Below are positions 1 to 64,000 of a stretch of DNA of 64,000 nucleotides, piece by piece. Each line of letters begins with the position of its first letter. Position 1 is the first letter of the stretch. Source of the stretch: Candidatus Aceula lacicola (GTDB lineage Bacteria; Omnitrophota; Gorgyraeia; Zapsychrales; Aceulaceae). The DNA lies in NCBI GenBank assembly GCA_030765785.1, contig JAVCCC010000032.1, positions 5,787 to 69,786 of the forward strand. The letters run 5' to 3'. Under the pieces are notes generated by a model that worked only from the letters and a program-made list of their open reading frames with translations, was not told the DNA's origin and searched no databases. The position numbers were made by a program, and so were the translations under genes.

Positions 1-3000
1 CTTTAACAATTCCAGAAAAAGATTTGTGGGTCAATCTTTCTCCTTATGAAGAAAACCGCATTGTCGAAAAGAATTTCTCAGAAACAGACATGGGGAGAGA
101 TCTTTTGGCGCAAGATTATCTTTTAAAGCAAGTCGTGACCACATTGATTTATCCAGAGGGAGAGATAGGAAAAAAGTTTTGGGAAAAAGTTTACAAGAAA
201 GCATATGAACTTTTTGGTACGACTGAAGTCTCTGTTGATTCCTTGAACAAAGTGTGGATTGTTCCTGATAAGGCTGTTGTTTACGAAAGAGGAAATATGG
301 CTTTTGTTGCAGAGTCGAATCTTAAGGTTTTTATGGAAAAAGATTATTTGGCATCGAAAGAATATCAAAAAGATTCTTTAAGCAAGGAAAAGTTAAACGT
401 TGATCAGAAGCCTAAGCGAATGGATTTTTCAGATCAAATCGTTCAGGAAGTCATCATTCCAGAATTGGAGAAAGAAGTAAATTTTGGGAAAACTTTCAGT
501 CCTTTACGGCAAATTTATCATGCTCTTATTTTGGCAGATTGGTTTAAAAAGAAATTATCAAACAGTCTTATCAATTATGTTTATACAGGCAAAGGAAAAA
601 CTTCTGGAATAGATGTTTATGATCAAAAGGAGGCTGGAAGAATTTATTCTCAATATATTGAGAATTATAAAAAAGGGACTTGTGATTATCTTAAAGCAGA
701 ATATGATCCATTTTTAAAAAAATATGTTCCTCGCAAGTATTTTTCGGGTGGAGTAACTTGTATGAATGTTGATAGCCAAGTCCTAGACAATCCCGACGAC
801 CTTTCCTCTTCTAATTTAAAGAATATTAAAAGGGATGCCGTGAAGTATCATATTGCTTTGCAGCAGGCACCTTCTCAGTTATCTAGCTCAATTTCTTCAG
901 ATGCAATTCTTCCTAAGGATGGATCGATTTTCAATAGTGAGTTTGCGCCTGGCGAATTTGTTCGTCAGCTTCCTGAGGAAAATCGCGAGTGGCATATGGA
1001 AAACTTAAAGGAGTGGATCATTGAGAACGCAGAGAGATATTTGAATGAGCGGCTTTCCGGTGCTATTCGTTGGGATATTTTTATGAACCACTCCTTGCCT
1101 TATTTTGGGTTTTCGAATGATCAGATATTAGAAATTGTTGATCGTCTTAAAGTAGAGGAGAAGTCTTTAAAGATTTCTTCTGAAGGTAATCGTCCGGCTG
1201 AGTGGGAAATGATTGAATCCCTTAAGAGTTCGGCGTGGCCCTATACACAGATAATGGCAAAGAATATCATTGCTTATTTAAGGTTTGAAGAGAGTGAATC
1301 TGCCGAAAAGGATTTTTCAGAGATTTTTAGGAGTGGACAAATTTTTAAAGAGAATATTATTTTTTCAATTTCTGGAATAAAAGAAAGCTACAAGCTTTAT
1401 CCGTATTTGCGACAAATTATTAAGGATACGTTTTTTTTATCGAGTTCAAAAACAGAAAGAATTGATAAGTTAATGCGCATCGCAGAACGTGAAGTCAATG
1501 TAAGCACGCACAAAGGACAAGACCTTTTGAATTTTTCTAACTTAAAGAAAATATTAGAAAGTAATCATCAAAGACGAAGAACGGGACCAAATGCAACCTA
1601 TGATCCTGAGGTTACGGAGGCTCTAGAAGAGTTAAAGATTCTGGCAGCAAGCCTGATCGATAAAACACCGGGGGCTATTGATGATGTTAAAGAAATTGTT
1701 AGCATATATTGCGATCAAGACATCTTGCTTAGACTTGAAGATGCTGTCGAGCTGTTTTCTGGCGGAGATAATCTTGAGGCGATTCTTGTGTTAACAAATA
1801 TTAGGTCAGATCTTTATTTGTTAATTGTCGAGCAAATAAAACAAGCAGATAAAATTAATCATAGTCGTCAGCAGCGCTATGGTCCCCATATTTCTCAGTC
1901 TCAAGAGAAGGCAACAATAGCTTATAAGCTTATGGAGGCAGATATTTTGATTGAGCAGATGATTGTTGATTCTTCTACGGAAGCTTTTTCTTTGGTTAGA
2001 AGCAACGCAAGTTTAAAATCTTTTTCTTTAGAGAATGTTAAAGATATTATCTTGTCGGTATACATTATTGCTAAAAATATGTCTCATTCGATCGGTGCGC
2101 AGCCAGCGTTAAATGTTTTTGCTGATAATTTAATCAAGCTAAGAGATTCTGACCATCTTGGCGAAGAAAAGGAATATTATAGAATTTATGGGTTAATTCA
2201 GCAGATTGAAGCTGAGCTTGCTGATAATGTTGATAATTTGGTGAAGGAATTTAAATTTCGCGTTGAAGCCATGCAAAAGAATCAAGGTGTTAATGATTAT
2301 GAAGATACGCCTGAGTCCCTAGGGTTTGTTCAGGATTTTCTGATTTCAACGATGTTAAGGCAATTTAGCGAACGATTTCTTTTGGATTGTAGGAAAATAA
2401 TTGATGAGATGGAGGGCCCTCAAGATTTGACGATGACAGTCGATTCGGTTTCTCAACGAAAGGTTAGAAAGATCGTAAACGTTCCTGTTGATCTAGATCA
2501 CATTCCTTTAATCGTTAGTTTTGAGTCAGCAACAGAAGATCAAATGAGGAAGATTGGATCTAAAGCCTTTGGCCTTTACATCATGAAGAAATTGGGTATG
2601 CCTGTTCCCCCGTGGTTTGTGATCCGGGCAAAGCCTCGAAAGGATATTTTTGATATTAATGAAGTCCGAGATGAGCTGGAAAACCAGATTAAGGAAATTG
2701 AAAAAAGTAGCGGAACAAAAATAGGAGACCCAAAGAATCCTTTGTTGTTTTCTTTGAGATCAGTATTTCAGGTTTCTATGCCGGGAGAGTTTCCAACAGT
2801 TTTAAATGTAGGGATGAATCAAGAAGTTTTTGAAGGATTGAAGGAATCTAGGGGTGAGAAATTCGCTTTAATTAGCTATCTTGCTTTCTTAAAAACATAT
2901 GCAGATATGTTATATCCTAATTTATCAGATAGAGTAAATATGGATGATTTTTTAGGAGACGATCAAGATATTGATAGTTTATTGGATTTTTTAAGTGGAC

Positions 3001-4202
3001 TTAAGATTTTTTTAAAGCAGTCTAAAATCAAAATTCCCGAAGATCCTTGGCAGCAAATAGAAATTATTGTAGATCATATTATGAATAAATCAACGACACC
3101 AGAAATAGAGAATTTCTTGGCTTTGCATGGTCTCCCAGATTCTTGGAAAGTGAGTGTTATTTTTCAGAAAATGGAGTTTGGCTATTTAAACGATGAATCT
3201 TATACGGCAGTTGCTCACACGAGGGATGTGATGACTGGCGAAGATAAATTTGACATTGAGGCGATTTATGGAGCAACAGGAGAGTCTGTTGTTGGGAAAA
3301 GAAGCTCTGCGCGCCAAGTTCATAATATTCTCCCGGTGGAGGATGAAGAAATGCTAGAAATTTTTAAGCCGCAGTTAGAAAAAATATTTGGTGGCCCTGT
3401 TGAGCTTGAAATTACCAGGGGCGAAAAGCTTCATTTCCTTCAAGCTAGAACAGGACATCTTGGGGCGCAAGCGCTAAAGAAAAGCTTGAACGATTTGGTT
3501 CAAGAGAAAATTTTAACAAAGGAAGAGGCGGCTTTTCAGATTGAAATTGCTGAGACCCTTTCTGGCAAGAATGAAATCTTTCCTAACGCAGAGTCTTTGG
3601 TTATCGCTGGTGGAATTAGCGGGGGCGTCATGGCAGGGCCAATTTGCTTATCTCTTGATCAGGCAAGGAAAGCCATGAGTGACGGGGAAAATGCTATTTT
3701 AATTCTAGAAAATACACCTGATAGAAATGATAAATCTTATTATGGAAAGAACCTAGGGGTTGTCACGGCTCACGGAGGCCCATCTCAACATTTTTCTGTT
3801 TGGTCAAGACAATATCACATGCCTTACATTTCGATGGTAAAAGACATTGAAATTGATCTGGGCAACAAAAAGATTAAAATGGGAGGCAGGCAGTTTAAAG
3901 AGGGAGATGTTGTCACGATGGATGGTTATCGTGGATTGATTTTTAATGGAAATGTTGTTAAGAATTCTTCTCCAGCGGGAAAAGGGGTCGGATCCTCTGC
4001 TGTTGGTGGTATCGACTTGAGTCGGACGTTTGAATCCTTAAATATAAAGATGGATCAGTCTGGATCACCTTTGCCTGTCGAGTTTCAAGATATTGATCAG
4101 ATTCATATTCGAGGATTGATTCCCGTGATTATTAATGTTGTGCCTGTTCAGAATGTATCAACGCTTCTTGGGATTAACGCAAAAGGTTTAGTTGGATTCT
4201 AA
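1..4202 (+). CDS. Giant multidomain protein, 5'-partial (frame open to window edge). Shared N-domain (~nt 1-780), unique middle, PPDK/PEP-synthase-type ATP-grasp domain (~2430-3500), PEP-utilizer swivel phosphohistidine domain (~3560-3960), shared C-terminal tail (~3990-4202)
   Basis: No in-frame stop back to nt 3. The N-terminus aligns with aa ~110-360 of the next gene (LWVNLSPYE..MGRDLLAQDY..KVWVIPETAVVYE..RKYFSGG). 'KLGMPVPPWFVI' and 'RSVFQVSMPGEFPTVLNVGMN' match the PPDK_N 'GLPVPPGF' and 'VSMPGMMDTVLNLGLN' motifs. 'VVTAHGGPSQHFSVWSRQYHMPYI' matches the 'GGRTSHAAIIARELGIPCVVG' swivel-His motif. No PEP/pyruvate barrel follows. Confidence 0.7.
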   Translation, partial: LTIPEKDLWVNLSPYEENRIVEKNFSETDMGRDLLAQDYLLKQVVTTLIYPEGEIGKKFWEKVYKKAYELFGTTEVSVDSLNKVWIVPDKAVVYERGNMAFVAESNLKVFMEKDYLASKEYQKDSLSKEKLNVDQKPKRMDFSDQIVQEVIIPELEKEVNFGKTFSPLRQIYHALILADWFKKKLSNSLINYVYTGKGKTSGIDVYDQKEAGRIYSQYIENYKKGTCDYLKAEYDPFLKKYVPRKYFSGGVTCMNVDSQVLDNPDDLSSSNLKNIKRDAVKYHIALQQAPSQLSSSISSDAILPKDGSIFNSEFAPGEFVRQLPEENREWHMENLKEWIIENAERYLNERLSGAIRWDIFMNHSLPYFGFSNDQILEIVDRLKVEEKSLKISSEGNRPAEWEMIESLKSSAWPYTQIMAKNIIAYLRFEESESAEKDFSEIFRSGQIFKENIIFSISGIKESYKLYPYLRQIIKDTFFLSSSKTERIDKLMRIAEREVNVSTHKGQDLLNFSNLKKILESNHQRRRTGPNATYDPEVTEALEELKILAASLIDKTPGAIDDVKEIVSIYCDQDILLRLEDAVELFSGGDNLEAILVLTNIRSDLYLLIVEQIKQADKINHSRQQRYGPHISQSQEKATIAYKLMEADILIEQMIVDSSTEAFSLVRSNASLKSFSLENVKDIILSVYIIAKNMSHSIGAQPALNVFADNLIKLRDSDHLGEEKEYYRIYGLIQQIEAELADNVDNLVKEFKFRVEAMQKNQGVNDYEDTPESLGFVQDFLISTMLRQFSERFLLDCRKIIDEMEGPQDLTMTVDSVSQRKVRKIVNVPVDLDHIPLIVSFESATEDQMRKIGSKAFGLYIMKKLGMPVPPWFVIRAKPRKDIFDINEVRDELENQIKEIEKSSGTKIGDPKNPLLFSLRSVFQVSMPGEFPTVLNVGMNQEVFEGLKESRGEKFALISYLAFLKTYADMLYPNLSDRVNMDDFLGDDQDIDSLLDFLSGLKIFLKQSKIKIPEDPWQQIEIIVDHIMNKSTTPEIENFLALHGLPDSWKVSVIFQKMEFGYLNDESYTAVAHTRDVMTGEDKFDIEAIYGATGESVVGKRSSARQVHNILPVEDEEMLEIFKPQLEKIFGGPVELEITRGEKLHFLQARTGHLGAQALKKSLNDLVQEKILTKEEAAFQIEIAETLSGKNEIFPNAESLVIAGGISGGVMAGPICLSLDQARKAMSDGENAILILENTPDRNDKSYYGKNLGVVTAHGGPSQHFSVWSRQYHMPYISMVKDIEIDLGNKKIKMGGRQFKEGDVVTMDGYRGLIFNGNVVKNSSPAGKGVGSSAVGGIDLSRTFESLNIKMDQSGSPLPVEFQDIDQIHIRGLIPVIINVVPVQNVSTLLGINAKGLVGF
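2430..3960 (+). other. PPDK/PEP-synthase-like nucleotide-binding (ATP-grasp) plus swivel phosphohistidine domain segment inside the giant protein, lacking a PEP/pyruvate TIM barrel. Putative catalytic His codon at 3789-3791
   Basis: Motifs listed for the parent CDS; 'HTRDVMTGEDKF' resembles the PPDK 'FTRNPSTGEKKL' segment. Confidence 0.6.
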
Positions 4203-4303
4203 GGTAAATCAGAATTGCTAGAATTTTTTATTAGAAATCTTGTATTTTATTTTTATCTTTTTTGAAGAACTTTTTCAAGCCTGTAAGGCATTTGCTGTGA
4301 GTA

Positions 4304-4312
4304 TGTTAGAAT
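4304..4312 (+). promoter_or_regulatory. Possible extended -10 promoter element (TGtTAGAAT) upstream of giant gene 2
   Basis: 'tgttagaat' at 4304-4312; no good -35 found. Confidence 0.2.
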
Positions 4313-4387
4313 ATAGACATTTACTAGGACTGTGAGATATTGAGCTTCAAAACCTTGCTTTTTCTTAGAAATATGCTATATTTTTAC

Positions 4388-4418
4388 AAACGTTTTCAAA
4401 AGAAAACGTTTTCAAAAC
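4388..4418 (+). promoter_or_regulatory. Tandem direct repeat 'aaacgttttcaaaaG/C' (4388-4402 and 4404-4418), each with an internal inverted repeat (cgtttt..aaaacg), located 140 nt upstream of giant gene 2. Candidate operator or small hairpin
   Basis: Read directly from the sequence: acaaacgttttcaaaagaaaacgttttcaaaaccc. Confidence 0.35.
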
Positions 4419-4557
4419 CCTGACATTATTTTTATAATTTTTTTTCTATCAGTTAGGGGCAAAAATGCCACGATTTTATATATTTTAAAATAAACAAATA
4501 ACAATTAAACTTCATTTCTCAAATTAATTCGCCACGGAGAAAAAAAGGAGTAAATTC

Positions 4558-7500
4558 ATGATCAGTACATTCGAAGCGAGAAAATCAACTTTCTCTTATA
4601 AGGCACTTTGTGCGTTTGTCGCATTCGCTTTTTTTGCGACAATGGTTATTTTCCCTAATACAGCTCAGGCTCAAGGTGTGGCTAGTTTGCCGGCACCTGG
4701 AACTATGATCGGTATGACACCGGCATTTGCACCGCCAATTATTAAGGGTGTGCAGATTGATCCGCAGCATCCATTCCAGTTTAATTTTGTTCTTGATACT
4801 GGAGATGACCATGTCTCAGGCAAAAAGCTTGAACGCGAAGCCGACAAACTTATCAAATATTTCTTAGCTGCGATTACTGTTCCTGATGAAGATTTATGGG
4901 TGAACCTTTCTCCATATGAACAAGACCGCATCGTTCCAGAAGAATTTGGAAAAACAGAAATGGGACGTGATCTTTTGGCTCAGGATTATATTTTAAAACA
5001 ATTTACGGCATCCTTGATTTATCCTGAAGATGAGCTTGGAAAAACGTTCTGGGATCGAGTATACAAAAAAGCATATGAAAAGTATGGCACAACGGATATC
5101 CCTGTTAATACTTTTAACAAAGTATGGGTTATTCCTGAGACAGCCGTTGTTTATGAGCATGAAGGCACAAGCGCTTTTGTTGTTGAAAGACATCTAAAAG
5201 TTATGCTTGAAGAGGACTATCTTGCCTTATCGAATAATTTAAATAATGAAAAAATTGGAACAAGCCTTCAGGGTGAGGCTGAATCTAAAGATGTGAATAG
5301 TATTTCTTCTGAGATTGTTCGAGAAATTCTTATTCCAGAGATTGAGAAAGAAGTTAACTTTGGAAAGAATTTTGCTAACCTTCGCCAGATTTATAATGCT
5401 ATGATTTTATCAACTTGGTACAAAAGACAGTTGCGCGAAAGTGTTTTTGCTGGTGCGTATGCGAATAAAAATAAAGTTTCTGGTGTTGATATTGCCGATA
5501 AAGCGCAAGCGCAGAAAATTTATAATCAGTATTTGGAAGCGTTTAAAAAAGGTGTTTGCGACTATATTAAGGTAGAGCAAGATTCTCAAACGGGAAGAAA
5601 TATTCCAAGAAAATATTTTTCTGGTGGTTCGAAGCATGTTTCAAAAAATGTTCGTGTTAAAAAGAATTTATCGTCTTTGACATCAAGACAAGCAGGAGAA
5701 TTCAGCGCGAGCGCTGGACCTTTGGCTGTTGTTAAGGGTTTTGCGGATCCGGCTAACATTAAGTCGGCAGGAGAGAGAGCAGTTTTAGGATACAGAGGTG
5801 CAAAGGATGATGTATCGGGTTCTCCAATAGTTGTCGATGACATAGATGGTAAGGATGAGTACGTCCTTCAAGTAGGAAGTGAGGGAGTTTTTGTTAAGGA
5901 TAAAAATTGGGTTCAATTTATAGGAAAGAGATTGAGGCCAATTCAAGCATTAGAGAAAGCAATCGATGTTTTTCTCTCTAAGCATTTTTCTAAAATAGAT
6001 TATGAAAGTATAGTTTTGCAATGGGATCGAGCTCAAACTCGATTAGATGGGGTTGATGTTGTCTCATTGTCTCAAGGGAAGATAGATCAGATATCGGAAT
6101 CGTTAAAAAAGGCATCAAAACGCAGTCAGAGTCTAGACACAGATTTTAAGATTATGATGGATAATTTAAAATTTTATCAAGATCGACTTGAAAAAATAGT
6201 TGGAGACCTTGCGTATGAGGTGAGTAATGGCAAGAAAGTTTCTGAAATAAATTCGAACGATCTTTTGAGAAAGGCCAGAGAAGGGGAAAAAGATACAAAA
6301 ATTTTAGATGAATCTGGTTTGACAAAATTATTCAGGAAAGTAAGTGGATTTTTAAGGCTTGAACAATTTACAGCGATTAATGTCGCTGTTTCTCTTCATA
6401 GTATGCTTTTAAAATTTGCTGGAACAGATGCTCCTGGTTGGCAGTGGGCTTTGTGGGCGTTAGCTACCTTTTCTGTCACAACCATTATTCATGAGTTAGG
6501 TCACTGGTATCAAGGTCAGAAATCTAACACTCTTACATTGGAAGAAATTCCTTTTAAGATTATAAGAGATTCAGGAAAAATAAAGGATTCTTTGCTACTA
6601 AAATATTACAAGAATCAATCTGTTCTAAAACAATCGATTGAGGAGAAGATGCTTAAAGATAAGCTTTTTAAAGAAGAAGTTGAAGATTTTGTGAAAGGCC
6701 TTGAGTTTAAAAGTGTTTCTGGAGATAAACTGATTTTTGATGTTAGCGAAATTGATAAAAAACTTTCTGATGGAAAGAAAGAAAAGTTTTTTGAATATTT
6801 TGAAAAAGATAGCTGGCTGATGGATTCTAAAAAAGAGCACGAAATGCGAACAGGTATGGCTAATTATTGGGAAAAGACAAAATTGATTAACCGTTTAAAA
6901 AGACATGATATTATTAAGGGGTCAAAGTGGATTCCAGAATGGCTGACTTTTAACGCGCGAGGCTTGCAAGTTAATTTTAGCCGAACAACTTTGCAAAATC
7001 TTGCCTATGGGCCTCTTTTTAGCGCTTGGATGACAGGGGGAGCGATAGCGGTTTTGTTGGCTTCTCTTATTGTTCCTGGACTAGCCACAACATGGGTTCC
7101 TGGACTAGCGCTAACAACAGTTGTCATTGGGCTTTTTAATTCCATTTTTGCTGATAATTCAGCTCTTTTAGATTTAATAAAAGAAAAAAGGTTGGACCGA
7201 GCACGTAAAAAGGCAGTTAAGGCAGGTGTTGGCAAAGAAGAAGCAAAAACCATAGATGTTGATTTGCTTGTTAAGGGTAAAGATGGCAAGATGAGATCTT
7301 GGAGCATGATGAATCCTGAAGATATCAGAAGCATTGTGCGATATGATGAAAAAAAGAATGTTTATGTTCTCCCAGCAATGATTCATTGTAACGTTATTAA
7401 TGGCGGAAAACATTCAGACGGAAGCGCAACATTTCAGGAGTGGATGTATTTGCCTCTTGGGTCTGAGAGTGTTGATGAGGCCTTAGAAAAATTAACTGAC

Positions 7501-9246
7501 CTTTTTGATGCATTAAAACGAATTGTTCGAGCTGAATATGGGACATTGGGGGAAATGGGGAAAGAAGGAGGAATTGCCCCTATTTTACCAAACCAGAGAG
7601 AAATCCTTGTTTTGATGCGTAAAGCAGGAGAATTGTGCGGTTATGTTGAAGGAAAAGATTTTGCATATTCGCTTGATATTGCGGCTAGTGAGATGGAAAA
7701 TGCGGCAGAAAAAGCGGGTGAGCCGGGACAGTATCGAATGTTCAAAGACAGAAATCCAGTGAATTTACAGACGGATCAATTAATAGACGTATATGGAGAA
7801 TTAATAAAAGAATTTTGTATTATTTCTATTGAGGATCCTTTTCACGAAGATGATGTGGAAGGGTATACGAAATTTACAAAACTTTACGGAAAGAACGGAA
7901 CACGTCTTGAGGGTCTTCGTTTTCCGATTCAGAAAAAAGGGATACAGATTGTTTTAGATGACATCTCTGCGACGAATCCTATGTTAATTTACGCATTGAA
8001 ACAGGCAGGATGCGGAAATTCTATTTTGATTAAGCTTAATCAAATAGGGACGGTAACTGAAACGATTAATGCCATCAAAATTACGGAAGGCAATGGCGTT
8101 CCATTATTGCAAAAGGAAAAAGATGGTAAAGAATATGCTGATTCCTATGGAACAAAAATTTCACATCGTTCTGGGGAAACTGAGGACACCCTTCTTGGAG
8201 ATTTTGTTGTTGGAATGGGTGGTGGCCAGCTTAAAACCGGATCGGTAAATCGATCAGATAGAATGGGAAAATACAATCGATTGAAGAAAATAGCACATTT
8301 TTTAGAAGCGAATGTGGCCAAGAAGCGATCGTTATTAATTAAGCCGAAAGGTGAAATTATCATTACGGATGCTTTGGCAACAGATACCTATGATTCTAAT
8401 GGGAATCCGACAGTAACGCTTGAACTTTATTTTTCTAATGGCAGTAAGCAGGAAGCAACGGTTCCTTCTGGAGCTTCAACTGGTAAAAGAGAAGCTCAAG
8501 AATTGCGAGATGGTGACAAAGAACACCATCGAGGAAAAGGAACTAAGAAAGCGACAAAAAATGCTGCAGACTTGGCGGAGAAAATATTAGTAGGAAAGAA
8601 GCTTTCAGAGCTGAACCAATTTGATGTTGATCAGGCTATGCTGAGAGACGAGTTAGAAAAAGGGAAAGTAAACAATTATCAAGAAATTAAAAAAAGAGGA
8701 AAAAATCCTATTATTAATTTAGAGCGAGATGAATATTTAAATACGGTTGAGCAACAGCTTTATAAAACAGAGAATGGGGCTAATGCAATGTTGGCTGTGT
8801 CTATGGCGTTTGCGAGAGCTAAGGCATATTCTGAAGGACTTGAGCTATTTCAATATTTTGCCGAATTGAAGAAAGAGCCAATGAGGCAGGATGAATTGTA
8901 TGGTGTAAAGGTTCATTTTAATCCTCTTGATGCGAATGTTGTCTCCTCTGGAATACCTACAAATGTAAAAACATTAGATAGATCAGTATCTTTTCCACCT
9001 GTTGCCAGCGTTGGCGCAATCGACAACAATGAATCTCTTGGTGGTATTAGCATGAATTCTGGATTATTGGATCTTCAAATCAAGAGAGATAGCGCAGGTT
9101 CACCGCTTCCAATCAGTCAGCAACCGATTATGAATATGAATATTCAAGGGTTTAAATTTAATATTATGACAATTACGCCAATTACAACAACGTTGCCGAT
9201 GTATTTGGGGATGAGTGATGGTGATTTGTCGATTGCAATGTTGTAA
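4558..9246 (+). CDS. Giant secreted/membrane protein (1562 aa). Signal peptide, shared N-domain (~4860-5640), HELGHW zinc-peptidase-like motif in a hydrophobic segment (6490-6504), two TM helices (~7000-7170), circularly permuted enolase (~7357-8875), shared C-terminal tail (~9040-9246)
   Basis: RBS aaaaaaggag 8 nt upstream of the ATG. N-terminal 'FVAFAFFATMVIFPNTAQAQ' reads as a signal peptide. Enolase signatures 'SILIKLNQIGT', 'ISHRSGETED' and 'GQLKTGSVNRSDR' precede 'DSNGNPTV..VPSGASTGKREAQELRDGD..NGANAMLAVSMA'. Confidence 0.8.
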   Translation: MISTFEARKSTFSYKALCAFVAFAFFATMVIFPNTAQAQGVASLPAPGTMIGMTPAFAPPIIKGVQIDPQHPFQFNFVLDTGDDHVSGKKLEREADKLIKYFLAAITVPDEDLWVNLSPYEQDRIVPEEFGKTEMGRDLLAQDYILKQFTASLIYPEDELGKTFWDRVYKKAYEKYGTTDIPVNTFNKVWVIPETAVVYEHEGTSAFVVERHLKVMLEEDYLALSNNLNNEKIGTSLQGEAESKDVNSISSEIVREILIPEIEKEVNFGKNFANLRQIYNAMILSTWYKRQLRESVFAGAYANKNKVSGVDIADKAQAQKIYNQYLEAFKKGVCDYIKVEQDSQTGRNIPRKYFSGGSKHVSKNVRVKKNLSSLTSRQAGEFSASAGPLAVVKGFADPANIKSAGERAVLGYRGAKDDVSGSPIVVDDIDGKDEYVLQVGSEGVFVKDKNWVQFIGKRLRPIQALEKAIDVFLSKHFSKIDYESIVLQWDRAQTRLDGVDVVSLSQGKIDQISESLKKASKRSQSLDTDFKIMMDNLKFYQDRLEKIVGDLAYEVSNGKKVSEINSNDLLRKAREGEKDTKILDESGLTKLFRKVSGFLRLEQFTAINVAVSLHSMLLKFAGTDAPGWQWALWALATFSVTTIIHELGHWYQGQKSNTLTLEEIPFKIIRDSGKIKDSLLLKYYKNQSVLKQSIEEKMLKDKLFKEEVEDFVKGLEFKSVSGDKLIFDVSEIDKKLSDGKKEKFFEYFEKDSWLMDSKKEHEMRTGMANYWEKTKLINRLKRHDIIKGSKWIPEWLTFNARGLQVNFSRTTLQNLAYGPLFSAWMTGGAIAVLLASLIVPGLATTWVPGLALTTVVIGLFNSIFADNSALLDLIKEKRLDRARKKAVKAGVGKEEAKTIDVDLLVKGKDGKMRSWSMMNPEDIRSIVRYDEKKNVYVLPAMIHCNVINGGKHSDGSATFQEWMYLPLGSESVDEALEKLTDLFDALKRIVRAEYGTLGEMGKEGGIAPILPNQREILVLMRKAGELCGYVEGKDFAYSLDIAASEMENAAEKAGEPGQYRMFKDRNPVNLQTDQLIDVYGELIKEFCIISIEDPFHEDDVEGYTKFTKLYGKNGTRLEGLRFPIQKKGIQIVLDDISATNPMLIYALKQAGCGNSILIKLNQIGTVTETINAIKITEGNGVPLLQKEKDGKEYADSYGTKISHRSGETEDTLLGDFVVGMGGGQLKTGSVNRSDRMGKYNRLKKIAHFLEANVAKKRSLLIKPKGEIIITDALATDTYDSNGNPTVTLELYFSNGSKQEATVPSGASTGKREAQELRDGDKEHHRGKGTKKATKNAADLAEKILVGKKLSELNQFDVDQAMLRDELEKGKVNNYQEIKKRGKNPIINLERDEYLNTVEQQLYKTENGANAMLAVSMAFARAKAYSEGLELFQYFAELKKEPMRQDELYGVKVHFNPLDANVVSSGIPTNVKTLDRSVSFPPVASVGAIDNNESLGGISMNSGLLDLQIKRDSAGSPLPISQQPIMNMNIQGFKFNIMTITPITTTLPMYLGMSDGDLSIAML
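7357..8875 (+). other. Circularly permuted enolase module: C-terminal TIM-barrel domain (7357-~8320) followed by the N-terminal capping domain (~8350-8875). Metal ligands and catalytic residues apparently conserved
   Basis: Barrel start 'YVLPAMIHCNVINGGKHSD' compared with E. coli 'SMPVPMMNIINGGEHAD'. 'SLDIAASE', 'SIEDPF' and 'VLDDI' match Mg ligands D246, E290 and D317. K345, H373 and K396 equivalents are present. N-domain Ser in 'SGASTGKREA'. Confidence 0.7.
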
Positions 9247-9272
9247 GATTTGATAGTTTAGTAATGTTTTAA

Positions 9273-9307
9273 AGGCCGCTGCTTAGCAGTGGCCTTTTTA
9301 TTTTTTA
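9273..9307 (+). terminator. Rho-independent terminator after giant gene 2
   Basis: Hairpin aggccgctg-ctta-cagtggcct followed by ttttattttttt. Confidence 0.6.
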
Positions 9308-9345
9308 CCTTTTACCCGATACCGTTTTTCTGCTACAATCCAACT

Positions 9346-9852
9346 ATGGAGAAAAACATTGCACTCGTTGGTTTCATGGGGTCAGGAAAGTCTGTTGTGG
9401 CCAAGCTCTTGGCCAAACAGCTTGGGCGTAAGCTTATCAGCACGGATCAGTTAATTGTTGAACGCGAAAGAATGGAGATTACGGATATTTTTTCGATTAA
9501 GGGAGAAAAATATTTTCGTGATGTTGAAGAAGATGTTGTCTTTGAGGTAAGTCAAGGCGAAGGACTTGTGATTGATTGCGGGGGCGGTGTTGTTTTAAGA
9601 GAACAGAATATAAATAATTTGCACTATAGAAGTATTATTGTTTATTTGAAAACCTCTTCAGAGGCTATCTATAGCCGGATTAAAGATCAGATGCATCGGC
9701 CGCTTTTAAATGTGGAAGATCCAAAATCTAAAATTGATGAATTGATTGCTCCACGCTTATCGTTTTATGAGAAAGCAAACTTGACTGTTGACACGTCTAA
9801 GAAAACAATTGATTTTGTCGTCGATGAAATTATAAAAAGTATTTCTCAATGA
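9346..9852 (+). CDS. aroK: Shikimate kinase
   Basis: 'IALVGFMGSGKS' P-loop. Start moved to the internal ATG at 9346, because the upstream ORF extension lies over the terminator. Confidence 0.8.
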   Translation: MEKNIALVGFMGSGKSVVAKLLAKQLGRKLISTDQLIVERERMEITDIFSIKGEKYFRDVEEDVVFEVSQGEGLVIDCGGGVVLREQNINNLHYRSIIVYLKTSSEAIYSRIKDQMHRPLLNVEDPKSKIDELIAPRLSFYEKANLTVDTSKKTIDFVVDEIIKSISQ

Positions 9853-10949
9853 CCGAACTTGATTCTCTCGTTATTCTAAATGCCATTTCTGGTCTTGGTC
9901 CAATTCGAATTAAAGAATTATTATCTTATTTTTCATCTGCCAAAGAAGTTTTATCAGCTTCTAAAAAAGAAATTCTTTCCTTAAAGCGTATTCCGGAAAA
10001 TGTGGTAAAGAATATTTTAGAATTTAGACAAGATGAATTTCTAGAAAAAGAACATGCTTTAATTAAAAAACACGATGTTAATATTTGCGTGATCTCCCAA
10101 AAGCAATTTCCAAAAAATTTAAAAAATATTATTGATTCTCCGATTGTTCTTTATGTCAAAGGAACGTTTGATCCTGTGGATGCAAATGCGGTTTCGATTG
10201 TTGGTTCTCGACGAGCTTCGATTTATGGAATATCCATGGCAGAAAAATTTTCTATGCAGCTTTCCGATTTTGGTATCACCGTGGTATCTGGGATGGCACG
10301 GGGAATTGATTCGGCAGCTCACAGAGGAGCTCTGCGTGCCAAAGGAAGGACAATTGCCGTTTTGGGAAGTGGGATCGCACACATCTATCCTCCAGAAAAC
10401 AAAGAATTAGCGCAAAGCATTTCAGGAAGCGGTGCCGTTATATCTGAGTTTCCAATGACGACAAAACCTTTAGCTGTAAATTTTCCAAGACGAAATCGCA
10501 TCGTAAGCGGATTGTCTCTTGGCGTTATCGTGGTTGAGGCTGCTAAAAGAAGTGGTGCGCTCATCACAAGTGATTTTGCGCTTGAGCAGGGAAGAGAAGT
10601 TTTTGCGATTCCAGGAAAAGTAGATATGCCAAGCGCTCAAGGTACGAATAATCTTATAAAGCAAGGCGCAAAACTTGTTACTTCAGTTGAAGACATTTTA
10701 GAGGAGCTTCAGGTGGATCTTAAAAACGCTCGAGTAAAAATAATTGAAAGTAATGATCAAATTTCTCTAAAAGAGCTTAGTGATGTTGAACAAAAGATTT
10801 TTGGTCAAATTTCTTCTAAAGCTCTTCATTTAGATCAAATTCTAGAAAAAACAGGGCTTTCCATCTCTCAGATATCCTTAGGATTGCTTAGCCTAGAGCT
10901 AAAGCGGCTTATTAAGCAATTGCCCGGAAAACTGTTTGTCAGAACTTAA
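9849..10949 (+). CDS. dprA: DNA processing protein A (DprA/Smf)
   Basis: 'VSGMARGIDSAAHRGAL', 'GSGIAHIYPPEN' and 'GALITSDFALEQGREVFAIPG' are DprA Rossmann-domain motifs. Confidence 0.85.
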   Translation: MTELDSLVILNAISGLGPIRIKELLSYFSSAKEVLSASKKEILSLKRIPENVVKNILEFRQDEFLEKEHALIKKHDVNICVISQKQFPKNLKNIIDSPIVLYVKGTFDPVDANAVSIVGSRRASIYGISMAEKFSMQLSDFGITVVSGMARGIDSAAHRGALRAKGRTIAVLGSGIAHIYPPENKELAQSISGSGAVISEFPMTTKPLAVNFPRRNRIVSGLSLGVIVVEAAKRSGALITSDFALEQGREVFAIPGKVDMPSAQGTNNLIKQGAKLVTSVEDILEELQVDLKNARVKIIESNDQISLKELSDVEQKIFGQISSKALHLDQILEKTGLSISQISLGLLSLELKRLIKQLPGKLFVRT

Positions 10950-11003
10950 AAATCCTATATAATAGTCCTACTTATATTAATATGTATACACTAAAGGATT
11001 ATT

Positions 11004-12956
11004 ATGGCAAATTCACTTGTTGTTGTTGAATCTCCTGCAAAGGTCAAAACGATTAATAAAATCCTAGGCAAGAGCTTTAAAGTTGTCTCTTCGATGGGGC
11101 ATTTAATCGACCTTCCTAAGTCAACGCTTGGTATCGATGTTGAAGACAACTTTAAGCCTAAGTTGATTATTATTCGTAGTAAGCAAAAATTTTTAAAAGC
11201 CCTTAAGAAAGAAGCTTTAAAAAAGAAAAATATCTATATTGCCACTGACCCTGATCGTGAGGGAGAGGCAATTGGATGGAATCTTGCTAAGGAAATTGGC
11301 GAAGGGAAAAAGGTCTATCGCGTGACATTCCACGAGATTACCAAGGACGCTGTTTTGAAGGCATTTGATCATGTGCGTGAATTTGATGAAAAGAAAATTG
11401 ATGCACAAATAGCGCGTCGTGTTTTAGATCGATTAGTGGGATATCAGCTTAGTCCGCTGCTTTGGAAAAAAGTTGGTTCGGGCTTAAGTGCTGGACGTGT
11501 TCAATCTGTCGCGCTCAGGCTTATTGTTGAGCGTGATCGCGCCATCACTGCCTTTAATCCTCAAGAATATTGGCAGATGTCTGTTGATCTAAGAAAGACT
11601 GATAGTCAAGATATTTTAAATGCTTCGTTAGATAAGATTGATGGAGAAAGAATTGATTTAAAAAGTAAAGAAGAAACTGATCAAATTGTTAATGAGGTTA
11701 AGCAACAACAATTTTCTATTTCAGATGTAACCGAAAAAGAAGTGCGGCGAAACGCATTGCCACCTTTTATTACGAGTACTCTTCAGCAGGAAGCATTTAA
11801 CAAGCTCAATTTTAATACAAGCCGAACAATGATGGTCGCTCAGCAACTTTATGAAGGCGTTGACCTTGGTGACGGAGAGACAATCGGTTTGATTACATAT
11901 ATGCGTACAGATTCTGTCAATATTGCTGATGAAGCCAAAAAAAGAGTCCGCGATTTAATTCAACAGCAATACGGCGAAGCGTATTTGCCAGAAAAGCCTA
12001 GCGAATATAAATCAAAAAAACGGGCACAAGAAGCTCATGAGGCGATTCGCCCATCCGATGTTTTTAGAAAACCAGAGGACATGCGGTCTTTCTTGACAGA
12101 GGAGCAGTATAAAATTTACGAGTTGATTTGGCGAAGATTTGTGAGTTGTCAAATGACACCAGCTGTTTATCTTCAAAAAAGAATTTTAATTAGTGCCGGA
12201 AAATTTGATTTTAGCGCATCAGCTTCTAGTTTAAAATTTGATGGATGTCTCGCCTTAGATCAGAGTTCAAAAGATAAAGATTCTGAATTGGATCTTTCTC
12301 AATTCAAAAAAGAGGATGCGCTTGATTTGGCTGATGTTTATCCCACGCAGCATTTTACAAAATCTCCGCCACGTTATTCTGAAGCTACGCTTGTTCGTGC
12401 GATGGAAGAAGGCGGCATAGGTCGACCGAGTACATATGCGCCGATTATTAAAACACTTGTTATGCGTAATTATGTATATCGCGAAAATGGATATTTTAGT
12501 TCAACAGAGTTAGGCTTTACCATCATAGATCTTCTTGTTGAGTATTTTCCGAGAATTATGGATATTAGTTTTACGGCGACCATGGAAGAGCGTCTTGATT
12601 TGATTGAAGATGGTGAGCTTGATTATGCGAAACTTTTAAATGAGTTTTATGCGCCTTTCAAAGAAGAGCTTGATTATGCGACAGAGAATATTGAAAAGAT
12701 TACAACTTTAACTGATCATAAATGTCCTGAATGTCAGAAACCTTTAGCTATCAAATGGGGACGCAATGGAAAATTTTTAAGCTGTTCAGGATTTCCAGAA
12801 TGTAAGCACTCACAATCATTTCTAACGGGGGTTAAGTGTCCTGAAGAAAATTGTGAAGGGGAATTAGTTGAGCGGCGTTCTCGAAGAGGGACGACTTTTT
12901 ATGGGTGTAGTCGATACCCTGAGTGTACGTTTACTAGCAGGCAATTGCCTAAATAA
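11004..12956 (+). CDS. topA: DNA topoisomerase I with C-terminal Cys4 zinc ribbons
   Basis: Toprim 'LVVVESPAKVKTI', 'ATDPDREGEAI' and C-terminal CPEC..CSGFPEC / CPEENC..CSRYPEC motifs. Confidence 0.9.
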   Translation: MANSLVVVESPAKVKTINKILGKSFKVVSSMGHLIDLPKSTLGIDVEDNFKPKLIIIRSKQKFLKALKKEALKKKNIYIATDPDREGEAIGWNLAKEIGEGKKVYRVTFHEITKDAVLKAFDHVREFDEKKIDAQIARRVLDRLVGYQLSPLLWKKVGSGLSAGRVQSVALRLIVERDRAITAFNPQEYWQMSVDLRKTDSQDILNASLDKIDGERIDLKSKEETDQIVNEVKQQQFSISDVTEKEVRRNALPPFITSTLQQEAFNKLNFNTSRTMMVAQQLYEGVDLGDGETIGLITYMRTDSVNIADEAKKRVRDLIQQQYGEAYLPEKPSEYKSKKRAQEAHEAIRPSDVFRKPEDMRSFLTEEQYKIYELIWRRFVSCQMTPAVYLQKRILISAGKFDFSASASSLKFDGCLALDQSSKDKDSELDLSQFKKEDALDLADVYPTQHFTKSPPRYSEATLVRAMEEGGIGRPSTYAPIIKTLVMRNYVYRENGYFSSTELGFTIIDLLVEYFPRIMDISFTATMEERLDLIEDGELDYAKLLNEFYAPFKEELDYATENIEKITTLTDHKCPECQKPLAIKWGRNGKFLSCSGFPECKHSQSFLTGVKCPEENCEGELVERRSRRGTTFYGCSRYPECTFTSRQLPK

Positions 12957-12967
12957 TACGAGATTAT

Positions 12968-13828
12968 ATGAATAGATATGTTGAAAAGTTTTTGTCATAT
13001 CTTGATATTGAGAAAAATTATTCAAAACACACGATTTTAAATTATAAAATTGACCTAGAAGAGTTTTTTATTTTTTTGAAAGATACATCTATAGAGAGAG
13101 TTGATTATTTTCATCTGAGACGTTATTTGGCAAATCTGCGTACAAGGGAGTTTAAGCCAAGGACAGTGGCGCGTAAGCTTTCGGCTTTGAGAAGTTTTTT
13201 TAAATTTATTTATCGCGAAGGATTGATAGGAAAGAATCCTGCCACTCTTTTGATGACGCCAAAGCTGGATAAAAAATTACCACAATTTTTATCCGAAAAA
13301 GATGTTGAGCGCTTAATAGAGGGACCAAAAGAAAAAGATGAGCCAAATCTTCGAGACCGCGCTATTTTAGAAACACTTTATAGCACAGGTATGCGCGTTA
13401 GCGAACTTGTCTCTTTGGATTTAAATCGAGTTGATTTTATTAGCAATATTGTCAAGGTGGCAGGAAAAGGAAAAAAAGAACGTCTTATTCCTATAGGTGA
13501 AACAGCACTTAAAGTGATTCGAGAATATGTTGATAAAAGAAAGAATAAATCAGAAGCAGTTTTTTTAAATCTGAGAGGTGCGCGTCTGACAGATCGAAGC
13601 GTGCGCAATATTGTTGATAAGCATATTCGTCAGGCAAGCATTCAAAGCAAGATTTCTCCGCATGCATTAAGACATTCGTTTGCAACACATCTTTTAAATG
13701 CGGGAGCAGATTTACGTGCTGTGCAGGAGTTGTTAGGACACGTGAATCTATCAACGACCCAAATTTATACCCATATGACTACAGAGAAGCTTAAAAAAGT
13801 TTATGATAACGCGCACCCGAGAGCATGA
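12968..13828 (+). CDS. Tyrosine recombinase XerC/XerD family
   Basis: 'ALRHSFATHLL..GADLRAVQELLGHVNLSTTQIYTH' catalytic R-H-R-Y region. Confidence 0.85.
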   Translation: MNRYVEKFLSYLDIEKNYSKHTILNYKIDLEEFFIFLKDTSIERVDYFHLRRYLANLRTREFKPRTVARKLSALRSFFKFIYREGLIGKNPATLLMTPKLDKKLPQFLSEKDVERLIEGPKEKDEPNLRDRAILETLYSTGMRVSELVSLDLNRVDFISNIVKVAGKGKKERLIPIGETALKVIREYVDKRKNKSEAVFLNLRGARLTDRSVRNIVDKHIRQASIQSKISPHALRHSFATHLLNAGADLRAVQELLGHVNLSTTQIYTHMTTEKLKKVYDNAHPRA

Positions 13829-15090
13829 TGACCATATTATATAATTTAGCATTTTTTATTTTTTCAATTGTTTATTTGCCATATCTTTTGATTAAACGTA
13901 AATGGCATAAAGATTTTTCAATGCGTTTTGGATTTCTTAAAGATTTAGAAACTTCAAGCGCACCTCGTATCTGGATTCATGCTGTAAGCGTAGGTGAGGT
14001 TGTGGTGATCAAAAATCTTTTGGATGAAATTCGCCAAAGATATCCTGAGAATCCTATTGTGATTTCCGTTGTCACTCAAACAGGCTTTGAAATGGCACAA
14101 AAGATTTCAAGCCAAGAGGATCAGGTTATTTATGCGCCTTTAGATTTTAGTTTGTCAGTGCGCCGATACATTGATGCGATTAATCCGAGGATCTATATTA
14201 ATGCTGAGACAGAGATTTGGCCAAATTTATTGACGCAATTGCATCGTCGCGGTGTCCCTATTGTTCAGATCAATGGACGCATTTCTGATCGAGCGTTTAA
14301 AGGATATCGATTTTTAAAGTCAGCGATTAGTCCAGTCCTTAATTATATTAGTTTTTTTTGTATGCAAAGCGATCTTGATGCTAGTCGAATTAAAGAGCTT
14401 GGGGCATCTCAAAAGCGTATCGAAGTCGTTGGCAATATGAAGTTTGATGATATCTTAGATTCTAATCAAAAAGAACTTCCAAATTCAATTGTTGATGACA
14501 TTGAAGAGTTTTTTGTAGCTGGAAGCACGCATCCAGGTGAAGAAGAGATTATTTTAGATATTTTTAAGAAAACTAAAAGTCGTTTTGAGAATTTGCGTCT
14601 CATCATCGCTCCTAGACATCCTGAGCGCGCCAATGAGATTGTTGAGTTGGTTCAAAGAAAAGGATTCAGGGCGGTTAAATTTTCTCAGATGTACGATTTG
14701 ATTATGGATCAAGAAACAGTTGTTGTGGTTGATACTATCGGACACTTGCGCTCATTGTATCGATTGGCAAAAGTTGTTTTTGTGGGCAAGAGTTTGACGG
14801 TGCAAGGGGGTCACAATATTATTGAGCCTGCGTATTTTGAGAAACCGATTATTATCGGTCCTTATATGCAGAATTTTAAAGATATTACAGCGTTATTTCT
14901 ACAAAACAATGCCATTGTTCAAGTAAAAGATAAAAAGGAATTTGGAAAAGAGCTTGAACATCTTCTGGGGGATTCGGTGCTTTGTGAAGAACTTGGCGTG
15001 AGAGCAAGAGAGGTTATTGAGCAGTACCGAGGGGCAAGCGAAAAGACGTTCGACATGATTTCAATTATTTTGAGTAAGGCTAAGGAATGA
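13825..15090 (+). CDS. waaA: 3-deoxy-D-manno-octulosonic acid (Kdo) transferase
   Basis: 'WIHAVSVGEV' KdtA motif and GT-B architecture. Confidence 0.85.
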   Translation: MMTILYNLAFFIFSIVYLPYLLIKRKWHKDFSMRFGFLKDLETSSAPRIWIHAVSVGEVVVIKNLLDEIRQRYPENPIVISVVTQTGFEMAQKISSQEDQVIYAPLDFSLSVRRYIDAINPRIYINAETEIWPNLLTQLHRRGVPIVQINGRISDRAFKGYRFLKSAISPVLNYISFFCMQSDLDASRIKELGASQKRIEVVGNMKFDDILDSNQKELPNSIVDDIEEFFVAGSTHPGEEEIILDIFKKTKSRFENLRLIIAPRHPERANEIVELVQRKGFRAVKFSQMYDLIMDQETVVVVDTIGHLRSLYRLAKVVFVGKSLTVQGGHNIIEPAYFEKPIIIGPYMQNFKDITALFLQNNAIVQVKDKKEFGKELEHLLGDSVLCEELGVRAREVIEQYRGASEKTFDMISIILSKAKE

Positions 15091-16142
15091 AGAAATATCT
15101 TTATGAACTTATGACAGATCAGCGTAAAGATTGGCTAGCGCAAATCTTTAAGATCGTTTTGTTGGTTTTGTCTTTTTTGTATTGGGCGGGAATCAAAATA
15201 ATTTTATGGATGTATCGTCAAAAGATTTTAAAGACAAAACGGTTGCCAAAGCCTGTTATTAGCGTCGGCAACATTACCATTGGTGGTGTTGGCAAAACGC
15301 CTTTAGTTCGTTTGATTGCAACAATGTTTCAATATCACAGCCTTAAGCCTGTGATATTGACTCGAGGTTATATGGCAAAGGGTACGGGTTCGGACGAAGC
15401 TGAGATGCTTAGAAGCCAACTAAAGGATGTTCCTATTTTAGTCGGAGCTAATCGATATCAGGTAGCTCAAGATTTTTTAAGAGCGAACAGAGCCGATATT
15501 TTTATTTTAGATGATGGATTTCAGCATTGGTCGCTTCTTAGAAATTTTAACATTGTTGCGATTGACTCAACGCGTCCGTTTGGAAATCTTTTTTTAATTC
15601 CGCGTGGAATTTTGCGTGAACCAATGGATTCATTGAAGCGAGCAGATATTTTTATTCTGACAAAAACAGATTTGGGAAAAGAGAATATAAAGAAAATTTG
15701 CCAGAAGATAAAGCAATTTCAGCCTGCAGCGGTTATTGTAGAGACAGTACATAATCCTGTGGCTTTAATTAATATTAACAATTCTGGAGACAGACGGGAC
15801 ACGTCTGCTATTTCGGGTCATTTGGCATGTCTTTTTTCAGGCATCGGAGATCCTCGATCTTTTGAAGGAAGCGTCGAATCTCTCAGGGTTGATATTAAAA
15901 AACATTTTATTTTTATGGATCATCATTGTTATTCTAAAGATGACATTGAGCGCATTGTTCATTATTGTCGAGTTCACAATATTAAAACATTAATTACAAC
16001 ACAAAAAGATGCTGCTCGATTGCCTGGGTTATTGCATTTATTCTCAAGGGAATTGAATGTTTTTATTTTGGAAATTGAGATGAAAATTTTGAAAGGAGAG
16101 CAAGATCTTGAAAAGCGAATTTTCTATTTTCTGGATCGTTAA
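15087..16142 (+). CDS. lpxK: Tetraacyldisaccharide 4'-kinase
   Basis: 'SVGNITIGGVGKTPLV' P-loop. Confidence 0.85.
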   Translation: MKKYLYELMTDQRKDWLAQIFKIVLLVLSFLYWAGIKIILWMYRQKILKTKRLPKPVISVGNITIGGVGKTPLVRLIATMFQYHSLKPVILTRGYMAKGTGSDEAEMLRSQLKDVPILVGANRYQVAQDFLRANRADIFILDDGFQHWSLLRNFNIVAIDSTRPFGNLFLIPRGILREPMDSLKRADIFILTKTDLGKENIKKICQKIKQFQPAAVIVETVHNPVALININNSGDRRDTSAISGHLACLFSGIGDPRSFEGSVESLRVDIKKHFIFMDHHCYSKDDIERIVHYCRVHNIKTLITTQKDAARLPGLLHLFSRELNVFILEIEMKILKGEQDLEKRIFYFLDR

Positions 16143-18063
16143 GATTTTTGCTGCGTTTGTGCGTTGGCTTCCTGTGTCAGTTGCGCTTTGGTTGGGGCGT
16201 GTGATTGGGACGATAGGGTATCTTATAGATCATCGACATAAATCGCTTGCATATGCAAATTTAAAGATTGCATTTTCTTGTCAAAAAAAGACAAGCGAAA
16301 TTAAAGGTATTTTAAAGAAGGTTTTTCAGAATTATGCGCAGAATTTTATTGAACTTTTGCGTCTTCCAAAGATTGACCCACATCAATATATTACGCTTGA
16401 GGGAAAAGAACATGTTGATGAAGCTTTGAAAAAGAACAAAGGACTTATCTTGCTTGCAATGCATTTTGGCAGTTGGGAGCTTTGTAACTTTATGAGCAAG
16501 CTTTTAGGTCATCCATATCGAGTTGTTGTCAATCCTCAAAAACGACATCAAAGGCTTAATGATTTGCTTAATTCTTATCGTCAGAAGGCAGGGGCAAGCC
16601 TTGTTGAGCCAGGTTCGGGAACGCGTGATTTTGTAAAAGCTTTGCGTAATAATGAAATTGTTGGAATGGTTGTTGACCAAGGAGGAAAAACAGGAAGTCT
16701 TACTAAATTCTTTGGAAGGGAATCTTCGATGTCTTTAGGCGCGATTAAAATGGCGTTAAAGCTAGGAGTCCCTGTTTGTTTTTGTACGATTGTCCGTGAT
16801 CCTAAGGCTGCGCATCATAAGCTTAAAGTTTTTTCGCCGTCTCAGTTTGAGATAAGCGGTAATAGAGATCAAGATATCGCTGATAGTTTAAATAAAGTTG
16901 TTACTCAGATGGAAAAAGTTATTGTTAAATATCCTTCTGAGTATATGTGGTTTTATAAAATTTGGAAGTATTCAAAAGAATCCACCATTGTTGTCTTGAG
17001 CGATCAAAAATTTGGACATTTAAATCAGTCAAGGGCATTTTCTGAGAAAATTAAAAAGGCATTAGCGGAGCGATCTATTCGATGCCATATCGAGGTCATC
17101 GATGTTGAGTTTAAAGATGAAGCAAAAAAAACAATGTTTGCAGCACTTAGCTTTGCTATTCATGAAAAGACCTCACAAGGACGTCTTCGATATTTAAAAT
17201 GGTTCTTAAAGCGTAAATCGTTTTTAGAGGTAATGAGCGTTAAAGGGGATTTTGTTGTATCATGCGGTTCGTCTATTGCAGGTGTTAATTATTTTCTATC
17301 TCAGGATTATCGTGCTAAAAGCATTGTTCTTCAGAAGCCAGGAATTTTAAGTTTTAAACGGTTTGATCTTATTCTTTTGCCAAAACATGATAAGAAAAGT
17401 TCTCAGCAGTATGGAGAAAATGTTGTCTTTACGAATTTGACGCCGAACCTTATTGATCAAGAGTATTTGCAAAGCCAAGCAAGCAGGTTGATGGCAAAGT
17501 TTCCAGACCTTCATCATCGCAAAAGTCCAACCATTGGCCTAATGATTGGTGGAGAATCAAAAAATTATTTTATATCAAATATTCAGGTTGAAAGTATTGT
17601 TGAGCAGGTCAAAGAGGTGGTTGAACAACGGCAAGGTCGAATTTTAGCAACAACTTCAAGGCGAACTCAAAAAGATGTTGAGATTGTCGTTAAAGCAGGA
17701 TTGTCTGATTTTAATCAATGTCCGTTTTTGGTTATCGCGACTGAAAATAATGTGCCAGAAGCGGTTGGTGGTATTTTAGGAATTTCTGACATTGTTATTA
17801 TTTCCTCAGACAGCATCTCTATGATTTCAGAAGCTGTTAGCTCTGGAAAAACTGTTATTGTATTTGATGCAGAAAAGAGAAAAGTTAATTACAGAGGAAA
17901 GCATGAAGTTTTTGCTGAGAATTTGTTTAAACAAGAACATATTTTGAGAGCGAAAACATATGAAGTTGGATTGGTTTTAAATAACGTCATTGAAAATAAT
18001 ATTAAAACTAAGCCTATTTGCGATCAACAAGTTTTGTTTGAGGCTGCACGCCAAATTATATGA
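16108..18063 (+). CDS. lpxL: Lipid A lauroyl/myristoyl acyltransferase (LpxL/HtrB family) fused to a C-terminal DUF1022/ELM1-like domain. TTG start with a strong SD
   Basis: N-terminal half matches the LpxL family ('MHFGSWEL', 'MVVDQGG'). C-terminal half 'LSDQKFGHLNQSRAFSE..IGLMIGGESKNY' resembles the DUF1022 N-terminal motif. SD 'gaaaggagag' is 8 nt before ttg16108. Confidence 0.6.
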   Translation: MKSEFSIFWIVKIFAAFVRWLPVSVALWLGRVIGTIGYLIDHRHKSLAYANLKIAFSCQKKTSEIKGILKKVFQNYAQNFIELLRLPKIDPHQYITLEGKEHVDEALKKNKGLILLAMHFGSWELCNFMSKLLGHPYRVVVNPQKRHQRLNDLLNSYRQKAGASLVEPGSGTRDFVKALRNNEIVGMVVDQGGKTGSLTKFFGRESSMSLGAIKMALKLGVPVCFCTIVRDPKAAHHKLKVFSPSQFEISGNRDQDIADSLNKVVTQMEKVIVKYPSEYMWFYKIWKYSKESTIVVLSDQKFGHLNQSRAFSEKIKKALAERSIRCHIEVIDVEFKDEAKKTMFAALSFAIHEKTSQGRLRYLKWFLKRKSFLEVMSVKGDFVVSCGSSIAGVNYFLSQDYRAKSIVLQKPGILSFKRFDLILLPKHDKKSSQQYGENVVFTNLTPNLIDQEYLQSQASRLMAKFPDLHHRKSPTIGLMIGGESKNYFISNIQVESIVEQVKEVVEQRQGRILATTSRRTQKDVEIVVKAGLSDFNQCPFLVIATENNVPEAVGGILGISDIVIISSDSISMISEAVSSGKTVIVFDAEKRKVNYRGKHEVFAENLFKQEHILRAKTYEVGLVLNNVIENNIKTKPICDQQVLFEAARQII

Positions 18064-20165
18064 GAATACTTCAAATTCTTCCAGAATTGCATGTCGGCGG
18101 TGTTGAAACAGGAACTGTTGACTTGTCTCGTTATTTAGTTGAACATGGACATCAGTCTTTTGTTGTGTCTAATGGAGGCGATCTTGTTTCAGATTTAGAA
18201 AAAACAGGGGGAAAACATTTTAAGCTTCCTGTGCATAAGAAAAATCTTTGGACTGCAATTTATTCAATTAAAAAGCTTAAAGAAATTTTTGTTGAAGAAA
18301 AAATTGATTTGGTTCATGTGCGTTCGCGCGTTCCGGGATGGATTGCATATTGGGCGTGTCGGAAAACAGGAACGCCTTTTTTAACAACATGCCATGGACA
18401 CTATTCAAAGCATTTGTTTAGTCGTGTGATGGGGTGGAGTAAGTTTGTTATTGTTCCAAGTCAAGTCATTGGGCAGCACATGATTCAAGATTTTGGTGTT
18501 TCTTCAGAAAGTATTCGCTGTATCCCCAGGAGCGTGGACCTTCGTAAGTTTAATATTCCCCATAAGAGCATTTCTGGAGGATCAGAATACGTTGTTTCAA
18601 TTGTGGGCCGTATTACCCCGCTAAAGGGGCATGAATATTTTTTAAAATCTATGGCGCGTGTTGTTCGGCACTTTCCGTATATTAAGATTTGGATCATCGG
18701 CGATGCTCCAGCAAAGAAGCAGTCGTACAAAGAAGGACTTGTTGCGTTAACTAGACGTCTTGGACTTTCGGATCATGTTGAATTTTTAGGGAATCGTCGA
18801 GACATTCCAGAGCTTTTATCAAAAACAGATGTTTTGGTTCTTTCGACAGTGACACAAGAATCGTTTGGTCGCGTGATTGTCGAGGCCCAAGCGGCAGGCG
18901 TCCCTGTTGTTGCGACAAAAGTAGGAGGCGTTGTTGAAATTATTGATCATGAAAAAACAGGACTTTTAGTTTTACCAAGGCATCCAGAAGAAATGGCTGA
19001 TGCCGTTGTCCGATTGTTGGAAAATAAGGAGCTATCTGCGCAATTTGTTGCTAATGCAAAACAAAAAATATTATCGAATTATACGCTTGAACATATGGCG
19101 AGCCAAACGCTTGAAGTTTATGATGAGCTTTTAAAGAAAATTAACATTCTTGTTATAAAGATTAGTGCAATTGGTGATGTTATTCTTGCGACACCTTCTT
19201 TGCGTGCATTGAGAGAAAAATACCCTTTTGCTAAAATATATTGTCTTGTCGGAAGACAGGCTCGAGAGATTTTGCAGCGATGTCCATATATTGATGAGTT
19301 GATTGTTTATGATACAAAAGATAAGAATAGAGGGTGGTGGGGTATTTGGAAGCTCGCGAGGAAATTGAGAAAATATAAGTTAGACAAAACGATTGATTTT
19401 CAAAATAATCGAAAAAGTCACTTATTAGCATTTTTAAGTTTTTGTCCGCAGCGATATGGGTACAAGAATAAGAAGTGGGGGCATCTTTTGTCGAACGGCA
19501 TTTTAGACGACGATGGTCCGATGCCAGCCGTTGCGCATCAGTTTCGTATCCTAAGAGAGATTGGCATTTCTCCTCAGAATCAATTTCTGGAATTGTGGCC
19601 ATCCAAAGAGGATCAAAGAGAGGTTAAGGAACTTTTGCAGGGACAATGGGTCAATGAAGATGCCCAGCTTGTTGGGATTCATTTGGCTGCATCAGAGCGT
19701 TGGGCAACAAAATCTTGGGGCCTTGAATATATTGCACAACTTTGCGATATGCTGGCCGCGCAAAATATTCGAACTGTCATTACTGGATCAGAAAAAGATA
19801 TTCCTTTGATGCAGAGACTTTCGAAAATTACAAAGGCAAAACCAGTTGATTGCGTTGGCAAAACAAGTGTTCTGCAGCTCGCTGCACTTATCAAGCGTTG
19901 TTGTGTTTACATTGCGCCTGATTCAGCACCGCTTCACATTGCAGCAGCCGTACGAACACCGTTTATTGCATTGTTTGGTCCAACGGATCCAGCGCGCCAT
20001 ATGCCACCTGCAAAAGAGTTTAGAATGCTTTTTCAACGCGTTGAATGCGCTCCATGCTATCAGGGTCAGTGTCCAATCCACACTCATGTATGTATGGAGA
20101 AAATAACACCAGATCAGGTTTTAGAAGAAGTCGAACAGTTGATGCAAATACGAGCAAGATTATGA
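18060..20165 (+). CDS. Bifunctional glycosyltransferase: N-terminal GT4 domain fused to a C-terminal GT9 (ADP-heptose:LPS heptosyltransferase) domain
   Basis: N-terminal half 'VRSRVPGW..GRITPLKG..E(x7)E..FGRVIVEAQAAGVPVVATKVGG' fits GT4. C-terminal half 'ILVIKISAIGDVILATPSLRAL' and 'APDSAPLHIAAAVRTPFIALFGPT' fits GT9. Confidence 0.7.
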   Translation: MRILQILPELHVGGVETGTVDLSRYLVEHGHQSFVVSNGGDLVSDLEKTGGKHFKLPVHKKNLWTAIYSIKKLKEIFVEEKIDLVHVRSRVPGWIAYWACRKTGTPFLTTCHGHYSKHLFSRVMGWSKFVIVPSQVIGQHMIQDFGVSSESIRCIPRSVDLRKFNIPHKSISGGSEYVVSIVGRITPLKGHEYFLKSMARVVRHFPYIKIWIIGDAPAKKQSYKEGLVALTRRLGLSDHVEFLGNRRDIPELLSKTDVLVLSTVTQESFGRVIVEAQAAGVPVVATKVGGVVEIIDHEKTGLLVLPRHPEEMADAVVRLLENKELSAQFVANAKQKILSNYTLEHMASQTLEVYDELLKKINILVIKISAIGDVILATPSLRALREKYPFAKIYCLVGRQAREILQRCPYIDELIVYDTKDKNRGWWGIWKLARKLRKYKLDKTIDFQNNRKSHLLAFLSFCPQRYGYKNKKWGHLLSNGILDDDGPMPAVAHQFRILREIGISPQNQFLELWPSKEDQREVKELLQGQWVNEDAQLVGIHLAASERWATKSWGLEYIAQLCDMLAAQNIRTVITGSEKDIPLMQRLSKITKAKPVDCVGKTSVLQLAALIKRCCVYIAPDSAPLHIAAAVRTPFIALFGPTDPARHMPPAKEFRMLFQRVECAPCYQGQCPIHTHVCMEKITPDQVLEEVEQLMQIRARL

Positions 20166-21256
20166 ACATTTTAATTCTAACAACACATTTTAATACTGGC
20201 GGCATCACAAGCTATATTTTAACTCTAGCAAAGGGTCTGACGAGAAATGATCATAAGATTTTTGTTATATCGAGTGGTGGAAATATGGTTGGTGATCTTG
20301 AACGGGCAGGTGTTAAGCATACATACTTTGATATTCGCACGAAATCAGAGGTAAGTCCAAAACTTTATCGAGCGCTGCCTAAGTTGATGCGGTTTGTTAA
20401 AGAAAATAATATTAATGTTATTCACTCGCAAACAAGAATTACGCAAATATTAGCTACAATTTTAACTAAAATAACCCAGGCTAAGCACGTATCAACATGT
20501 CATGGATTTTTTAAAACACGTTTATTTAGACGAATTTTTCCATGCTGGGGAGATGCGACAATTGCAATCAGCCGTCAGGTTGAAGATCATTTGATTCATG
20601 ATTTTCATGTTTCGTCTGATAAGGTTTTTTGGGTTATTCATGGTATTTCATGTGATTTAAAACCTTTGAATCAAAAAGATCTTTTGGAAAGACGACAAGA
20701 GTTCGGAATTGCACATGGTCCTTTGGTAGGAATTATCGCTCGGCTATCAGGTGTAAAGGGTCATGATATTCTGATTAATGCTATGCGTAAAGTTGTTGAT
20801 GAAAAAAAGGATGCACGGCTTCTTGTTGTTGGTCGAGGAAAAACAGAAGAGCCTTTAAAGGCCATGACCGAGAATTTAGGCCTAGAGAATAATATTGTTT
20901 TTTTGCCTGTTGTTAATCAGGTAGATGCTATTTTGCCCATTTTAGATATTTTTGTCATGCCGTCTCGACAAGAAGGTCTAGGTTTGTCTGTCATGGAGGC
21001 GCAGGCGCAAGGTTTGCCTGTTGTTGCTTCAAAAGTTGGAGGAATTCCGAGTCTTATTGAAGATGGTACTACAGGAATTCTTGTGCCACCAGAAAACGTA
21101 GATGCGTTAGCTGAGGCTTTGATGTATTTAATTGAAAATCCAGATCAAGCAAAGCAGATTGGCCAGAGAGCTAAGATTTTTGCTAAAGAAAATTTTTCTG
21201 TTGGACGCATGATTGATCAAACGTATGCTGTTTTTAAAAAGGTTTGTGGAAAATAA
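20162..21256 (+). CDS. Glycosyltransferase family 4
   Basis: 'MNILILTTHFNTGG', 'GRLSGVKGHDIL' and 'SRQEGLGLSVMEAQAQGLPVVASKVGG'. Start set at the ATG overlapping the upstream stop (ATGA). Confidence 0.75.
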   Translation: MNILILTTHFNTGGITSYILTLAKGLTRNDHKIFVISSGGNMVGDLERAGVKHTYFDIRTKSEVSPKLYRALPKLMRFVKENNINVIHSQTRITQILATILTKITQAKHVSTCHGFFKTRLFRRIFPCWGDATIAISRQVEDHLIHDFHVSSDKVFWVIHGISCDLKPLNQKDLLERRQEFGIAHGPLVGIIARLSGVKGHDILINAMRKVVDEKKDARLLVVGRGKTEEPLKAMTENLGLENNIVFLPVVNQVDAILPILDIFVMPSRQEGLGLSVMEAQAQGLPVVASKVGGIPSLIEDGTTGILVPPENVDALAEALMYLIENPDQAKQIGQRAKIFAKENFSVGRMIDQTYAVFKKVCGK

Positions 21257-22270
21257 ATGAAAAATATTCTTGTTGTTAATGTTAACTGGCTAGGTGATGT
21301 TATTTTTTCATCACCAGCATTTAAAGCGCTTAAAGAAAAATATCCGGATAGTCGTATCACATGTTTGGGTGTGCCGAGAGTTGTCGAGGTCTTAAGTCAT
21401 ATCGAGGGAGTCGATGATATTTTTTGTTATGAAGAAAAAGGATGTCATGCGAGTCCGTTGGGAAAGCTGAAATTGATCGGACAACTTCGGAAAAAACGCT
21501 TTGATATCGTTTTTTTGTTTCACGGGTCATTAACGCGTTCCTTATTGGTTTTTATGGCAGGAATTTCAATTCGTGTTGGCTACAACACTAAGAAGAGAGG
21601 TGTCTTCTTAACGCATAAAGTCGAGCCATTAAGCGGCATTGTTCATCGAAGTGATTTTTATTTAAACGTTATTGAGTCTTTTGGAGTTGCGGTTAGCGAT
21701 AGAGAATACCATTTGATGGTTTCTGGTGAGGACGTTAAATTTTCTGAGAAAATTTTTCATGATAATAAAATAGAAGACAATGATTTTGTAATTATTTTAA
21801 ATACGGGTGGCAATTGGGATTTGAAACAATGGCCTGAAAAGAAGTTTTCTTTGCTTATTAATAAAATAGTTAAAGAATCTCAGGCTAAAGTAGTTATAGT
21901 CGGTGCGCTAAAAGATGCTGAGCGTGTTAAAAGAATTATTGCTGACACAGGGGTGGATGTTGTTAATTGTGTTGGGCAAACAAGCTTTTCGCAGCTTATG
22001 GGAATTATGCAGAAAGCAAGTGTGGTCATTTCAGCGGATTCAGGGCCTTTACATGTGGCAAGCAGCATTGGAACGAATACAATTGGGCTATTCGGGCCAA
22101 CGAGTCCGAAAATTACGGGCCAACGTGGGTTGGCAAGAAATCAGATTGTTTTTAATGATGTTGGGTGCAACAAAAAACCATGTTACAACCTAGCTTGCCA
22201 AGATAATGTTTGTATGAAATCAATTACAGTGAGAGATGTTATTGAAAAGATTAGAGAAATACGAAATTAA
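21257..22270 (+). CDS. ADP-heptose:LPS heptosyltransferase family (GT9)
   Basis: 'ILVVNVNWLGDVIFSSPAFKAL' and 'SADSGPLHVASSIGTNTIGLFGPT'. Confidence 0.75.
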   Translation: MKNILVVNVNWLGDVIFSSPAFKALKEKYPDSRITCLGVPRVVEVLSHIEGVDDIFCYEEKGCHASPLGKLKLIGQLRKKRFDIVFLFHGSLTRSLLVFMAGISIRVGYNTKKRGVFLTHKVEPLSGIVHRSDFYLNVIESFGVAVSDREYHLMVSGEDVKFSEKIFHDNKIEDNDFVIILNTGGNWDLKQWPEKKFSLLINKIVKESQAKVVIVGALKDAERVKRIIADTGVDVVNCVGQTSFSQLMGIMQKASVVISADSGPLHVASSIGTNTIGLFGPTSPKITGQRGLARNQIVFNDVGCNKKPCYNLACQDNVCMKSITVRDVIEKIREIRN

Positions 22271-23189
22271 AAAGATCCTGGTCATTAGCTTAAGTAATAT
22301 CGGAGATGTTATTTTAACCTGTCCGGTTATTGATGCGCTTTTGCATCGGTTTCCGCTTTCTGAAGTTTCGGTTGTCGTTGGGCCTAAAGTCAAAGGCCTT
22401 TTTGATGGAAATCCGCACATTAAAGATGTTTATGTATTTGATAAGCATCAGCCGTTTTACAAGATGGCGAGCTGGGCCTTTTGCTTAAGAAAGAATCGTT
22501 TTGACATGGTCATTGACTTAAGGAATACAGCATTGTCTCTTATTTTAGCTCCGAGGTATTCCACGCCGCTTAGGGCGCATAAGGCGTTAGGGCACATGAA
22601 AGATAAGCATTTGAGTCGGCTTTATAGCGTTGTTAAGGACGCCGTACCGTGCAAAAACCATCATGCGATTTTTGTTGATTGCAATACTCAGGTAAAGGCA
22701 GATGAAATTATAAAAAATCAAATTGGTCGAGATTTAACCTATTGTATTATTGGCGCTGGAGCAGCTGATCAAAAAAAGCAGTGGACGCAAAAAGGTTTTG
22801 TTGAAATCTGCGATTGGCTTTTTGAGAAATATGGATTAAAGAGTGTTTTTGTTGGTGATCAAAGCGATTTCTTTCGTGCTGAAAATATTATAAAAGAAAC
22901 GAAGACCGGAGGTGTTAATCTTTGCGGACTTGCCAGTCTTTTAGAATCTTCTTGGATTTTAAAACATAGTCGTTTTGTTCTTTCGAATGATAGTGCGGTT
23001 ATGCATATGGCAAGTTATTTCGATATTCCTACTGTTGGGCTTTTTGGCCCAACAGATGCAAGAAAATATGGTCCGTGGGGCGAAAATGCAGCTGTTGTTC
23101 AGAGTCCGTGCACGGTAGAGAATCAACAGATGGTTATGGCAGAAATTCTTCCGAAGAAGGTTAGAGAGGCAATTGAGAAGTTGTTATGA
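22236..23189 (+). CDS. ADP-heptose:LPS heptosyltransferase family (GT9)
   Basis: 'ILVISLSNIGDVILTCPVIDAL' and 'SNDSAVMHMASYFDIPTVGLFGPT'. Confidence 0.7.
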   Translation: MLLKRLEKYEIKKILVISLSNIGDVILTCPVIDALLHRFPLSEVSVVVGPKVKGLFDGNPHIKDVYVFDKHQPFYKMASWAFCLRKNRFDMVIDLRNTALSLILAPRYSTPLRAHKALGHMKDKHLSRLYSVVKDAVPCKNHHAIFVDCNTQVKADEIIKNQIGRDLTYCIIGAGAADQKKQWTQKGFVEICDWLFEKYGLKSVFVGDQSDFFRAENIIKETKTGGVNLCGLASLLESSWILKHSRFVLSNDSAVMHMASYFDIPTVGLFGPTDARKYGPWGENAAVVQSPCTVENQQMVMAEILPKKVREAIEKLL

Positions 23190-24235
23190 CAAAAAAACAA
23201 TATTATAAAAATATTTTAATTGTTCGCACAGATCGCATCGGAGATGTGGTTTTAACAACGCCAGCGATACAGGCTTTAAGAGAGACTTTTCCAAGTGCAA
23301 AGATTTCGATTCTCGTTACACCTCAAACAAAGTCGATTGTTGAAGGGAATCCATATTTAGATGAAGTTATTGTTTATGATGCAAAAAGTAAAGATAAAGG
23401 ATTTTTTGGTTTTTGGTATTTTGTTTTTAAGTTGATGAAAAAACATTTTGATTTGGCGATTAATTATCATCTTAAGAATCGAACAAATGCCTTGATTTTT
23501 CATGCTTGTATTCCATGCCGGGTTGGTTTTGAGAACAAAAAAATGGGATTTTATCTAAACCGAACAATTTCCGATTCAAGAATTGAGGGCATAAAACATG
23601 AATCTGAATATTGTCTTGATCTTTTAAAAGATTTAGGGATTGACACAGCTAAGAGATATCTGCTATGCGTTTCTGTTCAGCAAGACTCTGAACAATGGAC
23701 AAAACAATTATTCCAAGAGCATAATATTTCATTAGAAGATAGAGTTGTTGCCGTTCATCCAGGCGCAAGTTGTATTTCAAAAAGATGGCCTCCAAAACGT
23801 TTTTCAGAAGTTATTGAGCAAATTTCGTTAAAATATAAAGCAAAAATAATTTTAATTGGATCTGGGGATAATCGACTCATTGCGCGAGAGGTTCTTATTG
23901 GAACACGGGCGCCTGTGATTGATTTAACTGGAAAAACATCAGTGAGTCATTTGATTAGTCTTTTGAAAAGATGTTGTCTTTTGATTTCAAATGATTCTGG
24001 ACCAGTACATTTGGCGGCAGGCGTTGGGACGCCAGTCGTTTCTATTTTTGGTCGTAACCAGCCTGGGTTATCTGTTATGCGTTGGCGACCGCTAGGTCAT
24101 AAAGATATTTCACTTCATAGAAGTGTAGGTTGCAAGCAATGTTTGGCGCATAATTGCCAAATAGGATTTCGATGCTTAGATGCTATTAAAGCTGAAGATG
24201 TTGTTGATGCAGCTGATCGGATTTTAAATTCTTAA
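23186..24235 (+). CDS. ADP-heptose:LPS heptosyltransferase family (GT9)
   Basis: 'ILIVRTDRIGDVVLTTPAIQAL' and 'SNDSGPVHLAAGVGTPVVSIFG'. Confidence 0.75.
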   Translation: MTKKQYYKNILIVRTDRIGDVVLTTPAIQALRETFPSAKISILVTPQTKSIVEGNPYLDEVIVYDAKSKDKGFFGFWYFVFKLMKKHFDLAINYHLKNRTNALIFHACIPCRVGFENKKMGFYLNRTISDSRIEGIKHESEYCLDLLKDLGIDTAKRYLLCVSVQQDSEQWTKQLFQEHNISLEDRVVAVHPGASCISKRWPPKRFSEVIEQISLKYKAKIILIGSGDNRLIAREVLIGTRAPVIDLTGKTSVSHLISLLKRCCLLISNDSGPVHLAAGVGTPVVSIFGRNQPGLSVMRWRPLGHKDISLHRSVGCKQCLAHNCQIGFRCLDAIKAEDVVDAADRILNS

Positions 24236-24282
24236 TTTAAGAAATAAGAGAAAATATTAATCTTGGAAAAAAAGGAAATATT

Positions 24283-24639
24283 ATGAATGAGCAAATAAAC
24301 AAGCGTGAATTTATTCGTATTCCAGATTCTTCAGAAATTGCTTATGAGAGCGTGTCATCTGGAAAAAAGAAAAAGACAGAAACAAAGAATATTAGTGAGC
24401 AGGGTATTTGTTTCTTTAGTGAGGAAAAGTTTGATTTAGGTTCTATTGTTGAGGTTTCTCTAGCACTTGAGCGTTTAGAATTTTCCTTTACATCAAAGGC
24501 GGTGGTGCGATGGGTTAAGGAAATTGTAAGAAATCATCGCTATGAAATTGGAGTTAAATTTATTGATATTTTAGAAATTGAAGCAAGAAAGCTTATTAAC
24601 TACATTAATTCGGCTAAGCGTCTTGATAAATATGTATAG
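24283..24639 (+). CDS. PilZ-domain (c-di-GMP binding) protein
   Basis: 'KREFIRI' (RxxxR) and 'NISEQGICF' (D/NxSxxG) motifs. Confidence 0.55.
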   Translation: MNEQINKREFIRIPDSSEIAYESVSSGKKKKTETKNISEQGICFFSEEKFDLGSIVEVSLALERLEFSFTSKAVVRWVKEIVRNHRYEIGVKFIDILEIEARKLINYINSAKRLDKYV

Positions 24640-24829
24640 AAGAGCAAAGGTAATATCGAAAATTTCTATTTTCGGGATAAATTTGTCCGGCAAGCTTACG
24701 TTCGCAAAAAGCTCTGTAAGTTTAGGGCTTATTTAAAGGAGTTTTTTATATTTTTTGGCGATGTTTTTTATGGGCTTGCCATTGTGTCGCTTTTAGTAAA
24801 AAGAAATTAAGAAATTTATGGGGTGAGAT

Positions 24830-25783
24830 ATGAGTCAAGAAAAAGTTCTTATTGTTGAAGATGAAAAGGAGTTGAGAGTCTTGATTGCTCAGTCGATTGA
24901 GAAGCTTGATTACCAGGTGTATCAAGCAGGTGATGGTGAAGAGGCTCTTAAGGTTGCAGAGCAAGTTCTGCCAGATCTCATCATCACGGATGTTGTCATT
25001 CCAAAGAAAGATGGAAATCAGCTTCTTAAGGATATTCAAAAAACAGCGTTTGGTAAAAATATTCCTTTTATTATTATGACAGCAAGAGCTGGAATGCGGG
25101 ATTATTTTGAAGTTTTAGAGGGGGTTTGTGGGTTTTTGGAGAAACCGTTTAAAATGAAAGAATTAGTCTTAATGATAGAGGAAATTTTTACCGGGAATTC
25201 AAAGCGGGGTGGCGCGAGGTTCAAGAATAAAAAGAATATTAAGACTAAAATTGATAAAGAAAAGATTGCGATTAAAGACGAGGCTATTGTTAAAAGTGAG
25301 ATTCTTAAACACGAAGAAAATGTTAGTCATGATGATCATTCGTTATCTTTAGGAGAAAAGAAGGAAGGCGTTAAGGAAAATAAAAAGGAAGAGTGTTTTT
25401 CTGAGGATTTTTTTATTGGTAAAAGAAAAATTCTTGTTCTTGAGAATGAGAAAAATGTTTTTCAGTATTTTAAAGCATTTTTTCCAGAAGATGCGTATGC
25501 TATAGAGCTTGTAACTTCGTCAGATCATATCGCTGGTCGCGCAAAAGAATTTATGCCTGATTTGATCATTCTGAAACATATTGTTGGTCAGGCAAATAGT
25601 GAAATCGTTGCAAATTATTTAAGAGAAACTTTTGCTCTTCAATGGACACCGATTATTATTTACGATAGAATTATTGATCGCGTTTCTGGCGATCAGAGCA
25701 TGCCAGCGCATTCCAAAGAATTTAGTCTAAACTCGGAAGGCAAAGAATTAATCAAAAGAATTAAAGAATTGCTTGGCGTATAG
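24830..25783 (+). CDS. Response-regulator receiver protein: a canonical REC domain followed by a degenerate second REC-like domain, with no output domain
   Basis: 'VLIVEDEKELR..DLIITDVVIPKKDG..FLEKPFKMKEL'. The second half 'ILVLENEKNV..DLIILKH' lacks the phospho-acceptor Asp. Confidence 0.65.
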   Translation: MSQEKVLIVEDEKELRVLIAQSIEKLDYQVYQAGDGEEALKVAEQVLPDLIITDVVIPKKDGNQLLKDIQKTAFGKNIPFIIMTARAGMRDYFEVLEGVCGFLEKPFKMKELVLMIEEIFTGNSKRGGARFKNKKNIKTKIDKEKIAIKDEAIVKSEILKHEENVSHDDHSLSLGEKKEGVKENKKEECFSEDFFIGKRKILVLENEKNVFQYFKAFFPEDAYAIELVTSSDHIAGRAKEFMPDLIILKHIVGQANSEIVANYLRETFALQWTPIIIYDRIIDRVSGDQSMPAHSKEFSLNSEGKELIKRIKELLGV

Positions 25784-25802
25784 CTTTTTAATCGATAGGA
25801 GA

Positions 25803-26540
25803 ATGATGAGTATTGTTATTCATTTTTTAGGGGTTTTTGTTCTTATGGCTTTTTGGGCAGCTGTTTTGTCTTTTGTTCCAATCACTTTTTATCTTCTTGC
25901 AAAAAATCCACCAATTCAAAAAATTGATCGAACTCGTTCAAAAATGATTTTTATTTTAAATCAAGAATCGTATCTTAAAAAAGCTCGAAAATTACGAATA
26001 AAGACAATTTTGCTTACTTATACACTTTCTTTAACGATCCTTTTTGGTGTACATTCTTTTAATTTAAGATCTCATGGCACAGGAATTGGTCCATTTGATA
26101 TTTTGTCAGCTTTGTCTATTGTTTTCTTCGGGTTTTCAATTTTTTCCTATGTGCCAATTTCAGTTTATTTGGCGCTGCGGAATCCTTGGAAAGATAAAGA
26201 TGAAGGAGTCTGTTTAACTAAAATATATATTAGCTATGGTGTGGCGATTTTGTGTTTTTCAATCGCTTTTGCTTTATTTTGGCTAAAAAAACATAGCATC
26301 TCTTTCGGACTATTTCAGATCGTAGCTCCCTTAGGCTACATGCTTCTTTCCTCTGTTTTTGTGGCGTATTTGCCAATTCTTTTGTATATTTCTTTACGTA
26401 TTGGAAATATTTCTCGTCAGAAGAAAATACATCCAAATATAATTTTTATTATTTACAGTCTTAGTTTTTTATTATCTTCTGCGGTATATGTTGCTTCTTG
26501 GATCAAGTCTCGAGGAGCAGGGTTAGAGAATCTTTTTTAA
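25803..26540 (+). CDS. Hypothetical polytopic membrane protein
   Basis: Multiple hydrophobic helices; no recognised motif. Confidence 0.4.
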   Translation: MMSIVIHFLGVFVLMAFWAAVLSFVPITFYLLAKNPPIQKIDRTRSKMIFILNQESYLKKARKLRIKTILLTYTLSLTILFGVHSFNLRSHGTGIGPFDILSALSIVFFGFSIFSYVPISVYLALRNPWKDKDEGVCLTKIYISYGVAILCFSIAFALFWLKKHSISFGLFQIVAPLGYMLLSSVFVAYLPILLYISLRIGNISRQKKIHPNIIFIIYSLSFLLSSAVYVASWIKSRGAGLENLF

Positions 26541-26553
26541 AAAGGAGAAAACA

Positions 26554-27798
26554 ATGTTAAAAAAAAGAATTTATTTTGGAATTTTTAAAGTGGTGGCAGT
26601 ATTTTTATTTTTTGCGATTGCTCTATTTTTTGTCGCGGCTAATGTGTCTGCACAGGATAAGTCTGATATTGATCTTTTCGTCAAAGGAAATAATCGTTTT
26701 GCTTTGAATCTTTACGGGGAACTTAAAAGCGATGAAGGAAATTTGTTCCTCTCACCTTATAGCATTTCAACAGCGCTTGCCATGACATTTGAAGGGGCTG
26801 CTGGGGAAACCCAAAGGCAAATGGCTGATGTTTTGCATTTTGATATGTCGAAAAATCGGGTAGGGCGAGCATTTCTTTATTTAGCGCAAGGTTTATCAGC
26901 CTCGGCAAATTCAGATGGATACGAGCTTAATATTGCGAATGCGCTTTGGGGAGAAAAAACCTATACGTTTTTACCAGAGTTTCTTAATCAAACAAAGGAA
27001 TTTTATGGTGGAGCGCTTCGTAATCTTGATTTTTTAAATGAAACGGAGAAGTCACGTCAGATAATTAATGCTTGGGTTGAAGAGAAAACAAAAAATAAGA
27101 TTAAGAATCTCATCGGACCAGGAGTGCTTAGTCCTGCAACAAGACTTGTTTTGACTAACGCTATTTATTTTAAGGGAGATTGGATGACTCCTTTTAAGAA
27201 TTCAGATACATTTGACAGACTGTTTTATTTTTTATCAGGCGAGAGTGCCTCTGTGCCAACAATGAATCAAATGGCACATTTTAATTATGCAGAGGATGGA
27301 GATGTTCAAGTTTTGGAAATGCCGTATAAGGGAAATCGTCTTTCTATGGTGATTATTTTATCGAAGGAAAGAGATGGCATCAGTGCATTAGAGCAGAAGT
27401 TGACTGGTCAGAATTTAGCAAAATGGATTTCGAGTCTGAAATCGCAAGATGTGAATGTTTCTTTGCCAAAGTTTGAGGCAACAGTTGAATTTTCTTTAGC
27501 GAAGACTTTAGAGGGAATGGGCATGAGAGATGCGTTCTTACCTGTAGCCGATTTTTCTGGTATGAGTGGGAATAAAGATCTTTTCATTAGCGATGTGATT
27601 CATAAAGCATTTGTTAAAGTTGATGAAAAAGGCACAGAGGCAGCAGCAGCAACGGCTGTTGTAATGACTTTTAAGGGAGTGATGATGCCGCAGGAAACAA
27701 AGAAATTTACAGCAGATCATTCTTTTATTTTTATGATTCGAGACATGCAAACTAAAAGTATTCTATTTATTGGTCGCATTATGGATCCGAGGAGCTAA
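26554..27798 (+). CDS. Serpin (serine protease inhibitor) with signal peptide; copy 1 of a tandem pair
   Basis: RBS aaaggag. Hinge 'GTEAAAATAVV' and C-terminal 'FTADHSFIFMIRD..ILFIGRIMDP'. Confidence 0.85.
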   Translation: MLKKRIYFGIFKVVAVFLFFAIALFFVAANVSAQDKSDIDLFVKGNNRFALNLYGELKSDEGNLFLSPYSISTALAMTFEGAAGETQRQMADVLHFDMSKNRVGRAFLYLAQGLSASANSDGYELNIANALWGEKTYTFLPEFLNQTKEFYGGALRNLDFLNETEKSRQIINAWVEEKTKNKIKNLIGPGVLSPATRLVLTNAIYFKGDWMTPFKNSDTFDRLFYFLSGESASVPTMNQMAHFNYAEDGDVQVLEMPYKGNRLSMVIILSKERDGISALEQKLTGQNLAKWISSLKSQDVNVSLPKFEATVEFSLAKTLEGMGMRDAFLPVADFSGMSGNKDLFISDVIHKAFVKVDEKGTEAAAATAVVMTFKGVMMPQETKKFTADHSFIFMIRDMQTKSILFIGRIMDPRS

Positions 27799-27811
27799 AA
27801 AGGAGAGGACA

Positions 27812-29053
27812 ATGTTAAGAAAGACAATTTATTTCTTTGTATTTAGAAAATTTGCAGCATTTTTATTTTTTACGATTGCTTTATTCTTTGTCGCGGCTAA
27901 TGTGTCTGCACAGGATAAGCTGGATATTGATCTTCTCGTTAAAGGTAATAATCGTTTTGCTTTGAATCTTTATGGAGAGCTTAAAAGTGATGAAGGAAAT
28001 TTGTTTTTTTCACCTTATAGCATTTCAACAGCATTGGCTATGACATTTCAAGGCACTGAAGGCCAGACACAAAGAGAGATGGCTGATGTTTTGCATTTTG
28101 ATATGTCGAAAAATAGGGTAGGGCGAGCATTTCTTTATTTAGCGCAAGGTTTATCAGCCTCGGCAAATTCAGATGGATACGAGCTTAATATTGCCAATGC
28201 GCTTTGGGGAGAAAAAACCTATACGTTTTTACCAGAGTTTCTTAATCAAACAAAAAAGTTTTATGATGGCGGGCTTCATTCAGTTGATCTTATAAATGAA
28301 CCTGAGAAAACACGTCAGGTAATCAATGCTTGGGTTGAGGAAAAAACAAAGAATAAAATTAAGGATCTTATTGGACCAGGGGTGCTTAGCTCTACAACAA
28401 GACTTGTTTTGACTAACGCTATTTATTTTAAGGGAGATTGGATGACTCCTTTTAAGAATTCAGATACATTTGACAGACTGTTTTATTTTTTATCAGGTGA
28501 TAACGCCCCTGTGTCAACAATGAACCAGACGGTACATTTTAATTATACAGAAGATGATGATGTCCAAGTTTTGGAAATGCCTTATAAAGGAGATCGCCTT
28601 TCTATGATGATTCTTTTGCCAAAGAAAAGAAATGGCATAAACGCATTAGAGCAGAAATTAACTGTCCAAAAAATAGAAAATTGGATTTCAAACCTAATCT
28701 TTCAGGAAGCAGATGTTTCTTTGCCAAAGTTTGAGACAACAGTTGAATTCTCATTAGCAGATATTTTGGAAAGAATGGGTATGAGAGATGCTTTCTCGGG
28801 TGCAGCTGATTTTTCAGGAATGACAGAAAACAAGGATCTTTTTATTGGTGCTGTTATTCACAAAGCATTTGTTAAGGTTGACGAAAAAGGAACAGAGGCA
28901 GCAGCAGCAACAGCAGTTGTGATGGAAAATTTGGCTATAATGCCACAAGATATTAAAAAATTTAACGCAGACCATCCATTTATCTTTATAATTCGAGATA
29001 TGCAAACTAAAAGTATTTTATTTATTGGTCGCATTATGGATCCGAGGAGTTAA
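27812..29053 (+). CDS. Serpin with signal peptide; copy 2 of the tandem pair, with a divergent reactive-centre loop
   Basis: RBS aaaaggagagg. ~80% aa identity to copy 1. RCL 'MENLAIMPQDIKK' compared with 'MTFKGVMMPQETKK'. Confidence 0.85.
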   Translation: MLRKTIYFFVFRKFAAFLFFTIALFFVAANVSAQDKLDIDLLVKGNNRFALNLYGELKSDEGNLFFSPYSISTALAMTFQGTEGQTQREMADVLHFDMSKNRVGRAFLYLAQGLSASANSDGYELNIANALWGEKTYTFLPEFLNQTKKFYDGGLHSVDLINEPEKTRQVINAWVEEKTKNKIKDLIGPGVLSSTTRLVLTNAIYFKGDWMTPFKNSDTFDRLFYFLSGDNAPVSTMNQTVHFNYTEDDDVQVLEMPYKGDRLSMMILLPKKRNGINALEQKLTVQKIENWISNLIFQEADVSLPKFETTVEFSLADILERMGMRDAFSGAADFSGMTENKDLFIGAVIHKAFVKVDEKGTEAAAATAVVMENLAIMPQDIKKFNADHPFIFIIRDMQTKSILFIGRIMDPRS

Positions 29054-29057
29054 GAAA

Positions 29058-29279
29058 ATGAGCAAAATTAATGAATTAATTGAATGGGATTTCTTAGGTT
29101 CACATTGTAGCCTTTATATAAAGCATTTTGTCGATGAAGAGGGAAAGAAGGGCGTGACCATGATTTTTGAAGATGTAACCAAGGAAAAAGTAACTGAAAT
29201 TGTGATTCCAGCGCGAAAATATCCAACATTTTTACGTATCATCAATGATGGCAATCGGTATTCAAATAGCATCATTTAG
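29058..29279 (+). CDS. Small hypothetical protein (73 aa) immediately downstream of the serpins
   Basis: ATG 5 nt after the serpin stop; no recognisable motif. Confidence 0.3.
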   Translation: MSKINELIEWDFLGSHCSLYIKHFVDEEGKKGVTMIFEDVTKEKVTEIVIPARKYPTFLRIINDGNRYSNSII

Positions 29280-29305
29280 TAGTTTTAATATTGACCTTTA
29301 TTTCT

Positions 29306-29334
29306 TTGACGCTTTTGGGAAACTATGCTAAAAT
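29306..29334 (+). promoter_or_regulatory. Candidate sigma70 promoter for the hldA-kdsBADC-lptCAB operon: TTGACG, 17 nt spacer, TGcTAAAAT
   Basis: -35 at 29306-29311; extended -10 at 29326-29334; gene start at 29401. Confidence 0.45.
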
Positions 29335-29400
29335 CCTTCGTTTAGAAGAGCTCCATATGTATATCTATTATTAATTATAAAAATTAGGAATTTTCATAAC

Positions 29401-30435
29401 ATGAATGATTTCAACAAGATTATTGCGTGCTTTAAGGGTAAAAAGATACTCGTTGTGGGAGACGTGATCCTGGATCAGTATATTACGGGTAGTGTTTCTC
29501 GTATTTCTCCTGAAGCGCCAGTTCCAGTTGTTAAACAAGAAGGACAGCCTCATTATACGCCAGGTGGGTCAGCTAATGTGGCGAATAATTTAAGCGCTTT
29601 AGGAGCGAAGGTTTTTTTGGTTGGTCGAGTTGGCCAGGACAGAGAAGAAAAGATTCTTAAAAAAGAGCTTAGAAAGCGCAAGATTGATGTTACAGGGCTT
29701 TTTGTAAACAAGAATGTTCCTACGGCCATTAAAACTCGGATTATTGCCCAGCATCAGCAGCTTGTTCGTGTTGATCGAGAGGATACATCTGTGCATAGCG
29801 CTGATGGCGTTGCAAATAAAATTCTTCATTTTATTGAAAAGAAAATTAAAAATATAGACGCTGTTATTATTTCAGATTATGGTAAAGGCGTGGTTACAAA
29901 GCCGCTTGTGACTAAGCTTTGTGCGCTTGCTCGTCAAAATAAGAAAGTGATTACGGTTGATCCAAAGGTTGAACATTTTAATTTTTACAATAAAGTGACA
30001 TGTATTACGCCGAATAAAAAAGAAGCAGAAAATGCAATCCGCGATATTATTATTTCTCACCATAAAGGGCGAGCTCTTAAAATTAAAGACGATAAGCTTA
30101 TAAGTTTAAAAGATGTTAGAAAAGCAGGCTCTGAGATTTTATCTCATTTAAGTCTTGAATCGCTTTTAATTACTCTTGGTGAAGAGGGTATGTATTTGTT
30201 TGAAAAAGGTAAAGAGCCATTTTTAATTCCAACGAAAGCTAAGGAAGTTTTTGATGTTTCAGGTGCAGGGGATACGGTTATTTCAGTTTTAACATTAAGC
30301 TTAACGGCAGGTGCGACTAAACAGCAAGCGGCACTTTTAGCAAATTATGCTGCAGGCGTTGTTGTTGGAAAAACAGGTGCCGTTGCTATTAAGCCTAAAG
30401 AAATTTTAGACGTTATTGATGAGGCAAATCAATGA
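29401..30435 (+). CDS. hldA: D-glycero-beta-D-manno-heptose-7-phosphate kinase (HldE domain I, stand-alone)
   Basis: 'ILVVGDVILDQYITGSVSRISPEAPVPVV' and 'DVSGAGDTVI', the pfkB/RfaE kinase domain. No adenylyltransferase domain is attached. Confidence 0.85.
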   Translation: MNDFNKIIACFKGKKILVVGDVILDQYITGSVSRISPEAPVPVVKQEGQPHYTPGGSANVANNLSALGAKVFLVGRVGQDREEKILKKELRKRKIDVTGLFVNKNVPTAIKTRIIAQHQQLVRVDREDTSVHSADGVANKILHFIEKKIKNIDAVIISDYGKGVVTKPLVTKLCALARQNKKVITVDPKVEHFNFYNKVTCITPNKKEAENAIRDIIISHHKGRALKIKDDKLISLKDVRKAGSEILSHLSLESLLITLGEEGMYLFEKGKEPFLIPTKAKEVFDVSGAGDTVISVLTLSLTAGATKQQAALLANYAAGVVVGKTGAVAIKPKEILDVIDEANQ

Positions 30436-31166
30436 GATCAATTGGAGTGATTCCTGCTCGATATGGATCAACAAGACTAAAAGGGAAGGTGTTGGCTGAT
30501 ATTTTTGGTAAACCTTTGATTCAGCATGTTTGGGAGCGGGCGAAGAAATCTAAGTTGCTGGATGATCTCATTATTGCTGCTGATGACGAGCGTGTAAGCC
30601 AAGTGTGCGAAGGATTTGGCGCTAAAGTTGTGATGACAGATAAAGAATGTGCATCCGGCTCTGATCGAATTGCGCAAGCCGTTAAAAATATAGATGCAGG
30701 CATTGTGATTAATATTCAAGGTGATGAGCCAATGCTAGACGCATCGATTATCGATGGACTTGTTGATGTTCTTAAAAAAGATAAAGATGTGCAGATGTCG
30801 ACGGCTGTTGTGAAAATGAGAAAATCAAAGGACGCACAAGATTCTAATGTGGTTAAAGCTATTGTTGATCGAAAAGGGTATGCGATTTATTTTTCTCGAT
30901 CACCTATTCCATTTGATCGGGAGGGCAAGGGTGCTCAGTATTTTAAGCATTTGGGATTCTATGGATATCGAAAAAGTTTCTTACTTGGATTTAAGGATCT
31001 TCCACCATCTGTCTTAGAGCAAGCTGAAAAGCTTGAGCAGCTTCGTGTTATCGAAGCTGGATATAAAATTAAAGTGATTGAGACAGAATTTGATACGATC
31101 GCTGTTGATACAAAAGAAGATTTGAGTAAAGTTAAAAAAGCTCTCAAGAAGAGTGGAGGTAAATAA
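30432..31166 (+). CDS. kdsB: 3-deoxy-manno-octulosonate cytidylyltransferase (CMP-Kdo synthetase)
   Basis: 'IGVIPARYGSTRLKGK' and 'INIQGDEPM'. Confidence 0.85.
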   Translation: MRSIGVIPARYGSTRLKGKVLADIFGKPLIQHVWERAKKSKLLDDLIIAADDERVSQVCEGFGAKVVMTDKECASGSDRIAQAVKNIDAGIVINIQGDEPMLDASIIDGLVDVLKKDKDVQMSTAVVKMRKSKDAQDSNVVKAIVDRKGYAIYFSRSPIPFDREGKGAQYFKHLGFYGYRKSFLLGFKDLPPSVLEQAEKLEQLRVIEAGYKIKVIETEFDTIAVDTKEDLSKVKKALKKSGGK

Positions 31167-31169
31167 TTT

Positions 31170-31991
31170 ATGTCTAAGATTATTAAAGTTGGAAATATTT
31201 CTATTGGCGGTAAAAATCCGTTTGTTTTAATTGCAGGACCATGCGTTATCGAAGGGCGTACATTTTCTATTCAATTAGCAAAAGCGCTAAAGAAGCTTGC
31301 CTGTGAATGTAAGGTTCCATTTATTTTTAAAGCAAGTTTTGATAAAGCTAATCGAACATCTATTAATTCTTTTCGAGGACCAGGGCTTAATAAAGGGTTG
31401 GCCATTCTTAAAGATATTAAAGAAAATGTCGGTGTTCCTGTCTTAAGTGATATTCATAATGTTGATCAGGTTCAAGAAGCAGCCAAGGTTTTAGATGTTA
31501 TTCAGATACCAGCGTTTTTATGTCGACAGACAGATTTGGTCGTTGCCGCCGCAAAAACAAAGAGAGTGATCAACATTAAAAAAGGACAATTTTTAGCCCC
31601 TTGGGATATTACGCAAGTTATTAAAAAAATTGAATTTGTGGGAAATAAAAAGATTCTTTTAACTGAGCGTGGCGTAAGTTTCGGATACAATAATTTAGTG
31701 AGCGATTTTCGTTCACTCAATGTGATGGCAAAAACAGGTTATCCTGTTGTGTATGATGCAACTCATAGCGTTCAGCAGCCTGGCGGATTAGGTGCTGTCT
31801 CCGGCGGAAATAATGAATATGTGCCTTTGCTGTCTCGTTGCGCTGCCGCTGCAGGTATTTCTGCGCTCTTTGTTGAGGTGCATCCTCATCCAAAGCAAGC
31901 ATTGTCGGATGGACCAAATTCCTTGGCTCTAGCTAAATTAAAAGAACTTTTAAAGACATTAACGCAAATTGATCATATTATTAAAAAGTAG
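31170..31991 (+). CDS. kdsA: 2-dehydro-3-deoxyphosphooctonate aldolase (Kdo8P synthase)
   Basis: 'FIFKASFDKANRTS' and 'VYDATHSVQQPGG'. Confidence 0.85.
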   Translation: MSKIIKVGNISIGGKNPFVLIAGPCVIEGRTFSIQLAKALKKLACECKVPFIFKASFDKANRTSINSFRGPGLNKGLAILKDIKENVGVPVLSDIHNVDQVQEAAKVLDVIQIPAFLCRQTDLVVAAAKTKRVINIKKGQFLAPWDITQVIKKIEFVGNKKILLTERGVSFGYNNLVSDFRSLNVMAKTGYPVVYDATHSVQQPGGLGAVSGGNNEYVPLLSRCAAAAGISALFVEVHPHPKQALSDGPNSLALAKLKELLKTLTQIDHIIKK

Positions 31992-32000
31992 GGTGAAAAA

Positions 32001-32960
32001 ATGGTTTTAAAACGCGCAAAATCAGTATTAGATATCGAAGCTCAATCCATTAAAGATTTAAAAAAGAATCTTGGAAAAGATTTTATTAAGGCAATTGATT
32101 TACTTGCAAGTTGTAAAGGGCGTGTTGTAGTTTCTGGTATGGGAAAAACAGGTCTTATTGGGCGAAAGATTGCAGCTACAATGTCTTCGACAGGAACTCC
32201 AAGCACATGGTTACATGCTGCTGAAGCGCTGCATGGAGACTTAGGGCAAGTGACAAAGCAGGATGTTGTTATTTTAATTTCACATAGTGGAGAAACAGAA
32301 GAGACGAAGAGACTTATTCCGTTGATTAAGAGAATTAAAATAAAATCAATTGCTTTAACAGGTAATTCTCAATCATCGTTAGGAAGATATTGCGATGTTA
32401 CGCTCAACGTTGGTGTCAAGAAAGAGGGTTGTCCTCTCGGGTTGGCGCCGATGGCATCAACAACAGTAACGCTTGCTATGGGTGATGCTTTAGCTGCTTG
32501 TCTAATTGATCGTAAAGGATTTAAAAAAGAAAATTTTGCATTTTTTCATCCCGGAGGTTCTTTGGGACGTAATTTGCTTTTAAGAGTAGAAGATATTATG
32601 CGTACTGGCAAGTATTATTCGATTGCGAAACCTGACGCAAAAGTAAAAGATGTCCTTTTGGCAATCACAAGAGCTCGATGTGGATCAGCTTGCATTGTCG
32701 ACAACAAGGGAAAGCTGAGAGGGATTTTTACAGACGGTGATTTAAGACGACATTTAAAAAGTGATGCGAATCTTTTGAATGCGCAAATTAAAAATGTCAT
32801 GACAAAGAGCCCAACAACTGTAAGTAAAGATCAGCTTGCGGCAGAAGCAATGCGGACATTGCAGGAAAAGTGCATTGATGAGGCGCCAGTTATTGATCGT
32901 AAAGGAAAATCAGTTGGACTTTTAGATGTTCAAGATTTATTGAAAGCAGGCATTGTTTAA
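32001..32960 (+). CDS. kdsD: Arabinose-5-phosphate isomerase (SIS plus tandem CBS domains)
   Basis: 'VVVSGMGKTGLIGRKIAATMSSTGT' and 'ISHSGETEE', followed by CBS repeats. Confidence 0.85.
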   Translation: MVLKRAKSVLDIEAQSIKDLKKNLGKDFIKAIDLLASCKGRVVVSGMGKTGLIGRKIAATMSSTGTPSTWLHAAEALHGDLGQVTKQDVVILISHSGETEETKRLIPLIKRIKIKSIALTGNSQSSLGRYCDVTLNVGVKKEGCPLGLAPMASTTVTLAMGDALAACLIDRKGFKKENFAFFHPGGSLGRNLLLRVEDIMRTGKYYSIAKPDAKVKDVLLAITRARCGSACIVDNKGKLRGIFTDGDLRRHLKSDANLLNAQIKNVMTKSPTTVSKDQLAAEAMRTLQEKCIDEAPVIDRKGKSVGLLDVQDLLKAGIV

Positions 32961-33492
32961 GATGGCAATATCAAAATTATTAAAAGAAAAGATTAAAAAG
33001 ATTAAAGTTCTCGTGATGGATGTCGATGGTGTTCTGACAGAGGGAAAATTGATTTTTGATGGACAGGCGAGAGAATTAAAAGCTTTTAATGTTCAAGATG
33101 GCTATGGAATCGTTATTTTGAAACGAGCAGGAATTAAAACAGTGATTATTACGGCTGGAAATTCGAAAGTTGTAAAAGTTAGAGCAGATTATTTACATAT
33201 TGATAAGCTTTATTCTGGCGCATATCCAAAGATTATTTCTTATGAGAAATTACTGAAATTTTTTAAGGTTAAGGATTCAGAAGTTTGTTTTGTTGGCGAT
33301 GATTTGACAGATTGTCAAATTCTAAAACGTGTTGGGCTTGCAATTTCTGTCAAGAATGCTGTTGCGGAAGTTAAAAGGATAACGGATTATACGACGAAAC
33401 GTTGTGGTGGTGATGGAGCGATTCGAGAAGTGATTGAGCTTCTTTTAAAGACGCAGGGCAAGTGGAATTCTTCTATTGCTCAAGATTTATAA
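32953..33492 (+). CDS. kdsC: Kdo 8-phosphate phosphatase (HAD family)
   Basis: 'LVMDVDGVLTEG' and 'VCFVGDDLTD'. Confidence 0.8.
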   Translation: MFKMAISKLLKEKIKKIKVLVMDVDGVLTEGKLIFDGQARELKAFNVQDGYGIVILKRAGIKTVIITAGNSKVVKVRADYLHIDKLYSGAYPKIISYEKLLKFFKVKDSEVCFVGDDLTDCQILKRVGLAISVKNAVAEVKRITDYTTKRCGGDGAIREVIELLLKTQGKWNSSIAQDL

Positions 33493-34290
33493 ATGAAAAA
33501 AAATACTTTTTTCTCTATTTTTATTTTTGTTGGTGTGTTATTTTGTGCTTCTTGCTTTGCTCAAGAGGGTGCGCAGGAATTTGAAGGGTTTGATTTAGTG
33601 GGTTATGGTGAAGGTGGCGAAAAGGCTTGGGATTTAAAAGGTGATACAGCGATAATTGAAGGCGATAATGTAAGCATTACAAATGTTGACGCAAATTCAT
33701 ATGGTAAAGAAAATATGAATGTTGTTGCAGAGGTTGGTAGGGTTGATAAAAAAAGTGGTAACATGCGCCTTGAAGACAATGTGGTGGTTACATCAGAGAC
33801 AGGCATGCAGCTGTTAACCGATTCTCTTGATTGGCAGAAGGATAAAGATTTGGTAACGACACAAGATGATGTGTTGATTTTGCGTGACAATATGAAAGCG
33901 ACTGGAAAAGGTGCGACAGCTCGTCCAGGCTTAAACGCTGCACAGCTTAATAAAGATGTTAAGGTTGAGTATGAGCCTGCTCCAGAAGATGGCATGGAAG
34001 GCACTGTTACGATTACGTGTGATGGTCCGATGGAAGTTGATTACGAGAATCAAACTGCTTTTTTTAGTGATAATGTTGTTGCGATTCAAAATGATCGCAA
34101 GATTGTTGCCGATCGAATGGAATTATTTTTTGATGGGGAAACAAAAAAGATTAAAGAAATGATTTGTATCGGCAATGTTTTGATTGTTCAGGGAGAGAAT
34201 ACTTCTTTTTCTGATCGAGCGATTTATAAGGCACAGGAACAAAAAATTGTTTTATCAGGTCGGCCAAAACTCCTTATGCACATAGAATAA
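33493..34290 (+). CDS. LPS transport periplasmic protein, LptC/LptA (OstA-like) family
   Basis: Signal peptide and beta-jellyroll-like repeat composition. Sits between kdsC and lptB as in the canonical kdsC-lptC-lptA-lptB order. Confidence 0.55.
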   Translation: MKKNTFFSIFIFVGVLFCASCFAQEGAQEFEGFDLVGYGEGGEKAWDLKGDTAIIEGDNVSITNVDANSYGKENMNVVAEVGRVDKKSGNMRLEDNVVVTSETGMQLLTDSLDWQKDKDLVTTQDDVLILRDNMKATGKGATARPGLNAAQLNKDVKVEYEPAPEDGMEGTVTITCDGPMEVDYENQTAFFSDNVVAIQNDRKIVADRMELFFDGETKKIKEMICIGNVLIVQGENTSFSDRAIYKAQEQKIVLSGRPKLLMHIE

Positions 34291-34303
34291 GACGAGGACA
34301 GCG

Positions 34304-35026
34304 ATGTATCTTTTGGAAACTAAGAATTTAGTTAAGATTTACGGTGGACGTCGAGTTGTTGATGGGCTGAGCATCAGAGTTGGGCGCTCAGAGATTGTTG
34401 GACTTCTTGGTCCTAACGGAGCAGGAAAAACAACCACATTTTATATGACAGTTGGTATTATTAATCCTGATGAAGGTCAGGTTCTTTTTGACCAGGAAGA
34501 CATAACAAGAAAACCGATTCATGATCGTTGTCACTTAGGGATGGGATATTTAGCACAAGAGCCATCTATTTTTCGAAAACTTACTGTCGAAGAAAATATT
34601 ATGGTTATTTTAGAAACATTAAGAATTAGTCCTCGAGAACGAAGACGACGACTTAATAATCTTTTAGAAGAATTAAATATTGGGCATTTAGCAAAAAGTA
34701 AGGCTTTTACGCTTTCTGGTGGAGAGAGAAGGCGTCTTGAGATTACGAGAGCGCTTGTAACAAATCCGTCGTTTTTATTATTGGATGAACCATTTTCTGG
34801 CATTGATCCTATTGTTGTTGCGGAAGCGCAAGAAATAATTAAGGATTTAAGAAGTAGAGGTTTGGGGATTTTATTGACGGATCATAATGTCAGAGAAACA
34901 TTGTCGATTACAGATCGAGCGTATTTAATTGCGGATGGACGTGTTTTAATTTCTGGAACGGCTGATGATCTTGTTAATGATCCGAAGGCGAGACAGATTT
35001 ATTTGGGTGATAAGTTTAGGATGTAA
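34304..35026 (+). CDS. lptB: LPS export ABC transporter ATP-binding protein
   Basis: 'LGPNGAGKTTTFYM', 'LSGGERRRLEI' and 'LLLDEPFSGIDP'. Confidence 0.85.
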   Translation: MYLLETKNLVKIYGGRRVVDGLSIRVGRSEIVGLLGPNGAGKTTTFYMTVGIINPDEGQVLFDQEDITRKPIHDRCHLGMGYLAQEPSIFRKLTVEENIMVILETLRISPRERRRRLNNLLEELNIGHLAKSKAFTLSGGERRRLEITRALVTNPSFLLLDEPFSGIDPIVVAEAQEIIKDLRSRGLGILLTDHNVRETLSITDRAYLIADGRVLISGTADDLVNDPKARQIYLGDKFRM

Positions 35027-35046
35027 CATTTTAAAAAAAAGGATAA

Positions 35047-35955
35047 GTGGAAATAGAGATGAAAGTAGAATTAAAAAAGATTGATGCAACAAAAAGAGAG
35101 CTTAAGTTTGAAATTTCTAAAGAGCGTGTTTCTAAGAAAATGGAGGAAGTTTTTAAGGAAATTACAAAGGCTGCGAAAGTAAAAGGGTTTCGTCCAGGGA
35201 AGGCGCCTCGCCATATCATTGAAGCAGAGCATGGAAAATTAGCTCAAGAAAAAATGATGGAGGAGCTGATCCCCGAATCTTATCAAGAAGCCTTGCAGAA
35301 AGAGAAGCTAAATCCAATTGATTTTCCTGAGATTTCAGATGTTAAAAATAAAGACGGTATTTTAACATTTAAAGCGTCTCTGGATATTCAGCCAGAATTT
35401 ACTGTTAAAGATTATAAGGGCATTAAAGTTAAAAAGAAAAAATCTGAAGTAACGGATGATGAAATTAAGAAAACGTTAGATTTTTTTAAGACGGCTCAAG
35501 GAAAAGATAAAAAGGATATTAAGATTGATGATGAATTTGCAAAAGGATTAGGATATCCAAGCTTAGATGAGATGAGGTCGTCTTTTAAGAAACAGATGGA
35601 AATTGAAAAAGAACGACAAAATCGTGCTGATGTTGAAAATCAGATTGTTGATTTTCTTGTTAAGAATACAAAGCTAAGCGTTCCTAAAACAACGGTTCAG
35701 CGTCATGTTGATAGATTAGCACACGATACTCGACATCGCATGGAGAGCCAAGGTGTTAAGAAAGAGGACTTAGATAAACGTGTTGATGAATTTGTTAAAA
35801 AGATTAAGCCGAATGCTGAGCGCGATGTAAAAGCATATTTTATTTTAGAAAAGATTGCACAAGAAGAAAAAATAACTGTTTCACAAGGTGAGAATTTATT
35901 TCAAAAAGTTATTGGCGTTCTTTTAAAAGAAGCCACATGGGAGGGGAAAAAATAA
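35047..35955 (+). CDS. tig: Trigger factor lacking the central PPIase domain (N ribosome-binding domain joined directly to the C domain)
   Basis: '[17 protein letters not shown]' trigger-factor signature. The protein is 302 aa against a typical ~430 aa, and the FKBP-like segment is absent between 'EVTDDEIKK' and '[11 protein letters not shown]'. Confidence 0.7.
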
Positions 35956-35956
35956 A

Positions 35957-36562
35957 ATGGAAACACGATCACAAGTTTTAGTGCCGATGGTTGTTGAAAA
36001 GACAGGTCAAGGTGAACGAGCCTATGACATTTATTCTCGGCTTTTAAAAGATCGCATTGTGTTTATTGGAACAGCGATCGATGACAATGTTGCCAATCTT
36101 ATCATTGCGCAGCTTTTGTTTTTGCAGTCAGAGGATTCATCCAAAGACATTAGTATTTATGTTAATTCTCCAGGCGGTTCGGTGACTGCAGGTTTGGCGA
36201 TTTATGATACCATGCAATTTTTAAAACCAGATATTCGTACGTATTGTATTGGTCAGGCTGCAAGCATGGGTGCTGTTCTCTTAACGGCTGGAGCAAAAGG
36301 TAAGCGATATGCGCTTCCATATTCACGCATCATGATTCATCAGCCTTGGGGCGGTGTTCAGGGAACGGCGAGTGATATTACGATTCAAGCTAAGGAAATT
36401 GGACGACTTAAAGAGAGTTTGCTTAATATTTTAGCATCTCATACGGGTCAGTCGATTGAAAAGATTACAGCAGATTCTGATAGAGATTTCTTTATGAGTG
36501 CGGAAGAGTCCAAGAATTATGGGCTGATTGATGAAGTGATTGTCAGCTCAGATAAAATGTAA
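35957..36562 (+). CDS. clpP: ATP-dependent Clp protease proteolytic subunit
   Basis: '[11 protein letters not shown]' and 'RIMIHQP'. Confidence 0.9.
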
Positions 36563-36593
36563 GAGTGTAGTAAATTTAGAGAAGTGTGCTGAA

Positions 36594-37589
36594 ATGAAAA
36601 TTTTAATTAGTGATAAGTTGCCTTCAGCTGGTATTGATATTTTAAAAGGTGTTCAAGAATTTGAAGTCAATTGTCAGTTTGGGATTAGTCCATCTGATCT
36701 TAAAGAAATTATTAAAGACTACGATGCGCTTATTGTTCGCAGTTCAACAAACGTGACAGCAGATATTATCGAGGTTGCTGGTAAATTAAAATTTATAGGG
36801 CGCGCTGGTGTTGGCGTTGATAATGTCGATCTTAAGGCTGCAACTCAAAAAGGGGTTGTGGTTATGAATACACCTTCCGGAAATACGACGGCAACAGCAG
36901 AGCAGACCATGAGTCTTATTTTGGCCTTGTCTCGCAATATTCCTCAAGCGTGCGCTTCTTTGAAATCAGGAAAATGGGAGAGATCCCGCTTTGTTGGCGT
37001 TGAGCTTTATGGCAAAACGCTTGGCATTATTGGATTGGGACGCATTGGATCCACGGTGGCAAGAATGGCGATACCGTTTGACATGAAACTAATTGGATTT
37101 GATCCTTTTATTTCTAGAGAGTCCGCAGAAGAAAATGGAGTCCAACTCGTAAGTCTTGATAATTTATTTAGGCAATCGGATTTTATTACAATTCATGTGC
37201 CGAAGAGCACAGAAACTAAGAGTTTGATTTCGGATAAAGAATTTGATTTGATGAAAAAAGATGTTCGCATTGTTAATTGCGCGCGTGGTGGTATTATTGA
37301 TGAATCTGCTCTTGTCCGTGCCTTGAAAAGTAATCGCATTAAAGGGTGCGCTTTGGATGTTTATGAATCTGAGCCACCTGATTTTGATTCAGAGTTATTT
37401 AGGCTGGACAATTGTATTACAACGCCTCATCTTGGCGCGGCAACATCAGAGGCAAAATTAAATATTGCTGTTGAGATTGCAGAGACGATTAAGAATGCTC
37501 TTTTAGGGCATGGAATTTCAAATGCAATTAATTTTCCATCTGCAAATTTGGCAAGAAATATTGAACTAGAAGCAAAGAAAGGGAGTTAA
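36594..37589 (+). CDS. D-isomer-specific 2-hydroxyacid dehydrogenase, D-3-phosphoglycerate dehydrogenase-like, with no ACT domain
   Basis: 'GRAGVGVDNVDL', 'GIIGLGRIGS' and 'NCARGGIIDE'. Start moved to the ATG at 36594. Confidence 0.65.
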   Translation: MKILISDKLPSAGIDILKGVQEFEVNCQFGISPSDLKEIIKDYDALIVRSSTNVTADIIEVAGKLKFIGRAGVGVDNVDLKAATQKGVVVMNTPSGNTTATAEQTMSLILALSRNIPQACASLKSGKWERSRFVGVELYGKTLGIIGLGRIGSTVARMAIPFDMKLIGFDPFISRESAEENGVQLVSLDNLFRQSDFITIHVPKSTETKSLISDKEFDLMKKDVRIVNCARGGIIDESALVRALKSNRIKGCALDVYESEPPDFDSELFRLDNCITTPHLGAATSEAKLNIAVEIAETIKNALLGHGISNAINFPSANLARNIELEAKKGS

Positions 37590-37593
37590 AGAA

Positions 37594-38616
37594 ATGAAAC
37601 GATTTTTTCTCGTATTAACGATCTGTGTATTTTTTGTATCGGTAAGCGTAGCCTGTTTAGCTCAAGAAGTACAAACGGAAATAAAGCAGCAAGAAGAGAT
37701 TGTGCCGCTTTGTCGTTCGAATCAAGATTGTATGCGTCCAGGAGTTGTTGGTGTTTGTCAATCTCCAGGGGAGAAAATTGCTCGCTGTGTTTGGCAAGAG
37801 GTCGCACAAATTCCTTTAGAGATTATTGTGCCCAATAACTGTCGAACATGCCAAGCGGAGTCAACAATCGCAGGGATACAGCAGATTTTTTTTGGTGTTA
37901 ATCCAATTTATTTAAATGAAGATGACGAAAGAGCCAAAGATTTTATTAAACGTTTTAAGATTGAAGTTTTGCCAGCGTATATTTTTTCACGTGAAATAGA
38001 AAGAGATCCTAATTTTGAGAAGTTTCAGGAAATGTCGATAAAAGATGAGGACCGATATTATTTAAAGCCCCAGTTTTCGGGTGTTTCTTATTTTTCAAAT
38101 CGTAAGTTTAAAAAGAATCAGCTTGATTTGTTTTTATCGATAGGTTCTCCAGGAATGTTTCAGTCAGTTAAAATTGCCGAAGAGATTAGTAAGGGTAAAA
38201 AAAGTAATATAAAGCTAAGTTTTCATTTTTTAGGAATAAAAAATTCTGATACGGGAGTTTGTGTTACGCCTGGCGGGCAAAGAGAAATGGAAGAAGAAAA
38301 AGTTTACGCATGTGTTGATAAATACTATCCCAAGAAATCTTTTGATTATTTGTCGTGTCGATTGCTGAAAATTAATAGTATTTGGATCGAAGATTGCCTG
38401 ATTCAAAACGGTATTAAAGTTAATAAAATAAAGAAATGTGCTCAGTCGAATGAAGGTCAGAAGCTTTTTGAGAAAATGATTCAATTGTCACAAGAGCTAG
38501 ATATTCGGTATGCACCAATTTTTTTAATGGATAATGTAGAAATCTTTGGAGTGACTGATCAGACGACCCCAGAAGAAATTATGACAGCGATTCAGTCCTT
38601 TGAAGACAAGAAATAG
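37594..38616 (+). CDS. Secreted Cys-rich protein, possibly a tandem thioredoxin/DsbA-like fold (CRTC motif)
   Basis: Signal peptide. 'NNCRTCQAE' CxxC motif. Repeated 'LPAYIF'/'YAPIFLMDN' beta-strand-like motifs. Confidence 0.3.
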   Translation: MKRFFLVLTICVFFVSVSVACLAQEVQTEIKQQEEIVPLCRSNQDCMRPGVVGVCQSPGEKIARCVWQEVAQIPLEIIVPNNCRTCQAESTIAGIQQIFFGVNPIYLNEDDERAKDFIKRFKIEVLPAYIFSREIERDPNFEKFQEMSIKDEDRYYLKPQFSGVSYFSNRKFKKNQLDLFLSIGSPGMFQSVKIAEEISKGKKSNIKLSFHFLGIKNSDTGVCVTPGGQREMEEEKVYACVDKYYPKKSFDYLSCRLLKINSIWIEDCLIQNGIKVNKIKKCAQSNEGQKLFEKMIQLSQELDIRYAPIFLMDNVEIFGVTDQTTPEEIMTAIQSFEDKK

Positions 38617-39927
<1,311 letters not shown>

Positions 39928-39967
39928 GAACGCATCTTGTTACAAATATTAGGGTTAGTCAATTTTC

Positions 39968-39996
39968 TTGACTTTGATTAGGCCTTATGTTAATGT
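39968..39996 (+). promoter_or_regulatory. Candidate sigma70 promoter: TTGACT, 17 nt spacer, TAATGT
   Basis: Upstream of the RBS aaaggagg and the ATG at 40022. Confidence 0.35.
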
Positions 39997-40021
39997 GAGT
40001 TATTATAAAAAGGAGGAAGAA

Positions 40022-40663
40022 ATGCGTAGTTTTTTATCAACATTTGTTTTCATTTGTTTAGTGGTTTTATTGAGCATGAGCGTTATTGGGTGTACTGTTG
40101 TTATCCAAAAAGGAAGATCTAGTGATATTCAGAAAATATCAAGCCTAAAGCGTGAACTTAGCAGTCTTGAGAGAGCTAAGCAAGAGCTTGAGAGTAAGCT
40201 TAAAGGGGAAATTGATGATCGTCAAGTGTCTGTTGAAATGCTCGAGCGAGGTCTTGTTATTACGTTTGTTTCAGAAGTTTTGTTTGATTCTGGAAAAGCA
40301 AAGCTTCGTGGTGATTCTTTAGAAAAATTAGACAAAGTTTCTGATGTTCTAAAGACAACAGTTAAAGATCTTGATGTTGGGATTGAAGGACATACAGATA
40401 ATGTTCCAATTAAATATTCTGGGTGGAAATCAAATTGGGAGCTTTCTTCAGCACGTGCGATGAGTGTTTTGCATTATCTTGTCGATGATGACGGAGTGAA
40501 CCCGGGACGTCTCGCTGCAACAGGATACGGTGAATTTCGGTCAATCGTTTCAAATGAAACAAAAAAAGGACGACAAGAAAATCGTCGTGTTGAAATTGTC
40601 ATTTTGCCAAACACGGTTAAGGAAAAAAATTCAGTAGAAGTCATTGAAGAGAATTTAAAATAA
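40022..40663 (+). CDS. OmpA/MotB-family peptidoglycan-associated protein with a coiled-coil linker
   Basis: 'GHTDNVPI', 'SNWELSSARA' and 'NRRVEIVI' OmpA_C motifs. Start moved to the internal ATG with RBS. Confidence 0.7.
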   Translation: MRSFLSTFVFICLVVLLSMSVIGCTVVIQKGRSSDIQKISSLKRELSSLERAKQELESKLKGEIDDRQVSVEMLERGLVITFVSEVLFDSGKAKLRGDSLEKLDKVSDVLKTTVKDLDVGIEGHTDNVPIKYSGWKSNWELSSARAMSVLHYLVDDDGVNPGRLAATGYGEFRSIVSNETKKGRQENRRVEIVILPNTVKEKNSVEVIEENLK

Positions 40664-40669
40664 TCTTTT

Positions 40670-41038
40670 ATGAATAAGCAGTTTAAAGAAAAAACTTTTG
40701 GTATTTTTGCTGTTTTAACCATAGCTTGTCTAGGCGTTGCTATTGTGGCGAGTCAGAAATTCGGCACAGCCAAAGAAGGTTTAAATGAGGAGCGATATCA
40801 GCGCATGGTGGCAGAAGAAAAGTTGGAAAAAGCCAAAAGCAAAAACCGTGTGCTAGAAACAAAATCGGAACAAATGAAAAAAGAGCTGGATCAGCTTAAT
40901 GCATTATTAAAAGAAGATAAAGGCGCGATTGCCGATTTAAAGATGGAACTTGAAAAAACAACGCGACTTAGTCTAATTTTGCAAAAAGAGCTTAAAAACG
41001 CACTTGTTACCGACAAGTCAACCTCAAAAACGCGATGA
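40670..41038 (+). CDS. Hypothetical membrane-anchored coiled-coil protein
   Basis: N-terminal TM segment followed by heptad-like E/K-rich sequence. Confidence 0.4.
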   Translation: MNKQFKEKTFGIFAVLTIACLGVAIVASQKFGTAKEGLNEERYQRMVAEEKLEKAKSKNRVLETKSEQMKKELDQLNALLKEDKGAIADLKMELEKTTRLSLILQKELKNALVTDKSTSKTR

Positions 41039-41104
41039 ATGAACTTGTGAGCATAAGATGAGATAGGGTAATTTGGCTGAATGACGATTTTGCGGCATCG
41101 ATAC

Positions 41105-41127
41105 GGGGGATAACTATCCCCCATTTT
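41105..41127 (+). terminator. Rho-independent terminator-like hairpin
   Basis: gggggata..tatccccc followed by atttt. Confidence 0.4.
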
Positions 41128-41143
41128 AATTGGCAACAGCATT

Positions 41144-41866
41144 ATGAATAAAGTAAGAGTACCTCAGCATGTAGCGATTATAATGGACGGCAATGGGCGT
41201 TGGGCTAAGGCCAGGCGCATGCCGCGTTCTTATGGTCATCTAAATGGAGTTAAGCGTGTTGATGAGATTGTTGCGGCAGCGCAGAGAATGGGAGTTAAGG
41301 CGTTAACGCTATTTGCTTTTTCATCTGAGAATTGGAAGAGACCTAAGGCTGAAGTTTCGATGCTAATGAAAACGTTGGCCTCTAATCTTGATAGGAAAGC
41401 TAAGGAACTTCATCGGCTTGGGATTCGTTTTAAGGTCATTGGGCGAAGCGAAGGTGTTCCAGATCTTGTTTTGAGAAGTTTGGAGAATGCTCAAGAAAAG
41501 ACTCATGGCAATAATGGGATGACATTAAATTTGGCGTTTAATTATGGCGCACGGCAAGAGATTGTTGATGCGGTGCGTAAGATTGCATCGGATGCTAAAA
41601 AGGGAAAATTAAGGGTTGAGAAAATTGATGAAAAAACTGTATCAGACGCGCTATATACGAAAGATTTACCAGATCCAGATTTATTAATTCGAACTTCTGG
41701 AGAGATGCGCATTAGCAATTTTCTTCTTTGGCAATTATCGTACGCAGAATTTTATTTTACAAATAAGCATTGGCCGGAATTTACGGAAAAGGAATTTCAG
41801 AAAGCAATTTTAGATTTTCAAGGTCGACAGCGACGATATGGAGCGGCTAGATCTAAGAAAGGGTAG
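41144..41866 (+). CDS. uppS: Undecaprenyl pyrophosphate synthase
   Basis: 'HVAIIMDGNGRWA'. Confidence 0.9.
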   Translation: MNKVRVPQHVAIIMDGNGRWAKARRMPRSYGHLNGVKRVDEIVAAAQRMGVKALTLFAFSSENWKRPKAEVSMLMKTLASNLDRKAKELHRLGIRFKVIGRSEGVPDLVLRSLENAQEKTHGNNGMTLNLAFNYGARQEIVDAVRKIASDAKKGKLRVEKIDEKTVSDALYTKDLPDPDLLIRTSGEMRISNFLLWQLSYAEFYFTNKHWPEFTEKEFQKAILDFQGRQRRYGAARSKKG

Positions 41867-41874
41867 ACAGAGAA

Positions 41875-42696
41875 ATGTCTTTAAAGAGAGTCTTAAGTTC
41901 ATCAGTTATGATTTTGTTAACAATTTTGGCTGTTGTTAATAAGTGGTTTTTCATTGGGTTTATTGTTTTTTTGACAGCGGGAGGGCTTTATGAGTTCTTT
42001 TATTTGATTAAGAAAAAGGGGATTCCTATTTATAGTTATGTTGGGATTTTTATTGGAATCCTTATTCCGCTTTCAATTTTTACAAACTTCCAGCTTACTA
42101 AGAATTGGGAACTTTTATTTATTGTTATTGGTTTTTTGATGCTTTTGCTTTTACAATTTGCACGTGAAGATAACCGAAACGCTATTGTAGGGATATCAAC
42201 CACGCTATTTGGTGTTTTATATGTTTCTTGGTTTTTTAGTTTTTTAGTTAAGATCCGACTTATGATTCCAGGGATTAACGGGGTGAAGCTAGTAGGGTTT
42301 ATTCTTATCGTAACAAAGGCTGCCGACATCGGTGCTTTATTTATTGGAAGCAAATTTGGAAAGCATCCACTTTTGCCACGCGTAAGCCCGAACAAGTCAA
42401 TAGAGGGTTTGGTTGGAAGTTTGGCGTTTAGCGGTATTGCTGCAATCTTGGCGAGATCATTTTTACCAGCAGCATTAAATTATACGGTGATGCAGGTTGT
42501 TTTAATAGGTGTGTTTTTTGGGGCTATTGGTCAGTTGGGAGATCTTTCTGAATCGATGATTAAACGTGATTGTAACGTAAAGGATTCTGGTAAATTGCTT
42601 CCAGGACTGGGTGGCATACTTGACGTGATTGATAGTCTTTTATTTTCGGCCCCAGCTTTTTATTTATATATGAGCTCTGCTCTAAATACATTATAG
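41875..42696 (+). CDS. cdsA: Phosphatidate cytidylyltransferase
   Basis: 'KRDCNVKDSGKLLPGLGGILDVIDS'. Confidence 0.85.
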   Translation: MSLKRVLSSSVMILLTILAVVNKWFFIGFIVFLTAGGLYEFFYLIKKKGIPIYSYVGIFIGILIPLSIFTNFQLTKNWELLFIVIGFLMLLLLQFAREDNRNAIVGISTTLFGVLYVSWFFSFLVKIRLMIPGINGVKLVGFILIVTKAADIGALFIGSKFGKHPLLPRVSPNKSIEGLVGSLAFSGIAAILARSFLPAALNYTVMQVVLIGVFFGAIGQLGDLSESMIKRDCNVKDSGKLLPGLGGILDVIDSLLFSAPAFYLYMSSALNTL

Positions 42697-42697
42697 G

Positions 42698-43852
42698 ATG
42701 AGTTTGAAAAAAGTTGCCATATTAGGATCAACAGGATCTATTGGGATTAGTACTTTAAAGATTATTGAGCGGTTCCCAAAAAAGTTTATTGTGACAGCGC
42801 TTAGTGCGCATAATAATGTATCGCTCCTTGAAAAACAAATAAAGAAGTTTAACCCGAAATATGTTGCGCTTCAAAAAGAAAAGATTTCAGATCTAAGAAA
42901 AAGAATTGGCACTTGTCGTGTTAAGATTTTTGATTCTGGCTCTGAGATTGCATCTTTAGTTAATCGTAAGGATATTGATATTGTTATTTTAGGCATTCAA
43001 GGGAGAGCTGCTTTAGAACCTTTTTTGGAGGCTACTCGTTGCGGTAAAGTCATCGCTCCTGCAAACAAGGAGGCATTGGTTATGGCCGGTGACATTATCA
43101 TGAAGGAAGCCAGAAAGCACAAGGCGACGGTTATTCCTGTTGATAGCGAGCAGAGTGCAATTTTTCAGTGTTTAGAGGGTCGAGACAAGAGTGAGCTTAA
43201 GAAAGTATATTTAACGGCTTCAGGTGGTTCTTTGAAAAATATAAATCAGGCAAGATTTGACAAAATGACTGTTAATCAAATCTTGAGTCATCCTCGCTGG
43301 AGTATGGGAAAAAAGATTACAGTTGATTCTGCAACATTGATGAATAAAGGTTTAGAGGTGATTGAAGCAATGCGATTGTTTGACTTACCGGCGGAAAAGA
43401 TCGAAGTGATAATTCATCCAGAATCCATTATTCATTCAATGGTCGAATTTACAGATGGCGCGATTATTGCCCAACTGGGCGTGACTGACATGCGCATACC
43501 GATACAGTATGCAATGACTTATCCGAAGAGGATGGAGACGGGACTTGCTCCTCTAGATTTTGTAAAACAAAAATTTTTGACGTTTCAAAGGCCAGATTTT
43601 AAGAAGTTTCCTTCTTTAAAATTATGTTATGACGTTGCTAGAAAATCTGGAAGTTTGCCAAGCGTTTTGAACGCAGCCAATGAAGAGGTCGTTGATGCGT
43701 TTTTAAAGAAAGAAATAAAATTTTCACAGATGTATAAAATTGTTCAAAAAGTTGTTCGACGACATAAGACGATAAAGAATCCTAATTTAAGGATGATTCT
43801 GGAGTCAGATAGATGGGCGCGCGAGCAAACGCGAAAGGAAATAAGTAAGTAA
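42698..43852 (+). CDS. dxr: 1-deoxy-D-xylulose 5-phosphate reductoisomerase
   Basis: 'KVAILGSTGSIG' and 'LSHPRWSMGKKITVDSA'. Confidence 0.9.
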   Translation: MSLKKVAILGSTGSIGISTLKIIERFPKKFIVTALSAHNNVSLLEKQIKKFNPKYVALQKEKISDLRKRIGTCRVKIFDSGSEIASLVNRKDIDIVILGIQGRAALEPFLEATRCGKVIAPANKEALVMAGDIIMKEARKHKATVIPVDSEQSAIFQCLEGRDKSELKKVYLTASGGSLKNINQARFDKMTVNQILSHPRWSMGKKITVDSATLMNKGLEVIEAMRLFDLPAEKIEVIIHPESIIHSMVEFTDGAIIAQLGVTDMRIPIQYAMTYPKRMETGLAPLDFVKQKFLTFQRPDFKKFPSLKLCYDVARKSGSLPSVLNAANEEVVDAFLKKEIKFSQMYKIVQKVVRRHKTIKNPNLRMILESDRWAREQTRKEISK

Positions 43853-43853
43853 A

Positions 43854-44942
43854 ATGGGAACATTAGTTTTTATTGTTGTTTTAAGCGTTTTGGTTATTGT
43901 TCATGAGTATGGGCATTTTGTTGTCGCAAAATCTTTAGGAGTCAAGGTTGAGCGTTTTGCGATTGGGTTCGGGCCAAAGATTATTGGGAAAACATTTAAT
44001 GGCACAGAGTTTTTGATTTGCCTTGTTCCTTTAGGCGGTTATGTCAAGATGGCAGGTGATGAGCGAAGCGAGTGCAAAGGCGAAAGAGATGAATTTTACT
44101 CTAAGCCAGTGGGTTTAAGATCTCTGGTGGTTGTGGCGGGTCCGATTGTAAATTATGTCTTTGCTTTTTTATGTTTTTGTATTGTATTTTTTGTTGGATA
44201 TCCGACTATGACAACGCAAGTTGGAGAATTGGTTGATGATTATCCTGCGGTGAAGGCAGGACTAGCCGTTGGTGACAAGATTTTATCAATTGGTTCTGAG
44301 AAAATGGATAGCTGGGAAGATGTTCAGAAATATATTGCAAATTCTAAAGATTCAAAGCTTGATATGGTTGTTTTGAGAGGGAGCAAGAAAGAGAGCATTC
44401 TTTTAGCATCTGTCCTTACGACATCGGAAAATATTTTTGGTCAAAAGATTGAATCGCGCGTTGTTGGTATTAAGCCAAAAGAAGAGATTGTTTTATTGCG
44501 CTATGGTGTTGCTGAATCAATTTTGAAGGCTTTTGAAAAGTTAAAAGACATTACATTTACGACGTATAAGGCGTTGTATTTAATGGTGACAGGATCAATG
44601 TCTGCTAAAGATGCGGTAACCGGTCCTATTGGAATATTTTATATTATTAAGAAGGCAGCGACGATGGGATTTTCTTATGTCATGTATATTATGGCGGTGA
44701 TATCGGCAAGTTTGGCCATCTTTAATCTATTGCCTTTTCCTGTTTTAGATGGAGGACATTTGCTTTTGTTTGGAATTGAAAGAATAAAAGGAAAACCATT
44801 ATCGCAAAAAGTTGACGACGTGATTCATCGTGTTGGATTTAGTTTTATTATTTGCTTAGCTGTGTTTGTTTTTTATACGGATTTTGTTCGTTATGGAATA
44901 TTTGATAAAATTATTCAATTTGGTCATCATTTAGGGTTTTAA
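43854..44942 (+). CDS. rseP: RIP site-2 zinc metalloprotease RseP (M50) with a PDZ domain
   Basis: 'VHEYGHFVVAK' and 'NLLPFPVLDGGH'. Confidence 0.85.
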   Translation: MGTLVFIVVLSVLVIVHEYGHFVVAKSLGVKVERFAIGFGPKIIGKTFNGTEFLICLVPLGGYVKMAGDERSECKGERDEFYSKPVGLRSLVVVAGPIVNYVFAFLCFCIVFFVGYPTMTTQVGELVDDYPAVKAGLAVGDKILSIGSEKMDSWEDVQKYIANSKDSKLDMVVLRGSKKESILLASVLTTSENIFGQKIESRVVGIKPKEEIVLLRYGVAESILKAFEKLKDITFTTYKALYLMVTGSMSAKDAVTGPIGIFYIIKKAATMGFSYVMYIMAVISASLAIFNLLPFPVLDGGHLLLFGIERIKGKPLSQKVDDVIHRVGFSFIICLAVFVFYTDFVRYGIFDKIIQFGHHLGF

Positions 44943-44970
44943 TAGAAGCTCAAACCTAAGGAGAGCGCAA

Positions 44971-46236
44971 ATGAATCTCGACAGAGTTAGAAATCTTGTC
45001 CAACAGCATTTAATCACGAAAACAGATTTTTTATCTGTTAAAGATAAATTGGATGAAGATCAGTTGCGCTTGCAGACAAAGAGTGCCATTGATTTTATTT
45101 GTGCTCAAAACGAGATTGTACTTACGGATGAAGAGAAAGGAAGCTTGATTCGTGAAATGGTAAGCTCTGTCATTAGTCTTGGACCATTGCGTCCGCTAAT
45201 GGAAGACGATACAATTACAGAAATTATGATTAATGGGCCAGATACGATTTATCTTCAAAAAGATGGAAAGATTGAGCTTAGCGATGTTAAGTTTGCTGAT
45301 TCAAAAGAATTGATGCATACTGTTCAAAAGATTTTGTCTGCATCGGGATCGGGAAGGCGAGTCGATGAGTCTTCGCCATATGTTGATTTTTCTTTTCCTG
45401 ATGGATCGCGTGTCAATATTATTTTACCGCCAGTTTCTCTGGTTGGTCCGGTCTTGACCATTCGAAAGTTTTCATCTCAGATCGAAACTTTAGAGGATCT
45501 TCTAAAGTTAGAAATGTTAAGCCCTGAAATGGGAGATTTTTTAATCGCTGCGATTAAAGCAAAGCTCAACATTATTTTTTCTGGAGCAACTGGAACAGGA
45601 AAGACAACAGCGTTAAATGTTCTTTCAAAATATATTCCAGAAGAAGAGCGTATCATTACAATTGAAGATACGGCAGAGCTTGGGCTTAAGCAGAGACATG
45701 TTGTTCGGCTCCAAGCAAAATCGTCAAACATTGAAGGAAAGGGCGTTATCAGTATTCGAGATTTATTTATTAATTCGCTTCGTATGAGGCCTGACAGAAT
45801 TATTATTGGTGAGGTTCGCGGATCAGAGGCGCTGGATCTTATCCAATCAATTAGTAGCGGTCATTCTGGGTCGCTTGCGATTGTGCATGGCGATTCTCCT
45901 CGAGATTGTTACAATCGACTTGTTACGATGCTTTTGATGAGCGGTATTCATTTAAGTGTTGATGAAATCAGGCGTCAAATTGTAAGTGCGATTGATTTAA
46001 TTGTTCATGTAGAGCTTTTTGTAGATGGTAAAAGACGGATAACACATATTGCTGATTTACAGCATGATAAAGAAAAGAATGAAGTATCGTTGCATGACAT
46101 CTTTTATTATAAGCAAGAGAAGATTACAGATGAAGGGAAAGTGCTCGGCAATTGGTTTGTTAAAAAACGCAAGCCATCATTTCATGATAAATTTGTTAAA
46201 CGTAACGTTAAGTTAGACAAAAACTTTTTTGAATAG
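44971..46236 (+). CDS. CpaF/TadA-type secretion ATPase (type II/IV secretion NTPase family), orphan
   Basis: 'FSGATGTGKTT' Walker A and 'SSGHSGSLAIVHGDSPRDCYNRLVTM' CpaF-like His box. No Tad/Flp partners are adjacent. Confidence 0.7.
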   Translation: MNLDRVRNLVQQHLITKTDFLSVKDKLDEDQLRLQTKSAIDFICAQNEIVLTDEEKGSLIREMVSSVISLGPLRPLMEDDTITEIMINGPDTIYLQKDGKIELSDVKFADSKELMHTVQKILSASGSGRRVDESSPYVDFSFPDGSRVNIILPPVSLVGPVLTIRKFSSQIETLEDLLKLEMLSPEMGDFLIAAIKAKLNIIFSGATGTGKTTALNVLSKYIPEEERIITIEDTAELGLKQRHVVRLQAKSSNIEGKGVISIRDLFINSLRMRPDRIIIGEVRGSEALDLIQSISSGHSGSLAIVHGDSPRDCYNRLVTMLLMSGIHLSVDEIRRQIVSAIDLIVHVELFVDGKRRITHIADLQHDKEKNEVSLHDIFYYKQEKITDEGKVLGNWFVKKRKPSFHDKFVKRNVKLDKNFFE

Positions 46237-46248
46237 AGGAAATCTTAT

Positions 46249-47502
46249 ATGCGATGGTCAAAGTTTTTTATACCAACATTAAAAGAAACACCTGTTGGAA
46301 CAGAAGCAGTTAGTCATCAGCTTTTGTTGCGTGCGGGTCTTGTTCAAATGCTTATTTCTGGCGTGTATTGTTATTTGCCGTTGGGTTTAAAAGTTTTAAG
46401 ACAAATTGAGAAGATCATTAATGAAGAGATGAATGCCGTTGGAGCACGAGAGCTTTTTCTTTCATGTCTTCAGCCGATGGATTTGTGGAAGAAAACAGGG
46501 AGAGATGAAACGTTAAAAGATGTTATGATCAAGTTTAAAGATAAAAAAGGTCGTGCGATGTGCTTAGGCCCTACGCATGAAGAGGTTATTACGGATTTGG
46601 TTAAGAATCATATTCAATCATATAAGCAGCTTCCAGTTGTTTTTTATCAGATTCAGACAAAATTTAGAGATGAAATGAGACCGCGATTTGGGATTGTTCG
46701 AGCTTGTGAATTTATTATGAAAGATGCGTATAGCTTTGATCAAGATAAAGAGGGGCTGCAAAAGAATTATGATTTGATGTATGAGGCATATAAGAAAATA
46801 TTTACGCGTTGTGGACTTGATGTTGTGATTGTTGGTGCAGATTCAGGTGCGATGGGTGGCGATGTTTCGCATGAGTTTATGGTTCCTGCGGAAATAGGGG
46901 AAGATCAGGTTTTTTGTTGTTCTGCTTGCGGTAATGCTTTAGGCATTAATGAAGCAGATGAGAAAACAGTTTGTCCAGCGTGTAAGAAAGAAAAGTTTAA
47001 AAAAACACCTGCAATTGAGATTGGGCATATTTTTCAGCTTGGAACAAAATACAGCAAGGCATTAGACGTTTCTTTTGTTGATGATAAAGGTAAAAAGCAA
47101 ACTGTAATTATGGGTTGTTATGGAATAGGAGTAAGTCGTTTAATTGCAACGATTATTGAGAAAAATAATGATGAGGCTGGTATTATGTGGCCCAAAGAAG
47201 TGACCCCTTTTGATATTGAGATATTACCACTTCAAGTGTCGGATAAAGATGTAATGGGTGCAGCTGAGAAATATTATGAAATATTTATGAAGAATGGCAT
47301 TGACGTTCTTATGGATGATCGAGATGAAAGCCCAGGAAGAAAGTTTAAAGATTCTGATTTAATTGGAATTCCAATTAAAATTGTTATTGGAAAGCGGACA
47401 TTGGCACAGAATAAGGTTGAGATTAAAAATAGGCGAACAGGTGAAACCGTAGAAGTTGGATTAGATGCTGTTCAGCCTAAGATTCAAGAAATGATTGGAT
47501 AA
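46249..47502 (+). CDS. proS: Prolyl-tRNA synthetase, bacterial type, lacking the INS editing domain and carrying a Cys4 insertion
   Basis: 'SHQLLLRAGLVQ', 'LGPTHEEVITDL' and 'YQIQTKFRDE' motifs. Length is 417 aa. Insertion is 'CCSACG..CPACKK'. Confidence 0.8.
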   Translation: MRWSKFFIPTLKETPVGTEAVSHQLLLRAGLVQMLISGVYCYLPLGLKVLRQIEKIINEEMNAVGARELFLSCLQPMDLWKKTGRDETLKDVMIKFKDKKGRAMCLGPTHEEVITDLVKNHIQSYKQLPVVFYQIQTKFRDEMRPRFGIVRACEFIMKDAYSFDQDKEGLQKNYDLMYEAYKKIFTRCGLDVVIVGADSGAMGGDVSHEFMVPAEIGEDQVFCCSACGNALGINEADEKTVCPACKKEKFKKTPAIEIGHIFQLGTKYSKALDVSFVDDKGKKQTVIMGCYGIGVSRLIATIIEKNNDEAGIMWPKEVTPFDIEILPLQVSDKDVMGAAEKYYEIFMKNGIDVLMDDRDESPGRKFKDSDLIGIPIKIVIGKRTLAQNKVEIKNRRTGETVEVGLDAVQPKIQEMIG

Positions 47503-47517
47503 ATATTTATTAGGAGA

Positions 47518-47976
47518 ATGTCGGTGAGTCTTGTTAAAGAAAAAGTCGAGCAAATAGTTAGTCAATTCTTAGAGTCTCGAGGATTTGATCTAATTGAGAT
47601 TAATATGAGTAAGAAAAATAATAGTTTTATGGTTCAAGTTTTAACAGATAAGCCAAAAGGTGGAATCATTGTTGATGAATGCGTTAGGCTTAACCGCGAA
47701 ATTCGAGAGATTTTAGAGAAAGAAAATTTAATAACAGATGATTGTTTTTTTGAAGTCGCATCTCCAGGACTGGATCGGGACATTCAAACAAAAAAAGATT
47801 TTTTACGCGTTGGGGGTCGAGAAATTTCTGTTTATTTAAAAGAAGCCGTTGACGGCAAAATAGAGTATCAAGGAATTATGAAGTCAGTAATGGCAGGTGC
47901 GATTCGCATCATTTGTAATAATGATGAAGTTGTGTTGCCATTTAAAATGATTAACAAAGCAAAGCAAATAATTTGA
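47518..47976 (+). CDS. rimP: Ribosome maturation factor RimP
   Basis: Position upstream of nusA and RimP-like sequence. Confidence 0.7.
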   Translation: MSVSLVKEKVEQIVSQFLESRGFDLIEINMSKKNNSFMVQVLTDKPKGGIIVDECVRLNREIREILEKENLITDDCFFEVASPGLDRDIQTKKDFLRVGGREISVYLKEAVDGKIEYQGIMKSVMAGAIRIICNNDEVVLPFKMINKAKQII

Positions 47977-47992
47977 AGGAAGGAATGTTTTT

Positions 47993-49189
47993 ATGGAAAG
48001 TGAATTATTAGTTATTTTAGATCAAATTGAGCGTGACAAAGGTATTAACAAAGAGATTTTAATCGAGGCTGTTGAGACGGCGGTTGCATCTGCGGCGCGT
48101 AAAGTTTGGACAATCGACAAAGAACAAGAGATTCAGGTCGTTTTAGACCGTTTGACAGGAAAGTTGACAGCTTATGCAGATGGTGAAGAGATTAAATCGA
48201 GGGACTTTGGGCGCATTGCCGCGCAGACGGCGAAACAGGTTGTCATTCAGAAAATTCGTGAGGCAGAAAAGGATGTTATTTATAGTGAGTACTATGCTCG
48301 CATTGGTCAGCTTGTAAACGGAAGCGTGTATCGCATTGACAAGGGAAACATCATTGTCGATTTAGCCAAAACAGAGGGATTTATTCCACGAAGCGAGCAA
48401 TCAAGCAAAGAAGAGTTTAAGCAAGGTGATCGTATTCGTGCTTATGTATTAGATGTTCGTCGAGAAAGCAAGGGGCCTCAAATTGTTTTGTCCCGATCGC
48501 ATCCAAATCTTGTTAAGCGACTTTTTGAGCTAGAAGTTCCTGAAATTTATGATGGAATTGTTGAAGTCAAGGCGATTGCGCGCGATGCTGGGGAGCGAAC
48601 CAAAATTGCCGTTCATTCAAAAGAGGAAAGGGTAGATTGCGTTGGCGCTTGTGTTGGCATGAGGGGATCTCGTGTTAAAAGTATTGTCACTGAACTTCAT
48701 GGTGAGAAAATTGATATTGTTCGACATGCAGAAGACAGGAGAACATATATTCAGGCCGCTCTTTCTCCAGCCGAAATCGTGGAAATGCATTTAAATGCTG
48801 AAGAAAAAAGAGCAGATATTGTTGTTCCGGATGATCAGCTTTCAATTGCAATTGGAAAACACGGACAAAATATTCGTCTTGCTGGTCAACTTCTTGGTTG
48901 GCAGCTAGAAGTTTTTTCTGAAGAGCAGTGGAAAGAGCACTCTGGAAAGTTACCAGAAAAGGCAACAGAGTCTATGGTTAAAGATAAGGGTCCTTCTGTC
49001 GCGGATTTAAGTGGTGTTGGTGACAAAGTCATTATGGCGCTTAACGAAAATAAGCTTTCAACTTTAGAGCAAATTGCTAAAAGTTCTGTTGAGGATTTAT
49101 CTCAGATTAAAGGGCTCGGAAAAGTTAAAGCAGAGAAAATGATCAAAGAAGCAAAGAAACTTATTAAACAAAAAAAGAAAAAAGGATAG
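47993..49189 (+). CDS. nusA: Transcription termination/antitermination factor NusA
   Basis: S1 and tandem KH domains ('VGACVGMRGSRV') and the rimP-nusA-infB context. Confidence 0.9.
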   Translation: MESELLVILDQIERDKGINKEILIEAVETAVASAARKVWTIDKEQEIQVVLDRLTGKLTAYADGEEIKSRDFGRIAAQTAKQVVIQKIREAEKDVIYSEYYARIGQLVNGSVYRIDKGNIIVDLAKTEGFIPRSEQSSKEEFKQGDRIRAYVLDVRRESKGPQIVLSRSHPNLVKRLFELEVPEIYDGIVEVKAIARDAGERTKIAVHSKEERVDCVGACVGMRGSRVKSIVTELHGEKIDIVRHAEDRRTYIQAALSPAEIVEMHLNAEEKRADIVVPDDQLSIAIGKHGQNIRLAGQLLGWQLEVFSEEQWKEHSGKLPEKATESMVKDKGPSVADLSGVGDKVIMALNENKLSTLEQIAKSSVEDLSQIKGLGKVKAEKMIKEAKKLIKQKKKKG

Positions 49190-49201
49190 TGAAAAATTAT
49201 T

Positions 49202-51694
49202 ATGCATGTATCAGAATTAGCGAAAGAATATGGCCTTTCAGTCCAAGATATCTTGGGTGAATTGAAATTTTTAAAATTAAAAGCAAAAGATGGTAAGCAG
49301 GAACTTAGCTCGGCTGCCTTAGCTGTTGTTAAGCGATCTCTTGAGAAAAAAGGAAAGAAGATCGTGCCAAAGCTAAAAGAAGAAAAAAAGGCTGTCGTAA
49401 AGAAAGAAGTACTTGCAAAGGCACCTGTAAAGAAAAAGCTTGCTAAGCCTGATAAAGAAAAGACATCAAAGCCAAAGGCTAAAGAAAAGGCAGCGGCTCC
49501 TGCTAAAGCAAAAGAGGTGAAGAAGGCAGTAAAAAGAGTACAAGCTAAGAAGATTGCTAAAGCAGAATCAAAGCCAGGTGCAAAGAAAGCAGATTCTGTA
49601 AAATCTAAGAAAAAAGTCGTAGAAACAAAAAAGATTAAGGATGTTGCAAGACCGAAAAAGGCTGCACCTTCAAAGACAGTAGACCAAAAAGAAAAAAAGG
49701 TTGTTCCAAAGGCCAAGCAGGCTGAAATTAAGAAAGCGTCTCCAGCGGTCAAGGAAGAGCCTGAGGCAAAAGAGCCTGTGAAAGTGCTAGCTGAAAAATC
49801 TGTCGAAAAAGCTCCTCAGCCTGTTGAGCAGAAAAAGTTTGTTTACAAAAAACCTTTTAGAAGAAAATTTGGACATGGTTCTTCTCGTCGACATTCACAG
49901 AAAGCAAAGGTTGCTGATGTTCCAGATCCATCGCAAGGGTCTAAAAAAGATATCGAGATTGATTTTCCCGTTAGCGTTAAGGATTTGGCTGTTAAATTGC
50001 AGCAGAAATCGAGCATTGTTCTTAAACTTTTGATGCAAAAAGGAGTTTTTGCAACGATTAATCAGACTTTAGATGAAGAAGGTGTCAATAAAGTTTTGGA
50101 GGATTTAAATTTTTCTTATGTTAAGGCAAGAACGCAAGAAGAGCAGCTTCTTGATTTGCATGAAGAAGATAAGCCGGAATCTTTTAAGGGCAGACCTCCG
50201 GTTCTTACATTTATGGGTCATGTTGATCATGGAAAGACATCGCTTCTTGATAAGATTAGAAAAAGCAATATTACTGATAAGGAGCATGGAGGCATTACGC
50301 AACACATGGCAGCGTATTCCGTGAAAACGCCAAAGGGATCAATAACGTTTCTAGATACTCCTGGCCACGCAGCTTTTACTTCGATGCGAGCACGTGGTGC
50401 TCATATTACAGATTTGGTTATTTTGGTTGTTGCTGCAGATGAAGGCATTATGCCTCAGACTGAGGAAGCGATTGATCACGCACGTGCGGCAGGTGTTCCC
50501 ATTGTTGTTGCGATTAATAAAATTGATAAACGTAATGCGGATATTGATAAGGTTAAAAAGCAGCTTGCTGATAGAGATTTAGCTTCAGAAGACTGGGGAG
50601 GAAAGACTACTGCAGTTGGTGTCTCTGCTGAAACAGGAGAGGGTGTCAGTGATTTATTAGAAATGATTATTTTGGAAGCGGAAATGCTCGAGTTAAAAGC
50701 CAATCCAGATCGTCCTGCTTCAGGTATTGTCGTTGAGGCTCATTTAAGTCATGGCAAGGGAGCTATTGCCTCGATTATCGTGCAGGCAGGAACTTTAAGA
50801 GATGGTGACGTTGTTGTTGTTGGTCCATATTTTGGAAAAATTAAGGCTATGCTTGATGATCATGAGCGCCCACTCAAAGAAGCGCCTCCTGCAACGCCAG
50901 CAGAGATTTTAGGTCTTTCCGGTGTTCCAGAGGCAGGTGAAACATTTTACGTTGTCCCGGATGAAAGAAAAGCTAGAGAAATTGCTTCAAAACGAACGGC
51001 AGAGATAAAGAATAAGAAATTGCAGGCATCTCAGAAAATTACCTTGGAAGATTTGTATTCACAAATTCAGCAAGGTAAGATTAAAGATCTTAATATTGTA
51101 ATGAAAGCTGATGTCCAGGGATCTTTAGAGGCTTTAAAAGATTCTTTGGGTAAGCTTTCTAATAATGAGGTTCAGATTAAATTTATTCATACGGGAATTG
51201 GTAATATTAACGCGGCTGATGCTATTTTAGCTGGTGTTTCTAATGCGATTATTGTTGGTTTTCATGTTGATACGGATGCCAAGGCAAAGGAAGAGATTAA
51301 GAAACAAAGCGTTGATCTTAGGCAGTATCGCATTATCTATGACGCTGTTGATGATATTAAAAAGGCGTTATCTGGACTTCTTGAGCCGAAGATTAAGAAA
51401 GTTTTCTTAGGGCGTGTTGAAGTTAGGCAGGTCTTTAAGTTAAGCAAGTCTGGCATTGTTGCTGGCAGCTTTGTTCAGAAGGGAAAAGTTAATCGTAAGG
51501 CAAAAATTACAGTATTGCGTAACGGGCAAGAAGTTTTTTCTGGCGAAATTGATTCTTTAAGGCGTTTCAAAGATGATGTGCGTGAAGTTCGCGAAGGATT
51601 TGAATGTGGCGTTACAATTAAAGGTTTTGATCAGATGCAGGCAGGCGATATGATCGAGGCGTATGAATTAGAAATTATTCAAAGGGAATTATAA
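49202..51694 (+). CDS. infB: Translation initiation factor IF-2 with a K/A-rich N-terminal region
   Basis: 'GHVDHGKTSLLD', 'DTPGHAAF' and 'NKIDK'. Confidence 0.9.
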   Translation: MHVSELAKEYGLSVQDILGELKFLKLKAKDGKQELSSAALAVVKRSLEKKGKKIVPKLKEEKKAVVKKEVLAKAPVKKKLAKPDKEKTSKPKAKEKAAAPAKAKEVKKAVKRVQAKKIAKAESKPGAKKADSVKSKKKVVETKKIKDVARPKKAAPSKTVDQKEKKVVPKAKQAEIKKASPAVKEEPEAKEPVKVLAEKSVEKAPQPVEQKKFVYKKPFRRKFGHGSSRRHSQKAKVADVPDPSQGSKKDIEIDFPVSVKDLAVKLQQKSSIVLKLLMQKGVFATINQTLDEEGVNKVLEDLNFSYVKARTQEEQLLDLHEEDKPESFKGRPPVLTFMGHVDHGKTSLLDKIRKSNITDKEHGGITQHMAAYSVKTPKGSITFLDTPGHAAFTSMRARGAHITDLVILVVAADEGIMPQTEEAIDHARAAGVPIVVAINKIDKRNADIDKVKKQLADRDLASEDWGGKTTAVGVSAETGEGVSDLLEMIILEAEMLELKANPDRPASGIVVEAHLSHGKGAIASIIVQAGTLRDGDVVVVGPYFGKIKAMLDDHERPLKEAPPATPAEILGLSGVPEAGETFYVVPDERKAREIASKRTAEIKNKKLQASQKITLEDLYSQIQQGKIKDLNIVMKADVQGSLEALKDSLGKLSNNEVQIKFIHTGIGNINAADAILAGVSNAIIVGFHVDTDAKAKEEIKKQSVDLRQYRIIYDAVDDIKKALSGLLEPKIKKVFLGRVEVRQVFKLSKSGIVAGSFVQKGKVNRKAKITVLRNGQEVFSGEIDSLRRFKDDVREVREGFECGVTIKGFDQMQAGDMIEAYELEIIQREL

Positions 51695-51720
51695 AAAATA
51701 GTTTTCAAAAGAGGATTTTT

Positions 51721-52707
51721 ATGAAAAAGAAAACAATTTTTAGCGGAATGCGTCCAACAGGAAAGCTTCATTTAGGGCACCTGGTCGGAGCGCTTCATAA
51801 TTGGGCAGAGCTTCAGAAAGAATATAAATGTATTTTCGGCATTGTTGATTGGCATGCACTTATGGGCGAGTATGAGAATAGTGGATCAATTAAAGAAGAT
51901 ATTTTGGATATGGCGATTGATTGGTTGTCTTGTGGAATTGATCCTAAGGAGTCAATCATTTTTGTTCAGTCGGATGTTCCTGAGCATCTTGAGCTTCAGA
52001 TGTTCTTTTCTTGTTTTACTCCATTAGGATGGCTTGAGCGAAATCCAACATACAAAGAGCAGCTGCGTGAAATTAAAACACGTGACCTTCATACGTATGG
52101 CTTCTTGGGATATCCTGTCTTGCAGGCAGCGGATATTTTACTTTATAAAGCACAGGCTGTTCCAATCGGAGAAGATCAATTGCCACATATTGAGTTAACA
52201 AGGGAGATTTCTCGTCGGTTTAATCGTCTCTATAAGACGGATATTTTTGCGGATTGCAAGGCGATTTTGACAAAGACGCCACGACTGCTTGGACTTGATG
52301 GCCGAAAGATGAGTAAAAGTTATAATAATACAATTAATCTTTCAGACCCAAAAGAGGTTGTTGAGAAAAAAGTGAGTACGATGTTTACAGATCCAAAACG
52401 TCTTAGATTAAATGATCCAGGACATCCTGATGTTTGTAATGTTTTTAGCTATTATTCTGTTTTTGCTTCTAATAAAAAGGATGAGGTTTGCACGTGGTGT
52501 ACAAAAGCAGAAAAAGGATGCACAGATTGTAAAAAGATTTTATCGCAAGAAATTCTTAAGACACTTGCGCCGATTCAAGAAAAAAGAGCGGTATTTCTTA
52601 AAGATAAAAATAAGGTTTTAGATATTTTGGAACAGGGCGCTAAAGATGCTAGAGTTCTTGCCCAAAAGACAATGGCCGAAGTTAAAGAAAAGGTTTTTGG
52701 AAAATAA
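51721..52707 (+). CDS. trpS: Tryptophanyl-tRNA synthetase
   Basis: 'SGMRPTGKLHLGH' and 'KMSKS'. Confidence 0.9.
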   Translation: MKKKTIFSGMRPTGKLHLGHLVGALHNWAELQKEYKCIFGIVDWHALMGEYENSGSIKEDILDMAIDWLSCGIDPKESIIFVQSDVPEHLELQMFFSCFTPLGWLERNPTYKEQLREIKTRDLHTYGFLGYPVLQAADILLYKAQAVPIGEDQLPHIELTREISRRFNRLYKTDIFADCKAILTKTPRLLGLDGRKMSKSYNNTINLSDPKEVVEKKVSTMFTDPKRLRLNDPGHPDVCNVFSYYSVFASNKKDEVCTWCTKAEKGCTDCKKILSQEILKTLAPIQEKRAVFLKDKNKVLDILEQGAKDARVLAQKTMAEVKEKVFGK

Positions 52708-53555
52708 TGAGTTATCGTATTAAATTAGAAGTTTTTGAAGGCCCTCTTGATTTGTTGCTTTATTTAATTAAAAGAGATGAGCTTAACATTTATGATATCC
52801 CGATTGCTCAGATTACAGATCAGTATTTAGGATATCTTGATATGATGCAGCTTTTGGATTTAGATGTCGTCGGTGATTTTCTTGTTATGGCTGCAACTTT
52901 GATGCAAATTAAATCTAAGATGCTTTTGCCTCCGGATCCAACAGAAGAAGAGCAAGAGCCAGAAGATCCTAGAGATGAGCTTGTGCGTCGGTTACTTGAG
53001 TATAAAAAATTTAAAGAAGCCGCGGAAACATTGCATGAAAAAGCGCTTGTGCGTCAGGATTTCTTTCCTCGTGCTGTAGATGAAGAAAAAGTTAAGGAAA
53101 TGAAGGATGATGCAACGGAAGTTTACTTTGAAGCAAATTTGTTTGATTTGATTTCAGCATTTTCGAATGCGCTTAAGAATATTCCTAAAGATGTTTTTTA
53201 TGAAGTGATTAAAGAGGAATTTACGGTTGAACAAAAAATTCACGATATCCTCCACTTGTTTATGAATAAAACAAAAGTTCTTTTGGGCGAGTTATTTGAA
53301 AGAGCGCGGAGTAAAGATGAAATTATTGTTACATTTATGGCGATTTTAGAGTTAATTCGTTTGCGAGAAGTTGTTGCAATGCAAAAAGGTGTTTTTGGAG
53401 AGATTGAAGTTATGCGAAATCGTGAGAATTTAGCTCCTATCGAAGAGCAGACGGAACAGGTGGAAGAAGAAATATCTGAGCAACAGAACAATGGTCAAGA
53501 TGCTGAAGAAAATCAGACCCAGGAAGATTCATGTCAGACGAGCGAAGAAAGTTAG
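52707..53555 (+). CDS. scpA: Segregation and condensation protein A
   Basis: 'FEGPLDLLLYLI' plus an acidic C-terminus. Confidence 0.75.
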   Translation: MSYRIKLEVFEGPLDLLLYLIKRDELNIYDIPIAQITDQYLGYLDMMQLLDLDVVGDFLVMAATLMQIKSKMLLPPDPTEEEQEPEDPRDELVRRLLEYKKFKEAAETLHEKALVRQDFFPRAVDEEKVKEMKDDATEVYFEANLFDLISAFSNALKNIPKDVFYEVIKEEFTVEQKIHDILHLFMNKTKVLLGELFERARSKDEIIVTFMAILELIRLREVVAMQKGVFGEIEVMRNRENLAPIEEQTEQVEEEISEQQNNGQDAEENQTQEDSCQTSEES

Positions 53556-54556
53556 TTTTAAACAACGAGACAGAAGAAGATGCGGTTGTTAGCCTATCTC
53601 TTAGACCCTCAAAGCTTGAAGATTTTGTTGGTCAAAAAGATTTAGTCGAAAGCCTTCGTGTTTCGCTCCAAGCAGCAAGACAGCGAGGAGAGCCTATTGA
53701 GCATATACTTTTTTCTGGACCGCCCGGACTAGGTAAGACATCACTTTCGTATATTATTGCGCATGAAATGAATTCTCGGGTTACTGTCACATCGGGCCCT
53801 GCGATTGATCGTGCTGGTGACTTTATTGGGATTTTGACAAATCTTGAAGAAGGAGACATTCTTTTTATTGATGAGATTCATCGCCTTTCAAAGGCAGTTG
53901 AAGAATTTCTGTATCCAGCGATGGAAAGTTTTCAAATTGATTTTGTTGTCGATAAGGGACCGTATGCTAAAACAATCAAATTTAATTTAAAGCCATTTAC
54001 ACTTATCGGCGCAACGACGCGCAGCGGACTTTTAGCGTCTCCTTTACGAGATAGGTTTGGCATATTTCATCATTTGGATTTTTATGGCATTGACGATTTG
54101 GCACAAATCATTATTAATTCATCTAAGAAACTAAATCTTCAGATTGATTCTGCCGCAGCCTCGGAGATTGCGAAAAGATCGCGGGGGACACCTCGTATCG
54201 CCAATCGACTTTTGCGTCGAGTTCGTGACTATGCACAAGTTAAAACAGATTCTGGACAAATTACCTCTGACATTGTTCAAAAAGCAATGGCAACATTGGG
54301 CATAGATCGGGAAGGTTTAGATGAAACAGATCGAAAGCTTTTAAATGTTATCTTAACGCATTATAAAGGGGGGCCGGCTGGCGTTGAGGCGATTGCCGCA
54401 ACGCTAAATGAAGAAGTCGATACGATTGTCGATGTGGTCGAACCTTTTTTGCTCAAAAAAGGATTTTTAAAGCGAACGCAAAGAGGTCGCGAGCTTACCG
54501 AAAAGACACTTAAACATTTAGGGTCTTCCTTTTCTCAAGAAAACGATCAAAAATAA
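53531..54556 (+). CDS. ruvB: Holliday junction branch migration helicase
   Basis: 'GPPGLGKTSL' and 'DEIHRL'. Confidence 0.9.
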   Translation: MSDERRKLVLNNETEEDAVVSLSLRPSKLEDFVGQKDLVESLRVSLQAARQRGEPIEHILFSGPPGLGKTSLSYIIAHEMNSRVTVTSGPAIDRAGDFIGILTNLEEGDILFIDEIHRLSKAVEEFLYPAMESFQIDFVVDKGPYAKTIKFNLKPFTLIGATTRSGLLASPLRDRFGIFHHLDFYGIDDLAQIIINSSKKLNLQIDSAAASEIAKRSRGTPRIANRLLRRVRDYAQVKTDSGQITSDIVQKAMATLGIDREGLDETDRKLLNVILTHYKGGPAGVEAIAATLNEEVDTIVDVVEPFLLKKGFLKRTQRGRELTEKTLKHLGSSFSQENDQK

Positions 54557-54578
54557 CTCTTTTAATATTTCATTTCAG

Positions 54579-55736
54579 ATGATCAAAAGATTCCTTATAC
54601 TTTTTTCTATAGTTTGCCTTTGCTTAGGATGTAGCATTTCAAGCCAATTGGTTTTAGATGACTTAACGCCAAGGCAGATTGTTCGCGTGGCTGTTTTGGA
54701 TGACGTTAAGGAATTTTCTTTAAAAGTTAAAGGACCTTTTAGTGTTCTCGATTTTTCTAAGAATTTAGTCTTAATAGAAGATGAAGGCCTAGTAGCTTCG
54801 ATCGTTCGTGCAAAGGATACTGATATCCAGATTGGGAATAATTACTATGACGCTTATCATTTAAGAATAACGCCTTATTATGATGCGAGTATTTATGTTA
54901 ATGGATTGCGTTTTAGAGGGCGCGTTGATATTGTTCTAAACAAGGATGACCTTTTAACAGTCGTCAATGTTATTAGCTTAGAAAAGTATATCAAAGGTGT
55001 CTTGTATCGAGAAATTTCTGATCGCTGGCCTCTTGAGGCAATTAAGGCTCAGGCCGTTGCCGCTCGAACATATGCTGTTTATATTAAGGAGAGAAGTAAG
55101 GATCAATCTTATGATTTGAGAAGCGATATCTATTCCCAGGTTTACGGAGGAAAGAACGCAGAGCGATATCGAACAAATTTGGCTGTTGATCGAACAAAAG
55201 GTTTAATTTTAAAATATAATGGTATGGTTTTGCCAGCTTATTATCATGCGACATGTGCAGGTAAGACAGAAGATGCTAAATTATTATGGGACCATGACAT
55301 CGCTCCTCTTAGAGGAGTAACGTGTAATTTTTGTAAGAAATCTCCGCATTATTTCTGGAAGAGAAATGTTCAGCTTAAAGATATTCAAGATAAACTTAAT
55401 GAGAACGGATATGATTTATGGCTTATTGAGGAGATTCAAGTTGTTGATCGCAATGAGAGTGGACGAATTAACATATTAAAGATTGTTACGCGTGATAATA
55501 AAGAAATTATTATATCCGGAAAAGATTTTCGTCAGATTATTGGTCCGAATTTAATTAAGAGTAATAATTACGTTGTTGATATGCAAGGGTATTATGTTGA
55601 TTTTTTAGGCAAAGGGTGGGGTCATGGTGTGGGCTTATGCCAGTGGGGCGCAAACTTCATGGCTCGTGATTCTTATCGATTTGACAAGATTCTTGGATAT
55701 TATTATCCCGGCGCGAAGATGGTTGAGTATAAATAG
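54579..55736 (+). CDS. SpoIID/LytB-domain protein
   Basis: 'EKYIKGVLYREI..EAIKAQAVAARTYAV'. Confidence 0.7.
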   Translation: MIKRFLILFSIVCLCLGCSISSQLVLDDLTPRQIVRVAVLDDVKEFSLKVKGPFSVLDFSKNLVLIEDEGLVASIVRAKDTDIQIGNNYYDAYHLRITPYYDASIYVNGLRFRGRVDIVLNKDDLLTVVNVISLEKYIKGVLYREISDRWPLEAIKAQAVAARTYAVYIKERSKDQSYDLRSDIYSQVYGGKNAERYRTNLAVDRTKGLILKYNGMVLPAYYHATCAGKTEDAKLLWDHDIAPLRGVTCNFCKKSPHYFWKRNVQLKDIQDKLNENGYDLWLIEEIQVVDRNESGRINILKIVTRDNKEIIISGKDFRQIIGPNLIKSNNYVVDMQGYYVDFLGKGWGHGVGLCQWGANFMARDSYRFDKILGYYYPGAKMVEYK

Positions 55737-55739
55737 TGT

Positions 55740-56750
55740 ATGCGATTAGATGATTTTGATTACGATCTTTCTGAAAAGTTAATTGCGCAATATCCGCTTA
55801 AAAAACGAGATCATGCAAAATTAATGATTGTTAATCGCAAGACACTAGAAATTACTCATGATTACTTCTTTAATTTAAATCGATATTTACCTCAAAAAAG
55901 TATTTTGGTCTTAAACGATAGCAAGGTTGTACCAGCGAGGCTCTTTGGTAAAAAAGAATTTGGAGGCAGAGAGGTAGAAGTATTTCTCTTGAAAAAGCTT
56001 CCAGATGGATATTGTTACGAAACATTAATGCGTCCATTGAAGAAAATTAAAGATAATGAAAAGATTTTTTTTAATGACACAACATTGTACGCTAAGCTTG
56101 TTGATCGAGAAAAGATGATTGTTCGATTTAATCGAAAAGATGTGATGTCTCATTTAAGCAAGATAGGACACATTCCGTTACCGCCTTACATCAAAAGGGC
56201 AGATGAAAAATCTGATCATGTTGACTATCAAACAGTTTATGCAAGGACGCAGGGATCGGTTGCAGCTCCGACGGCAGGATTACATTTTACAAAGACTCTT
56301 TTGACTAGAATTAAGAAACTTGGTCATTTGATTAAGAAAGTAACTTTGCATGTGAATTATGGTACATTTCGTCCTGTTGAGGAGAAAGATATTGTATCGC
56401 ATAAAATGCACAAAGAAGATTTTTCAGCTTTAAAAGGAACCTGGGATTCTATTTTAAAAGCCAAAAAGAATAGTCAAAAGGTTGTTGCTGTTGGAACCAC
56501 GAGTTGTCGTGTTCTTGAAACAATTGCAAGAACAAAAAAGCTTAAAGGCGCATCCGATCTTTTTATTTATCCAGGATTTAAGTTTCGTGTTGTAGATGCA
56601 CTTTTAACAAATTTTCATCTTCCTAAAAGCACGTTGTTAATGCTTGTTTGTGGATTTGCAACGCGTGATTTGATTATGAATGCATACAGCGAAGCGATAA
56701 AGAAAAAGTATCGATTTTATAGTTATGGTGATTGCATGCTTATTATTTAA
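55740..56750 (+). CDS. queA: S-adenosylmethionine:tRNA ribosyltransferase-isomerase
   Basis: Family-level match to QueA. Confidence 0.8.
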   Translation: MRLDDFDYDLSEKLIAQYPLKKRDHAKLMIVNRKTLEITHDYFFNLNRYLPQKSILVLNDSKVVPARLFGKKEFGGREVEVFLLKKLPDGYCYETLMRPLKKIKDNEKIFFNDTTLYAKLVDREKMIVRFNRKDVMSHLSKIGHIPLPPYIKRADEKSDHVDYQTVYARTQGSVAAPTAGLHFTKTLLTRIKKLGHLIKKVTLHVNYGTFRPVEEKDIVSHKMHKEDFSALKGTWDSILKAKKNSQKVVAVGTTSCRVLETIARTKKLKGASDLFIYPGFKFRVVDALLTNFHLPKSTLLMLVCGFATRDLIMNAYSEAIKKKYRFYSYGDCMLII

Positions 56751-58531
<1,781 letters not shown>

Positions 58532-58559
58532 GAAAAATAAAGCTATTTTTAAGGGGGTT

Positions 58560-58916
58560 ATGATGGTTACAAACATTGGACAAACAATAAAAAATGTTGA
58601 GAGTAAGTACAAGAAAGATTTACCAGATTTTACTGTAGGCGATACAGTAAAAATGATGATCAAGGTAGAAGAGGGAGATAAGGTTCGTCGTCATCCATTT
58701 GAAGGAACTGTAATTCGAAAAACAGGCCGCGGCGTTAAAGGAACATTTACGTTACGAAAGATTTCTTTTGGAGAAGGCGTTGAAAGAACATTTCCGTTAA
58801 ATTCACCTCTGATTGAAGATTTAAAGGTTTTACGAAAAGGTGTTAATAAGCGCGCGAAATTGTATTATTTAAGAGGTCGCGTTGGAAAATCTGCCCGCGT
58901 AAAAAAAGCAGAATAA
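58560..58916 (+). CDS. rplS: 50S ribosomal protein L19
   Basis: '[29 protein letters not shown]'. Confidence 0.9.
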
Positions 58917-58951
58917 TTTAGTTTTTAGTTTTTCAATTCTATTGGCCTTTC

Positions 58952-59578
58952 ATGTTATCCTACGAGCGTAAAGCAAAAAAACACGGGTTTCAGACAATTG
59001 TTGGAATCGATGAAGCGGGACGTGGTCCTTTGGCCGGCCCTGTTGTTGCTTGCGCTGTTTTGCTCAAGAGTTATGACTTTGAGTCTATCATTCGAGATTC
59101 AAAGAAAATGACGCCGAAACAGAGGCAAATTGCTTATCGTGAAATTCAGGAAAAAGCTTATGTTGGCACAGGGTTAAGCGATGCAAAGCTCATTGATCAC
59201 ATCAATATTCTCAAAGCAACGTTTCATGCGATGACGCTAGCCGCTGAAGACCTTTTTTCTAAATTGCCAGAATCTAAGGCTTCAAGAAATCAGCTTCAAA
59301 AACAAACATGTTTGTTTGTTGACGGAAATGCGTTTGAAACACATCTGCCTTTTAAATATCAAGCGATTGTTCAGGGCGATTCTTTAAGTCTTTCAATTGC
59401 ATGTGCATCCATTGCTGCCAAAGTGACGCGAGATCATATGATGGAAAATTATGATAATGCGTTTCCAGGATACGAATTCAAGACACACAAAGGGTATCCG
59501 ACAGCACTTCACAAAGAAAAGATTAAAGAGCTTGGTCTTTCTCCAATTCATCGAAAAACATTTAAATATTGGAAATAG
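58952..59578 (+). CDS. rnhB: Ribonuclease HII
   Basis: 'VGIDEAGRGPLAGPVV'. Confidence 0.9.
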   Translation: MLSYERKAKKHGFQTIVGIDEAGRGPLAGPVVACAVLLKSYDFESIIRDSKKMTPKQRQIAYREIQEKAYVGTGLSDAKLIDHINILKATFHAMTLAAEDLFSKLPESKASRNQLQKQTCLFVDGNAFETHLPFKYQAIVQGDSLSLSIACASIAAKVTRDHMMENYDNAFPGYEFKTHKGYPTALHKEKIKELGLSPIHRKTFKYWK

Positions 59579-59962
59579 ATGAGCGTTAAGCGTAACCAGA
59601 TTGGCCGAGAAGGCGAAGATTTAGCTCAAGATTTCTTAATAAAAAACGGCTATAAGATTTTAGAGCGAAATTATCGCAATTCTTTAGGCGAGATTGATTT
59701 TATTGCTAAAGATAAGAATGTCACTTGCTTTGTGGAAGTTAAAACTCGGTCAAACGAAAGCAAAGGGTCGCCAATGGAGGCGGTCACATTTCAAAAGCAG
59801 CGTAAAATTTCTCAAGTTTCACTAATGTATTTGAAAAATACCAAAACGATGGATAAGGAAGCCCGTTTTGACGTTGTTTCAGTTCTAAAGCGACCCTATG
59901 ATGAGCCAGAAATTGATATTGTCAAGGACGCTTTTCCGCTGTCAGAGCCCTATGCTTATTAA
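59579..59962 (+). CDS. yraN: YraN (UPF0102) family endonuclease
   Basis: 'GEIDFIA..CFVEVKTR'. Confidence 0.75.
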   Translation: MSVKRNQIGREGEDLAQDFLIKNGYKILERNYRNSLGEIDFIAKDKNVTCFVEVKTRSNESKGSPMEAVTFQKQRKISQVSLMYLKNTKTMDKEARFDVVSVLKRPYDEPEIDIVKDAFPLSEPYAY

Positions 59963-59992
59963 ATATATATACTAATAAAACTAAGAAGATAA

Positions 59993-60021
59993 TTGCAAAA
60001 ATATTGAAATTAAGTTATTAT
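59993..60021 (+). promoter_or_regulatory. Candidate sigma70 promoter: TTGCAA, 17 nt spacer, TATTAT
   Basis: Lies in the 111-nt gap before the cyclodeaminase-folD pair. Confidence 0.3.
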
Positions 60022-60073
60022 AATCACGCATCATCTTCTATTCCTACAGGTTGCATATAATCATAGATTCGAT

Positions 60074-60559
60074 ATGACACAATATAAAAATTATTCATTA
60101 TCAAAATATTTGGACCGTCTTTCGTCAAAAGATCCTGCACCTGGAGGAGGATCTGCATCAGCTTTGGTTTCGGCAACGGGAGCAAGTCTTGTTTCGATGG
60201 TGGCTCGTTACTCTTTGGGGCGCAAGCAGCCTAAATTTGTTGAATCAAAGATTAAGAGCATTTTGAGTAAAAGCGAAAAGATTCGAAAGCGTCTATTGGT
60301 TTTAGTTGATTTGGACGCACAGGCATATCTTCAGGTTGTTAAGGTGCGCAAAGGAACAGAAGCGCAAAAAAAGAAGGCTAAGAAAAAAGCATGCGATATT
60401 CCTTTGGAGATTTGTCGACTATCCTATGCTGCGATTCAGCTAGCACCATTTTTAGTTGAAAAGGGTAATCCGTATTTGTTGAGTGATGTTAAATGTGCGA
60501 TTGAGATGCTTTTGGCTGGATTTCAATCAGCACTTGCCAATGTTGAAGCAAATCAATAG
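60074..60559 (+). CDS. Formiminotransferase-cyclodeaminase C-terminal (cyclodeaminase/cyclohydrolase) domain protein
   Basis: 'SSKDPAPGGGSASALVSATGASLVSMVARYS', an FTCD_C-like glycine-rich motif. Positioned upstream of folD. Confidence 0.55.
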   Translation: MTQYKNYSLSKYLDRLSSKDPAPGGGSASALVSATGASLVSMVARYSLGRKQPKFVESKIKSILSKSEKIRKRLLVLVDLDAQAYLQVVKVRKGTEAQKKKAKKKACDIPLEICRLSYAAIQLAPFLVEKGNPYLLSDVKCAIEMLLAGFQSALANVEANQ

Positions 60560-60577
60560 CCGTACAAAAGAGGTTTT

Positions 60578-61444
60578 ATGAGCGCACAATTATTGGACGG
60601 AAAAATTTTAGCGAAGAATTTAAAAGAAGATCTTTGTACAGAAATCGTTGGTTTAAAATCTAAGACAGGGAAGGCTCCTGTTGTGGTTAACATTATGATT
60701 GGCGATGATCATGCGGCATGTGCGTATGCAAAATCTCAACAAAAAGTTGCTGAATATATTGGCATTGATTATAGGCTTAATATTTTAGGTAAAGATATAA
60801 CTGAAGACAATCTTTCAAAGCACATAAAAGAATTAAACAGCAATCCTAAAATTAATGGCATTATGGTTCATAAGCCGGTGCCAAAACAAATTAATCATCA
60901 GACGGTATCCAATCGTATTGATATGGTAAAAGATTTAGAAGGGGTGAATGTTGGTAATGTCGGAAAAATGCTTTTAGGTCAGACGAATATTATTCCTTGT
61001 ACGCCTGCAGCAGTTATGGAACATATCAAATCAACAAAGATCGATCTAAGAGGAAAAGAAGTTGTTGTTGTTGGTCATAGCGAGATTGTTGGAAAGCCAC
61101 TTAGTCTTTTGCTCCTTCAAGAAATGGCAACTGTGACTGTGTGTCATGTTGCAACCAGCGAAGCGGGAAAATTAGTTGATCATATTGCAAGAGCTGATGT
61201 TTTGATTGTTGCTGTTGGAAAAGCAGGATTAATTAAAGGGGATTGGATTAAGCAAGGTGCTGTTGTTATCGATGTTGGTATCAATCAGGTCGGCTCAAAG
61301 ATTGTTGGCGATGTAGAATTTGATGTTGCTAAAAAGAAAGCCGCATTTATTACACCTGTTCCAGGAGGAGTTGGACCTGTTACAGTTGTTATGTTAATGA
61401 AAAACGCGATCGAAGCGTTTAAGTGTCAATTAAAGGACGGTTAA
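60578..61444 (+). CDS. folD: Bifunctional methylene-THF dehydrogenase/methenyl-THF cyclohydrolase
   Basis: 'LLDGKILAK', 'GHSEIVGKP' and 'PVPGGVGPVT'. Confidence 0.9.
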   Translation: MSAQLLDGKILAKNLKEDLCTEIVGLKSKTGKAPVVVNIMIGDDHAACAYAKSQQKVAEYIGIDYRLNILGKDITEDNLSKHIKELNSNPKINGIMVHKPVPKQINHQTVSNRIDMVKDLEGVNVGNVGKMLLGQTNIIPCTPAAVMEHIKSTKIDLRGKEVVVVGHSEIVGKPLSLLLLQEMATVTVCHVATSEAGKLVDHIARADVLIVAVGKAGLIKGDWIKQGAVVIDVGINQVGSKIVGDVEFDVAKKKAAFITPVPGGVGPVTVVMLMKNAIEAFKCQLKDG

Positions 61445-61449
61445 GATTT

Positions 61450-62790
61450 ATGAAGAAGATTGCGATAGTTGGTAATTCTTTAATGAGTATTGCAGCGATT
61501 GAAGAGATTCGTAGCGTCGATCAAGAAAGCAAGATTACTCTTTTTTGTCCTGAAGGCATTTTGCCATACGACAGAGTTCGCTTGCCATCAGTTTTGAGTG
61601 AGCAGATTTCTTTAGAAGATATTTATTGTAAGGCGCAGAGCTATTTTGATGAAAAAAGAGTAAATGTCGTTTTGAATAAGAAAATTGTTAAGGTTCATCC
61701 AAAGCGAAAGCGTGTTGTTTTTGAAGATAAAGAGCAAGAACCTTTTGATGTTTTGATGATTGAAGATTCTGGTTCTTTTGAGCCTTCAGGGGCCAAAAGC
61801 GCAAAAAAACAGGGTGTTTTTACTTTGTATGCGGTAAGTGACATTGAGGAAATTTCAAAAGCTGCTCCGCTATGTGACGTGATTGTTATTCAGCCCAATA
61901 ATCTTTTAATGCTAGAGGCTGCTGTTTATTTAAGAAAGTTTAACAAAGAAGTGATTGTTGTTTGCTCTGATGATTCGTTGCTTTCTAGTGTCGTTGGTAA
62001 AAGTGCGGGCGATTTTTTAGCAAAACGTTTAAGGGAATTTGGAATTCGTGTTATCTTAAACAATGCAATTGCTGAAGTTTTAGGTGAATCTGAAGCGAAG
62101 GCTATCCGGCTGAAGACCGGAAAAGTTTTGGAAAGCCAAGTTATTATTTTAGGAGAGGTCAAAAAGAATTTATTGCTTTTGTCTATTGATGAGACTTTAG
62201 TTGAGCGAAATGATTTTTATACAAAATTTGAAGACATTTTCATTAACAGCGCAATTGAAATTTTGAGCAAGGAACAAGCAGTAGAAGATGTTAAGGCATC
62301 AGATCTTTCCCTTGGCGATAAAGGAAAGATGGTAGGAGCTGCGGTTACAGGTCATCAACAATCGTATCAGCAGGCATTTAAAAAAGTTATTTTTAGTTTA
62401 GGTGATTTAAAGGGTTGTGTCTTGGGCAGTCTAGAAAATGAGAATGCCATTGAGTATGAGCGAATTGATAGGCCTAGCAAGACTTATAAGAAAATCTTTG
62501 TTGCTGATAATGTGATTACAGGGGCGGTATTGATCAACCTTGATCAGGAAGTTGCCCAAATAGAGGATGTTGTGAAAAATAAAATTAATATTTCACAATT
62601 ATCCAGTCATGTATTAGAATTAGATCAGAGCAACGAACCGGCTCAACAAAATTCTTTTCAATCTAATTCTTTACTAGAAACAGAACAAATTCCTGCTGTG
62701 GATAAACAGCAGAATCCTGTTGATATGGTAGCGTCAAGCGATATTTCTGAAGTTCGGATTGAAGACAGTGCGCCTAGCGCAGAGTATTAA
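61450..62790 (+). CDS. Pyridine-nucleotide-disulfide-oxidoreductase-like protein with both dinucleotide-binding Gly motifs degenerate (likely non-catalytic) and a Q/S-rich C-terminal tail
   Basis: Fold-level resemblance to the NADH oxidase/CoA-disulfide reductase family. 'KIAIVGNSLMSIAA' replaces 'VIVGGGAAGL..', 'VIVIQPNNLLMLEAA' replaces the second GxGxxG, and 'GVFTLYAVSD' resembles 'GVFTLRTLED'. Confidence 0.4.
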   Translation: MKKIAIVGNSLMSIAAIEEIRSVDQESKITLFCPEGILPYDRVRLPSVLSEQISLEDIYCKAQSYFDEKRVNVVLNKKIVKVHPKRKRVVFEDKEQEPFDVLMIEDSGSFEPSGAKSAKKQGVFTLYAVSDIEEISKAAPLCDVIVIQPNNLLMLEAAVYLRKFNKEVIVVCSDDSLLSSVVGKSAGDFLAKRLREFGIRVILNNAIAEVLGESEAKAIRLKTGKVLESQVIILGEVKKNLLLLSIDETLVERNDFYTKFEDIFINSAIEILSKEQAVEDVKASDLSLGDKGKMVGAAVTGHQQSYQQAFKKVIFSLGDLKGCVLGSLENENAIEYERIDRPSKTYKKIFVADNVITGAVLINLDQEVAQIEDVVKNKINISQLSSHVLELDQSNEPAQQNSFQSNSLLETEQIPAVDKQQNPVDMVASSDISEVRIEDSAPSAEY

Positions 62791-62804
62791 AAAAACTTGT
62801 CAAA

Positions 62805-63671
62805 ATGACGAAAATATACTATTCTATGTATAAACAAGTATCTTTTATGAGAATCTTTTCTTTAGCCCTTATCCTATTTTTAATTCCTATTATTTCTCAA
62901 ACACAAGCGTTTGGCGGTACTAACGAAAAGTTTGAGAAATACCGTATGCGAGGTCTTATGGCCCAGCAGGAAGGACTACTTCAAGAGTCTCTTGAATATT
63001 ATAGGAAAGCTTTGAAAATTGATTCAACGACTCCAGAAATTTATAATGATATTGGTATTGTTAGCGAGCGCATGGGTGATTTGTATGAAGCAAAGCGTAA
63101 TTATTTTAAGGCGCTCGAAATTAATGAAAATTATCTTCCTGCATATTCAAATCTTGCTTATTTGTATAAAAAGCAAGGAGATTTTATAACAGCGATTGAA
63201 TATTTTAAGAAACGTATGAAATTAGGCGGCCCAAAGGATCCTTGGACGCAGGAAGCCGGTGATCAGCTAAGGTATTTAAGTGAGTTTTCACCTGAGCTAA
63301 AGAAGTGGATTATGGCCATTGAGACAGACATGCTTTCAAAAGAAGTCAAAGAGGTATCTAATGTTTTGGCTGAAGTTGAAAAGAAGAAGTTTGACAAACA
63401 AGTTGCGGATGTAAAGAAGTATGTCGATCAGGCACAATCATATGAAGAAGAGGGCCTTTATAAAGCTGCCCTTGCAGAATGTGACAGAGCTTTATCTCTT
63501 GTCCCAGAGAATGCTAAGCTTGTAGAGTACCGAAAGAATATTGTTTTTAAAATAAAAGCGGAGGAGATCAGAAGCAGAGTCAATACAGCATTAAAAAAGT
63601 TAGAATCCGGAGATACCGATTCCTCAAGAGAAGACTTTCGCACGATACTTACCATTATTCCAAGCGAGTAA
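62805..63671 (+). CDS. TPR-repeat protein with an N-terminal signal/anchor
   Basis: 'YYRKALKIDSTTPEIYNDIGIV', 'YFKALEINENYLPAYSNLAYLY' and 'GDFITAIEYFKKRMKLG' repeats. Confidence 0.7.
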   Translation: MTKIYYSMYKQVSFMRIFSLALILFLIPIISQTQAFGGTNEKFEKYRMRGLMAQQEGLLQESLEYYRKALKIDSTTPEIYNDIGIVSERMGDLYEAKRNYFKALEINENYLPAYSNLAYLYKKQGDFITAIEYFKKRMKLGGPKDPWTQEAGDQLRYLSEFSPELKKWIMAIETDMLSKEVKEVSNVLAEVEKKKFDKQVADVKKYVDQAQSYEEEGLYKAALAECDRALSLVPENAKLVEYRKNIVFKIKAEEIRSRVNTALKKLESGDTDSSREDFRTILTIIPSE

Positions 63672-63730
63672 ATCAATTTTTCTAAGAAAATAAGATATTA
63701 AATAAATCATCATCATAAAGTTTTAACAAG

Positions 63731-64000
63731 ATGCCAAAACCTCGTCTCTTTTTAATTGATGCGCATGCGCTTTGCTATCGATCTTTTTTTGCGATCAAGA
63801 GCTTGGCGACAAGTTATGGTCAGCCAACCAATGCTGTCGTTGGGTTTTTAAATACGCTGAAAAAGATTTTAAAGGACTATAAGCCAGAATATATTGCTGC
63901 GTGTTTTGACGTTGGGAAAAAGACGCATCGTCAGGAAAAGTTTTCTGAATATAAGGTAAATCGTCCATCGATGCCAGATGATTTGATTAGCCAGATTCCT
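63731..64000 (+). CDS. polA: DNA polymerase I, N-terminal 5'-3' exonuclease domain (3'-truncated by the window)
   Basis: 'PRLFLIDAHALCYRSFFA' and 'GQPTNAVVGFLN'. Confidence 0.8.
   Translation, partial: MPKPRLFLIDAHALCYRSFFAIKSLATSYGQPTNAVVGFLNTLKKILKDYKPEYIAACFDVGKKTHRQEKFSEYKVNRPSMPDDLISQIP

What the first reader, a model, noticed from the sequence alone, without database searches (positions are those of the whole stretch)
26554..29053. Tandemly duplicated secreted serpins with diverged reactive-centre loops and gene-conversion-like identical tracts
Two signal-peptide serpins are about 80% identical. Long nucleotide runs are perfectly identical, for example 26868-26938 matches 28122-28192 (gcgagcatttctttatttagcgcaaggtttatcagcctcggcaaattcagatggatacgagcttaatattgc). 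In contrast the RCL/P1 region differs: 'AVVMTFKGVMMPQETKKFTADHS' compared with 'AVVMENLAIMPQDIKKFNADHP'. This is the classic signature of paralogs kept homogeneous by conversion while the protease-targeting loop diversifies. Bacterial serpins are uncommon, and a tandem pair embedded between LPS gene clusters is unusual.
Basis: seen in the sequence. Interest (0 to 1): 0.6.

Follow-up and report, generated by a model that had tools for sequence, protein, structure and literature searches.

The report
Tandem secreted serpin pair, mosaic identity
Two neighbouring genes in an Antarctic-lake bacterium encode near-twin protease inhibitors; parts of them have been copied onto each other, but their protease-baiting loops differ, which is well known in animals, scarcely described in bacteria, and otherwise ordinary.

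Summary
Window 26554-27798 and 27812-29053 (+) encode two intact, full-length serpins of Candidatus Aceula lacicola (Omnitrophota, Ace Lake MAG). They are 81% identical in protein and 84% in DNA. Each has an N-terminal signal sequence and a canonical inhibitory hinge.

Divergence is strongly mosaic. A 176-nt tract with 2 mismatches and a 103-nt tract with none have silent-site divergence of 0.04-0.08, against 0.50 elsewhere (P about 1e-10). This fits partial gene conversion after an old tandem duplication.

The reactive-centre core (P3-P2', TFK|GV against ENL|AI) has the densest nonsynonymous change in the gene (scan-corrected P 0.0003-0.01) and the only indel. The predicted P1 is Lys in A and Leu in B. 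One natural variant contig differs from the window at only two bases in 4.6 kb, both at P3/P2 of serpin A.

Local pN/pS (1.3) is not significant, so positive selection is not proven. The tracts do not flank the loop specifically.

Bacterial serpins are not uncommon: more than 8000 homologues were found. Tandem pairs or arrays with different loops occur in 5 of 80 sampled genomes, and two of them show the same mosaic.

Verdict: new member of a known kind, of modest interest.

The parts
26554..27798 (+). Serpin A coding sequence (414 aa; identical to NCBI MDP8264572.1, 'serpin family protein', Candidatus Aceula lacicola)
   Evidence: ORF. Pfam PF00079 E 2.2e-125, covering profile positions 2-370 of 370. 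Exact database match. Best solved relative is chloropin 8GXV, E 1.3e-98.
27812..29053 (+). Serpin B coding sequence (413 aa from the ATG at 27812; identical to NCBI MDP8264573.1)
   Evidence: ORF 27770-29053 with an internal ATG at 27812 preceded by AGGAG. Pfam PF00079 E 3.5e-126. Exact database match P0121.
26554..26652 (+). Predicted Sec signal sequence of serpin A (residues 1-33: MLKKR, a hydrophobic core, then VSA|QD)
   Evidence: Read from the sequence. It has a basic N-terminus; residues 13-29 have mean Kyte-Doolittle hydropathy 3.05; a V-S-A motif precedes Q34. No signal-peptide predictor was available, so cleavage is inferred.
27812..27910 (+). Predicted Sec signal sequence of serpin B (residues 1-33, same VSA|QD site)
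   Evidence: Inferred as for serpin A.
27625..27687 (+). Reactive-centre loop of serpin A, P17-P4' (EKGTEAAAATAVVMTFK|GVMM). Predicted P1 is Lys374, at 27673-27675.
   Evidence: The hinge matches the inhibitory consensus ExGTEAAAA. Lys374 aligns with Arg383 of chloropin, the P1 residue established by mass spectrometry (PMC10090351).
28883..28945 (+). Reactive-centre loop of serpin B, P17-P4' (EKGTEAAAATAVVMENL|AIMP). Predicted P1 is Leu374, at 28931-28933. The loop is one residue shorter on the primed side than in A.
   Evidence: Alignment of A and B, family alignment, sequence.
27667..27672 (+). Two polymorphic sites in serpin A's RCL. In contig L002, 27667 A>G changes P3 Thr to Ala and 27672 T>A changes P2 Phe to Leu.
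   Evidence: These are the only 2 differences in 4574 aligned bases between L002 (JGI sample 3300022864) and the window. The variant protein is P0124.
26821..26996 (+). Conversion-like tract 1, copy in A. It is 176 nt with 2 mismatches to 28079-28254 and contains the identical 36-, 79- and 59-nt runs.
   Evidence: pS is 0.078 over codons 90-148, against 0.497 outside the tracts. The tract spans a region that is among the most variable in the family alignment.
28079..28254 (+). Conversion-like tract 1, copy in B
27137..27239 (+). Conversion-like tract 2, copy in A. It is 103 nt and identical to 28395-28497.
   Evidence: pS is 0.043 over codons 194-229.
28395..28497 (+). Conversion-like tract 2, copy in B
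27745..27794 (+). Near-identical 3' end of A (50 nt, 1 mismatch to 29000-29049 in B). It may be a third short exchange tract.
27799..27811 (+). A-B spacer of 13 nt carrying B's ribosome-binding site (AAAGGAGAGGACA). It resembles the sequence before A (AAAGGAGAAAACA). The repeat unit is about 1258 nt, 26538-27801 and 27796-29057.
   Evidence: Sequence, self-alignment. No terminator-like site lies between the genes.
29058..29279 (+). orf73, a small ORF starting 4 nt after serpin B's stop codon. It is probably co-transcribed and its function is unknown.
   Evidence: No Pfam or NCBIfam match. Only 10 relatives among 1.84 billion representatives.

Best explanation
The locus encodes two functional, exported, inhibitory serpins that arose by an old head-to-tail duplication within the Aceula lineage. 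Each is expected to work by the standard serpin suicide-substrate mechanism. A target serine protease cleaves the exposed loop at P1-P1'. The loop then inserts into beta-sheet A and traps the protease as a covalent complex.

The two baits differ. Serpin A has P3-P1' Thr-Phe-Lys|Gly, a basic P1 like most close relatives, and should trap trypsin-like (Lys/Arg-specific) proteases. Serpin B has Glu-Asn-Leu|Ala and should trap chymotrypsin-, elastase- or subtilisin-like proteases. Together they would widen the range of foreign or self proteases neutralised in the periplasm or outside the cell. In that respect they resemble ecotin or chloropin.

After the duplication, at least two non-reciprocal recombination events (gene conversion between the direct repeats) re-homogenised internal segments. 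The loop-coding core accumulated the densest amino-acid-changing divergence and is still polymorphic in the lake population.

Shown here: the gene structure, family membership, hinge and P1 alignment, silent-site mosaic, RCL excess, and the population variant.

Inferred: export, inhibitory activity, target classes, co-transcription, and that the loop divergence was selected (I put this at about 0.55).
For: - Family and integrity. Both copies give full-length PF00079 matches. The best solved relative is the experimentally inhibitory bacterial serpin chloropin (PMC10090351). Both copies keep every invariant column of a 24-sequence family alignment, including the hinge EKGTEAAAAT. Whole-gene dN/dS is 0.18.
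- In-lineage duplication. A and B are 81% identical, while the next best of 5.8 billion proteins are 55-58% identical. G+C matches the flanks at 0.356-0.360.
- Conversion. pS is 0.078 and 0.043 in the two tracts against 0.497 elsewhere (Fisher P 8e-11). Permuting silent-identical codon runs gives P 0.0085 and 0.0006. Other stretches with identical amino acids, such as the hinge, have pS 0.36-0.7. Tract 1 covers a region that is highly variable in the family.
- RCL excess. There are 9.0 nonsynonymous differences in 5 codons, the top window of the gene, with permutation P 0.00025 (window of 5 codons) to about 0.01 (8-12 codons), plus the only indel. pN is 0.77 there against 0.08 in the rest of the mature protein.
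- Population. L002 differs from the window at only 2 of 4574 bases, both nonsynonymous, at P3 and P2 of serpin A.
- Generality. Tandem serpin pairs in a Bacillota MAG (L077) and a WOR-3 MAG (L018) show the same mosaic: 100% identical DNA blocks next to diverged blocks, with the RCL different.
Against: - No activity, export or expression data exist.
- Local pN/pS in the RCL core (1.29) is not significantly above 1, and the silent sites around it are saturated. Relaxed constraint therefore explains the loop divergence equally well.
- By simple amino-acid counts the RCL ties with three other patches.
- The RCL polymorphism rests on one contig from one sample.
- No sister-species orthologues were found, so conversion could not be tested phylogenetically.
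- All the sequences are short-read metagenome assemblies.
- No candidate target protease is encoded in the 64-kb window; only cytoplasmic ClpP and an M50 membrane protease are present.
Confidence: 0.8

Rival explanations
1. The loop difference is neutral drift. Outside the hinge and P1 context the RCL is weakly constrained, so an old duplicate pair simply saturates there. The two copies may be functionally redundant, or one may be drifting. The conversion tracts are real but unrelated to loop evolution.
For: pN/pS in the RCL core is 1.29 and not different from 1 (Fisher P 1.0). The whole 3' third of the gene is old, with pS 0.4-0.7. The RCL is the most variable window across the family in general. 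The signal-peptide core, a typically relaxed region, is the second most diverged window.
Against: Both loops keep canonical length and an inhibitory hinge. P1 changed class, from basic to aliphatic, rather than scattering. The only two polymorphisms in 4.6 kb of an otherwise invariant population hit P3 and P2. The same RCL-focused divergence appears in a 92-95% identical pair in another phylum (L018).
Confidence: 0.4
2. The identical tracts are an artefact of short-read metagenome assembly. Graph simplification would have merged two slightly different paralogous segments into one consensus that was then used twice.
For: Assemblies do struggle at these tracts. Contig L005 ends inside tract 1 of B. 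L087 begins 671 nt upstream of serpin B, inside serpin A. Fragment protein P0125 starts in tract 1 and P0122 starts just before tract 2. Two short contigs carry A/B hybrid genes that switch at identical runs.
Against: The same tandem sequence is recovered in JGI and ENA assemblies, on contigs up to 0.5 Mb. The two full or partial copies compared base by base, L004 and L005, match the window exactly. Single mismatches inside tract 1 are preserved. Merging would in any case require the segments to be nearly identical already.
Confidence: 0.05
3. The identical tracts reflect purifying selection on the sequence itself (protein plus codon usage, or an embedded nucleic-acid signal), not recombination.
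For: Tract 2 encodes the highly conserved s3A motif LVLTNAIYFKGDW.
Against: Other invariant protein segments, such as the hinge and s5A, show pS 0.36-0.7 between A and B. Tract 1 spans residues about 99-115, which rank among the most variable windows in the family, yet is identical in DNA. A shared signal needed at the same place in both genes has no obvious rationale.
Confidence: 0.05
4. The two genes were acquired separately or recently by horizontal transfer from another phylum, rather than by duplication in place.
For: The best outside hits are Sedimentisphaerales (Planctomycetota) at 54-58%, whereas the one Omnitrophota representative recovered is 50%. Relatives that share the upstream response-regulator and membrane-protein module lack serpins beside it.
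Against: A and B are far closer to each other (81%) than to anything else. They share the ribosome-binding-site context and form a head-to-tail unit of 1258 nt. Their composition equals the flanks. An ancient transfer of the single ancestor is not excluded, but it does not change the reading.
Confidence: 0.03

Closest known systems
Chloropin, the serpin of Chlorobium limicola (PDB 8GXV; PMC10090351)
   Same: It is the closest solved structure (E 1.3e-98). It is a bacterial serpin with a signal peptide. The hinge and RCL stem are identical (GTEAAAATAVVM) and the loop length is similar. Its P1 Arg383, verified by mass spectrometry, aligns with Lys374 of serpin A. Its proposed role is to neutralise environmental proteases.
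   Different: It is described as a single gene, not a pair. Serpin B has an aliphatic P1. Nothing is known here about DNA or heparin acceleration.
Siropins 1 and 2 of Eubacterium siraeum (PMC5127057)
   Same: These are two serpin paralogues in one bacterium. Their loops are more diverged than the rest of the protein (60-63% identity overall, 48% in the RCL). Both are experimentally inhibitory.
   Different: They are much more diverged, and one is intracellular. The paper does not mention adjacency or tandem arrangement ('adjacent' and 'tandem' occur 0 times), and no conversion tracts are reported. Their targets were tested only on human proteases.
Mammalian and insect serpin clusters with hypervariable reactive centres (Hill & Hastie 1987 and Ohta 1994, as cited in PMC3966226; SERPINB3/B4, PMC4136820; SERPINA tandem arrays, PMC12646145)
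   Same: [quoted passage not shown]
   Different: Those are eukaryotic, multi-exon and often large arrays, and selection has been shown statistically. Here there are two prokaryotic genes, probably in one operon, selection is not shown, and the conversion tracts lie away from the loop.
Other prokaryotic tandem serpin loci found here (L077 Bacillota MAG, L018 WOR-3 MAG, L029 Dehalococcoidales MAG with five copies)
   Same: They are head-to-tail serpin genes with a different RCL in each copy. L077 and L018 have blocks of 98-100% identical DNA next to diverged blocks.
   Different: They come from different phyla and are not orthologous to this pair. In L018 the loop is a true island of divergence in an otherwise nearly identical sequence, which is not the case here.
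Ecotin, the periplasmic serine-protease inhibitor of E. coli (from my own knowledge, not tested here)
   Same: The proposed role is the same: an exported inhibitor that protects the cell envelope of a diderm bacterium from exogenous serine proteases.
   Different: The fold and mechanism are unrelated. Ecotin is a reversible dimeric inhibitor with broad specificity from one protein, rather than two specialised suicide inhibitors.

Membership tests
Serpin superfamily (Pfam PF00079; MEROPS I4) | Full-length match to the serpin domain profile | tested here: met
   A scores E 2.2e-125 and B scores E 3.5e-126, both covering profile positions 2-370 of 370. There are 143 PDB serpin sequences at E<=1e-40.
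Serpin superfamily, inhibitory class | Hinge consensus P17-P9 ExGTEAAAA with small residues at P12-P9, which allows loop insertion | tested here: met
   Both copies read EKGTEAAAA. The consensus is as quoted in PMC10090351.
Serpin superfamily, inhibitory class | Loop of canonical length, with P1 17 residues after P17, aligned to an experimentally mapped scissile bond | tested here: met
   Lys374 of A aligns with chloropin Arg383, which was mapped by mass spectrometry. Leu374 of B occupies the same column.
Serpin superfamily, inhibitory class | Conserved shutter and breach residues, such as the S-P-x-S-I motif, the Asn of LTNAIYFKG and the His of IHKAF | tested here: met
   S67, P68, S70, I71, N202 and H350 are invariant in the 24-sequence alignment, which includes both copies. 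The mapping of these positions to shutter and breach comes from my own knowledge.
Serpin superfamily, inhibitory class | Formation of an SDS-stable covalent complex with a target protease | not testable with these tools
   This needs recombinant protein.
Exported (Sec-dependent) bacterial serpins | Cleavable N-terminal signal peptide | tested here: inconclusive
   The basic N-terminus, hydrophobic core and VSA|Q motif are visible, but no predictor was available. A long hydrophobic core could also act as a membrane anchor. Spence et al. report that most prokaryotic serpins carry N-terminal transport signals.
Paralogues undergoing gene conversion (concerted evolution) | Discrete tracts of near-identity at silent sites, bounded by sequence with high silent divergence | tested here: met
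   pS is 0.078 and 0.043 in the tracts against 0.497 outside. Fisher P is 8e-11 and run-length permutations give P 0.0085 and 0.0006.
Paralogues undergoing gene conversion (concerted evolution) | Phylogenetic incongruence: within tracts the paralogues group by species, outside tracts by orthology | not testable with these tools
   No orthologous pair was found. Nothing between 58% and 81% identity turned up among 5.8 billion proteins, and relatives of the flanking genes lack serpins.
Paralogues undergoing gene conversion (concerted evolution) | Recombinant forms observed in the population | tested here: inconclusive
   Two short contigs (L001, L003) carry a single A/B hybrid gene between the normal flanks. 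Both share a junction in the 26-nt identical run at gene positions 136-161, and L003 has further switches at the 79- and 103-nt runs. They could be real deletion or conversion products, or assembly chimeras. Each was seen only once.
Reactive-centre hypervariability under positive selection | Excess of nonsynonymous change in the RCL relative to the rest of the gene | tested here: met
   It is the top window of the gene: 9.0 nonsynonymous differences in 5 codons, scan-corrected P 0.00025-0.01, plus the only indel.
Reactive-centre hypervariability under positive selection | dN significantly greater than dS in the RCL | tested here: inconclusive
   pN is 0.77 and pS is 0.60 over 5 codons, a ratio of 1.29 with Fisher P 1.0. 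Two sequences give too few sites.

The most novel reading that the evidence does not exclude
This could be a prokaryotic counterpart of the mammalian serpin-cluster arms race. In a natural, otherwise clonal lake population of a possibly host-dependent Omnitrophota bacterium, the two serpin copies would still be recombining: the hybrid haplotypes would be real deletion or conversion products. The loop would be under ongoing diversifying selection, with the P3/P2 polymorphism as the only variation in 4.6 kb. The same regime would recur in tandem serpin arrays of unrelated phyla (WOR-3, Bacillota, Dehalococcoidales). That would make 'conversion plus RCL diversification' a general and undescribed feature of microbial protease-inhibitor warfare.
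Probability: 0.25. Interest if true: 0.55.

Novelty: new member of a known kind. Interest (0 to 1): 0.3.

Why it matters
Serpins and their loop-driven specificity are textbook material, and both genes are already auto-annotated as 'serpin family protein'. The modest added value is evolutionary.

The combination of tandem duplication, partial homogenisation and loop divergence is classical for animal serpin clusters. The papers I could search do not describe it for prokaryotes.

If the loop divergence proves adaptive, such pairs would be simple natural experiments. They could be used to read which protease classes microbes defend against in a community, and they would provide matched scaffolds for specificity engineering.

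Tried and rejected
1. Amino-acid-count sliding windows for an RCL excess. The RCL only ties with three other patches (P 0.17 for 8-residue windows). Only the nonsynonymous nucleotide count singles it out.
2. A scan of JGI metagenome contigs with the 26-mer shared by A and B, meant to collect all population variants. It gave 0 matches, so this lake is evidently not in that collection. Population data therefore came only from exact-protein look-ups.
3. A search for an orthologous pair in sister taxa through the upstream membrane protein. Relatives (43-58% identical) keep the response-regulator and membrane-protein module, but with no serpins and no LPS genes beside it. Neither dating nor a phylogenetic test of conversion was possible.
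4. Conserved neighbours of serpins in 80 other genomes. None was shared with this locus, so there is no operon-level clue to function.
5. Promoter and terminator scan. It found fewer promoter-like sites than in shuffled sequence and no terminator between the genes. It is uninformative beyond being consistent with co-transcription.
6. NCBIfam gave no model hit for the serpins, orf73 or the membrane protein.
7. A cognate protease in the window. None is present; there are only ClpP and an M50 protease.
8. Origin of the L002 RCL variant. I considered that it was copied from serpin B and rejected this. The first change coincides with B's base, but the second does not: B has T where the variant has A. 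The apparent 'B-type' labels came from the nucleotide alignment.
9. Structure prediction was not run. The tool returns no coordinates for mapping surface patches, and family membership was already unambiguous.
10. Literature. No paper in the library combines 'bacterial serpins', 'reactive center loop' and 'tandem'. The one paper holding both 'serpin' and 'Omnitrophota' is unrelated. The genome paper for this organism never mentions serpins. The 2021 superfamily phylogeny does not contain the words tandem, duplication, paralog or gene conversion.
Full report
**What is there.** Window 26554-27798 and 27812-29053, both on the + strand, hold two complete ORFs. They are separated by a 13-nt spacer that carries an AGGAG ribosome-binding site.
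- Both proteins (414 and 413 aa) match the Pfam serpin domain over its whole length, with E 2e-125 and 4e-126.
- Exact-sequence look-ups identify them as the adjacent NCBI proteins MDP8264572.1 and MDP8264573.1, 'serpin family protein', of Candidatus Aceula lacicola. This is an uncultured member of the phylum Omnitrophota, described from Ace Lake, Antarctica (PMC8542988). That paper does not mention serpins.
- The same tandem arrangement is 100% identical over 9.2 kb in an independent JGI assembly. Each serpin is present on 24 contigs read, up to 0.5 Mb long, from JGI and ENA assemblies. The gene pair is therefore not a one-off assembly accident.

**Check of the observation.**
- The proteins are 81.1% identical (335/413) and the genes 84.0%.
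- Perfectly identical runs of 103, 79, 59, 36, 33 and 31 nt exist. At 84% identity the longest run expected is about 30 nt, and a run of 103 has P of about 3e-6.
- The quoted loop peptides are correct.
- Both copies are intact, and the overall dN/dS is 0.18 (dS 0.56, dN 0.10).

**Mosaic divergence.** A codon-level sliding window shows two segments with almost no silent change. Codons about 90-148 have pS 0.078 and codons about 194-229 have pS 0.043. The rest of the gene has pS 0.497, rising to 0.7 in the 3' third.
- In window coordinates, tract 1 is 26821-26996 = 28079-28254 (176 nt, 2 mismatches). Tract 2 is 27137-27239 = 28395-28497 (103 nt, 0 mismatches). The last 50 nt of the genes differ at one base.
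- Silent differences are depleted in the tracts with Fisher P 8e-11.
- I restricted the analysis to codons whose amino acid is the same in both copies and permuted them. The longest and second-longest runs without a silent change (31 and 25 codons) then have P 0.0085 and 0.0006.
- Constraint does not explain this. Other invariant protein segments, such as the hinge and strand s5A, show pS 0.36-0.7. Tract 1 also spans residues about 99-115, among the most variable windows in a 24-sequence family alignment.
- The simplest reading is an old tandem duplication followed by at least two non-reciprocal exchanges between the direct repeats.
- The repeat unit is about 1258 nt (26538-27801 and 27796-29057). 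It includes the preceding stop codon and the ribosome-binding site.

**The loop.** Both copies have the inhibitory hinge EKGTEAAAAT. This matches the consensus ExGTEAAAA quoted for inhibitory serpins in PMC10090351.
- The closest solved structure is chloropin of Chlorobium limicola (8GXV, E 1.3e-98). It is a secreted bacterial serpin whose P1, Arg383, was mapped by mass spectrometry.
- Lys374 of serpin A aligns with that arginine, and Leu374 of serpin B occupies the same column. A is therefore ...VVM-T-F-K|G-V-M-M-P and B is ...VVM-E-N-L|A-I-M-P. B is one residue shorter on the primed side.
- Close relatives mostly carry Arg, Lys or Thr at this position, often preceded by Leu. A therefore looks ancestral-like and B derived.
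- Is the loop more diverged than the rest? Counting amino-acid differences, it only ties with three other patches: residues 154-161, residues 294-301 and the signal-peptide core.
- Counting nonsynonymous nucleotide differences, codons 372-376 are the top window of the gene. They hold 9.0 differences in 5 codons, with permutation P for the maximum of 0.00025 for 5-codon windows and about 0.01 for 8-12 codons. They also adjoin the only indel.
- pN there is 0.77, against 0.08 for the rest of the mature protein. Local pS is 0.60, so pN/pS is 1.29 and not significantly above 1.
- The loop excess is real. Positive selection is not demonstrated by this pair alone.

**Population evidence.** The 90%-identity clusters of the two proteins contain few variants.
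- Contig L002 (JGI sample 3300022864) matches the window at 4572 of 4574 bases. The two differences are 27667 A>G and 27672 T>A, which change P3 Thr to Ala and P2 Phe to Leu in serpin A.
- If two changes fell at random in 4.6 kb, both would land in the 24-nt loop core with probability of about 3e-5. If they count as a single event, the probability is about 0.5%. These figures are my arithmetic.
- The resulting Ala-Leu-Lys resembles the family's common xLK/xLR pattern.
- This is a single contig, so it is suggestive only.
- Two short contigs, L001 (ENA, 2.6 kb) and L003 (JGI, 2.0 kb), carry one hybrid serpin between the normal upstream and downstream genes, with flanks 100% identical to the window.
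- Both switch from A-type to B-type within the same 26-nt identical run, at gene positions 136-161. L003 then switches back within the 79-nt run and forward again within the 103-nt run.
- Other contigs break in or near the identical tracts, which shows that assemblers have trouble here.
- The hybrids may therefore be assembly chimeras. The shared junction at a run too short for large k-mers leaves room for a real recombinant haplotype. Only reads can decide.

**Context.** All large ORFs in the 64-kb window are on the + strand.
- Upstream lie waaA, lpxK, a lipid A acyltransferase fusion, glycosyltransferases and family-9 heptosyltransferase genes. Then come a PilZ protein, a response regulator and a 244-aa membrane protein.
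- Downstream lie orf73 (starting 4 nt after B's stop), an hldE-type kinase, kdsB, kdsA, kdsD, kdsC, lptC/A-like and lptB-like genes, then tig and clpP.
- The response-regulator and membrane-protein pair recurs in related contigs in quite different neighbourhoods, without serpins or LPS genes.
- None of the neighbours accompanies serpins in 80 other genomes.
- G+C equals the flanks.
- The placement is lineage-specific, and I draw no functional conclusion from it.
- No secreted serine protease is encoded in the window.

**How common is this?** The search returned its maximum of 8000 proteins at E<=1e-30. In species-representative genomes, 575 of the first 600 pattern matches encode relatives. 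They span Planctomycetota, Acidobacteriota, Chloroflexota, Verrucomicrobiota, Omnitrophota, archaea and others at 42-54% identity. Bacterial serpins are not uncommon.
- Five of the 80 loci kept have two or more adjacent serpins.
- L029 (Dehalococcoidales) has five in a row, each with a different loop.
- L077 (Bacillota) has about 600 nt of 100% identical DNA followed by 50-80% identity, and different loops.
- L018 (WOR-3) is 98-100% identical except around the loop.
- In eukaryotes it is classical: reactive-centre hypervariability together with gene conversion (PMC3966226), SERPINB3/B4 (PMC4136820) and SERPINA arrays (PMC12646145).
- For bacteria, the nearest published parallel I found is the siropin 1/2 pair of Eubacterium siraeum, with 60-63% identity overall and 48% in the loop.
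- Searches of the library found no description of tandem prokaryotic serpins with conversion tracts.

**Mechanism proposed.** Both proteins are exported through the Sec pathway. This is inferred from the basic N-terminus, the hydrophobic core and the VSA|QD site. They would then act as suicide inhibitors. A would trap Lys/Arg-specific serine proteases, and B would trap enzymes that prefer an aliphatic P1, such as chymotrypsin-, elastase- or subtilisin-like proteases. Together they would protect the envelope or secreted proteins in a protease-rich anoxic water column. Omnitrophota have been proposed to be predators or parasites (PMC10066038), so proteases of a host or prey are another possible target. 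The genes are probably co-transcribed, together with orf73. Everything beyond the sequence features is inference.

**Verdict.** This is a new member of a well-known protein family, showing a well-known evolutionary pattern that is simply under-described in prokaryotes. Interest is modest at 0.3. The more novel reading is active recombination plus loop-directed selection in a natural bacterial population, recurrent across phyla. I give it about 0.25 probability.

Noticed in passing
window 29058-29279 (+): orf73 starts 4 nt after serpin B's stop codon. It has no Pfam or NCBIfam match and only 10 relatives among 1.84 billion representative proteins. The same roughly 40-65-residue module also occurs 12 times in a 2494-aa protein (P0136) and 5 times in a 612-aa protein (P0140).
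   Followed up: partly
window 24830-26540 (+); L088-L093: A 305-317-aa response regulator followed by a 244-251-aa multi-pass membrane protein with no family match forms a conserved two-gene module in related contigs. It sits in unrelated neighbourhoods and never has serpins beside it.
   Followed up: partly
window 4558-9246 (+): This 1562-aa ORF matches enolase domains only in its C-terminal part. The best-scoring stretches are in an unusual order: Enolase_C at 936-1250 comes before Enolase_N at 1269-1363. About 900 N-terminal residues are unassigned.
   Followed up: no
window 24-4202 (+): This 1392-aa ORF has PPDK_N and PEP-utilizers domains only at residues 879-1304. The first roughly 870 residues have no family match.
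   Followed up: no
window 1-64000: Nearly all ORFs of at least 120 aa lie on the + strand; the few minus-strand entries are embedded in + strand genes. GC skew is strongly positive throughout (0.13-0.36), which is extreme strand bias over 64 kb.
   Followed up: no
window 16108-20165 (+): There are two fused envelope-biosynthesis genes. One joins a lipid A acyltransferase to an ELM1-like domain (651 aa). The other joins a family-4 glycosyltransferase to a family-9 heptosyltransferase (701 aa).
   Followed up: no
L029 3080-9978 (Dehalococcoidales MAG DAOUFJ010000001.1): Five serpin genes lie head to tail. They are 50-66% identical to one another, and each has a different reactive-centre loop.
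   Followed up: partly
L077 713-3537 (Bacillota MAG) and L018 2-3361 (WOR-3 MAG): These tandem serpin pairs have blocks of 98-100% identical DNA. In L077 the 3' half is diverged. In L018 divergence is confined almost entirely to the loop (YISEVILFPL against LTSVAEPTPP).
   Followed up: partly
P0003 (690 aa, ENA contig of 3.57 Mb): This predicted protein consists of a partial serpin followed by a linker and a complete second serpin. It may be a fused or mis-called tandem pair.
   Followed up: no
L005 end (window 28197); L087 start (inside serpin A); fragment proteins P0125 and P0122: Several independent assemblies break in or near the identical tracts shared by the two serpins. This shows that the tracts act as assembly repeats.
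   Followed up: yes
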